Origin: Candidatus Velamenicoccus archaeovorus
Lineage (GTDB): Bacteria; Omnitrophota; Gorgyraeia; Velamenicoccales; Velamenicoccaceae
Length of the DNA stretch: 32,000 nucleotides
Direction: 5' to 3'
Assembly (NCBI RefSeq): GCF_004102945.1
Contig: NZ_CP019384.1
Span: 1,590,001-1,622,000 of the forward strand
Under the pieces are notes generated by a model. That model worked only from the letters and a program-made list of their open reading frames with translations. It had not been told where the DNA came from and did no database searches. This document shows, piece by piece, positions 1 through 32,000 of the stretch; position 1 is the first letter of the stretch, and each line of letters starts with the position of its first letter. A program made the position numbers and the translations under genes.

Positions 1-1042
1 ACCAACAACTAACGCCTATGCCTAAAATAATCATTTTTTTTGCATCTATATGGTTATAAAGCCTTCCTGCAAGAGGCATAAATATAAATAAGGTAAGGGC
101 CCTGGGCAGAAGCGTCAGGCCGGATTGATACGCCGAATACCCCAATAAACTCTGCGTCAACTGCGGCAAAATAAAAGTCGTCCCGTAAAGCGCGATTCCG
201 TATATCCCTACTACGGTAAACCCGATCGCAAACGGAACATTGCGCAATATGCGCAAATTAACAACCGGCTCATCAGTCCACAATTCCCAAAAGATCAAAG
301 CGAGCAACGCAACTACGGATACGATTGACCAGGTTATGATAAATGTGGAATCAAACCAGTTTTTTTCCTGGCCTCTCTCCAAAACTATTTGCAAGGCCGT
401 AAGGCCGACCATAAGAAATGATATACCGAACCAATCGACTTTCTTTATGCCGCGTTTTAGATATTCAGGATCATGCACATAATGATAAACCATCCATATT
501 CCTACCAAGCTGATAGGAATGTTGATATAGAAAATCCATGGCCAGCCATAGTGGTCAATCAGCCAACCGCCCACGATCGGCCCTAACGCGGGCGCCAACA
601 CGATGCCCATCCCGAAAATAGCCATGGCCATACCATGCTGTTTTCTGGGAAAAGTCTCGCGTAAAATTGCCTGGGAAATCGGTATTAGAGCTCCACCCCC
701 TATCCCCTGGATAATCCTATAGATAAGCATTTGGGGGAATGTCTTGGCTGTCCCGCATAAAACCGACCCTATGGTAAACAAAATGAAAGAAAATAAATAA
801 AGGTTTTTCCTGCCCATCAATGCGCTCAGCCAGCCGGTCATGGTAATGACTATAATAGCGGCAATAGTGTAGATGGTAGCTATCCAGGTAATTGCGGATA
901 AGGTTTCGGCAAAGTTCCCCATCATATAGGGAAGAGCGACATTGACTATACTCGTATCCATAACAGACAGGAATGCCCCAAGCATTACCGCTGTCGTAAC
1001 CATCCATTTATTACTGCCATGGGCAGGGCTTTCAGCAACCAT
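1..1042 (-). CDS. emrB: DHA2-family MFS drug-efflux permease (EmrB/QacA-like), N-terminal ~347 codons; continues beyond the left window edge
   Basis: Absent from the ORF track because there is no stop inside the window. Hand translation of the minus strand from ATG at 1042 gives MVAESPAHGSNKWMVTTAVMLGAFLSVMDTSIVNVALPYMMGNF...RIIQGIGGGALIPISQAILRETFPRKQHGMAMAIFGMGIVLAPALGPIVGGWLIDHYGWPWIFYINIP. The frame stays open to position 1. AGGAG lies just upstream, 13 nt after the emrA-like stop. Confidence 0.85.
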   Translation of the reverse strand, partial: MVAESPAHGSNKWMVTTAVMLGAFLSVMDTSIVNVALPYMMGNFAETLSAITWIATIYTIAAIIVITMTGWLSALMGRKNLYLFSFILFTIGSVLCGTAKTFPQMLIYRIIQGIGGGALIPISQAILRETFPRKQHGMAMAIFGMGIVLAPALGPIVGGWLIDHYGWPWIFYINIPISLVGIWMVYHYVHDPEYLKRGIKKVDWFGISFLMVGLTALQIVLERGQEKNWFDSTFIITWSIVSVVALLALIFWELWTDEPVVNLRILRNVPFAIGFTVVGIYGIALYGTTFILPQLTQSLLGYSAYQSGLTLLPRALTLFIFMPLAGRLYNHIDAKKMIILGIGVSCW

Positions 1043-1055
1043 CAATTCTCCTGGT

Positions 1056-1946
1056 TTACTTTATCTTGATAGCAGGTATTACCGACATCCCTAATGCAAG
1101 CGGATGCTTCGGATCAGGTTCTTCATCAAATACTATTTTAACCGGCACCCTTTGTACAATCTTTATGTAGTTACCCGATGCGTTTTCAGGCGGCAAAAGG
1201 CTGAAACGCGCGCCTGTGCCTCTTTGAATACTATCTACATGCCCTTTGAAGACTTTTCCGGGATAAGCGTCTATGGTTATCGTTACCGGCTGGCCAGGCA
1301 ATATATTCTTAAGATCTGTTTCCTTAAGATTAGCCACAACCCAGCGCTCAGGAGTTACGATAGTTAACAGCATCTGGCCAATCTGCACAAATGCGCCCTC
1401 CTCCACTGACTTTTCAGTCACTCTGCCTGCGGATGGCGCATAAATCTTGGTATAGGAAAGCTCAAGCTTTGCTTGTTCTAGAGCGGCTTTTGACTGATCT
1501 GCCTCTGCGTTAGCCACCCTCGCCCTGACAAGAACATGCTCCATGTTCTGTTTAGATATCTCATCGTTTAAAATAAGCTTCTTATAGCGGCTGACGTCTT
1601 CCTCGGCCTGGGCTGCCTTTGCCTGGGCTGCTTCTAAATTTGCCTCTGCCATCTTTAAGCGCGTCTCATAATCACGCGGATCTATCTCGGCTAAAAGCTC
1701 TCCCTCTTTTACTTCCTGATTATCATCGATATAGACTTTTAAGATATGCCCGGAAACCTTAGGGCTGATCGAAATGGCATGTCCTTCGATAAAAGCGTCG
1801 TCTGTGGAGGTATGCGACAAGGCGTAAAAATAATAATAAAGGCCAAAGGAACATCCTAAAATCAGCAAAACAATTGCCGGGATGATGAATCTTTTCTTAT
1901 GCAGCAATTTGATTTTTTTGACCGGAACATTTAACTTATCGCTCAT
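1056..1946 (-). CDS. emrA: HlyD/EmrA-family membrane fusion (periplasmic adaptor) protein
   Basis: 296-aa ORF with an N-terminal TM helix, a coiled-coil stretch (AEANLEAAQAKAAQAEEDV...) and a beta-barrel C-terminus typical of EmrA/HlyD. Only 1 nt separates it from the upstream TolC-like gene. Confidence 0.85.
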   Translation of the reverse strand: MSDKLNVPVKKIKLLHKKRFIIPAIVLLILGCSFGLYYYFYALSHTSTDDAFIEGHAISISPKVSGHILKVYIDDNQEVKEGELLAEIDPRDYETRLKMAEANLEAAQAKAAQAEEDVSRYKKLILNDEISKQNMEHVLVRARVANAEADQSKAALEQAKLELSYTKIYAPSAGRVTEKSVEEGAFVQIGQMLLTIVTPERWVVANLKETDLKNILPGQPVTITIDAYPGKVFKGHVDSIQRGTGARFSLLPPENASGNYIKIVQRVPVKIVFDEEPDPKHPLALGMSVIPAIKIK

Positions 1947-1947
1947 C

Positions 1948-3351
1948 TTATTTTCCTTTCTTGGAAAGAGTAAATGTTTCTATGTTGCCTAAAGCGGAGT
2001 AAAGATTGACCCGTGCCGAATTATACTGAAAAAGCATGGCCACATATTGCTGCCTGGCGCGGGCAAGGGCAGTTTGGGCGTCAATAACCTCAATATTATC
2101 GCCTATACCGGCCAAAAACAAATCCTTGCTCATCTCTAATTCTCTATTGGCTAAAGCAAGAACCTTCTTGGCTGCTCTCACTTGTTTAGCGCTGATAACA
2201 AGCGATTGCAAGGCTAAGCGCACGTCTTCGTCTACCTGCTTGCCTAAGTCGTTAAAAATCAATTGGGATTGGCGTTTATTGCTCTCTGCCTCTTGAATCT
2301 CTCCCTTAATCATTCCGCCGTCAAAAATAGGCATTTTTAAAGCTACGCCAACCTCGCCTACATTCCGTAATGAGCCGTTTGGACTATCGCCGCCCAAGCC
2401 GTAATCACCCATTAGCCCAACGGTAGGCAATCTTCCCGATTTTGCCTCCTTAAGCTTGAATTCGTCGTGCTGAATGCGTTCGCCGGAAATCTTCAGCTCT
2501 GTCCTGTTTTTATTGGCGAAGCCTACCTCTTCGGCGGCGGAGAAAACATGTTCCAGCACAAAATCCATCGTATCTGTCAACTTTAAACGGGTAGTCAACG
2601 GCAACCCGATTACGCGGTTAAGCTCTATATAGGACCTGCGTAAATCCATCGTGGCCTGCAAACTCCTAGCCTCTGCTTCGGCTTCGCGCGTCTCAAACCT
2701 CGCCACATCAATGCTTGTGGCTAATCCTGCCACGTTTTGGTGGCGGCCCAATTTTAAAAGCTGTCTTGCCAGATCCAAATCCGCCTTGGCGGCATCCGAG
2801 TCCTCCTCTGCCCTTAACGCATTCAAATACGCAAGGCTAACCGCTGCCCTCACTTGCTTAGCCGCAAGCTCTTCATCAAGTTGGGCTATTTTAGAATTAA
2901 CCTTTTCGGCCCGGAATCGCTCAATTGCGCTTAAATCGAATATTTGTTGCACCAATTGGATTCTGCCGTCAAAAGAATTATAAGGGCCAATCATCCCGAA
3001 AGAAGAAAACCCCATCTCGACAAGATTTTCTTTAAAAACACGGGATTGTTGCAAGTCAAGTAATACATGCGGCAGGAGGTAAGAAGCCGACTGGAATACT
3101 TTGCCTTTAGCCTCTTCAGTTTTGGCATTGGCCAAAAGAGTAGTAAGATTATTTTTTAAGGCCAATCCTGTGGCATCACTCAAATTCAAGTAAGTATATT
3201 GTTCAACAGATGGTAAATTACCGGTATGTTCAGAAACATCCGTTGAAGCAAAAACCGTAGATGAAAAAAAGAATAAAATTAGAAAAACGAATCTAATGAA
3301 AATGCCTTTCCTAAGGTTAATTTTATTTTTTATGCTATAAGTAAAATTCAT
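1948..3351 (-). CDS. TolC-family outer membrane efflux protein
   Basis: 467-aa ORF with a signal peptide (FLILFFFSSTVFAS) and two OEP-type repeats with long alpha-helical segments. Operon context is MarR, then this gene, then EmrA and EmrB. Confidence 0.8.
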   Translation of the reverse strand: MNFTYSIKNKINLRKGIFIRFVFLILFFFSSTVFASTDVSEHTGNLPSVEQYTYLNLSDATGLALKNNLTTLLANAKTEEAKGKVFQSASYLLPHVLLDLQQSRVFKENLVEMGFSSFGMIGPYNSFDGRIQLVQQIFDLSAIERFRAEKVNSKIAQLDEELAAKQVRAAVSLAYLNALRAEEDSDAAKADLDLARQLLKLGRHQNVAGLATSIDVARFETREAEAEARSLQATMDLRRSYIELNRVIGLPLTTRLKLTDTMDFVLEHVFSAAEEVGFANKNRTELKISGERIQHDEFKLKEAKSGRLPTVGLMGDYGLGGDSPNGSLRNVGEVGVALKMPIFDGGMIKGEIQEAESNKRQSQLIFNDLGKQVDEDVRLALQSLVISAKQVRAAKKVLALANRELEMSKDLFLAGIGDNIEVIDAQTALARARQQYVAMLFQYNSARVNLYSALGNIETFTLSKKGK

Positions 3352-3357
3352 TTGGTT

Positions 3358-3900
3358 TTATTTTCTTCCAGTAACACTGCGTAAAGCAAGAGTTTTTAAT
3401 CTTAATTTGGCCAATATCTTATTCAATTTATGCCGTTCATTACTATTTAAACAAGAAGCGAGCTTTTTCATTTCTAAATAATAAGAAGGAGTAACGGAAT
3501 TACGCAATTCTTCGCCTTTCCTGGTAATTTTAACAATACTTAACCTGCGGTCTTTCTCTGAGCCCTGCCGTTCAACTAAATTCCTGCGCACAAGATTATC
3601 AACCAGTTCCGTTATATTAGCGCGGCTTACCAATAACAAGTCGCTCAATTCTCTATGAGTACATCCCTTGTTTTCACTGCGACTTATAATATTTAAAATA
3701 TTGAGCGTGGAGCGGGAAAGCCCGCTAGCTTCAAGCTTAGACGCAAGATGGTTAAAGATTGCATCGTGCGTATAAATCAGGTTTAAAAACAGCTCTGCTG
3801 AATGCCAATGGAACCATTTGGATTTTTTGCCGTAATCCCGCAGATTACTCAAATAGTAACTTGGCCGCTTATCCTCGCTTGTCTTTTCTATTCTTTGCAT
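3358..3900 (-). CDS. MarR-family transcriptional regulator
   Basis: 180-aa ORF with a winged-helix core (HRELSDLLLVSRANITELVDNLVRRNLVERQGSEKDRRLSIVKITRKGEEL). First gene of the efflux operon. Confidence 0.8.
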   Translation of the reverse strand: MQRIEKTSEDKRPSYYLSNLRDYGKKSKWFHWHSAELFLNLIYTHDAIFNHLASKLEASGLSRSTLNILNIISRSENKGCTHRELSDLLLVSRANITELVDNLVRRNLVERQGSEKDRRLSIVKITRKGEELRNSVTPSYYLEMKKLASCLNSNERHKLNKILAKLRLKTLALRSVTGRK

Positions 3901-3969
3901 GTCTGCCTCCTTTTTATACGGTTGCTATTATTTATAGCACAAAAAGCCATATTTGTCAATATCTTAAAT

Positions 3970-3983
3970 GTTAATATATTAAC
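3970..3983. promoter_or_regulatory. Perfect 14-nt AT-rich palindrome GTTAATATATTAAC, candidate MarR operator
   Basis: Read directly from the sequence, 70-83 nt upstream of the marR-family start (3900, minus strand). MarR regulators typically bind short palindromes in their own promoter. Confidence 0.35.
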
Positions 3984-4056
3984 TAATTAAGCCCATGCTT
4001 GCCAAAAGAATCAGGAGATACTCTATAAATTTTCCCTGAACAAATCACAACACCTT

Positions 4057-4094
4057 AGATATCAAGGAATTATATCTCTATTTACTTGATATCT
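4057..4094. promoter_or_regulatory. 10-bp perfect inverted repeat AGATATCAAG-N18-CTTGATATCT upstream of the DUF2924/recombinase pair
   Basis: Arms at 4057-4066 and 4085-4094, about 50 nt upstream of ATG 4142. It could be an operator or a recombinase site; function is unknown. Confidence 0.3.
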
Positions 4095-4141
4095 CTCGAA
4101 CTGTATGGCTATATGTACATGAAGATGAAAGGAGCCGATTT

Positions 4142-4612
4142 ATGACGGAAACAAAACTATCTCAAATATTGGAACTTAGAGAAAAGTCGATCGGTGAACT
4201 ACAGGGAAAATACGCCGAGCTATTCCCAGGTCAACAGACCCCCTCTAACAATAAAGTGTATTTATGGCGCAAGATCGCATACAGGCTGCAGGAGCTGGAA
4301 TACGGCGGAATTTCTGTGGAGGCCCAGAATAAAATCCAGCAGCTAATCCAGCAATTTGACCCCATAAATAACAAGACGCTGCGGCCCGATGATGCCCTTA
4401 AAGAACGTCCTAAGAAAACAAAACTGAGCCGCGACAAGAGACTGCCCATTCCCGGCACAGTGATCATCAAAGAATACAAAGGTATCAAGCTGGAGGTCAA
4501 AATCCTCGAATCAGGCTTTGAATTCCGTAGCAAGGTCTATAAGAGCCTGACGGCCATAGCCAAAGAAATTACCGGCGCGCACTGGAACGGATACCTGTTC
4601 TTCAATCTATAG
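4142..4612 (+). CDS. DUF2924-like small protein, commonly paired with large serine recombinases
   Basis: 156-aa ORF with AAAGGAG 8 nt upstream. The C-terminal motif YKSLTAIAKEITGAHWNGYLFFNL matches my recollection of DUF2924. It ends 3 nt before the recombinase gene. Confidence 0.6.
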   Translation: MTETKLSQILELREKSIGELQGKYAELFPGQQTPSNNKVYLWRKIAYRLQELEYGGISVEAQNKIQQLIQQFDPINNKTLRPDDALKERPKKTKLSRDKRLPIPGTVIIKEYKGIKLEVKILESGFEFRSKVYKSLTAIAKEITGAHWNGYLFFNL

Positions 4613-4615
4613 GGA

Positions 4616-6262
4616 ATGATCATGGAAGAGACAAAACAATCCAAGAAACGCATCTACTGCGCCATTTACACGCGCAAATCAACCTCTGAAGGACTTGATC
4701 AGAACTTCACATCCCTTGATGCTCAAAGAGAAGCCGCCGAAAACTACATTAACAGCCAAAAACATGAAGGCTGGGTTGTGCTTCAAGAACCCTATGATGA
4801 CGGAGGATTCACAGGCGCAAATATGGATAGGCCTGGACTACAAAAACTACTTTCAGAGATCAAGAATCAGAAAATCAACTGCGTCGTGGTCTACAAAGTC
4901 GATAGGCTATCCCGCTCCCTGACGGATTTTGCGCAGTTGCTCGAATTCTTTGACAAAAACAACGTGACATTTGTTTCTGTAACGCAATCATTCAACACCA
5001 ATACCTCAATGGGCCGACTGACGCTGAACATCCTCCTTTCTTTCGCGCAGTTTGAACGTGAAATTGCCCGCGAAAGAACCAAAGACAAGATGTCCGCTGC
5101 CAGGAAACGCGGCCAATGGACCGGCGGCATAGCTCCCTTAGGCTATTGCGTGGATGACAATAAGAAATTAATCGTAGACCCCGAAGGCGCAAAGGTAGTC
5201 CGTGAGATCTTTGACCTCTATCTCAAGGGCAACTCTACGCTCAAAATCGTACATATGTTCAATGAGAAGGGCTATAAGACGAACAAGATAGCCTGTAAGA
5301 ACGGCAAAACCTTAGGTGGGGTCAAATATAGCGTTGCAAGAATCCAATGGATGCTCCGGCATCCGATCTATATGGGTAAAGCACTATACAATGGCCAGAT
5401 TTATGATGGCGAGCATGAAGCTATTATCGACGAGGAAACCTTCAAGAAAACCCAAGCCTTGCTCAATGAAAACCACAGGGAACGAAAAGCAACAAAGAAC
5501 GTAGACTGCACAGGCTTATTGAGCCGTATTCTACACTGCAAGATCTGCGGAACCTATATGACACATACCTATACCATAAGAAACGGCACTCACAAATACC
5601 GCTATTACACCTGCACCAATGCTCAGAAGCTTGGCCATAGCTCCTGCCCTACCAGATCCGTCAATTCCAAGGCAATCGAAGACGCCGTGGTCAACTGTCT
5701 GCGAGAGATCTTCTCCGATAAAAGCAAAAGAGAAAAACACGCCTATAAACAGGAAACCGACGCTCTTCTGTCGCCTGTTTGGGACACCCTGCATCCACAA
5801 GAAAAGCGGCGCATCTTCAAGATATTGCTCAAGGAAGTCGACTATACGGCCAGTAGCAAAAAACTCGGCATAACGCTCGCCGATAACGACCTGAGGCTTG
5901 AGTTTGATGCGGATTTACAGCAGGTGCGGCCTTTAAACAAGTGGCACAAAGAAGAAGAAATCAAAAAAGAACCCACCGTTCGAACAATGCTTGTCTTAGC
6001 TCATCAAGTCCAACAGCTCGTCAATACTGGAAAGATCAAGCATCCCCGCGAGGCTTGTAAGTGGCTTAACCTAAGTGTGACGCGCATGGATCAAACCATG
6101 AATACTCTTTTCCTATGTCCTGCCATTCAAAGTGAGATCCTCTCTACCGACACGCCTGCCATCAACGCGCTCACAGAGTTCAAAATTCGCCCTCTCCTCA
6201 AAGAAGCCATCTGGACCGATCAATTAGCCAAGTGGCAAACCTTGATCGCCGGTAACCGCTAA
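4616..6262 (+). CDS. Large serine recombinase (resolvase/invertase N-domain + recombinase domain + zinc ribbon)
   Basis: 548 aa. N-terminal catalytic motif YCAIYTRKSTSEGLDQ..SLDAQREA and VYKVDRLSRS. A Cys cluster (CKICG...YYTCTN...SCP) fits the zinc-ribbon recombinase domain, followed by a long C-terminal extension. Confidence 0.9.
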   Translation: MIMEETKQSKKRIYCAIYTRKSTSEGLDQNFTSLDAQREAAENYINSQKHEGWVVLQEPYDDGGFTGANMDRPGLQKLLSEIKNQKINCVVVYKVDRLSRSLTDFAQLLEFFDKNNVTFVSVTQSFNTNTSMGRLTLNILLSFAQFEREIARERTKDKMSAARKRGQWTGGIAPLGYCVDDNKKLIVDPEGAKVVREIFDLYLKGNSTLKIVHMFNEKGYKTNKIACKNGKTLGGVKYSVARIQWMLRHPIYMGKALYNGQIYDGEHEAIIDEETFKKTQALLNENHRERKATKNVDCTGLLSRILHCKICGTYMTHTYTIRNGTHKYRYYTCTNAQKLGHSSCPTRSVNSKAIEDAVVNCLREIFSDKSKREKHAYKQETDALLSPVWDTLHPQEKRRIFKILLKEVDYTASSKKLGITLADNDLRLEFDADLQQVRPLNKWHKEEEIKKEPTVRTMLVLAHQVQQLVNTGKIKHPREACKWLNLSVTRMDQTMNTLFLCPAIQSEILSTDTPAINALTEFKIRPLLKEAIWTDQLAKWQTLIAGNR

Positions 6263-6510
6263 TCAAAACCTGCCTGAAAAATTCCAGTTTCTCGCCAATT
6301 ATTCGATCAAAATACGCGATATATCGTCGAATAATCGCGACACTGACTCCAAGAAACTAATCGCCAATTCCGAGATAAAGAGATAGTTTGGCGAGATTTA
6401 CTTGGCTAGATCTTGCGAACCTGCAGGAGGATTTGAAGCTGAGATCGTAAACGCTAAAACAATGAAAAAAATTATGCCCTAACTCTTTGACACAGCAAGA
6501 CAAAGAAAAA

Positions 6511-6543
6511 GCCCTGACCGGTTCGCCCAGTCAGGGCTTTTTC
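6511..6543 (+). terminator. Rho-independent terminator-like hairpin (bidirectional appearance)
   Basis: GCCCTGAC (6511-6518) pairs with GTCAGGGC (6530-6537). It is followed by TTTTTC and preceded by an A-run. Confidence 0.6.
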
Positions 6544-6575
6544 TATCTCTCTATGTGGATTTCGAGAGATCATAG

Positions 6576-6904
6576 TGGTTGCGGGGGTCCGATTTGAACG
6601 GACGGCCTCAAGGTTATGCTTTACTACTACAGCTTTCGCTGCCACCGGCACTATTCCGGCTTTGTAGTCCGGACTATCCCTTAATCCTCATTTTAAGAGG
6701 ATTCCTGCCAACTAGTCTCTACACCTTCTCCCACCGTTTTGATTCGCTTTTACGAATGCAAAACGAATCAATGGGAGCTTGGCTCGGTATTACCCTGGCT
6801 TAAAGCCGAGGGCTTCACCGAATTTGACAGGTTTTCCATCGGCCGTTACCGGCCGTGGGACCCATTGTTGAGCCTTGCGAGCTACCAGGCTGCTCCACCC
6901 CGCG
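6576..6904 (-). tRNA. Initiator tRNA-fMet(CAU) gene interrupted by a 252-nt intron in the anticodon loop
   Basis: The exons are 6904-6871 (CGCGGGGTGGAGCAGCCTGGTAGCTCGCAAGGCT) and 6618-6576 (CATAACCTTGAGGCCGTCCGTTCAAATCGGACCCCCGCAACCA). Joined, they give a 77-nt cloverleaf very close to E. coli tRNA-fMet. Initiator marks present: C1xA72 mismatch, A11:U24, loop CUCAUAA, T-loop TTCAAAT and an encoded CCA. Only 2 of the 3 canonical G:C pairs are present in the anticodon stem. Confidence 0.9.
6619..6870 (-). ncRNA. Group I intron (IC3-like, tRNA-type), no ORF
   Basis: The 5' exon ends in U and the intron ends in G (..GUAGUAAAG|CAUAA). Core strings match the Azoarcus tRNA-Ile and cyanobacterial tRNA introns as I recall them: GUCAAAUUCGG (6828-6818), CCGAGCCAAGC (6787-6777), AAGGUGUAGAGACUAG (6727-6712) and GCAGCGAAAGCUG near the 3' end. 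There is a GNRA-capped hairpin GGCCG-GUAA-CGGCC. A possible 4-bp P1 forms between exon GGCU and intron GGUC. Confidence 0.85.
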
Positions 6905-6939
6905 ATCATTCATTGTACAGAAAGAACAATGAAACGCAA

Positions 6940-7239
6940 CTATTCTTTTGAAGCATTCGTCTGATTCACGACGTCAACTTCATCCTCGCGTATGATCTTA
7001 AGCACCGTCTCGCCCTTCTTGACGATACCCATCTTGTCGCGCGCCACCATCTCCAGATACGCCGTATTGTTCTGCAGCTGGGCGATCCTCTGCTCCAGGA
7101 TGGCGTTCTGGCGCTGCGCCTTCCTGATCTTTTCTTCGGTCTCCGCCAGCTTGGCCTTCAACTCCTGAAACTTGGCAAACCCCGGCAGGAAGATGATGAG
7201 CAAAATAACAAAAATGATGAAAAGCCGCAAATTCTTCAA
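6940..7239 (-). CDS. ftsB: FtsB/DivIC-family septum formation initiator
   Basis: 99 aa with an N-terminal TM helix (LFIIFVILLIIFLPGF), a coiled coil and then the conserved YLEMVARDKMGIVKKGE motif. Located immediately downstream of eno. Confidence 0.75.
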   Translation of the reverse strand: MKNLRLFIIFVILLIIFLPGFAKFQELKAKLAETEEKIRKAQRQNAILEQRIAQLQNNTAYLEMVARDKMGIVKKGETVLKIIREDEVDVVNQTNASKE

Positions 7240-7266
7240 GGTCTCTTCCCACAGGCGGCAGCCGTC

Positions 7267-7288
7267 CCTTCGGCCTTATGGCCGAAGG
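7267..7288 (-). other. 9-bp perfect stem-loop between eno and the ftsB-like gene
   Basis: CCTTCGGCC-TTAT-GGCCGAAGG. No U-tract follows on the minus strand, so it is not a canonical intrinsic terminator. Confidence 0.4.
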
Positions 7289-7297
7289 CCTTAAAGC

Positions 7298-8656
<1,359 letters not shown>

Positions 8657-8715
8657 TCAAGGGATTTAATATATCCCCAAAGAGCCCCGGGGTTCACGAA
8701 CGAAAGAATGCCGCA

Positions 8716-8744
8716 TTGACACGAACAACGATTTATGTTATCTT
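8716..8744 (+). promoter_or_regulatory. Sigma70-like promoter TTGACA-N17-TATCTT for the FtsH-like gene
   Basis: The -35 element is at 8716-8721 and the -10 at 8739-8744. The -10 ends only 9 nt before ATG 8754 and no SD is visible. Confidence 0.45.
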
Positions 8745-8753
8745 CAGACTATT

Positions 8754-10403
8754 ATGAAAATCGATAAATTCACCTATAAACAGATCAAGACATTCCTGCG
8801 TGACCACTGGATCGCCGTCACGAGCACCGTGGTCACCATTGTGCTCACAGGCCTCTCCATCTGGGGCTTTATGGGCCTGGAGTCTTTTTACCGCAAGATG
8901 CAGCTGGCCCAGCTACCCATCCAGATCATGATGTGGATACTGGCATCAGCCATCTCGGCGATCATCTACGTATCGCTCATGTTCGGCCGCTTCGGCCAGA
9001 TCGACACCAAAAAAGTCCGGGGCTCCAAGGTCAATGTCAACTTTGCAGACGTCCTGGGCATCGATGAGGCCAAAGAAGAGGCGATCGAAGTCGTCAACCT
9101 CCTTAAAGACCATTCCGCCGTCCAAAAGGTCGGCGGAAAGATCATCAAAGGCTTACTCATGATCGGGCCTCCCGGATGCGGCAAGACGTATCTGGCCAAG
9201 GCCATCGCCACAGAAGCCGGCCTGCCGTTTTTGTCTTTGTCGGCCAGTGAATTCACAGAGATATTCGTCGGGGTCGGCGCCAGGCGCGTCCGCAAGCTCT
9301 TCAAGCAGGCCCGGCGCCTGGCCTATGCGCACGGCGGGGCCATCGTCTTCATCGACGAAATCGATGCCATCGGACGCACCCGCACCTTCAGCTTCATGAG
9401 CGGCCAGGAAGGCAACACCACCTTAAACCAGCTTCTGGTCGAAATGGACGGCCTGCAGGACGAAAAGGAAAACGTCGTCGTGATCGGCGCGACCAACTCT
9501 CCCGAAGACGTGCTCGACCCGGCGATCCTGCGCCCGGGGCGCTTCGACCGAAAGATCTATATCGAAAAACCGAACCTTCAGGGCCGCGAAGAGGTCTTAA
9601 GGTTCTATCTAAGCAAGGTCCCTTATGACAAGTCCATCGATATCGGCAAGGTGGCGCGCCAGGCGGTCTACAAGTCGCCCGCAGACCTGGAAAACATCGT
9701 CAAAGAGGCCTCCATCATCTGCCTGCGCAACAAGCGCGACGTGATCACCCACAAGGACATCTCCGAAGCCATGGAACGCATCGATCTGGGGATCAAACAT
9801 CGCAAACACATGACGCACGACGAAAAACGCCTGGTGGCCTACCACGAAGCCGGCCACCTGATTGCACTTTATTTGCTCCATCCGACGGACGACGTCTTCA
9901 AGGCCTCCATCATCGCGCGCCGCGGCGCCCTCGGGGTCGTCCACCATCAGCCCCGCGAAGAGATCTTCACCTCCAACAGGGAAAGACTCATGGCCAATAT
10001 CCAGGTGTCGGTCGCCGGATACCTGGCGGAAAAACTGACATTCGGGACGACATCCGACGGCGTTTTATCCGATTTCAACAACGCCATGCGCGTCGCCCAT
10101 ATCATGGTCTGGCGCCTCGGGATGGACGGCAAACACCTGGGAGACTTCACCGCTATTCCCGAACAGCAGATCTCCGAACAGGTCAAGGGTGAATTGAACC
10201 AGGAGACCCAGCGGATTTTCCAGGAATGCGTCGCCAAGACCGAAACGCTCCTGCGGGATGAAAACGTGTTGTTGAACCGCTTTGCCAACGAACTCCTGAA
10301 AAAAGAAGAGCTCGAATTCGATGAAATCGATGCCATCTTCAAGGAATACAACAAAACCAAATTCGGCTCACTGCCGACCCCTCCCTATCAGAAACCTGTT
10401 TAA
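8754..10403 (+). CDS. ftsH: FtsH-like AAA+ zinc metalloprotease (short form without a large periplasmic domain)
   Basis: 549 aa with two closely spaced N-terminal TM helices. Carries Walker A GPPGCGKT, Walker B VFIDEIDA, an SRH region and the M41 zinc motif HEAGH. Confidence 0.85.
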   Translation: MKIDKFTYKQIKTFLRDHWIAVTSTVVTIVLTGLSIWGFMGLESFYRKMQLAQLPIQIMMWILASAISAIIYVSLMFGRFGQIDTKKVRGSKVNVNFADVLGIDEAKEEAIEVVNLLKDHSAVQKVGGKIIKGLLMIGPPGCGKTYLAKAIATEAGLPFLSLSASEFTEIFVGVGARRVRKLFKQARRLAYAHGGAIVFIDEIDAIGRTRTFSFMSGQEGNTTLNQLLVEMDGLQDEKENVVVIGATNSPEDVLDPAILRPGRFDRKIYIEKPNLQGREEVLRFYLSKVPYDKSIDIGKVARQAVYKSPADLENIVKEASIICLRNKRDVITHKDISEAMERIDLGIKHRKHMTHDEKRLVAYHEAGHLIALYLLHPTDDVFKASIIARRGALGVVHHQPREEIFTSNRERLMANIQVSVAGYLAEKLTFGTTSDGVLSDFNNAMRVAHIMVWRLGMDGKHLGDFTAIPEQQISEQVKGELNQETQRIFQECVAKTETLLRDENVLLNRFANELLKKEELEFDEIDAIFKEYNKTKFGSLPTPPYQKPV

Positions 10404-11244
10404 GATTCCACCCGCCTTTCTTGCAGTCGTCGCAGCCACAGTCCTTCTTTTAGGCTGTGAACCGACGTATCCGGTAAAAACCATGCCGCAGCAGCTCGCC
10501 CGCATGGTCAAGAATGAGGTCGGTATTGACATCCACATCCGCATCACCGGAAAGACCATGTGGATCTACGTGCCGATGACAGACCTGATTGAAGAGAAAA
10601 CGGCGGGATGGGACAAGGCGGGTCTCGAAAAGCTCAATAAGGTCATGAACGCGGCGCACCGTGTTATCTTGAGCACGGACGCCAAGCTTGATTTCCTGGC
10701 CGTCGTCGGCGCGGACATCAAAAAATTCGGCGTCGCCCTTCTGACGGTAGAATATATCCCCGACCTCGAACAGGCCGTCCTTGAAAAATTCTCCCGTGGC
10801 GAATACTTCATGCGCAGCGTGCGCGATGTGCGCTTTGACCCAACCCTTATCGGAGATACGACGGGAGAAACGCAGAGTTACCGCGACATCACCTTCGACG
10901 AATTCATCTGCATGCAGATCATCCACCGCGCCAAGAGCCTCTTCGCCAAAGACAAGAAACTCAATAATCTTTTTGAACTCAAAACAACCTCCTACACACA
11001 GAAATTCGGAATTCTGAAGTTGGAGTTCGAATTTCTGCGCAAACGTTACGACTTGAGCCCGGAGGAAGAAAACATCAAACCCCTGGACTACGTCAAGCAG
11101 ATCGCCGCCGAGGTCATCCAGAATTACAACTACAAGGACATCCAGGGCGTAGAGCTGACGGATACGTTCTCGGAGGAAACCGTCAAGCTTAGCCTCGATG
11201 AGCTTAAAAAGATGAAGGTGGAACTCCCGGAATACCGGGACTAG
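10321..11244 (+). CDS. Hypothetical lipoprotein (start uncertain)
   Basis: 307-aa ORF with a lipobox-like AATVLLLGC after a hydrophobic stretch. The listed ATG overlaps the ftsH-like gene by 83 nt, so the true start may be downstream near 10396-10405 (non-ATG). I recognise no family. Confidence 0.5.
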   Translation: MKSMPSSRNTTKPNSAHCRPLPIRNLFKIPPAFLAVVAATVLLLGCEPTYPVKTMPQQLARMVKNEVGIDIHIRITGKTMWIYVPMTDLIEEKTAGWDKAGLEKLNKVMNAAHRVILSTDAKLDFLAVVGADIKKFGVALLTVEYIPDLEQAVLEKFSRGEYFMRSVRDVRFDPTLIGDTTGETQSYRDITFDEFICMQIIHRAKSLFAKDKKLNNLFELKTTSYTQKFGILKLEFEFLRKRYDLSPEEENIKPLDYVKQIAAEVIQNYNYKDIQGVELTDTFSEETVKLSLDELKKMKVELPEYRD

Positions 11245-11867
11245 GTTTTCTCTGGATGGGATGCGGGCAGGACGCGGCGGCCTTTCAGGATAAGCCCGCC
11301 GGACAAAACCTTCTTGATCGCTTCGGGATAAATCCGGTGTTCGACCTTGTGGATCTTCTTCTCCAAACTCTCCATGGTATCCGTCGCAAGCACCCGCACA
11401 GGCTCCTGGACAATGATAGGGCCGTGGTCAACCTCCTCATCGACAAAATGGACGGTGACCCCGGTGACGCCGACGCCGTAGCGAAAGGCGTCTTTGATGG
11501 CGCGCTCACCGGGAAAAGCCGGCAGAAGCGCAGGATGGATATTCAGGATGCGGTTCCTGTAGGCCCGCACGAACGACGGCGAAAGGATCCGCATGAAACC
11601 CGCCAAAACAATTAAGTCGACTTCTTGCGCCTTGAGGTGACGCAGGACCGCTGCGTCATAGGCCCGGCGGTCCCTGTAATCTTTCGGATCCAAAAACAAG
11701 GTGCTGATGCCTGCGCGACGGGCCCTCTTCAATGCAAAGGCATCCTTTTTGTCGCTGACCACGAGCGCTATCCGCGCCTTCAACGCGCCGCGGACGACCG
11801 CGTTCATGATCGCCTGCAAGTTCGTCCCGTTCCCCGAAACAAAAACAGCGATAGTCTTCATAGGCAT
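11241..11867 (-). CDS. purN: Phosphoribosylglycinamide formyltransferase
   Basis: The N-terminus IAVFVSGNGTNLQAI, the motifs LAGFMRIL, NIHPALLP and VTGVTVHFVDEEVDHGPII are PurN hallmarks. An alternative start is at 11861. Confidence 0.92.
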   Translation of the reverse strand: MPMKTIAVFVSGNGTNLQAIMNAVVRGALKARIALVVSDKKDAFALKRARRAGISTLFLDPKDYRDRRAYDAAVLRHLKAQEVDLIVLAGFMRILSPSFVRAYRNRILNIHPALLPAFPGERAIKDAFRYGVGVTGVTVHFVDEEVDHGPIIVQEPVRVLATDTMESLEKKIHKVEHRIYPEAIKKVLSGGLILKGRRVLPASHPEKT

Positions 11868-11868
11868 C

Positions 11869-12693
11869 TCATCGTGACGGTGAAGGCTGTGCGCCCCTCA
11901 CCTTGATGACTTTTGTCGGACAAACCTTGGCGCACTCAAGACAACCCGTACATTTATCATAATCGATGCGCGCCAGGTTGTCGATGACGGCCACCGCGCC
12001 GTGGGGACAGGCCTTTTCGCAGCGACGGCAAGCGATGCAGCCGACGCCGCAGACGGACATGACGACTTTCCCCGAATCGTTCGACGTGCACGCCACATAA
12101 ATTTTTGCTTTTTCTGGTTCAAAAGGAATGAGCGTGTAGAGCCCTTTGGGACAGACGTTCACGCATATGCCGCAGGCCGTGCACTTGGATTCGATGACAC
12201 GAGGGAAACCTTCCCCCGTCATTTCAATCGCGTCGAACGGGCAGGCCTTGACGCATGTCCCGTACGTCAGGCAGCCATAGGCGCATTCTTTCTGGCCGCC
12301 CAGGACCAGCGAGGCCGCCAGACAGTCCTTGATGCCGTCGTATAAAAACTTGTCTTTGGCGTGGTTGCCGCCGCAACAATGCAGACAGGACACCTTTTTG
12401 GCCTTTTCTTCCAGGCTCAACCCCAGGATAGCGGCAATGTCTTTCTTGTTCTCCGTCGCCGCGACGGAACAGGAATGAAGATCGAGTTCTCCGGCCAAGA
12501 GCGCCTGCGCAAAACCCATGCAGCCGGCCTTGCCGCAGGAGCCGCAATTGGCACCCGGCAGCTTGGCCAGGATCCTCTCGATCGTCGGATCCACCGGAAC
12601 ATGGAATTTCTTCGCCGCATAAGCCAGCACAAACCCGAAAAAGATCCCCAGGCCGCACAGTGTCGCTATGGAAGCAATAATGCTGGTCGCCAT
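11869..12693 (-). CDS. rnfB: Rnf electron-transport complex subunit B
   Basis: N-terminal TM helix, the CGSCGKAGC cluster and several CxxCxxCxxxCP ferredoxin motifs. Last gene of the rnf string. Confidence 0.88.
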   Translation of the reverse strand: MATSIIASIATLCGLGIFFGFVLAYAAKKFHVPVDPTIERILAKLPGANCGSCGKAGCMGFAQALLAGELDLHSCSVAATENKKDIAAILGLSLEEKAKKVSCLHCCGGNHAKDKFLYDGIKDCLAASLVLGGQKECAYGCLTYGTCVKACPFDAIEMTGEGFPRVIESKCTACGICVNVCPKGLYTLIPFEPEKAKIYVACTSNDSGKVVMSVCGVGCIACRRCEKACPHGAVAVIDNLARIDYDKCTGCLECAKVCPTKVIKVRGAQPSPSR

Positions 12694-12700
12694 GTTGCCG

Positions 12701-13303
12701 TTATATCCTCATACCTACGAACCCCATAAAAGCCAGGCTCATGATCGAAGCGATGATGAAGGCGATCGGGAGCCCCTCCATCGATTCGGGGATGTCCGCC
12801 AGCTCAAGGCGTTCGCGGATACCCGACATCAACATCAGGACAAAAAGGAAACCGACCCCGGCGCAAAATACCTGAAGCACGGAATAGCCGAAGCTTCCGG
12901 TGATCGCCTTGCCTCCGGCAAAAAAATCCTCCGTATTGATGACCGTCACGCCCAGAACGATGCAATTGGTCGTGATCAAGGGCAGATAGATGCCAAGCGC
13001 GCGGTAGAGCGCCGGCGACATCTTCAAGATGACCATCTCGATGAACTGGACCGATGCGGCGATGACCAGGATGAAAACAACCGTGCGCATATAATCGATC
13101 CTGAAAGGAAGTAAAACATAATTGTAGGCGGCCCAGGTCATGGCGCCCGACAAAAGCAGGACGAAGATAACGGCCAGGCCCATGCTGAAAGCGGGCTTTG
13201 TCTGCTTGGAAACGCCCAAAAAAGGACAAAGCCCCATGAACCTAAAGAGGATATAGTTGTTAATGAGGAGATTGCTGATTATGATCGCAAAGATCTTGCC
13301 CAT
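12701..13303 (-). CDS. rnfA: Rnf complex subunit A
   Basis: 200-aa polytopic membrane protein. The N-terminus ...NNYILFRFMGLCPFLGVS is typical of RnfA/NqrE. Confidence 0.88.
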   Translation of the reverse strand: MGKIFAIIISNLLINNYILFRFMGLCPFLGVSKQTKPAFSMGLAVIFVLLLSGAMTWAAYNYVLLPFRIDYMRTVVFILVIAASVQFIEMVILKMSPALYRALGIYLPLITTNCIVLGVTVINTEDFFAGGKAITGSFGYSVLQVFCAGVGFLFVLMLMSGIRERLELADIPESMEGLPIAFIIASIMSLAFMGFVGMRI

Positions 13304-13872
13304 TTAATGACTCCCATAAGAAGCCCCAGGATGAGGAGCGCGCCCGGCGCCAGAGACAGGACAAGCGCCGGCTCAAAGCGATGAGAAATGCTTAAGCCCG
13401 CCAAGGTGCCGTTGCCGAGGGTCTCGCGGATCGCCGAGATGATGAGGAGCGCCAGAGTGAACCCCAGACCCATCCCCAGGCCGTCGGCCAGCGACGGCAA
13501 AACCGGGTTTTTCGACGCAAAAGCCTCGGCCCGGCCCAGGATGATACAGTTGACGACGATCAGAGGCACGTAAACGCCCAGCGCCCTGTTTAAGGCCGGC
13601 GCATAGGCCTTCATGACCATCTCGACGATGACGACGAAGGCGGCGATCACGACGATATAACACGGGATGCGGATCTTGTCCGGAACAAGCCTGCGGATCG
13701 CCGAAATGATGACATTGGAGCAGACCAAAACGAACGTCGCCGCCAACCCCATCCCGACGGCATTATTGACGGATGTCGAGACGGCGAGCGTCGGACAAAG
13801 ACCGAGGACGATGAAAAAGATGGGGTTTTCCGAAAAAATGCCCTTGATAAATTCGTGCCAGAGTCTTTTCAT
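13279..13872 (-). CDS. rnfE: Rnf complex subunit E
   Basis: RnfE/NqrD-like sequence (NPIFFIVLGLCPTLAVSTS, VNCIILGRAEAF). Start trimmed to ATG 13872, which forms an ATGA overlap with the rnfD stop. Confidence 0.85.
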   Translation of the reverse strand: MKRLWHEFIKGIFSENPIFFIVLGLCPTLAVSTSVNNAVGMGLAATFVLVCSNVIISAIRRLVPDKIRIPCYIVVIAAFVVIVEMVMKAYAPALNRALGVYVPLIVVNCIILGRAEAFASKNPVLPSLADGLGMGLGFTLALLIISAIRETLGNGTLAGLSISHRFEPALVLSLAPGALLILGLLMGVIKWARSLRS

Positions 13873-14828
13873 CGACTCGCTCCATATCTGCGCTTCTGCA
13901 CGAAACGATCGATCAGCGGGGCGGCCGCATTCATGATCAGGATGGAATAGCATACGCCTTCGGGGTATCCGCCCCAGCGGCGGATGACGCCCGTCAACAG
14001 GCCGCAGCAGACGCCGAAAATCACCTGGCCCTTTTTAGTGACCGGCGACGTCACGTAATCCGTCGCCATGAAGAACGCGCCCAGGACCAGGCCGCCGGAG
14101 AGGACCTGAAAAAGCGCATCGCCCCGGCCGAAACCATCCGGGGAACCGAAGGCCCACATGAAAACAGCGACGGTGGCCACATAGCTGACCGGCGTATGCC
14201 AGCTGATGATGCCTTTGTACAAAAGATAAACGCCCCCCAAAAGCAAGGCCAGGATGCACACCTCGCCGAGCGCGCCGCCGCGGTTGCCGATCAAAAGGTC
14301 CCAGTAGGAAAGGCCGAGGTCGACAACCCCAGAAGCCTTGCCTTCTTTGATCAGAGACAGGGGCGTCGCCTGCGTCACGGCGTCATAGACGAACGGCTTA
14401 GTGAACGTCGTCATATATTTCGGCCATGCCGCCATAAGAAACGCCCGGCCGGCCAGGGCCGGATTAAAGATATTGCGGCCTAACCCGCCGAAGGCCTGCT
14501 TGGCAATGGCGATGGCAAAGATGCTGCCGACCGCCGCCACCCAAAGCGGGCAGTGCGCCGGCAGGTTATAGGCCAACAAAAGCCCTGTCATAAAGGCGCT
14601 GCCGTCGCAAACGGTCACTTTTTGTCCCCGCGCCTTCTGGATCAAGGCCTCCGTCCCGGCAGCCGCCAGGACGCTCGACAGGACCACCCACAGCGCCGAC
14701 GGCCCGAAGATAAACAGGGCGACCAGGCCCGACGGGATCAACGCCAGATTGACCCGCCACATGATGCCGGCGATGGACTCGTTTTTACGCATATGGGGGG
14801 CATGTGCCACAAAAAATTTATCGGCCAT
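13869..14828 (-). CDS. rnfD: Rnf complex subunit D
   Basis: NqrB/RnfD-family polytopic protein (MADKFFVAHAPHM..., FFMATDYVTSP). Start trimmed from 15074 to ATG 14828. The long N-terminal extension in the ORF track overlaps rnfG in another frame. Confidence 0.85.
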   Translation of the reverse strand: MADKFFVAHAPHMRKNESIAGIMWRVNLALIPSGLVALFIFGPSALWVVLSSVLAAAGTEALIQKARGQKVTVCDGSAFMTGLLLAYNLPAHCPLWVAAVGSIFAIAIAKQAFGGLGRNIFNPALAGRAFLMAAWPKYMTTFTKPFVYDAVTQATPLSLIKEGKASGVVDLGLSYWDLLIGNRGGALGEVCILALLLGGVYLLYKGIISWHTPVSYVATVAVFMWAFGSPDGFGRGDALFQVLSGGLVLGAFFMATDYVTSPVTKKGQVIFGVCCGLLTGVIRRWGGYPEGVCYSILIMNAAAPLIDRFVQKRRYGASR

Positions 14829-15414
14829 CTTGTACGCTCTCCATGATTTTTCCGGCTTTTTCTTCGACGGAAACGATGACGGCCAAAGAAGAAATCGTGG
14901 CGCCCGTGATCGTTTCCACATTGCGCTCCAGGCCCTTATAGCTCTTGGACTCGAACTGGGTCTGAAACCACGGCCGAGGCTTCTGTGAGATATTGGCCTT
15001 CCTGAGGACAACATCCCAGAACGTCTCTTTTTGCCTGACTTCTTCGATGCGCGACCCGAGTCCAGGCGTCTCATTCTGTGACAGGATCTTGATGCGTTGA
15101 ATGATGCCCTTGGTATCCATGCCCACCATGGTCACGATCGTGCTGGAATATCCCTTCTTTTCCGCCTTAAAGGCATATCCCAGAAGATCGCCCGATGTAT
15201 TCAAGGCCTTGTAATAAAAAACGCTTCCCTTGTCTTCCACCGGCTCAAAACGCGCCGCCCCTGGATAGACATCCTGGAGAGCCGACTCTTCCTCCATTTT
15301 CGCCTGGGCCGCGATCTTCGGCTGCGTCACGTTATACACAACGCTCAAAAGCCCTGAAGCCGCCAAGCAGATGATAGCCAATGTCGCCGCATACCTGACA
15401 AAATTATTTTGCAT
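14818..15414 (-). CDS. rnfG: Rnf complex subunit G (FMN-binding)
   Basis: N-terminal TM helix plus an FMN_bind domain with SQNETPGLG and the TGATISS flavinylation-type motif. Start taken at ATG 15414. Confidence 0.82.
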   Translation of the reverse strand: MQNNFVRYAATLAIICLAASGLLSVVYNVTQPKIAAQAKMEEESALQDVYPGAARFEPVEDKGSVFYYKALNTSGDLLGYAFKAEKKGYSSTIVTMVGMDTKGIIQRIKILSQNETPGLGSRIEEVRQKETFWDVVLRKANISQKPRPWFQTQFESKSYKGLERNVETITGATISSLAVIVSVEEKAGKIMESVQDGR

Positions 15415-15491
15415 GTTTAATGAGCACACGACTTATGGAAACATAAGTCGCTGTGCGAATTGAATCCGCCATCGCTCTATGGCGGAAACGA

Positions 15492-16787
15492 TTAGGTTGT
15501 TTTTCCTTTCCTGATTTTGATTTTCGCCGCCTTGATCGCCTGAACGATATGGCGCCGGCCCGGACACAGATAGGCGCACAAGCCGCATTCGATACAATCC
15601 ATGATCCCGTACTCTTGAGCCAAGTCCAGTCGTCCTTTGGCGATGGCCAGCGCGATCAGGCCAGGATTCAGGCCTATGGGACAATTCTCGACGCACTGCC
15701 CGCAACGCACGCAAAAAGACTCTTCTTGTTCCTTTTCCTCATCCTCGTCCAAGGCCAGGATGCCGCTCGTCCCCTTGATCACCGGCGCCTCAGGCGTGAA
15801 CTGGGCGATGCCCATCATCGGCCCGCCCATAATGATCCTCTTGGGCTCCCTTGTCATCGGCCCGCACTGCTCCAAAAGATCTTTCACCGGCGTTCCCAAA
15901 CGCGCCAGAAGATTCTTCGGATTCTCCAGGCATGCGCCGGAGACCGTCATCACGCGCTCATAAAGGGGTTTACGGAAATAAACGGCCTCGTAAACGGCAA
16001 ACACCGTGCCGACGTTCTGCACGAGGACGCCGATGTCAAAAGGGAGTTTTCCCGGCGGGACCTCCCGGCGAAGACACGATTTGATCACCTGCTTCTCGCC
16101 GCCCTGCGGATAGGCCGTTTTAAGGACGACCACGTGCCACCCCAGGGACCCGGCTGCTTCCTTCATGCGACGGATGGCCTGCGGCTTGTTGTCCTCGATG
16201 GCGATAAAAACATTCTCCGGCTGTATGGTCCTGGCGACAAGCTTGACCCCCTCGATGATCTGAAGGGATCTCTCGATCATAAGCCGGCTGTCCGCCGTCA
16301 AATACGGTTCGCACTCCGCGCCGTTGACGATAAAATCCTTTATCGGCCGGGCGGGCGCCAGCTTGATATGCGTCGGAAACGTGGCGCCGCCGAGACCGAC
16401 GATGCCGGATTCAAAAACAATGGTCCTGATATCGGCCGCCGTCAGCGAGGCGATCTCCCCGGCCGTCCGTGGCTTCATCGACTCCGCCGCCTCGTCTTTG
16501 CCGTCTGACTCGATCTCGATGGCCCGGCAAAAACCAAAAACCGGATGCGGAAAATCGGCGACCTGTTTGACCGTCCCGGAGATGGACGCATGCACGGGAG
16601 CAAAGACGCCCTTGTCCGACGTCGCCAGGCAATCGCCGCGCCTGACATGGTCCTGCGCCTTGACAAACACGCGGTCGAGCCTTTTTCCTAAATGTTGTAC
16701 GAGGGGGATGACCACGCGGCGAGGCAGGGCCGCCTGTTCGATAGGTTTGTTCTCGGTGAGATGTTTATGCTCTTCGATCCTGACCAT
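15492..16787 (-). CDS. rnfC: Rnf complex subunit C
   Basis: 431 aa with an RnfC barrel-sandwich N-terminus, the GLGGATFPTHIK motif, a SLBB-like region and two C-terminal 4Fe-4S motifs (CVRCGQCVENCP, CIECGLCAYLCP). Confidence 0.9.
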   Translation of the reverse strand: MVRIEEHKHLTENKPIEQAALPRRVVIPLVQHLGKRLDRVFVKAQDHVRRGDCLATSDKGVFAPVHASISGTVKQVADFPHPVFGFCRAIEIESDGKDEAAESMKPRTAGEIASLTAADIRTIVFESGIVGLGGATFPTHIKLAPARPIKDFIVNGAECEPYLTADSRLMIERSLQIIEGVKLVARTIQPENVFIAIEDNKPQAIRRMKEAAGSLGWHVVVLKTAYPQGGEKQVIKSCLRREVPPGKLPFDIGVLVQNVGTVFAVYEAVYFRKPLYERVMTVSGACLENPKNLLARLGTPVKDLLEQCGPMTREPKRIIMGGPMMGIAQFTPEAPVIKGTSGILALDEDEEKEQEESFCVRCGQCVENCPIGLNPGLIALAIAKGRLDLAQEYGIMDCIECGLCAYLCPGRRHIVQAIKAAKIKIRKGKTT

Positions 16788-18027
16788 AGAACTTCAATAA
16801 CCCTCCAATGCCTGCAATGACCAGAAAAGCGCTGACGCCCAGGAGGATCTTCACCGAACCGATGCGGTCGGCCAGGGGCGCGGCGATCATCATGCTCGCC
16901 AGAAAACCCAGGTGCATGATGACTTCAAGGGAACTGAAGACCTTGCCGCGCATGGAATTATCCGTCAGCTGATGCACCATGGTGTTGGTGACCGTCATGA
17001 TGGGAGATACGGCAAGGCCAAGGACAAAAGCCAGGCCCATCGCTAACAATAGGTGGGGCAACCGGATAACGGCCACGACAAAGCCAGATAATATCACCCC
17101 AGCCGCCAGAATACAAGCGAAAATCGTCCTCATCCCCGAGGTCTTCTGGCCCAGACGGCCATAACCCAGGGAGCCGACAAACAGGCCCAGGCCGAGCGCG
17201 ACCACCAGGAGACCGAGTTCCTTGGTGACGGAAGCAAAGGCCTCCTGCACGAAAACGATCGCCACCACATAAACTGCGCCCAGCGCAGCCCATAGGAAGA
17301 AAAGGATGCCGAAACAAGAGCTTATGCGCGGGTCCTTCTTCAGGAAGTTGACCGCGTCCTTCATCTCTTCCAGGGCGGATTTACGGATCACATCCGCGAT
17401 ATCCTTGCCCACCTCGATCAGCTTTTCCTTTTTGGCCTGCCGGATGAGCTTCGTGCTCAAGAAAAAGATCATGATGCCCGAAATCAAAAAGCTGGCGCCG
17501 TCGATCGTAAAACCGCCCTGGGCCCCCACCATGCCGACAAGGATGCCGCCGAGGCCGAAGCCGAACATGGCGGCGACCATCCCCGTCGTATTCACCAGGG
17601 AATTCGCCAAAAGCAGGTCGTCGGCTTTGACCAAGTCCGGGATGATGGACATCTTGGCCGGCACGTAAAAACGCGCCAGGGAAAACACGATAAAAACGAC
17701 GATATAGATGGGCCATAAAGAGGACAGCCGCATCAGCCATAGGGGGATAAGAAGGACCAAGATGCCGCGCAAAATATCGCAGACGACCATCGTCCGGCGC
17801 CTGTCCCAGCGATCCACATACACGCCGGCAACCGGACCGATCAGGAACACGGGCACGATGGTAAAGGCCATGATCTTGGCCATCTGCGTCGTCGATCCTG
17901 GCGCATAACGATGCACAAGAGCGATCAACGCCATCTGGTCAAGCCTGTCGCCGAATTGCGAAATGATCTGCGCCAGCCAGAGAAGAGAAAAATTACGGTT
18001 TCGAAGAATATTGCGGAATCGGGCCAT
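16765..18027 (-). CDS. MFS transporter (12-TM, unknown substrate)
   Basis: 420 aa, hydrophobic throughout, with the MFS motif VDRWDRRRTM after TM2. The 3' end overlaps the rnfC start by 23 nt. Confidence 0.75.
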   Translation of the reverse strand: MARFRNILRNRNFSLLWLAQIISQFGDRLDQMALIALVHRYAPGSTTQMAKIMAFTIVPVFLIGPVAGVYVDRWDRRRTMVVCDILRGILVLLIPLWLMRLSSLWPIYIVVFIVFSLARFYVPAKMSIIPDLVKADDLLLANSLVNTTGMVAAMFGFGLGGILVGMVGAQGGFTIDGASFLISGIMIFFLSTKLIRQAKKEKLIEVGKDIADVIRKSALEEMKDAVNFLKKDPRISSCFGILFFLWAALGAVYVVAIVFVQEAFASVTKELGLLVVALGLGLFVGSLGYGRLGQKTSGMRTIFACILAAGVILSGFVVAVIRLPHLLLAMGLAFVLGLAVSPIMTVTNTMVHQLTDNSMRGKVFSSLEVIMHLGFLASMMIAAPLADRIGSVKILLGVSAFLVIAGIGGLLKFYGQDRRA

Positions 18028-18038
18028 AGAAAGGATTC

Positions 18039-18071
18039 ACCCCGTTAGAGAACCTTGTTCTCTAACGGGGT
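18039..18071 (-). other. 15-bp perfect hairpin (3-nt loop) between the tRNA-Thr locus and the MFS start
   Basis: ACCCCGTTAGAGAAC-CTT-GTTCTCTAACGGGGT. It may terminate the tRNA transcript or be a 5'-UTR structure of the MFS gene. The downstream tract is only weakly U-rich. Confidence 0.35.
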
Positions 18072-18078
18072 CAACAAA

Positions 18079-18099
18079 ATAAGCCGATGAGAGGGATTG
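18079..18099 (-). repeat. Displaced copy of the tRNA-Thr 3' end (T-loop C56 to the discriminator plus 3-nt trailer)
   Basis: ATAAGCCGATGAGAGGGATTG is 21/21 identical to 18184-18204. Identity stops exactly between T-loop positions 55 and 56. Confidence 0.9.
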
Positions 18100-18183
18100 C
18101 CCGCCACTAGAACTTCGGCGGGTCCGCCAATCTTTTTGGCGGAAACCTCCTGGCGTGACGCCTTTTACCGGCTCTTCGAAAAG
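18100..18183. repeat. 84-nt insert between the two tRNA-Thr 3'-end copies; contains two CCGCC/GGCGG hairpins
   Basis: CCCGCC(18100-18105)...GGCGGG(18117-18122) and TCCGCCAA(18123-18130)-TCTTT-TTGGCGGA(18136-18143). Confidence 0.8.
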
Positions 18184-18186
18184 ATA

Positions 18187-18259
18187 AGCCGATGAGAGGG
18201 ATTGAACCTCCGACCCGCGCTTTACGAAAGCGCTGCTCTACCAACTGAGCTACATCGGC
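18187..18259 (-). tRNA. tRNA-Thr(CGU)
   Basis: GCCGATG TA GCTC AGTTGGTA GAGC A GCGCT TTCGTAA AGCGC GGGTC GGAGG TTCAATC CCTCT CATCGGC T. Clean cloverleaf; CCA is not encoded. Confidence 0.95.
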
Positions 18260-18273
18260 ATGAAATCTACTTA

Positions 18274-18369
18274 TACCAACTGTCCCGACGTTCCGCCAGT
18301 CGGCGGAAGTCGGGATCCCGACCGAACGCAAGTGAGCGTCGGGAAGCTACATCGGCACGAAATCTACTT
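18274..18369 (-). pseudogene. Partial upstream copy of tRNA-Thr (13-nt leader + nt 1-21) split by a 62-nt palindromic insert
   Basis: 18345-18369 matches 18248-18272 at 24/25 positions. 18274-18282 matches 18239-18247 at 9/9. The insert 18283-18344 sits between tRNA nt 12 and 13. It folds as nested CCCGAC/GTCGGG and TTCCGCC/GGCGGAA hairpins. Confidence 0.85.
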
Positions 18370-18426
18370 GCTCAACGACGGGATGTCCTTTGGAATGTCT
18401 GATTATAGCAAAACTTTTTTTTAAAC

Positions 18427-19959
18427 TCAAGAGAGGATTCGCTTTCTCCCTTTCAAGGCCGCAACCATCAGGAAAATAAGCAGATAGATGCCCAGGGCGG
18501 CCGGCCACGGCAAGCAGAAGCCGCAGAAGAACGCCCCGCGCATGCCGGCGAAAAACCTGTTGGCCCACAGAAAGACAAAAACCAAAAGATCATCGGCAAG
18601 GGCCAGGTATCGCGCCAAAGGCGCAAACCAACAAAAGCAAAGGAAGGAAAAACCGGCCGCCATCACAAGCCCCGAGAGAGGTATGACGACCATATTGGCG
18701 ATCAGGCCGATCAAGGACAGGTTGCCGAAGGCATAGGCGATCAGGGGCGCTGTCCCCAGCCAGGCGCAGAAGGACACCGCCCCTCCGGCGGCCAGCCGCC
18801 GGCTCCAGCGGCTCAACAGCGGCAGACGGGACAGATATTTTTCAAATAGGGCGGCCGGGTCTACAAGGGGATACACCCAAAAAATAAAAAACACGCTTAA
18901 AAAAGACAACTGGAATCCTCTGGAAAACAATTGAAGAGGATCAAACAAAAGAATGGCTAACCCGCTCAGGCACAGCGCATTCAAAAATAATGGATTGCGC
19001 TCGACGACAAGACAAAAGATGAACGCGCAAGACATGACGGTGGCGCGCACAACAGGGGCCGAAGCTCCAGTGAGAAGGCAATAGGCCCAGAGAAGAAGAA
19101 CCGTCGCCCCTGCCCTGATTCTCCCCTTGAACCGAAATATTTTCAAAAGGACCATCACGCCGAAGGCAATGATCCCGACATGCGAGCCGCTGACGACAAA
19201 AATATGCCATGTCCCTGCCCTGACGGCATCCTGGCGCAGCGCCTCCGGGAATTCCGCCCTTTTGCCCAAAAGGATGCCTTCCAAAACTCGTGCCGCCTCG
19301 CCCGAATGAAAAAGGCGGATGCGCCTGGAAAAATACTGCCGGGCAAAAAATACCCCGCGGGTATGCGCCGCAGCCTTACTCCATCCCCGGCGCGCCACAG
19401 GCGCCTGCAGCCAAAGAACCGCATCGTTTCCTTGGGCCCGAAAAACCTTGCTCAAAGAACTCATCGGGGACAGGCGGCCGCGGCACGCCACCCGGTCGCC
19501 GTAAAAAAGAGGCCGGTCTTTCTCCGAGGTGCCGAAGACTTGCGACTGCAAGGCCTTTTTGACGCGGACACGCACGCGGCCGCCGGCGCGGCGGCATTCG
19601 CCCTGCCGGCAAATCTCCTCGGCTTTCAGGGAGAAATTTCCCGACAGATCGTCATCCGTCACGATAACGCCGCGGACCTCGCAGGACCCCGTCCAGACGG
19701 CAACGATATCCTTTGAGGGTATGGCCCTGACGCTGAAAGCATACATGCCGAAAAGAACGACGCAACCGGCAGCGCAGCAAATGAACCCTTTCGGCCGCCG
19801 GACCGTCAAACAACAAGCCGCCAAAGCGAACAAAAGAAACACCGGGAAATAATCCGGCGCCGGATGTAAACCGGAGGCCAAAAGAATGCCCGAGACGTAA
19901 CATAGGGTAAAAACCACGACCGGAGGCACAGACACGAGACGGCGCCCTTCCATAACCAT
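18427..19959 (-). CDS. comEC: ComEC/Rec2-family DNA internalisation channel (DUF4131 + competence domain, no beta-lactamase domain)
   Basis: 510-aa polytopic membrane protein. An OB-like N-terminal region is followed by the competence-domain core (WHIFVVSGSHVGIIAF...LLTGASAPVVRATVM). Confidence 0.8.
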   Translation of the reverse strand: MVMEGRRLVSVPPVVVFTLCYVSGILLASGLHPAPDYFPVFLLFALAACCLTVRRPKGFICCAAGCVVLFGMYAFSVRAIPSKDIVAVWTGSCEVRGVIVTDDDLSGNFSLKAEEICRQGECRRAGGRVRVRVKKALQSQVFGTSEKDRPLFYGDRVACRGRLSPMSSLSKVFRAQGNDAVLWLQAPVARRGWSKAAAHTRGVFFARQYFSRRIRLFHSGEAARVLEGILLGKRAEFPEALRQDAVRAGTWHIFVVSGSHVGIIAFGVMVLLKIFRFKGRIRAGATVLLLWAYCLLTGASAPVVRATVMSCAFIFCLVVERNPLFLNALCLSGLAILLFDPLQLFSRGFQLSFLSVFFIFWVYPLVDPAALFEKYLSRLPLLSRWSRRLAAGGAVSFCAWLGTAPLIAYAFGNLSLIGLIANMVVIPLSGLVMAAGFSFLCFCWFAPLARYLALADDLLVFVFLWANRFFAGMRGAFFCGFCLPWPAALGIYLLIFLMVAALKGRKRILS

Positions 19960-20017
19960 CCTTGGGAAAGCGCTTGCGGGAAAGGACCTTGTCGAGCGAG
20001 AGGTGCGTGCGGGAGAG

Positions 20018-20416
20018 CTACTTTTCCTGCTGGGCTGCGATGCGCAGCCGTTCGATCCCCAGACCGTTCAAAACATCCAGGACGCGTACGACATTCTTGA
20101 ACGGCGCCAGGCGATCGACCTGAATAATGACCGTCATGCCGGGTTCGGCCGCCTTCTTTTGCATGAGGCGGTCTTCCAACTCTTTATACGTCACGACCTC
20201 GCCTTCGAGATACAACGGGCCTTCGCCGGAAAGGACGATCGTGACATATCCGCCGGGAGAACCGGGATTCATGACGTGTTTGGCCGAAGGCAAATTGACC
20301 TTGATCACCTTGTCCTTCGTCGGATTGAAGGTATAAAGAAGGCTGAACGAAATGAAGAAAAAGATAAACATGTTCAAGACGATGTCCGTCATGGCGACGG
20401 ACTCGAGGTTGAACAT
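20018..20416 (-). CDS. exbD: ExbD/TolR-family biopolymer transport protein
   Basis: MFNLESVAMTDIVLNMFIFFFISF... with a single TM helix and a periplasmic domain. Start trimmed to ATG 20416, 23 nt after the exbB stop. Confidence 0.8.
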   Translation of the reverse strand: MFNLESVAMTDIVLNMFIFFFISFSLLYTFNPTKDKVIKVNLPSAKHVMNPGSPGGYVTIVLSGEGPLYLEGEVVTYKELEDRLMQKKAAEPGMTVIIQVDRLAPFKNVVRVLDVLNGLGIERLRIAAQQEK

Positions 20417-20439
20417 GTATTTCCTGGTCGGCGCGATCT

Positions 20440-21060
20440 TCACAGGACCTTCCCTCTTGTCAAAAGCTCCAAGAGCTGCGAGCAATAGTCGTCGAGTTCA
20501 TGGGAAAAATATTTGATGCGGCTGATGAAATAATTGTAACACAGGTAATACGGGATCGCGACGATGAGCCCGGCGGCGGTCGTGATCATGGCCTCGTAAA
20601 TCCCTCCGGCGAGAGCGCTGACCGTCACGTCGTTGCCGGCCTTCTCCCAGGCCATGAAGGCGCGGATAAGACCCGTGATTGTCCCCAGAAAACCCATAAG
20701 AGGCGATATTCCCACGACAGACACCAGGCCTCCCAGCCTCTTCTCCAGTGTCTTGACCGCATGGTTGCCCATGCGCTCCAGAAGCTTCTCAAGTTCCAAG
20801 CGGGACAGGAGCCGGTTTTCAATGGCTGCCGCATACATGGCCGCCAGGGGATAATCCTTCTTTTGGCCGCAGAGGACAAGGGCCTCCCTGTATTTGCCCT
20901 TGTCGACGAGATCCAGGACGTCCCTGGAGAATTTCTGCATGTCCAGCCGATAGACGCGCCGGATGACAATAAACCTGTCCACGATGATCCCGGCGCCGAC
21001 AATGCTGGCCAGGATGATCGGGACCATCACAATCCCGCCCTTAACGATGAAAAATAACAT
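20440..21060 (-). CDS. exbB: MotA/TolQ/ExbB-family proton channel
   Basis: 206 aa with three TM helices and the conserved GISPLMGFLGTITGLIRAF and YEAMITTAAGLIVAIP segments. Confidence 0.85.
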   Translation of the reverse strand: MLFFIVKGGIVMVPIILASIVGAGIIVDRFIVIRRVYRLDMQKFSRDVLDLVDKGKYREALVLCGQKKDYPLAAMYAAAIENRLLSRLELEKLLERMGNHAVKTLEKRLGGLVSVVGISPLMGFLGTITGLIRAFMAWEKAGNDVTVSALAGGIYEAMITTAAGLIVAIPYYLCYNYFISRIKYFSHELDDYCSQLLELLTRGKVL

Positions 21061-21123
21061 GCGAAACCCCTTTCCGACCGCCGGCCTTGAAATCAGAGAC
21101 CAGCGGCCGCCGAGTGCCTGATC

Positions 21124-21462
21124 TTATCTGACGAACAAATATTTCTTAAAACCGGCGACCTTTTTGTCGCCGATCCCCTTCAAAAGCTTGAGTTCCTCGA
21201 CCGAGTTGAAGCGGCCTTTAAGCGAACGGACCCGCAAAATCTCCTGCGCCGTCTTCTCGCCGATCCCCGGCACCGCCACAAGCTCCGCCATGGTGGCCCG
21301 GTTGAGATCCACGACACAGGGCACCTGCGCATCTGCGTAGACCTCGACAGCGCTCCTGTTGCAGCCAAAGGCCTTGCGGCCGTGCGCCCAAAAAAGACCC
21401 ACGCTCAAAAGGACGCATAGAAAAATAAGGATCTTCCGTTCCTGGGAAGTCAATGAAATCAT
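21124..21462 (-). CDS. comEA: ComEA-like helix-hairpin-helix DNA-binding protein
   Basis: 112 aa with an N-terminal TM/signal and VDLNRATMAELVAVPGIGEKTAQEIL...LKGIGDKK (tandem HhH). The start forms an ATGA overlap with the leuS stop. Confidence 0.8.
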   Translation of the reverse strand: MISLTSQERKILIFLCVLLSVGLFWAHGRKAFGCNRSAVEVYADAQVPCVVDLNRATMAELVAVPGIGEKTAQEILRVRSLKGRFNSVEELKLLKGIGDKKVAGFKKYLFVR

Positions 21463-23906
21463 GACGCGACGATACTGACAAGTTTTTTAGGCACCACGAT
21501 CACCTTGTGGACAGCTTTGGCGGCCGTCCACTCCCTGACCTTCGGATCAGCCAGGGCCGCCTGCTTGACCTCTTCCTCTCCTGCGTCAACGCTCAATAAA
21601 AGCCTGGAACGCACCTTGCCGTTGACCTGGACAACGTAGGTCGCTTCTTCTTCGACCAGAAGGGACGGATCAAAAGACGGCCATGACGCCTTAAAAACGC
21701 TTGTCTTGTTGCCCAGCATCCGCCACATCTCCTCGCAGATATGCGGCACAAAAGGCGCCAAAAGGACCACGAGGACCCTGACGGCCTGGGCCGCAACGCT
21801 CGAGCGCTGCTCGTCCTCCGTAAGTTTGTAGAGCTCGTTGACCAGTTCCATAATGCTGGAGATGGCGGTATTAAACTTAAAGCCGCCCTCCATGTCGGAG
21901 GTGACTTTTTTGATCGTCTGGTGCATTTTCTTGACGACAGCGTCGAGGCCTTGAGACGACATGCGGCTGCCGCCGGCAGCTGTCCCGAGGCCGTCGGCCA
22001 GGCGCCAGACGCGGTTCAAAAACCGCCAGGCGCCGTCCATACCCTTGTCATTCCAGTCGAGCTCCGCCTCGGGCGGGGCCGCAAAAAGGATAAAAAGCCT
22101 CAAGGTATCGGCGCCGTAATTTTTGATGATCTCGTCCGGATCGACGATGTTACCCCTGGACTTGGACATGACCTCGCCTTCCTTGAGCACCATGCCCTGT
22201 GTCAGGAGGCGCTGGAACGGCTCGCGCACGGCGACCAGTCCCAGATCCGCCAAAAATTTCGTATAAAAACGGGAATACAAAAGATGCAGAACGGCGTGCT
22301 CAATGCCGCCGATATACTGGTCGACGGGCATCCAATAAGCGGCCTCCTCTTTGTCAAAGGGCGCTGTCGCGCACTGCGGAGAACAAAATCTTAAAAAATA
22401 CCACGACGAGTCGATGAACGTCGCCATCGTATCCGTCTCCCGGCGGGCCGGCTTGCCGCATTTGGGGCATTTTGTCTCGACAAACTCTTTGACCTTTGCC
22501 AGCGGGCTTCCGCCCTCTCCGGTGAATGTCACATTCTTGGGCAGGACAACAGGCAAGTCTTTTTCCGGCACGCCGACAACACCGCAGGAAGCGCAATAGA
22601 CGACGGGGATGGGCGTCCCCCAGTAACGCTGGCGCGAAATGAGCCAGTCGCGCAGCCGCCAGTGGACGGCGATCTTGCCCATCATCTTGTCTTCCATCCA
22701 GAGGGAGATTTTCTTCTTGGCGCCGCTGCTGTCCTGGCCGTCGAAGACTCCGGAATTGACCATGACGCCTTCGGTCTCAAAGGCCTCCTGCATCGTCTCC
22801 ACGACCAGCGGCTGATCTTTGGGCTGGATCACGACACGCATGGGCAGGCCATGCTCTTTGGCAAACAGAAAATCCCTCTGGTCGTGCGTCGGCACAGCCA
22901 TGATGGCGCCTGTGCCGTATTCCATCAGGACATAATCCGCGACCCAGACAGGGATCTTCTCGCCGTTGACGGGATTGACGGCATAAGCGCCCGTAAAACA
23001 TCCCTCTTTTTTGACGTCTTCGGCGACCCGCGCCAGCTTGGTCTCTTTAGCAACGCGGTCGATAAACCGCAAAACCTCCTGTTCCTGCGGCTTTCCCGAA
23101 ATAAGCTTTTTCACCAGAGGGTGTTCCGGCGCCAGAACGACGTAGGTCGCGCCGAAAATCGTATCCGGCCGCGTCGTGAAAACCCTCAATATGTCGCCCT
23201 TCTCCAGCTTAAAGAATATCTCGACGCCGAAGCTCTTGCCGATCCAGTTCTTCTGCATCGCAATCACGCGCTCCGGCCAATTCTCCAACCCTCCCAGGTC
23301 GTCCAAGAGGCAATCGCTGTAGGCGGTGATCTTAAGATACCACTGCTCCAGCTCTTTCTCGACAACAGGCGTGTGACAACGCCAGCAGCCGCCGTCGACG
23401 ACCTCTTCGTTGGCCAAAGTCGTCTCGCAACTAGGGCACCAGTTCACACTGGAGGCCTTTTTATACGCCAGGCCGCGCTCCAGCATCTTCAGAAAGATCC
23501 ACTGGTTCCACCGGTAATATTCCGCAAGACAGGTGGAGATCTCCCTGTCCCAGTCATAGGAAAACCCCATGCGCAGGAGTTCCTGCTTCATCCAGTCGAT
23601 GCACTTGAGCGTCCAAGTCTCGGGGTCCGACTTATGCTTGATGGCGGCATTCTCGGCGGGCTGGCCAAAGGCGTCGAATCCCATGGGATGCAGCACCTGG
23701 AAACCCTGCAGGATCTTGTAGCGGGCCACGACGTCGCCGATGGTATAGTTGCGCACGTGCCCCATATGGATGCGGCCCGACGGATAAGGAAACATCTCCA
23801 GGACGTAATATTTCGGCCTGGCCTTGTCCGGGACGGCCCTGTAAAGCTTATCCTCGGCCCAGATCTTCTGCCACTTGCTTTCCAGATCTTTAAAATGATA
23901 ATCCAT
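21459..23906 (-). CDS. leuS: Leucyl-tRNA synthetase
   Basis: 815 aa with a HIGH-type motif (PSGRIHMGHVRNY), a KMSKS-type motif (VMSKSRGN) and bacterial LeuS architecture. Confidence 0.97.
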   Translation of the reverse strand: MDYHFKDLESKWQKIWAEDKLYRAVPDKARPKYYVLEMFPYPSGRIHMGHVRNYTIGDVVARYKILQGFQVLHPMGFDAFGQPAENAAIKHKSDPETWTLKCIDWMKQELLRMGFSYDWDREISTCLAEYYRWNQWIFLKMLERGLAYKKASSVNWCPSCETTLANEEVVDGGCWRCHTPVVEKELEQWYLKITAYSDCLLDDLGGLENWPERVIAMQKNWIGKSFGVEIFFKLEKGDILRVFTTRPDTIFGATYVVLAPEHPLVKKLISGKPQEQEVLRFIDRVAKETKLARVAEDVKKEGCFTGAYAVNPVNGEKIPVWVADYVLMEYGTGAIMAVPTHDQRDFLFAKEHGLPMRVVIQPKDQPLVVETMQEAFETEGVMVNSGVFDGQDSSGAKKKISLWMEDKMMGKIAVHWRLRDWLISRQRYWGTPIPVVYCASCGVVGVPEKDLPVVLPKNVTFTGEGGSPLAKVKEFVETKCPKCGKPARRETDTMATFIDSSWYFLRFCSPQCATAPFDKEEAAYWMPVDQYIGGIEHAVLHLLYSRFYTKFLADLGLVAVREPFQRLLTQGMVLKEGEVMSKSRGNIVDPDEIIKNYGADTLRLFILFAAPPEAELDWNDKGMDGAWRFLNRVWRLADGLGTAAGGSRMSSQGLDAVVKKMHQTIKKVTSDMEGGFKFNTAISSIMELVNELYKLTEDEQRSSVAAQAVRVLVVLLAPFVPHICEEMWRMLGNKTSVFKASWPSFDPSLLVEEEATYVVQVNGKVRSRLLLSVDAGEEEVKQAALADPKVREWTAAKAVHKVIVVPKKLVSIVAS

Positions 23907-23942
23907 GGTTTTATGACTTGCAGTTTCAGTTTTAAGACGACA

Positions 23943-24785
23943 TCATGCGACCATCGCCTTGAGCCGTTTCATGTTCATGGCGTCTGCGCGCGGCGTTTCC
24001 TTCGGCGTCTCAAGGATAAAGGCCGCTTCGCGCAATACGGGATGGTTGACGATGTATTTCAGGGCGGCGGCGCCGATCAAGCCCTTTCCGATATGCTGAT
24101 GCCTGTCATGGTGAGACGCATGGGCCGTCATCGAATCATTGAAATGGACGACGCGGATGGCGCCCTTGCGCGTCCTCTCTTCGATATGGGCCAGGAGCAT
24201 ATCCACGACCCGGGGCTTGCGGATATCGAATCCCGCTTCGAAGGCGTGCGCCGTATCCAGGCAAACTCCCAGCCGATGGCTGTCTTTGACATGTCCGAAG
24301 ATCCTGCGATGGTGGTCAAACGTCGCCCCAAGCCACGATCCGGAACCGGCCGTGTTCTCCAAAAGCAATTTGACGCTCAAATCCTTGGTTTCCTTAAGGA
24401 TCTCATTGACGGCCGCAATGAACGCCTTAAGCCCGCGGGGAAGCGTGCTGTTCTTATAGCTGCCCATATGGGTCACGAGATACTCGGCGCCCAGAAGAGC
24501 GGCCTCATGCATATCTTCAATATAGGCCGCGATGGATTTTTTATAAAGAGGGCCGTAACTCGTTGCCAGATTTATAAGATATGGCGCATGGACGGCCACG
24601 ACCCCGATGCCATGTTCTTTGCGTCTTCTCCTGAATTCCCTGGCGTCCTCTTCCCCAATCTCCAGCTGCCTCCATTGCCTGGGATTCCTGGAGAAGATCT
24701 GCATGGCGCTACAGCCAAGGCCCGCCGCCCTGTCGACAGATTCGTAGATTTTCCTGCTTATAGAGACGTGGACACCCAGGAACAT
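23943..24785 (-). CDS. nfo: Endonuclease IV (AP endonuclease, xylose-isomerase-like TIM barrel)
   Basis: MFLGVHVSISRKIYESVDRAAGLGCSAMQIFSRNPRQW..., and the HAPYLINLA, LENTAG and CLDTAHAF motifs. Start trimmed to ATG 24785. Confidence 0.88.
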   Translation of the reverse strand: MFLGVHVSISRKIYESVDRAAGLGCSAMQIFSRNPRQWRQLEIGEEDAREFRRRRKEHGIGVVAVHAPYLINLATSYGPLYKKSIAAYIEDMHEAALLGAEYLVTHMGSYKNSTLPRGLKAFIAAVNEILKETKDLSVKLLLENTAGSGSWLGATFDHHRRIFGHVKDSHRLGVCLDTAHAFEAGFDIRKPRVVDMLLAHIEERTRKGAIRVVHFNDSMTAHASHHDRHQHIGKGLIGAAALKYIVNHPVLREAAFILETPKETPRADAMNMKRLKAMVA

Positions 24786-24908
24786 GAGGGTTTTCTCGAG
24801 GCCTTTCGAAACGAATAGGGTGATATTAACACAAAACCGCAAAGCCTTCAACAACATTTGACGGCGCAAAACCCCCAACCGCCCCCTCTTCTACCCCTCC
24901 TTTAAATG

Positions 24909-24937
24909 TTGACAACCCCGATGCTCTATACTATGAT
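24909..24937 (+). promoter_or_regulatory. Sigma70-like promoter TTGACA-N17-TATGAT upstream of tRNA-Ala
   Basis: The -35 element is at 24909-24914 and the -10 at 24932-24937, 31 nt before the tRNA 5' end. Confidence 0.5.
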
Positions 24938-24968
24938 TATTAAGCCATTTTAATATTAGAGATCAATT

Positions 24969-25044
24969 GGGGCTGTAGCTCAGCTGGGAGAGTGCCTGAC
25001 TGGCAGTCAGGAGGTCACGGGTTCGATCCCCGTCAGCTCCACCA
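24969..25044 (+). tRNA. tRNA-Ala(GGC), CCA encoded
   Basis: GGGGCTG TA GCTC AGCTGGGA GAGT G CCTGA CTGGCAG TCAGG AGGTC ACGGG TTCGATC CCCGT CAGCTCC ACCA. The G3:U70 Ala identity pair is present. Confidence 0.95.
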
Positions 25045-25358
25045 TCTTTTTCCGACAATGGAAAAAGATGGTGGATGCCGAAACGAGCGTCAATGACCCG
25101 ACAAGGGTCATAGCGAGTTTCGGCGCCCCCACCTTAATGTTTTCCCGACAAGGGAAAAAGTGGTGGATGTCGAAATAAGCGTTGCACAGCGAGTGCGTAG
25201 CGAAGAGGAGCCTCCTCGAAGAGGACAAGCGAAGCAGCTTATTTCGACGCCCCATCCTTAATGTAGTCCCCGACAGGCAAAAAAGATGGTGGATGCCGGA
25301 ACGAGCGTCAATAACCCGGCAAGGGTCATAGCGAGTTTCGGCGCCACCACCGCAATGT
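25039..25358 (+). repeat. Three-unit tandem array of composite palindromic modules fused to the tRNA-Ala 3' end
   Basis: A 13-bp perfect hairpin pairs CCACCATCTTTTT (25039-25051, includes the tRNA CCA end) with AAAAAGATGGTGG (25062-25074). The 61-nt segment 25067-25127 recurs at 25285-25345 (58/61). The middle unit has the same ends (GTGGTGGATGTCGAAAT...ATTTCGACGCC) but a different core. Unit junctions are CCCACCTTAATGT, CCATCCTTAATGT and ACCACCGCAATGT. Confidence 0.85.
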
Positions 25359-25389
25359 AAACCAACAAGGTCGTGCCTAACCCCGGCTC

Positions 25390-25779
25390 ATGAAGCCAAA
25401 ACAAGGCATTCTTCTCTTCGGTCTGATCGAAATCGGCATCGGCACCGTCACCCTGGCCGCGATAGGCCGCAATATTCTCGCAGGATTCCTCCCCAAGCCT
25501 CCAAACGTTCTGACGTTTGTCATCACGAGCAGCCTGATCTCGATCTGCCTGGGCGCAGGTATCCTTTTGAGACGGCCTTATACGAGAAAACTTTTGATCT
25601 TTTTTGCGGGATGGGTCATCCTCAGCAAGGTCCTGATTTTCGCCGGCATCATCGTGCTCTGCTGCGAGCTAGAAACAACCATCGCCGCCGACGTCAAAAA
25701 TATCATCTCGATTCTCTATCACAGCGCCGTCATCGCCTATTTCCATAGCCGATCCATCAAAGCGGAGTTTAAGCCATGA
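25390..25779 (+). CDS. Hypothetical small integral membrane protein (4 predicted TM helices)
   Basis: 129-aa hydrophobic ORF. Its stop overlaps the NfeD start (ATGA at 25776). Confidence 0.55.
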   Translation: MKPKQGILLFGLIEIGIGTVTLAAIGRNILAGFLPKPPNVLTFVITSSLISICLGAGILLRRPYTRKLLIFFAGWVILSKVLIFAGIIVLCCELETTIAADVKNIISILYHSAVIAYFHSRSIKAEFKP

Positions 25780-27257
25780 AAACCTTTGCGCCTCTTTTTA
25801 AAAGCCGCCGCAGACAGGCCTTTATCCTGGTCCTGCTCTTAGGTATCCTCTTCTCTGTCCTGCCGCCTTCTTTTTCGACACCTCAACCCCAAACCCAGGA
25901 CCAGTTTCTGATCCTCACCATCGACAACAAAATCATCGGACCCGTCGTCGCCGACTATATCGATAAAGGCATCACAAGGGCCGAGGACGACGGCTATCAG
26001 GGTGTGATCATCATCTTGGATACGCCGGGCGGCCTCCTGGAATCGACGCGCGCCATCGTTAAAAAGATCATGAACGCCTCGATTCCAATCATCACCTATA
26101 TCGCGCCCTCGGGCTCCCGCGCCGGCTCGGCAGGCGTCTTCATCACCCTAGCGTCCCACGTGGCCGCCATGGCGCCTTCGACGAACATCGGCGCAGCCCA
26201 CCCCGTGGGCGTCAACGGAGAAAAGGGAGAAGACCGCCCGCTCAAAAAAGCCATCGAAGAGTTGACGGAAACCCTGCGGTCCCAGAAAAAACAGAAAATA
26301 TCGCCGCGGACGAAAGAAAAACAATCTCCGCAGAATGAAGAAGCACCAGCCCCCCAGACAGGAAACGTCATGGAGGACAAGGTCCTCAACGACACCGTCG
26401 CCTGGGTTGAAACGATCGCAAAAAACAGGAAGCGCAACGTGGAATGGGCCAAAGAAACGGTCCTTAAAAGCGTTTCCGCCACGGAAAAAGAAGCCATGGA
26501 CAAAGGCATCATCGACTTCATTGCCATAGATACGAACGATCTCCTGAAAAAACTGGACGGCCGCCAGATCGTCATTGCCGATAACAAAACCGTCATTTTA
26601 AATACTAAAAATGCGCTCCTACACCGCACAAACCTGACGACCAGACAAAATATTCTTAATACGCTGATCAACCCCAACATCGCCTATATCCTTATGATGA
26701 TAGGCTTCCTGGGGCTTTTTATCGAGATCACACATCCCGGCGTCATCTTCCCCGGCGTCGCCGGCGTCATATCTCTCGTCATGGCCTTCTACGCCTTTGC
26801 GATCCTGCCGGTCAATTTTGCCGGCTTCCTTCTTATCGGCCTGGCGATCATTCTGTTCATCGCCGAAGCCCTGACACCGGCCACTTTCGGCCTCTTGACG
26901 CTGGCCGGGATTGTCTCCATGCTTCTGGGGTCCCTCATGCTGATTGATTCATCTTTCAGCGGCCTGACCATCTCCCTGAACATCATCCTGCCTTTGGTCC
27001 TGTCTGTCGCGGCCATTGCGATCTTTTTGGTCACCAACGTCGTGCGGGCCCACCGCCGCAAGATCATGACAGGGGCCGAAAGTCTTCCAGGAACAGAAGG
27101 CAAGGCCGGCACAGATATGGCGCCTGACGCAGAAGGCCAGGTTTTTGTGAATGGCGAGATCTGGAGCGCGATCAATAAAGGGCCATTGCCGATCGCCAAA
27201 GATGAAAAAATAAAAGTGATAGGAATTGACAAGGTCAAACTGCTTGTGACAAAATAA
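25776..27257 (+). CDS. NfeD-family membrane-bound ClpP-class serine protease (long form)
   Basis: Signal/TM, then a ClpP-like domain (LDTPGGLLESTRAIV, APSGSRAGSAGVFI, IGAAHPV), then a TM bundle and a C-terminal OB-fold (VFVNGEIWSA...KVIGIDKVKLLV). A charged ~50-aa insertion (KKQKISPRTKEKQSPQNEE...) sits in the protease domain. Confidence 0.85.
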   Translation: MKTFAPLFKSRRRQAFILVLLLGILFSVLPPSFSTPQPQTQDQFLILTIDNKIIGPVVADYIDKGITRAEDDGYQGVIIILDTPGGLLESTRAIVKKIMNASIPIITYIAPSGSRAGSAGVFITLASHVAAMAPSTNIGAAHPVGVNGEKGEDRPLKKAIEELTETLRSQKKQKISPRTKEKQSPQNEEAPAPQTGNVMEDKVLNDTVAWVETIAKNRKRNVEWAKETVLKSVSATEKEAMDKGIIDFIAIDTNDLLKKLDGRQIVIADNKTVILNTKNALLHRTNLTTRQNILNTLINPNIAYILMMIGFLGLFIEITHPGVIFPGVAGVISLVMAFYAFAILPVNFAGFLLIGLAIILFIAEALTPATFGLLTLAGIVSMLLGSLMLIDSSFSGLTISLNIILPLVLSVAAIAIFLVTNVVRAHRRKIMTGAESLPGTEGKAGTDMAPDAEGQVFVNGEIWSAINKGPLPIAKDEKIKVIGIDKVKLLVTK

Positions 27258-27379
27258 GAACCCTGATCGGCCCGCCACAAAGCGTTGGCGGGTTAATTCG
27301 GGCAAATGACTTATGAATGCAGCCCCATAAGTCACGCCCTCATTAAAATTGACAAGGTCAAACTGCTTGTGACAAAATA
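27224..27379 (+). repeat. 33-bp perfect direct repeat of the nfeD 3' end bracketing a 90-nt hairpin-bearing insert
   Basis: AATTGACAAGGTCAAACTGCTTGTGACAAAATA occurs at 27224-27256 and again at 27347-27379 (33/33). The insert contains CCCGCCA-CAAAGCGT-TGGCGGG (27271-27292) and TGACTTATG..CATAAGTCA. Confidence 0.9.
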
Positions 27380-27399
27380 GAGCGCTGAACTTCGTGCTT

Positions 27400-27538
27400 T
27401 TAATCCGCCAGAGGCGGAGGGTTTTAAAAAAAGAAGACTCCTCGCCAGAACGCTTGTTCATTTCACTCACAAACACCAGGGGTGTTCGTGAAATGAACCT
27501 GCGCAGGCTTCGGAGTTAATCCGCCAGAGGCGGATTAA
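27400..27538 (+). repeat. Two copies of TTAATCCGCCAGAGGCGGA flanking a long hairpin in the nfeD-SPFH spacer
   Basis: The 19-nt copies are at 27400-27418 and 27516-27534. The second extends to a 10-bp stem, TTAATCCGCC-AGA-GGCGGATTAA (27516-27538), abutting the SD AAGGAGG. The central hairpin pairs GTTCATTTCAC (27456-27466) with GTGAAATGAAC (27488-27498). Confidence 0.8.
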
Positions 27539-27547
27539 GGAGGAATC

Positions 27548-28297
27548 ATGAGCTTCCCTCTCATCATCGGCATCATCGTCGTTGTGTATCTCCTGAACTC
27601 TATCAAGATCCTTAACGAATACGAGCGCGGCGTCATCTTCCGCCTCGGCCGCATCCTGGCCAGGCCCAAAGGGCCCGGGGTCATCTTCGTCTTCTTCCCC
27701 ATCGACCGAATGGAACGCATCAGCCTGCGCACCGTGACACTGGACGTGCCGCCGCAGGACATCATCACCAAAGACAACGTATCCGTCAAAGTCAATGCCG
27801 TTGTCTACTACAGGGTCATGGACCCCTCGCATGCCGTTCTGGAAGTGGAAGACTACCACTTCGCCACATCGCAGATGTCCCAGACGTCCCTGCGTTCTAC
27901 CGTCGGGCAGGTCAGTCTGGACGAGCTCCTTTCGGAAAGGGAAAAAATCAACTCGGAACTTCAGCTGATCATCGACAAGGCCACAGACCCGTGGGGCGTC
28001 AAGGTCTCCCATGTGGAGATCAAGCACGTGGACCTGCCGCAGGAGATGCAGCGCGCCATGGCCAGACAGGCGGAAGCCGAAAGAGAGCGCCGCGCCAAGG
28101 TCATCTCGGCCGAGGGCGAATTCCAGGCCTCCCAGAAACTCTCGCAGGCCGCCGAGATCCTCCAGAAACAGCCGATGAGCCTTCAGATGCGCTATCTGCA
28201 GACGCTTATGGACATCTCGACGGAAAAATCGTCCATCATCGTCTTTCCTCTGCCTCTTGAGATGCTCAAATGGTTCAAAACAGAGGGAGAAAGATAA
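27548..28297 (+). CDS. SPFH/Band-7 (stomatin-like) protein
   Basis: 249 aa with an N-terminal TM helix, then [15 protein letters not shown]..., [26 protein letters not shown]. It is the classical partner of NfeD. Confidence 0.9.
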
Positions 28298-28422
28298 CCA
28301 CTTTTTGCCGAAGTGGCGCCCTCCACCAGAACGTTGGCGGGCGGCCTCCACCAATACGTCGGCGGCCGTGCGCCGATGTCCTCGTGGCGCACGCCATCCG
28401 CCGAAGCCTTAGTGGCGGATGG
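28298..28422. repeat. Cluster of five consecutive GC-rich palindromic units downstream of the SPFH gene
   Basis: CCACTT/AAGTGG hairpin (28298-28316). A 25-nt tandem repeat CCTCCACCA..ACGT.GGCGG (28320-28344 and 28345-28369, 20/25). CGTGCGCC/GGCGCACG hairpin (28367-28393). CCATCCGCC/GGCGGATGG hairpin (28394-28422). Confidence 0.8.
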
Positions 28423-28495
28423 CGGAATGGCATGCCTGCCTGACGGCAGGCGAGCGGTGGTCTCAAAAACCATTGGGTTTACGCCCGTGAGGGTT
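28400..28495 (+). pseudogene. 5' portion (acceptor strand to T-loop T55) of a second, disrupted tRNA-Leu(CAA) copy
   Basis: 28454-28495 is 42/42 identical to 28579-28620 of the intact gene (anticodon arm with CAA, variable arm, 5' T-stem). TGGCGGAATGGCAT is shared. It has its own acceptor strand GCCGAAG (28400-28406). An 18-nt hairpin GCCTGCC-TGAC-GGCAGGC (28434-28451) is inserted in the D-arm, with extra nt after the acceptor strand. Confidence 0.8.
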
Positions 28496-28555
28496 TCCGC
28501 CACAAGGCGCTGGCGGACAAAATCACCGCCACAAAGATATAGATATAAAGATTCT

Positions 28556-28638
28556 GCTGGAGTGGCGGAATGGCATACGCGGTGGTCTCAAAAACCATTG
28601 GGTTTACGCCCGTGAGGGTTCGACTCCCTCCTCCAGCA
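28556..28638 (+). tRNA. tRNA-Leu(CAA), type II with long variable arm
   Basis: GCTGGAG TG GCGGAATGGCATACGC G GTGGT CTCAAAA ACCAT TGGGTTTACGCCCGT GAGGG TTCGACT CCCTC CTCCAGC A. CCA is not encoded. Confidence 0.93.
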
Positions 28639-28677
28639 TAAAATTTTCACGAAGGACCCGCCGATCTTTGTGGCGGG

Positions 28678-28702
28678 CGACTCCCTCCTTCGGCATAAAA
28701 TT
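28678..28702 (+). pseudogene. 3' portion (T-loop C56 to discriminator + 7-nt trailer) of the disrupted tRNA-Leu copy
   Basis: CGACTCCCTCCTTCGGCATAAAATT matches 28621-28645 (CGACTCCCTCCTCCAGCATAAAATT) at 23/25. Its acceptor strand CTTCGGC (28688-28694) is the perfect complement of GCCGAAG at 28400-28406. Confidence 0.8.
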
Positions 28703-28728
28703 AAAAAAACGCAGCCCCAAAATCAAAA

Positions 28729-28762
28729 CCCCCTGACAGCAACTGCCAGGGGGTTCTTTTTT
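28729..28762. terminator. Bidirectional rho-independent terminator
   Basis: CCCCCTGACAG-CAA-CTGCCAGGGGG (one mismatch) is followed by TTCTTTTTT on the plus strand and TTTTGATTTT on the minus strand. It lies between tRNA-Leu (+) and the convergent 28796 gene (-). Confidence 0.7.
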
Positions 28763-28795
28763 CCAAGATAATCACATCTCGATCTATCGTCGAGA

Positions 28796-29161
28796 CTAAT
28801 CCTGTTCGTCCTGAGGGCCGCGGGAAGCGCGATCCGGCCTACAGACAAAGTATTTCTTGTCCGGCGTCGAGACGCAAATGCCGGTTTCCTCCTCCCCTCT
28901 GGGCCCGCGGCACTGACACGTGTCGCCTTCGGCCTTGCCTGAACAGGCGTCGATCGCTTCCTGGGGCGGGGCTTTCATTTCGCCTCCGCCTGAAGGATCC
29001 TCTCCATGCCGCGGCGGAGGAAATAAGGATTCTTCGTCCCGAGATGCCGTCTGGGATTCCTCACCAAAGACGCTCGCCGCCGAACATAACGAAAAACATA
29101 AAATCAAACACATCGCTATCTTCTGGCCCAAGACATACGCCGGCATTCTCATCAAAGCCAT
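28796..29161 (-). CDS. Small secreted Cys-containing protein, unknown function
   Basis: 121-aa ORF with a signal peptide (CLILCFSLCSAASVFG), a Pro/Gly/acidic linker and then DACSGKAEGDTCQCRGPRGEEETGICVSTPDKKYFVCRP. Last gene of the ECF operon. The start codon is uncertain. Confidence 0.55.
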   Translation of the reverse strand: MALMRMPAYVLGQKIAMCLILCFSLCSAASVFGEESQTASRDEESLFPPPRHGEDPSGGGEMKAPPQEAIDACSGKAEGDTCQCRGPRGEEETGICVSTPDKKYFVCRPDRASRGPQDEQD

Positions 29162-29239
29162 CCTTTCTTTTTTTGAATTCGATGAAAAAACAGTCTTCCT
29201 CTCTAAACCCAGGCTGCGGAAGCAAAGACGACATGCCCA

Positions 29240-29728
29240 TCATCTCCTGGACGGTAAATCTTCAGAAGGCGGCGGACCATATTCTCCCATGGGACCCTGT
29301 CCTTCCCCGGGACGGCCGGATCCGTGTATTTCTTCGAGAAGCTCCATAAACCTTTCCTGCTGGCCTGGATCAAGGATTTTCATGATCCGCTCGTCGCCTT
29401 CGTTCTTGATCTTATCAATCGTGTAGCGAACATCTTCTCCCAATTTTTCAACCTCCTGGCGCGATTCCTCTAAAATCTTCTCGACATCGGCTTTCTGCTC
29501 CTTGCTAAGATCCAGCCGATCCGCCAGCATCTCAACAGGACTTCCGGGGCCAACCCCGCCACCGGGACCGCGTCTCATGAAATGTTCGGCCCTCGCAGCG
29601 AAATCCGGCCGGCCCGGAGGCCCAAACTCCGGACAAACCGCCTTCCTGACGATGCCGGCACCTGCCAAAACGCCGGCCAAAACGCACAATACTGCGAAAA
29701 CCGCCAGATACACCGCATTCCTGTTCAT
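29240..29728 (-). CDS. Periplasmic LTXXQ-type (Spy/CpxP/ZraP-like) protein
   Basis: 162 aa with a signal/anchor and LTXXQ-like repeats (LDLSKEQKADVEKIL; LDPGQQERFMELLEE). Located downstream of the sigma/anti-sigma pair. Confidence 0.6.
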   Translation of the reverse strand: MNRNAVYLAVFAVLCVLAGVLAGAGIVRKAVCPEFGPPGRPDFAARAEHFMRRGPGGGVGPGSPVEMLADRLDLSKEQKADVEKILEESRQEVEKLGEDVRYTIDKIKNEGDERIMKILDPGQQERFMELLEEIHGSGRPGEGQGPMGEYGPPPSEDLPSRR

Positions 29729-29745
29729 AAGCCTCTCCTTTCTTT

Positions 29746-30195
29746 CTATGGAGTGGAATTAACTCTGGCCCCCAAAAGCAACCCCAGCGTCATCGCCGTT
29801 GTCGTCGGAGCCCCGCTGAGAATATGCTCTTCCCATGAATACCGGTTCGTCTGCTGGGGGACCAAAATCAAAAAAGCTGCGGATAGCGCGATACCGATGG
29901 CCGGAAGAAAGATAAGCCGGCGCGCAAAATATCCCATGCCGCCCGGAGAAGAATCTTCCTGCCCGCTCCTCCGACGCAGAACCTCCCTCAACAGACGCCT
30001 CGCCAGCTCTCCCTCAGGCAAAGTCCTGCGTTCTTTTTTCAACAAAACCTCCCTGACACAAGAGAGCTCCCGTAACTCTTTCCGACAGGAGAAACAACCA
30101 GCCACATGCGTTTCAATGAAAGCCGCATCCCTCTTTGCGGCCTCCTTGTCTATGTAGCGGGACAACAATCTCCTGGTTCGTGCGCATGCATTCAT
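29746..30195 (-). CDS. Anti-sigma factor (zf-HC2 type, single TM helix)
   Basis: MNACARTRRLLSRYIDKE...HVAGCFSCRKEL carries the H-x3-C-x2-C motif, with a TM helix near LIFLPAIGIALSAAFLILV. Start trimmed to ATG 30195, an ATGA overlap with the sigma stop. Confidence 0.75.
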   Translation of the reverse strand: MNACARTRRLLSRYIDKEAAKRDAAFIETHVAGCFSCRKELRELSCVREVLLKKERRTLPEGELARRLLREVLRRRSGQEDSSPGGMGYFARRLIFLPAIGIALSAAFLILVPQQTNRYSWEEHILSGAPTTTAMTLGLLLGARVNSTP

Positions 30196-30749
30196 ATCAC
30201 ATCTCCCCCAAATTTCATCAGTTCTTTTTTCAATAATTGCCTGGCGCGATAGATCCTCGATTCCACAGTCCCTATGCGACAAGAAAGAATCTTCGATATC
30301 TCGGCATAGCTTAATCCCTCGATATCTTTGAGGACCACCGCCGACCTGTATGCCAGCGGGACTTTACCCAGCGCCTTCTGAATCAAGACATCTCTCTCTT
30401 TCATCAAAAGCACAAAAAGCACATCGTTGTGGCCGCCGCGAGCGTCGACACTCTGCCCCAAAGCCTCTTCTTCCGTAACAACGTCCCTTCTTTTACGCAG
30501 AAAATCGTACGTCGTATTCAACACAATGCGATAGAGCCATGTCGAAAAAGAGCAGCGTCGCCTAAAACCCTTCAGGCCGCGGTAGGCTTTCAAAAATGCC
30601 TCTTGGGCGATATCTTCACTCTCCCTGTCTTTTCCAATCAGGGAAAAAACGATATTCAGGACCCTGTTCTGGTATTTCCTGACGATCGCTTCAAATGCCT
30701 TCTCTTCCCCGCCGAGAAACTGTTCTATGTAAAAGGCGTCTTCTTTCAT
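30192..30749 (-). CDS. ECF (group IV) RNA polymerase sigma factor
   Basis: 185 aa with region 2 (ESEDIAQEAFLKAYRGLKGFRRRCSFSTWLYRIVLN) and region 4 (LSYAEISKILSCRIGTVESRIYRARQLL). Confidence 0.9.
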   Translation of the reverse strand: MKEDAFYIEQFLGGEEKAFEAIVRKYQNRVLNIVFSLIGKDRESEDIAQEAFLKAYRGLKGFRRRCSFSTWLYRIVLNTTYDFLRKRRDVVTEEEALGQSVDARGGHNDVLFVLLMKERDVLIQKALGKVPLAYRSAVVLKDIEGLSYAEISKILSCRIGTVESRIYRARQLLKKELMKFGGDVI

Positions 30750-30763
30750 CGATTCTCCGGATA

Positions 30764-30792
30764 TTAGACGTAAGAGAAGCGGATTTTATTCC
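30764..30792 (-). promoter_or_regulatory. ECF-type promoter GGAAT-N17-CGTCTAA upstream of the sigma gene (probable autoregulation)
   Basis: On the minus strand: GGAAT (30792-30788), a 17-nt spacer, CGTCTAA (30770-30764), then GGAG and ATG 30749. This matches the general ECF consensus GGAAC-N16/17-CGTCT. Confidence 0.5.
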
Positions 30793-30820
30793 AGGGATTT
30801 TCAGGCGCGCAGCGGACAAA

Positions 30821-30851
30821 CAAAAAAGCCTGATAAAACATCAGGCTTTTT
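30821..30851 (-). terminator. Rho-independent terminator after the small Cys-rich ORF
   Basis: AGCCTGAT-AAAAC-ATCAGGCT flanked by an A6 run and a T5 run, so it is readable on both strands. Confidence 0.7.
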
Positions 30852-30880
30852 GGGAACGCTTATGCCCATCGACCGGGCGG

Positions 30881-30991
30881 TCATTTTTTCTTACAGGTGC
30901 ACTTATCAAATTCCTTGCCGCACCCTTCACACTTGCCGTTGACGATCTTCTTGCCGCACTTGCATGGGGTACAACCGCAGACTTTACACAT
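30881..30991 (-). CDS. 36-aa Cys-rich (9 Cys) Lys-rich small protein, metallothionein-like / zinc-ribbon-like
   Basis: Below the ORF-track length cutoff. GGAGGTGACGT precedes the ATG. Hand translation: MCKVCGCTPCKCGKKIVNGKCEGCGKEFDKCTCKKK*. It is followed by its own terminator. Confidence 0.6.
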   Translation of the reverse strand: MCKVCGCTPCKCGKKIVNGKCEGCGKEFDKCTCKKK

Positions 30992-31031
30992 ACGTCACCT
31001 CCAGTTTGTTCCTCTCCCATCCTCAAATCTA

Positions 31032-31247
31032 TTATACCACTGACGAGATGATTTCCAAAAGAATCCGGCCGGCCGCGACCTTGTCGCCTTTCCTGATCTT
31101 GCGGCGCAGGCGGCTTTCTTTTTCGCCGTTAACGAGGATCAGGCCTTGACGAATAAGGTCTCTGGCCTCGGCGCCGCTGGCCGCGATGCCGGAAGCCTTC
31201 AAAAGATTGTCCAGTTCGATATAATCGCCGCGCAGAGCGAATTCCAT
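31032..31247 (-). CDS. S4-domain RNA-binding protein (YbcJ-like)
   Basis: 71 aa: IELDNLLKASGIAASGAEARDLIRQGLILVNGEKESRLRRKIRKGDKV is a typical S4 fold sequence. Confidence 0.75.
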   Translation of the reverse strand: MEFALRGDYIELDNLLKASGIAASGAEARDLIRQGLILVNGEKESRLRRKIRKGDKVAAGRILLEIISSVV

Positions 31248-31253
31248 CAGGGG

Positions 31254-32000
31254 TCAGAGGCCGGCAAGGACTTTCAACGCATGGAGATATTTCTCGGATG
31301 TCTTTTGAATGACATCGGCGGACACATCCGGGGCCGGAGGCGTCTTGTCCCAGGAAAGCGTCTCAAGGTAATCCCTCACAAACTGCTTGTCAAAGCTGGG
31401 CTGGGGGCGGCCCGGCGCATAGCCTTCTTGCGGCCAAAAACGGGAAGAATCCGGCGTCAAGACCTCATCGATCAGGATGAGCTTGCCGCCATATCCGCCG
31501 AATTCAAACTTGGTGTCGGCAATAATGATCCCCTTTGTCTGGGCGTAAGCGGCGGCTTTTTCGTAGAGGGCGACGGCCTTGGCGCGGACATCGGCGAGAG
31601 CTTCTTTGCCGACGATCCGGGCAGCGCCGGCCTCGTCGACGTTGATGTCATGGCCGATATCCGCCTTGGTGGAAGGCGTAAAAATGGTTTGCGGCAGCTT
31701 CTGCGACTCTTTCAATCCGGCCGGCAGCCTGATGCCGCAGACAGACTGCGTCTTCAGGTATTCTTTCCATCCGGAACCGGACAGGTAGCCGCGCACGATG
31801 CACTCGATGGCGAGAGGTTCGGCTTTTTTGACAAGCATCGATCGGCCGCGCAAGGCCTCGTGGTATTTTTTGGCCTGCGGCGGGTATGCGTTGACATCCG
31901 CCGTCAATAGATGGTTTTCGCAGATATCCCGAAGGTAATCAAACCAAAAAAGGGAGATCTTCGTCAGGACTTCTCCCTTATGAGGGATACCGCAGCCTAA
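31254..32000 (-). CDS. purC: SAICAR synthetase, C-terminal ~248 codons; 5' end lies beyond the right window edge
   Basis: Motifs IVRGYLSGSGW, ADTKFEFG, LIDEVLTPDSSRFW and SFDKQFVRDYL. Hand translation shows the frame stays open upstream of the listed TTG (…IPHKGEVLTKISLFWFDYLRDICENHLLTADVN…) to position 32000. Confidence 0.92.
   Translation of the reverse strand, partial: LGCGIPHKGEVLTKISLFWFDYLRDICENHLLTADVNAYPPQAKKYHEALRGRSMLVKKAEPLAIECIVRGYLSGSGWKEYLKTQSVCGIRLPAGLKESQKLPQTIFTPSTKADIGHDINVDEAGAARIVGKEALADVRAKAVALYEKAAAYAQTKGIIIADTKFEFGGYGGKLILIDEVLTPDSSRFWPQEGYAPGRPQPSFDKQFVRDYLETLSWDKTPPAPDVSADVIQKTSEKYLHALKVLAGL

Follow-up and report, generated by a model that had tools for sequence, protein, structure and literature searches.

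A group I intron in the initiator tRNA gene (tRNA-fMet) has been described in the cyanobacteria Scytonema, Dermocarpa and Synechocystis PCC 6803 (Biniszkiewicz, Cesnaviciene and Shub, 1994, cited in PMC8450103), and in the accounts cited both this intron and the "close homologues" of its endonuclease are placed in cyanobacteria only. The Synechocystis intron encodes the homing endonuclease I-Ssp6803I (PDB 2OST). Further introns are known from Azoarcus tRNA-Ile(CAU) and Agrobacterium tRNA-Arg(CCU) (Reinhold-Hurek and Shub, 1992, cited in PMC4033280). As far as the citing text describes them, they resemble the intron reported here in being small, ORF-less group I introns of a bacterial tRNA anticodon loop. 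They reside in different tRNAs and are inserted after position 36, not 33; the Azoarcus intron is about 205 nt long, with shorter P6 and P9, and we know of no endonuclease associated with either. The Azoarcus intron presumably has near-identical core strings in common with ours (GUCAAAUUCGG.GAA, CCGAGCCAAGC and GAAGGUGUAGAGACUAG). The tRNA-Leu(UAA) intron of cyanobacteria and plastids is likewise a group I intron of the anticodon loop, but of a different tRNA, inserted between positions 34 and 35; the copy of Anabaena has the same P9 three-way junction, with a GAAA-capped hairpin before the terminal G. In the source available, the tRNA-Leu(UAA) intron is described as ancient and vertically inherited, not sporadic.

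The DNA analyzed here (32 kb, hereafter the window, meaning the whole stretch) comes from an Omnitrophota bacterium with an Rnf operon. [quoted passage not shown] The gene is composed of the following parts:

6871..6904, minus strand: tRNA-fMet exon 1, 34 nt, positions 1-33 including 17a, ending in ...GGCU33
6619..6870, minus strand: group I intron, 252 nt, between U33 and C34, without ORF
6576..6618, minus strand: tRNA-fMet exon 2, 43 nt, CAUAACC...ACCA

The interrupted gene was not detected in the window by ARAGORN at default settings or by the Rfam tRNA model. In its intron mode, ARAGORN reported tRNA-Met(cat) i(35,252), and the exons, once joined, gave a 77-nt tRNA fold. The insert (CAACAAUGGGUCC...GUAGUAAAG) matches Rfam model RF00028 over model positions 1-253 with 57.6 bits (gathering score 50; E 2.7e-12 for the whole window). 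The preliminary description had proposed a group I intron and had named an RF00028 search and a P1-P9 fold as checks; both were positive, and the identification is borne out by the score, by the U.G pair, by the terminal G and by a consistent P3-P7 core backed by covariation. The helix set (a single P2, no P5abc extension and a P9 junction) would fit the IC3 type, a label that is presumptive and based on comparison with the Azoarcus and Anabaena introns.

Since the dinucleotide CA occurs at both junctions, three junction placements are possible from the window alone, and only the one at 33/34 yields a U before the 5' splice site, U(-1), together with a G as the last intron base (6619). The ambiguity was removed by homologous introns starting with UG, UA or CG, which fix the insertion between U33 and C34, the point originally proposed. 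The terminal intron G is present in 83 of 83 homologues. Intron placement by ARAGORN was unreliable among the homologues (yielding Leu-CAA, Ser and Val) because most introns begin with CA; homologue exons were parsed directly instead.

P2-P6, P8 and P9 also emerge independently from the minimum free energy fold of the intron (-102 kcal/mol; z = -7.3 relative to 200 shuffles). In the hand-built P1-P9 model all pairs are canonical, and its elements, all on the minus strand, are as follows:

6859..6874: P1 hairpin; 6874-6869 pairs with the internal guide UGGGUC (6864-6859)
6836..6858: P2 hairpin with a GUAA tetraloop and one bulged A
6704..6831: catalytic core P3-P7, from the hand-built fold and covariation
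6831-6826 with 6709-6704: P3, followed by J3/4 (AAAU)
6821-6816 with 6789-6784: P4
6812-6793: P5
6783-6781 with 6725-6723: P6
6777-6728: P6a-c hairpin
6719-6713: 5' strand of P7, G(A)GACUA
6671..6703: P8 hairpin (6703-6683), J8/7 and 3' strand of P7
6676-6671: 3' strand of P7, UAGUCC, forming a pseudoknot with 6719-6713
6668-6623: P9 three-way junction, with P9 (ACUAC/GUAGU), P9a and P9b, the last with a GAAA tetraloop
6619..6668: P9 region, including the 3' tail of the intron, AAA and then omega-G at 6619

The 5' strand of P1 (GGCUCA) comprises G30, G31, C32 and U33 of the exon and C1 and A2 of the intron. Its exon part is only 4 bp long, two of these being G.U, and its loop consists of 4 nt (ACAA, 6868-6865). 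The wobble U33.G at the 5' splice site and the adjoining C32-G pair are both retained in 83 of 83 homologues. A candidate P10 joins the trinucleotide AUG (6865-6863) to CAU in exon 2.

The hand-built fold is supported by covariation among 83 homologous introns, in which 85.9% of cells are paired, compared with 75.4% in shuffles (none of 500 reaching the observed value) and 33-45% in a slid-partner control. P3, P4 and P7 are 100% paired in the 83 sequences, with double changes at 4/6, 1/6 and 1/6 pairs, respectively. Such changes also affect P5 and all six pairs of P6a, while compensatory changes are found at 9/9 pairs of P2 and covariation at 7/7 pairs of P8. P9 and P9b are 93 and 95% paired, again with compensatory changes.

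Assuming the standard group I pathway, G30-U33 of the precursor would pair with the internal guide, giving P1 with its U33.G wobble, and an external guanosine nucleotide bound in P7, presumed to be the guanosine-binding helix, would attack after U33. The terminal G would then occupy the P7 site, exon 2 would be held by a 3-bp P10, and ligation of the exons would release the 77-nt tRNA. Splicing in this manner, and function of the resulting tRNA, we infer from the sequence.

The exons have the hallmarks of an initiator tRNA on which the first identification relied, namely the CAU anticodon, C1xA72 and A11:U24 (GAGC..GCUC). Exon 1, which is conserved across 83 homologous loci, provides the 5' strand of the acceptor with C1, the D arm with A11, the stem strand CAAGG, C32 and U33. 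Exon 2 provides the anticodon, A37 and A38, the stem strand CCUUG, the variable loop, the T arm and the 3' strand of the acceptor with A72, A73 and an encoded CCA. Joined, they are identical at 67 of 77 positions to E. coli tRNA-fMet. One initiator feature is incomplete: the anticodon stem (CAAGG/CCUUG) contains two of the three canonical consecutive G:C pairs, with A29:U41 preceding G30:C40 and G31:C39 in place of G:C at 29:41, 30:40 and 31:39. Initiator tRNAs with two such pairs occur in some bacteria, so the missing third pair weakens the case for an initiator without excluding it; among the homologues, the two-pair state is found in 52/83 and the three-pair state in 31/83. The A11:U24 pair is kept in all 83, and position 1:72 is non-Watson-Crick in 80. 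Pairing is complete in the T stem (415/415 cells) despite 33 distinct stem sequences in 83 genomes, and the anticodon stem occurs in 11 variants, each fully paired (two through G.U wobble). On this comparative evidence, the exons would be under selection, showing strict compensatory evolution across 83 genomes.

By sequence and insertion point, the intron belongs to the family of the tRNA-fMet intron of cyanobacteria and occupies its site; it does not represent a new kind. The cyanobacterial insertion position was read from DNA reached through endonuclease homologues. It is identical (GGCU-intron-CAUAAC) in Scytonema PCC 7110 (L188) and Calothrix NIES-22 (L189). A Synechocystis-like contig (L192), whose exon 1 is truncated where the contig ends, has the same insertion point (GCU before the intron; ...G followed by CAUAACCC at its end) and an ORF 95% identical to I-Ssp6803I. 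Identity between the window intron and the cyanobacterial copies is 69-75% over 152 core columns. The host gene, the U33/C34 site and a patchy distribution with intron-less alleles are common to both. Differences lie in the Omnitrophota host, in the lack of an ORF in the window copy (ORF-less members, such as that of Scytonema, also exist within the cyanobacterial family), in the 4-nt P1 loop as opposed to the long P1 extension in Scytonema and Calothrix, and in an elongated P6a-c hairpin.

Outside cyanobacteria the family was found in about 90 species genomes, a lower bound, of Omnitrophota, Patescibacteria, Elusimicrobia, Margulisiibacteriota, Armatimonadota and others, and also in a cultured Hymenobacter (complete genome) and a tRNA-rich viral contig. 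The scan pattern tolerated no more than 55 nt from the splice site to J3/4, a limit that excluded every endonuclease-bearing copy as well as the cyanobacteria, whose P1 extension is long; that cyanobacteria are missing from the scan is therefore a property of the pattern, not biology. One of the 90 matches (L067, Fibrella) was a chance match and not a tRNA. Comparison of the locus with phage genomes by blastn gave no match. Of the 97 metagenome loci recovered in a scan for exon 2, 28 contained the intron and 61 lacked it. Many of the intron-less loci share eno/ftsB synteny (e.g., L098, with 92% identity in enolase). The presence of the intron is sporadic, and intron-less alleles exist in related genomes.

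A near-identical strain provides the closest comparison. The flank of the locus is 99.24% identical over 10 kb to that of a Candidatus Velamenicoccus archaeovorus MAG (L193), and on this basis the host is assigned to the same species, in keeping with the suggestion, made before the organism was known, that it was not a cyanobacterium. At this locus the intron of L193 is 666 nt long and includes an intact ORF of 145 aa; the ORF-bearing insert of 415 nt maps to the ACAA loop of P1. A homologous ORF in L161, whose flank is about 90-96% identical to the window, matches PDB 2OST (E 1.9e-43) and Pfam PF11645 (152 bits). Genes for such PD-(D/E)XK endonucleases, clear homologues of I-Ssp6803I, lie in the P1 loop in L193, L156, L161, L117 and others, where they overlap P1/P2, an arrangement reported for Synechocystis in the account cited. 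In public Omnitrophota MAGs these ORFs are annotated as "group I intron-associated PD-(D/E)XK endonuclease"; an NCBIfam scan of the endonuclease gave no match. The P1 loop of the window copy holds no PF11645 gene, and neither an endonuclease ORF nor a remnant of one was found in the intron or the rest of the window, as the preliminary description had stated for the intron. Lacking the endonuclease gene, the window intron represents the ORF-less form.

All 16 mismatches between the two introns fall within pre-tRNA positions 36-176, adjoining the ORF site, and several of these 5'-half differences are compensatory (in P2 and P6). Positions 177-329, comprising the 3' half of the intron and exon 2, are identical (153/153). 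This confinement of the differences suggests that the window copy diverged from that of L193 through a recent recombination tract.

On the side of exon 2, the tRNA gene borders a segment of different composition. The GC content is 36-48% below about position 6500 and 53-59% above it, and the following features were distinguished there:

1..6575: low-GC island, adjoining the tRNA 3' end, its far end lying beyond the window
1056-1946, minus strand: HlyD-like gene (Pfam)
1948-3351, minus strand: TolC/OEP gene (Pfam)
3358-3900, minus strand: MarR gene (Pfam)
4142-4612, plus strand: DUF2924 gene (Pfam)
4616-6262, plus strand: large serine recombinase gene (Pfam)
6504..6544: 18-bp GC-rich hairpin with A-run and T-run flanks, inside the island

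Homology to L193 ends exactly at position 6576, where that genome has a terminator and a radical-SAM gene instead. The change in GC content marks a serine-recombinase island, absent from L193, whose boundary coincides with the tRNA 3' end; the GC profile, Pfam and the L193 comparison agree with the earlier placement of the tRNA gene at the edge of a low-GC, recombinase-bearing segment. In its low GC, exact start at the tRNA 3' end, adjoining recombinase and absence from a close relative, it resembles known tRNA 3'-end islands, and it lies next to the intron without belonging to it. When the window was searched for another copy of exon 2 or of the tRNA 3' end, only chance matches of 9-10 nt appeared. 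A related island in L065 has a 19-nt repeat, and a related recombinase adjoins tRNA-fMet genes in other Omnitrophota contigs. L152 contains a 3.1-kb element flanked by a 44-nt repeat that begins at U33/C34, and repeats of exon 2 only occur in six further loci; the tRNA-fMet gene demonstrably serves as an attachment site.

This use of the gene bears on the question of whether the intron is a tolerated selfish element or is kept because it benefits the host. A benefit could consist in making the amount of available initiator tRNA dependent on the level of guanosine nucleotides, or in splitting the palindromic DNA of the anticodon stem-loop, which would deprive the homing endonuclease, and integrative elements that recombine in the anticodon loop, of their target. 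In favour of a benefit are the attachment at L152 and the six further loci, the occurrence of the intron family in about 90 species genomes of several phyla with an intact and covarying core, and the persistence of introns devoid of endonuclease in many genomes. Yet the tRNA gene of the window has acquired a 3'-end island despite its intron, most of the metagenome loci, many with eno synteny, do without an intron, and endonuclease-bearing, frameshifted and ORF-deleted forms coexist, as expected from the ordinary gain, decay and loss cycle of a selfish element. We consider maintenance through host benefit unlikely, and equally improbable the specific proposal that small-genome lineages such as Omnitrophota and Patescibacteria possess no initiator tRNA gene other than the intron-bearing one and keep the intron for its benefit to the host. 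Were the intron-bearing gene indeed the sole one of its kind, all translation initiation in these organisms would depend on a ribozyme.

Loss of the endonuclease ORF, the minimal P1 loop and the departure from the three-G:C rule might also be read as signs of decay, the copy having lost splicing or its tRNA being unused while the function is provided by a different, intact initiator tRNA gene. In the window intron, however, all helices are canonical throughout, the 3' half and exon 2 are unchanged relative to the ORF-bearing copy of L193, the 5' differences are partly compensatory, and the strict compensation of the exons extends over 83 genomes; moreover, default ARAGORN found no second tRNA-fMet gene in the 32-kb window. 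A dead copy is very improbable on these grounds. An assembly or binning artefact, such as a chimeric contig joining the tRNA gene to a foreign intron, might be suspected in an uncultured organism at a locus adjoining a mobile island, but it is scarcely conceivable: the same exon-intron-exon layout recurs in 83 independently assembled species genomes, in 28 metagenome contigs, in the complete genome of the cultured Hymenobacter and in cyanobacterial genomes, and L193 reproduces the flank at 99.2% identity. The reading as a working, intron-split tRNA-fMet gene is preferred.

The host range of the tRNA-fMet intron and of the I-Ssp6803I-type endonuclease, a cyanobacterial peculiarity in the literature as cited, is widened accordingly. 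Because the gene escapes standard tRNA finders, an initiator tRNA would seem to be missing from genomes of these lineages, and completeness or tRNA-complement statistics would be wrong for them. The window and L193 form a clean natural snapshot of the gain and loss cycle of a homing endonuclease, the gene being absent from one and present in the other and the divergence being restricted to the half of the ribozyme next to the ORF site. The alignment of about 110 introns offers rich material for comparative work on a small ribozyme.

The hairpin at 6504..6544, located between the convergent recombinase and tRNA genes, is probably a two-way terminator. Weak Rfam matches at 6460-6576 (Thr leader, rimP leader and others) were below the gathering score and are explained by this hairpin. 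Upstream of the tRNA gene, no sigma-70-type promoter passed the scan, whose sole match, inside exon 2, was discounted. By eye, TTGCGT-16 nt-TACAAT at about 6935-6908 may be noted as a candidate promoter.

A tRNA-fMet(CAU) gene of Candidatus Velamenicoccus archaeovorus consists of two exons:
6904-6871, minus strand, tRNA-fMet exon 1, sequence CGCGGGGUGGAGCAGCCUGGUAGCUCGCAAGGCU
6618-6576, minus strand, tRNA-fMet exon 2, sequence CAUAACCUUGAGGCCGUCCGUUCAAAUCGGACCCCCGCAACCA

The 252-nt intron between them (6870-6619) matches Rfam model RF00028 over its full length (57.6 bits, gathering score 50 bits; E 2.7e-12 for the whole window), which confirms the group I intron proposed in the preliminary description. 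The joined exons form a 77-nt cloverleaf, recognized by ARAGORN as tRNA-Met(CAU) and identical to E. coli tRNA-fMet at 67 of 77 positions. Within the window, the gene was detected neither by default ARAGORN nor by the Rfam tRNA model, and the intron mode of ARAGORN reports it as i(35,252). The initiator hallmarks named in the preliminary description (C1xA72, A11:U24 and the CAU anticodon) stand. The anticodon stem (CAAGG/CCUUG) is a weaker hallmark than implied there, with two rather than three consecutive G:C pairs.

Folded alone, the intron reaches -102 kcal/mol (z = -7.3 against 200 dinucleotide shuffles), and this unguided fold yields P2-P6, P8 and the P9 junction. The P1-P9 structure, proposed earlier as a check, was built manually, using the sequence and the Rfam alignment; each of its 85 pairs is canonical. 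Its main elements (all minus strand) are:
P1: G30 G31 C32 U33 and intron C1 A2 paired to UGGGUC as guide, with U33.G as the wobble at the splice site
P10: AUG overlapping the guide, able to pair with exon 2 C34 A35 U36
P2: GUAA loop
P3/P7: pseudoknot, with a bulged A in P7
P6: continued by a long P6a-c hairpin
P9: three-way junction, one arm capped by GAAA, then AAA and the terminal G at 6619

By comparison with reference sequences, the intron is a candidate member of subgroup IC3. P10 explains why intron and exon 2 both begin with CA, which leaves the splice junction ambiguous from this sequence alone. The intron contains no ORF of note, and a tblastn search with the family endonuclease gave no match anywhere in the window, in line with the earlier reading.

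A junction-spanning pattern (exon anchor plus J3/4-P4 motif), scanned over one genome per species, matched at least 90 loci, a lower bound, as the pattern left out long-P1 and ORF-bearing copies. One match (L067) was rejected as a false positive.

Labels of the genomes matched by the junction-spanning pattern
Omnitrophota: about 38
Uncultured Planctomycetia or Planctomycetales (many with Omnitrophota-like enolase synteny): 15
Patescibacteria: 24
Elusimicrobia: 3
Margulisiibacteriota: 1
Armatimonadota: 1
'Deltaproteobacteria' MAG: 1
Bacterium or uncultured bacterium only: 6

In the 83 complete cases (the window included), exon 1 ends with GGCU, the intron (191-314 nt) with G, and exon 2 opens with CAUAAC. 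Since some of these introns begin with UG, UA or CG, the insertion point is fixed between U33 and C34, where the preliminary description had placed it. On the 83-sequence alignment, the hand-built P1-P9 structure pairs 85.9% of cells, compared with 75.4% after shuffling (0 of 500 shuffles reached the observed value) and 33-45% when the partners were slid by 1-3 columns. P3, P4 and P7 are 100% paired, the splice-site U.G wobble is present in 83/83 introns, and compensatory double changes are seen at 9/9 pairs of P2, 4/6 of P3, 6/7 of P5, 6/6 of P6a, 7/7 of P8, 2/5 of P9 and 5/5 of P9b.

Selection on the exons is just as clear as on the intron fold. All 83 loci conserve A11:U24, and 80 of the 83 have a non-Watson-Crick combination at 1:72. 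Pairing in the T stem is complete (415/415 cells) across 33 distinct stem sequences, and each of the 11 anticodon-stem variants is fully paired, two of them through G.U wobble. The exons thus co-vary across the intron, which argues strongly that the gene is spliced and used; for the window locus we infer both splicing and tRNA function from these sequence patterns. Three consecutive G:C pairs occur in the anticodon stem of only 31 of the 83 initiator tRNAs, the remainder, including the window (6871-6877 and 6609-6613), having two. The Patescibacteria copies are mostly A1xA72 and lack an encoded CCA.

Scanning metagenome contigs with an exon-2 pattern, which picks up relatives with or without the intron, gave 97 loci: 61 intron-less (GGCU/CAU), 28 intron-bearing, and 8 others (exon-2-only repeats and C33 variants). 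Two intron-less tRNA-fMet-like genes (L093 and L113) have C instead of U at position 33 (GGCC/CAU), which would remove the U required at a group I 5' splice site. Intron lengths in the scanned loci are bimodal (213-249 and 624-666 nt). The long forms carry an ORF of roughly 145 codons that starts at intron nt 3, fills the P1 loop and stops within P1/P2, the layout tabulated for the Synechocystis PCC 6803 intron (PMC3073962). One such ORF (locus L161) matches PDB entry 2OST (E 1.9e-43, 138 residues) and Pfam PF11645 (PDDEXK_5; 152 bits). Entry 2OST, itself titled only 'putative endonuclease', is I-Ssp6803I, the homing endonuclease of that Synechocystis intron.

For comparison of insertion sites, a search was made with the I-Ssp6803I sequence, and DNA was taken for three named matches and for the match closest to I-Ssp6803I. 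The junctions in Scytonema hofmannii PCC 7110 (...GCUCGUCGGGCU / CGAUAC...GGUAAG / CAUAACCCGAAGG) recur in Calothrix NIES-22 and in a contig with an ORF 95% identical to I-Ssp6803I; they agree with the window, and therefore the site is U33/C34 in cyanobacteria as well. Over 152 well-aligned core columns, the cyanobacterial tRNA-fMet introns share 69-75% identity with the window intron, and the mean identity between Omnitrophota and cyanobacteria (72%) is near that within Omnitrophota (76%). The window intron belongs to the tRNA-fMet intron family of cyanobacteria. Hymenobacter weizhouensis, a cultured Bacteroidota isolate, shows this arrangement too, its intron being 661 nt long and ORF-bearing.

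Other configurations were also observed. In Scytonema hofmannii PCC 7110 (L188:1501-1983) and Calothrix NIES-22 (L189:1501-1980), the I-Ssp6803I homologue is free-standing, starting roughly 70-90 nt downstream of a tRNA-fMet gene with an ORF-less intron. At two further loci (L019:5264-6198, minus strand, and L059), the U33/C34 intron is about 935 nt long. It holds an insert of roughly 700 nt, placed just behind the P7 5' strand, whose product is a double-motif LAGLIDADG endonuclease (Pfam LAGLIDADG_2, 57.6 bits). The intron family has thus been colonized at a different position by another homing-endonuclease family, unrelated to the first. An 84.5-kb IMG/VR viral contig (L194:8920-9193) carries tRNA-fMet with a 199-nt group I intron at U33/C34, and 16 other tRNA genes within 11.5 kb. 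Phages are a possible vehicle for intron spread between phyla.

tRNA-fMet group I introns with a PD-(D/E)XK homing endonuclease are an already known kind. Omnitrophota MAG ORFs are already annotated in databases as 'group I intron-associated PD-(D/E)XK endonuclease', and the protein family has >1000 cluster representatives. The portions of the literature examined name no hosts other than cyanobacteria for this kind of intron: all fMet-intron cases in the sections covered of the tRNAscan-SE 2.0 text and supplement are cyanobacterial. According to a 2014 review of tRNA genes, the hosts of tRNA group I introns are cyanobacteria and alpha- and beta-proteobacteria. Introns go unmentioned in two large genome papers on Omnitrophota. 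Three points deserve mention, although none is surprising in principle: the wide host range, an initiator tRNA that annotation overlooks, and the endonuclease polymorphism between strains.

This polymorphism is seen in L193, a contig found through the endonuclease search (JBEEQD010001629, from MAG GCA_041890195.1, which is labelled Ca. Velamenicoccus archaeovorus). It is 99.24% identical to window positions 6870-16869 and shares the gene order of the window (Rnf complex, formyltransferase, FtsH-like protease, enolase, DivIC/FtsB, tRNA-fMet); hence, both derive from the same species, an Omnitrophota bacterium, which bears out the anaerobic diderm, rather than cyanobacterial, host suggested earlier. 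Relative to L193, the window intron lacks exactly 415 nt of the P1 loop, i.e., the ORF. All 16 substitutions between the two pre-tRNAs fall at positions 36-176 (P1 to P6), directly 3' of the ORF site, and several are compensatory (P2, P6); positions 177-329 are identical (153/153), and the outer flank is 99.2% identical. This 140-nt patch of about 11% divergence in otherwise near-identical DNA appears to mark a tract of recent recombination or gene conversion, which would have moved the endonuclease gene, either in or out, together with adjoining intron sequence.

Related loci include (i) frameshifted endonuclease ORFs (L117 and L103), (ii) introns of 234-236 nt with clean ORF-deletion remnants at intron nt 1-30 (L119 and L148), in which CGAUGGAYAC, the initial 10 nt of the ORF region, is linked through GUGA to the final bases of that region (GUGUCCAAUGGG) to make a small hairpin extending P1, and (iii) intron-less alleles within the same eno/ftsB synteny (L098, with a 92% identical enolase, L146, L116 and L164). 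Together with the ORF-bearing form, these represent the ordinary life cycle of a homing-endonuclease intron.

The homology between the window and L193 ends exactly at the CCA end of the tRNA gene (6576), beyond which L193 has a terminator and a radical-SAM gene, and the window has:
1-6575, low-GC segment with genes for DUF2924, large serine recombinase, MarR, TolC-like and HlyD-like proteins; not in L193
4142-4612, plus strand, DUF2924 gene
4616-6262, plus strand, large serine recombinase gene

The GC break noted earlier at the tRNA gene is thus the start of this segment, an integrated island whose far end falls outside the window. The island is a neighbor of the intron, not part of it. Related recombinases (82% identity) adjoin intron-less tRNA-fMet genes at three loci (L100, L153 and L184), and in L065 a 19-nt repeat of the tRNA 3' end precedes a related island. 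L152 has a 3.1-kb element of another type, which lies between a 44-nt repeat starting at U33/C34 (475-518) and an intact intron-less gene (3610-3686). Given the serine-recombinase island and this element, the tRNA-fMet gene serves two or more types of element as attachment site; the repeat points to integrative elements whose recombination takes place in the anticodon loop, where the intron is also inserted. Copies of only the 3' part of tRNA-fMet from U33/C34, preceded by unrelated sequence, occur in L152, L104, L166, L140, L147 and L183.

Between the convergent recombinase and tRNA genes lies an 18-bp GC-rich hairpin (6504-6544), with an A-run and a T-run on opposite sides. Since it sits inside island sequence, the tRNA terminator would have been replaced on integration; L193 carries a different hairpin after its tRNA-fMet gene.

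Follow-up and report, generated by a model that had tools for sequence, protein, structure and literature searches.

A tRNA-Leu gene split at its T-loop by a short DNA segment carrying a complete tRNA-Leu gene in Candidatus Velamenicoccus archaeovorus

An old tRNA-Leu(CAA) gene of Candidatus Velamenicoccus archaeovorus, a tiny predatory bacterium of the Omnitrophota, is split in its T-loop by a 182-nt cassette that holds a complete tRNA-Leu(CAA) gene of its own. The most probable history, in our judgment, is that a small hairpin-ended cassette broke the resident gene and brought a replacement tRNA-Leu with it, that the broken gene has been left to decay as a relic, and that gene conversion later acted at the locus. 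All coordinates refer to the window, the 32,000-nt stretch of DNA that was analysed (NZ_CP019384.1, positions 1,590,001 to 1,622,000), and features lie on its plus strand unless stated otherwise. The comparison set consisted of related Omnitrophota contigs (labelled L001, L002, L081 and so on). Our literature search returned nothing relevant on bacterial tRNA genes that are nested or disrupted and have a replacement copy.

Results

The inner gene (28556–28638) is structurally intact. ARAGORN (28555–28639) and Rfam (28556–28638) agree on it as the single intact tRNA-Leu(CAA) at the locus, lying within the block 28496–28677 as the initial annotation had placed it, and it scores 57.7 bits against an Rfam gathering score of 29. 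It has the features of a canonical bacterial tRNA-Leu, i.e., a class II cloverleaf with a long variable arm, the CAA anticodon and A73, with the acceptor stem GCTGGAG/CTCCAGC and standard pairs at 24 of 24 cloverleaf positions; CCA is not encoded. The inner copy of the related contig L085 scores 59.2 bits, compared with 58.4 bits for resident genes. In the seven genes compared, pairing is complete (100% of cloverleaf cells) and double changes occur at 10 pairs, a level reached in none of 500 shuffles. The cassette provides the inner gene with a short leader and trailer, and a sigma-70 promoter scan found no sigma-70-like promoter before it. We presume that this is the working gene and that it is expressed.

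The outer gene spans 28307–28695 with the acceptor stem GCCGAAG/CTTCGGC, and three inserts, not one, interrupt it. Its true 5' acceptor strand lies in positions 1–12 (GCCGAAGTGGCG, 28307–28318), contiguous with the orthologous leader; 28299–28318 is 100% identical to L082 (490–509), and all empty-site relatives have the same 5' start. The strand had previously been placed at 28400–28406, which is wrong, as the GCCGAAG found there sits inside a hairpin module (TCCGCCGAAGCCTTAGTGGCGGA, 28397–28419). The claim that the outer pieces come from one functional stem is right according to the orthologs, although it had been argued from these coordinates. Positions 8–21 (TGGCGGAATGGCAT, 28420–28433) are 100% identical to 28563–28576 of the inner gene and to the orthologs, and positions 24–55, comprising the anticodon arm, variable arm, 5' T-stem, T54 and T55 (28454–28495), are 100% identical to L081, L082, L089 and the inner copy. 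Positions 56–73 (CGACTCCCTCCTTCGGCA, 28678–28695) are followed by the original trailer and by a terminator-like hairpin and T run (28720–28762) common to the orthologous loci (aligned with L081 and L082), which a simple terminator scan did not call. These exon-like pieces are collinear with the orthologs and carry zero substitutions relative to them. Nevertheless, the outer copy is a decaying relic. In silico deletion of 28496–28677 alone had been predicted to give a second scorable tRNA-Leu; it gave none with either 28400 or 28290 as the start of the joined copy. Only with all three inserts removed does ARAGORN recognise the outer copy. Positions 22–23 are missing, and therefore even perfect removal of the inserts leaves a D-stem mismatch (G12-A23). 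Pfam returned no family for the two open reading frames that overlap the locus.

The outer copy is the ancestral resident gene, because at least 10 related Omnitrophota loci carry an uninterrupted outer-type gene after the same stomatin gene. Uninterrupted tRNA-Leu(CAA) genes directly follow stomatin in L081, L082, L089–L092, L137–L143 and L002, all with the outer-type acceptor stem except L002, and at least 10 orthologous loci lack the cassette. The contig index had no entry for the window's stomatin protein. The initial annotation had suggested looking for empty and filled alleles in relatives, and both exist, the filled one in L085. This independent JGI metagenome contig (66.8 kb), whose 5' part is also present in two Logan assemblies, represents a sister lineage and is the closest to the window in DNA identity (94%, versus 87–90% for the empty-site lineages). 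It carries the same nested structure, with a cassette lacking 29 nt between two CCGCCACAA repeats. Its outer copy is more decayed, having lost the D-loop GG and gained a further insert of ~116 nt that parts the T-stem from the acceptor strand.

Insert 1 (about 101 nt, 28319–28419) follows position 12 in the D-arm of the resident gene and is flanked by TGGCG repeats (28314–28318 and 28420–28424). This part of the locus contains tandem 25-mers (28315–28339 and 28340–28364), which are similar to the 3' ends of the repeat units that follow tRNA-Ala, and hairpins at 28368–28392 and 28397–28419. The second hairpin is the module mentioned above; a relative of it occurs in the tRNA-Thr locus (CCCGCCGAAGTTCTAGTGGCGGG), and L085 lacks it, the site of insert 1 there holding just a 16-nt version (TCCTCCACTAATACTT). 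Insert 2 (20 nt, 28434–28453) carries the D-arm hairpin already described (GCCTGCCTGACGGCAGGC, 28434–28451); the hairpin exists, but it takes the place of positions 22–23 and is no clean insertion. Its site in L085 holds a larger version, and a hairpin of the same family (CCTGCCTCACCGGCAGGCAG) occurs in the tRNA-Thr relic of L134. The hairpin families of both inserts recur elsewhere in the genome and in relatives, and the window outside the locus holds no further exact copy of the 13-bp repeat of the cassette, the 18-nt hairpin or the 25-mer. These two additional inserts, the probable gene conversion of the core and the second affected locus are observations beyond the initial annotation.

Insert 3 is the T-loop cassette (28496–28677), which starts with TCCGCCA and ends with TTTGTGGCGGG. 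Its left-end hairpin (TCCGCCAcaaggcgcTGGCGGA, 28496–28517) shares 82% identity with a hairpin at 27271–27292 and, in its first 14 nt, is related to the tRNA-Thr insert's left end. The right-end hairpin (CCCGCCgatctttgtGGCGGG, 28657–28677) is kept in L085 (CCCGCCaaactttgtGGCGGG) and in the tRNA-Thr inserts, and it contains the right arm (28664–28676) of a perfect 13-bp inverted repeat whose left arm (CCGCCACAAAGAT) is at 28526–28538. The predicted RNA fold of the cassette has the left hairpin and, next to it, a 13-bp stem that encloses the tRNA (z = -3.5). Hairpins of the form CCGCC-N-GGCGG are abundant in the window (16 seen versus 0.97 expected). Alignment to uninterrupted orthologous genes shows that the insertion point is exact: the 5' fragment ends at T55 (28495) and the 3' fragment starts at C56 (28678), as reported before, and comparison with the empty sites of L089 and L082 (Leu) and L131 (Thr) reveals no bases duplicated or lost. 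The junctions, GAGGGTT/TCCGCC and GGCGGG/CGACTCC, have no common core or direct repeat, and the 25-nt repeat (28621–28645 and 28678–28702) comes from the 3' end of the inner gene itself and not from the junctions. A Pfam scan of the surrounding open reading frames found no transposase, integrase or HUH gene near the Leu or the Thr locus; the sole recombinase in the window (4616–6262) lies beside tRNA-fMet, 22 kb from the locus.

The inner and outer copies are nearly the same sequence in the window and far less so in the sister lineage. In agreement with the initial annotation, the 42-nt core is 100% identical (28454–28495 and 28579–28620), the 25-nt repeat is 92% identical with its two mismatches being acceptor-stem differences, the TAAAATT trailer is common to both, and the two acceptor-stem differences are compensatory (3:70 from C-G to U-A and 5:68 from A-U to G-C). 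The L085 inner copy likewise carries GCTGGAG/CTCCAGC as its acceptor stem, together with different, fully compensated D and anticodon stems; 12 of its positions, in four stems and the variable arm, depart from the resident type. Its D arm, anticodon stem and variable arm are those of the resident gene of L144, not of its own lineage. We take the inner gene to be a separate functional lineage, because the L085 inner copy shares the acceptor stem yet has these different compensated stems. No resident tRNA-Leu with this acceptor stem was found among the lineages examined. The 42-nt identity in the window is best read as gene conversion, probably running from the relic to the inner gene; the relic carries insert 2, so conversion from it needs two tracts or loop repair. 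In the opposite direction, the inner copy of L085 may have been overwritten by L144-like sequence.

A parallel case occurs at tRNA-Thr(CGU), about 10 kb from the Leu locus on the minus strand (18082–18356). Read in gene direction, the locus consists of a 5' fragment of the old tRNA-Thr (positions 1–12, 18356–18345), a hairpin-rich insert with a new leader (18344–18260), an intact tRNA-Thr (18259–18187), a trailer, GGAGGTT (18150–18144), a 44-nt two-hairpin insert (18143–18100), and the old 3' fragment (CAATCCCTCTCATCGGCT, 18099–18082). The 44-nt insert places TCCGCCAAAAAGAT...GGACCCGCCGAAGTTCTAGTGGCGGG exactly between T55 and C56 of the relic, and L134 has a 61-nt relative, ending in TTTGTGGGCGGG, at the same tRNA-Thr position. 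On sequence comparison, two tRNA loci share termini: TCCGCCA...GTGGCGGG is common to the Leu cassette and the tRNA-Thr inserts between T55 and C56, without target duplication. The empty Thr site, with an intact gene joined to the original trailer, is seen in L131–L133, and the nested form is seen in L134 and L135, with an inner gene that has a different acceptor stem. The insertion target is ...GGTT in four of four cases (window Leu, window Thr, L085 and L134), and the orientation relative to the tRNA is constant. The intact tRNA-Thr is not inside the T-loop insert; the old gene borders it with position 12 on one side and about position 33 on the other, and therefore a single mechanism is not obvious for both loci. 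The element family has been seen so far at only two tRNA loci in three lineages.

Discussion

The empty sites, L085 and the tRNA-Thr inserts essentially support the proposal, one of two in the initial annotation, that a cassette with a replacement gene entered a resident tRNA-Leu. Foreign DNA would have inserted into the T-loop of the old gene between T55 and C56 and inactivated it, carrying a complete tRNA-Leu(CAA) of a different lineage. The inner gene would now do the work, presumably cut from a longer transcript by ordinary tRNA-processing enzymes, with CCA added later. The relic would subsequently have gained the hairpin modules at 28319–28419 and 28434–28453. In the window lineage, gene conversion from the neighbouring relic would then have overwritten the middle of the inner gene, leaving the two compensated acceptor-stem pairs as the sole differences. 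The cassette itself may be one of a family of non-autonomous elements of very small size whose entry point is the tRNA T-loop, after ...GGTT, with the 44-nt and 61-nt tRNA-Thr inserts as cargo-less members and an enzyme acting in trans. Cassette mobility is what we infer from these comparisons, and the damage to the Leu and Thr genes together points to small hairpin-ended mobile DNA targeting tRNA genes.

Genes for tRNA are classic landing sites of mobile DNA, and known elements stay harmless by rebuilding the 3' end of the gene they enter; work by Williams from 2002 is said to have assigned the tRNA attachment sites of integrative elements to T-loop and anticodon-loop sublocations. The cassette has in common with tRNA-attached integrative elements (P4-like elements, tyrosine-integrase islands and CIME-like remnants) its entry in the T-arm, a replacement sequence that keeps tRNA function and an orphan tRNA fragment that remains. 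It is possible, at clearly lower probability than the cassette history, that a kilobase-scale integrative element with its own recombinase and tRNA-Leu was whittled down to its ends and the tRNA, the 44-nt and 61-nt tRNA-Thr inserts being fully gutted copies. The two accounts differ only in the identity of the mobile unit. The tRNA-Leu locus is a proven landing site, as L083 and L144/L145 have textbook duplicated 3' fragments (GACTCCC[T/A]CCTTCGGCA) spaced by ~110–140 nt units, past which L145 runs on into low-GC foreign DNA. The NfeD gene has at its 3' end a similar miniature element that carries a replacement gene end, accompanied by a 33-nt duplication, and the 29-nt difference in L085 indicates that the cassette has already lost or gained sequence. 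However, the junctions lack the shared core or direct repeat of a tRNA segment that tyrosine and serine recombinases normally leave, and resident positions 1–55 run into a non-tRNA hairpin, not into a hybrid tRNA with a restored 3' end. Both acceptor strands of the intact gene are of the non-resident type, so that a whole second gene is supplied, and no tyrosine or serine recombinase gene is present in or next to the 182-nt insert. No full-length copy was found: the exact-core search of viral contigs gave zero matches, the left-junction pattern gave 37 matches there, all by chance in unrelated non-tRNA sequence, and a blastn comparison of the entire locus with phage and plasmid collections gave only generic tRNA-Leu matches to the inner gene. 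One phage tRNA-Leu(CAA) (L136), recovered from viral contigs with the inner-type 5' half, has its first 26 nt and its acceptor stem as in the L085 inner copy and differs in the remainder; it is a lead, not evidence, on the source of the inner gene.

Miniature IS200/IS605 elements (PATEs) and REP/REPIN sequences are moved by Y1 HUH transposases. Like them, the cassette family is tiny and non-coding with a hairpin at each end, leaves no target-site duplication, lies in one orientation 3' of a short ...GGTT motif, and belongs to a hairpin family over-represented in intergenic DNA. In contrast to them, the cassette ends are mutual inverted repeats (13 bp), its left hairpin abuts the junction without a guide segment, and one member has tRNA cargo; no Y1 HUH transposase (TnpA or RAYT) was found within the 32-kb window. 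A miniature element of the DDE-transposon type (MITE) would account for the 11–13 bp inverted repeat, whereas duplication is seen at none of the four insertions. Several other mechanisms were considered and rejected. A crossover by a serine or tyrosine recombinase would need a shared core, and the two junctions have neither a dinucleotide nor a 7-nt core in common; IS91-type insertion would fall beside GTTC, but here the cut is within GTT/C; an integron-type G/TT crossover would need a TT, which the right junction lacks; and template switching to the complementary D-arm would draw on a match of just 9 nt. We tentatively suggest that Omnitrophota might hold undescribed ultra-small (44–182 nt) hairpin-ended elements that enter between T55 and C56 without target duplication, some with a tRNA cargo of the same anticodon.

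Local duplication, the other reading in the initial annotation, now appears improbable. One copy of the gene would have landed in the other, and the live copy would have changed two acceptor-stem pairs, with no foreign DNA involved. The identity of the two window copies over 42 + 14 nt and their common TAAAATT trailer would be expected, and the cassette leader (ACAAAGATA) and L085 trailer (TAATTTACAAAGGACCCGCC) weakly resemble the flanks of the resident locus, a resemblance that duplication of a homologous locus could explain as well. However, the four substitutions all fall in two base pairs, unlike neutral divergence, the L085 inner copy matches the L144 resident gene at its 12 differing positions, including those in the D stem, anticodon stem and variable arm, and the hairpin termini recur in tRNA-Thr at the corresponding T-loop position.

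Splicing of the outer gene is very unlikely. Group I introns occur in bacterial tRNA genes, e.g., cyanobacterial tRNA-Leu(UAA) and tRNA-fMet, and archaeal disrupted tRNAs (multi-intron, split and permuted) likewise carry interruptions at several positions away from the anticodon, the D-arm and T-loop among them. If the inserts were spliced as in archaeal multi-intron tRNAs, the outer gene would be functional and two tRNA-Leu(CAA) species would be made. Its pieces have no substitutions relative to orthologs, the T-loop insert resembles group I introns in following a U and having G as its last base, and the tRNA-fMet gene of the window contains a real group I intron (57.6 bits, Rfam). Yet Intron_gpI, the model that detects this intron, has no match in 28200–28850, where Rfam shows no intron family at E <= 10, and a permissive Rfam scan of the locus returned tRNA only. 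The insertion is in the T-loop rather than the anticodon loop, and inserts of 44–182 nt are too short for a ribozyme core. The host is a bacterium, and we know of no archaeal splicing endonuclease in bacteria. Moreover, joining the pieces fails to give a perfect tRNA, and in the sister lineage L085 the interrupted copy is decaying, with the D-loop GG gone and one more insert present; the presumed working tRNA is the intact gene inside the insert. Least probable of all is an assembly artefact in which strain variants of the tRNA-Leu locus were merged. Contigs of relatives do often stop at this point (L001 at the stomatin stop, L086–L088 in or just before the locus), but the window matches a closed 1.97-Mb genome (MFS protein 100% identical), the independently assembled L085 has the same architecture with its own sequence differences, and the inserted hairpins are unique DNA, not re-used k-mers.

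The T-loop insertion leaves the resident gene genuinely broken, fewer than 200 bases deliver an entire spare gene, and a second tRNA gene (Thr) has been rebuilt in a comparable way. Such loci break metagenome assemblies, several related contigs ending there, and relic fragments could be mis-annotated. The hairpin modules are a marker of strain-level variation in this uncultured predatory phylum. Should the package prove mobile in its own right, few known cargo-carrying elements would be smaller, and it would offer a route for tRNA gene exchange between lineages. If the suggested family of ultra-small elements is real, the tRNA cargo would let an element pay for the gene it destroys, the altered acceptor stem of the cargo tRNA may give the working copy extra protection, and the broken resident gene would serve as a harmless landing pad for other tRNA-targeting elements.

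Results

The tRNA-Leu locus lies in a spacer of ~500 nt, with a stomatin/slipin gene (27548-28297) on one side and a small conserved gene (28796-29161), encoded on the opposite strand, on the other. The single intact tRNA in this region is a tRNA-Leu(CAA) at 28556-28638 (57.7 bits), called by both ARAGORN and Rfam in agreement with the initial annotation. Neither of the two mechanical ORFs overlapping the locus had a Pfam match. The repeat finder recovered a 42-nt perfect repeat (28454-28495 and 28579-28620), which bears out the claimed identity of the core between two tRNA copies, a 14-nt perfect repeat (28420-28433 and 28563-28576), and a 25-nt repeat (28621-28645 and 28678-28702) with just two mismatches, both of them acceptor-stem differences. 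The break points at T55 and C56, and the two compensatory pairs distinguishing the outer stem GCCGAAG/CTTCGGC from the inner stem GCTGGAG/CTCCAGC, also stand as first described. A perfect 13-bp inverted repeat (28526-28538 and 28664-28676) brackets the intact gene; it is predicted to fold, in the cassette RNA, into a stem around the tRNA and, speculatively, might serve processing. The promoter scan found no sigma-70-type promoter in front of the inner gene, which is probably transcribed by read-through from upstream. The leucyl-tRNA synthetase gene (21459-23906, minus strand) lies ~4.6 kb from the locus.

The outer tRNA-Leu is in four pieces split by three inserts, because its true start is at 28307 and the GCCGAAG at 28400-28406, previously taken as the start, is part of a hairpin module (28397-28419). 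A close relative of this module occurs in the tRNA-Thr locus, and the sister allele lacks the module. The start at 28307 (GCCGAAGTGGCG, positions 1-12), nine bases past the stomatin stop, is collinear with uninterrupted orthologous genes at 100% identity. Positions 1-12 (28307-28318) are followed by insert 1, about 101 nt and rich in hairpins (28319-28419), positions 8-21 (28420-28433), the 20-nt insert 2 in place of positions 22-23 (28434-28453), positions 24-55 (28454-28495), the 182-nt insert 3, or cassette, which holds the inner gene (28496-28677), and positions 56-73 (28678-28695). Deleting only 28496-28677 in silico gave no tRNA call, contrary to the earlier expectation; ARAGORN called the outer copy only with all three inserts removed, and one D-stem mismatch was still left.

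Relatives carry both empty and filled alleles, as the initial annotation had proposed to look for. Orthologous loci were collected from a protein-anchored scan with each species represented by one genome, an exact 37-nt core search in metagenome contigs, and contig look-ups for the closest stomatin proteins. In the empty-site loci (L081, L082, L089-L092, L137-L143), the stomatin stop is followed by a short leader, an uninterrupted tRNA-Leu(CAA) and a terminator, and this single gene has the acceptor stem GCCGAAG/CTTCGGC; a more distant locus (L002) likewise has the simple arrangement. Because the relatives have a simple locus with the outer-type stem, the outer pieces are what is left of the resident gene, and the inner gene is a newcomer.

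A homologous filled allele is present in a sister lineage (L085), a 66.8-kb JGI contig whose left part was also found in two independent Logan assemblies. Read along its length, it has GCCGAAGTGGCG and then, where insert 1 lies in the window, a 16-nt version of that insert that has the TGGCG repeat. A degenerate D-loop follows, then an enlarged insert 2 hairpin and the core, which carries one substitution, through ...AGGGTT. Next come TCCGCCACAAAGATAAAGATATAAAGATCCC, an intact tRNA-Leu(CAA) (59.2 bits), the trailer and the hairpin CCCGCCaaactttgtGGCGGG, and finally CGACTCCC and CCTTCGGCA, separated by an additional ~116-nt insert. It is without exactly the 29 nt found between the window's two CCGCCACAA repeats, a difference of the kind left by slippage, as a deletion or a duplication. 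Over the stomatin region, L085 is the closest to the window in DNA identity (94% vs 87-90% in the empty-site lineages), and the simplest reading is a single insertion in their common ancestor. The outer copy is not under maintenance as a tRNA, because in L085 it has lost the conserved D-loop GG and gained the additional insert.

The tRNA-Thr locus has a parallel anatomy. When the tRNA-Leu locus was compared with the remaining window sequence by local BLAST, a match appeared downstream of tRNA-Thr(CGU), within a nested structure spanning 18082-18356 (minus strand). An MFS transporter gene lies at 16765-18024 (minus strand); its protein shows 100% identity to one from Candidatus Velamenicoccus archaeovorus (phylum Omnitrophota) with a 1,974,201-bp record, and the window very probably derives from this closed genome. 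On the minus strand, the old tRNA-Thr leader and 5' fragment (positions 1-12, 18356-18345) are followed by a hairpin-rich insert, a repeated leader with the intact tRNA-Thr (18259-18187), its 35-nt trailer, GGAGGTT (18150-18144), a 44-nt two-hairpin insert (TCCGCCAAAAAGATTGGCGGACCCGCCGAAGTTCTAGTGGCGGG, 18143-18100), and the old 3' fragment CAATCCCTCTCATCGGCT (18099-18082) with the original trailer. The 44-nt insert sits exactly at T55|C56; the left terminus of the Leu cassette in L085 matches its first 14 nt at all but one position, and in its last part the insert has GGACCCGCCGA...GTGGCGGG in common with the right terminus of the Leu cassette. Three relatives (L131-L133) have the empty site, with the intact tRNA-Thr directly joined to the original trailer. 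Two others (L134, L135) have the nested form, with a 61-nt insert ending in TTTGTGGGCGGG at T55|C56 of the old gene, a hairpin in its variable region that belongs to the insert 2 family, and an inner acceptor stem GCCCGTA/TGCGGGC vs the old GCCGATG/CATCGGC. Because the tRNA-Thr loci of the window and L134/L135 repeat the tRNA-Leu features, an old gene in pieces, a new gene inside it and a conserved-end insert at T55|C56 occur in two tRNA genes and three lineages.

A ~252-nt group I intron (~6619-6870; Rfam Intron_gpI, 57.6 bits) splits the anticodon loop of a tRNA-Met(CAU) gene of initiator type (~6576-6904, minus strand), and ARAGORN called this gene only with the intron removed. The literature found on the organism mentions only a 23S rRNA group I intron. 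Next to this gene ends a low-GC segment (1-6500; 36-48% vs ~55%), probably an integrated island, with genes for a large serine recombinase (4616-6262), a DUF2924 protein (4142-4612), MarR, an outer-membrane efflux protein and HlyD-type efflux.

Discussion

The inner gene appears to represent a separate, functional lineage. It has the same acceptor stem in L085 and the window, and the L085 inner copy departs from the resident type at the D stem (G-U-G/C-A-C), two anticodon-stem pairs and the variable arm, with all changes compensated. Among the seven genes compared, 168 of 168 cloverleaf cells hold standard pairs and ten pairs changed on both sides, values reached in 0 of 500 shuffles. The L085 inner-copy states are those of the resident gene of L144, a more distant relative (stomatin 87% identical), and the inner gene would therefore not be a local resident copy with two mutated pairs. 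Local duplication followed by compensatory drift, the second reading first offered, is disfavoured by this L085 copy. The other reading, a tRNA-carrying cassette inserted into the T-loop, was essentially right, with a wrong 5' boundary and no explanation for the perfect core. The 14-nt and 42-nt identities are best explained by gene conversion from the relic to the inner gene in the window lineage, with a tract that would end before the acceptor stem. Such a conversion would have needed to skip the insert 2 hairpin, and a reverse event in the L085 lineage may have occurred instead. A phage tRNA-Leu(CAA) on a 128-kb IMG/VR contig (L136, 168-254) shares its first 26 nt and the GCTGGAG/CTCCAGC stem with the L085 inner copy, and its anticodon, variable and T arms are different. 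In the related locus L083, a terminator hairpin from the insert there (4349-4375), GCTCCAGC-GAAA-GCTGGAGC, comprises both inner-type acceptor strands in 3'-then-5' order; it could be left over from a junction between genes of the inner type, or could have arisen by chance (about 2%).

Splicing of the outer tRNA-Leu is disfavoured, since positions 22-23 are missing from this copy, no intron model matched at the tRNA-Leu locus, and the copy has decayed in L085. An assembly artefact is disfavoured, as the window very probably comes from a closed genome and the independent L085 contig has the structure too. The arrangement first noticed is real and unusual, and its presence in both lineages argues that it is inherited.

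The insert most resembles HUH-type elements. Insertion at T55|C56 was precise, with nothing duplicated or deleted, the insert always has one orientation relative to the tRNA and lies 3' of ...GGTT, and its ends are hairpins that are mutually inverted repeats. This pattern is most similar to IS200/IS605 miniatures and REP-like sequences (single-strand, HUH-type). No HUH-type enzyme is visible in the 32-kb window, and the 182 nt may be the mobile unit itself or what is left of a larger element. The junctions have no shared crossover core of the sort left by tyrosine or serine recombinases or by IS607, which excludes those routes; integron-type G|TT exchange and IS91-type insertion beside GTTC are excluded by the junction sequences, and DDE-type transposition by the absence of a target duplication. 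The closest known groups are hairpin-ended HUH-type miniature elements and tRNA-targeting integrative elements with their miniature remnants, although the locus fails defining tests of the latter.

Small inserts recur beyond these nested genes. CCGCC-N3-14-GGCGG hairpins number 16 in the window vs 0.97 expected, six of them within the Leu and Thr loci. In the NfeD-stomatin spacer, a ~90-nt hairpin element sits between duplicate copies of the final 33 nt of the NfeD gene (27224-27256 and 27347-27379), which gives that gene a new stop codon (TAA for TAG); the element does not track relatedness, because the window, L089 and L083 have it and L085 and L081 do not. Directly 3' of tRNA-Ala(GGC) are three tandem ~100-nt hairpin units (25045-25365) that had no Rfam match, each starting with TGGTGGATG... 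and ending in GGCGCC.CCACC, a mimic of the tRNA CCACCA end. Their 3' ends are similar to insert 1 25-mers, and in L081 and L001 they vary in number and content, whereas L002 lacks them. In three further loci (L083, 4343-4500; L144, 2330-2830; L145, 2330-2700), the 3' fragment of tRNA-Leu(CAA), GACTCCC[A/T]CCTTCGGCA, recurs behind the gene in one to several classic duplicate copies. Units of ~110-140 nt separate the copies, each starting with the inverted T-arm (GGGAGTCGAAG...) and finishing in GAGGAG, and the arrangement resembles a tandem series of miniature att-flanked elements. Contigs of several close relatives (L001, end 2988; L086, L087, L088) end at or just past the stomatin stop or within insert 2; such tRNA loci apparently break short-read assemblies. 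Judged from the sequences compared here, small insertions directed at tRNA genes and the ends of genes are evidently very active in this clade.
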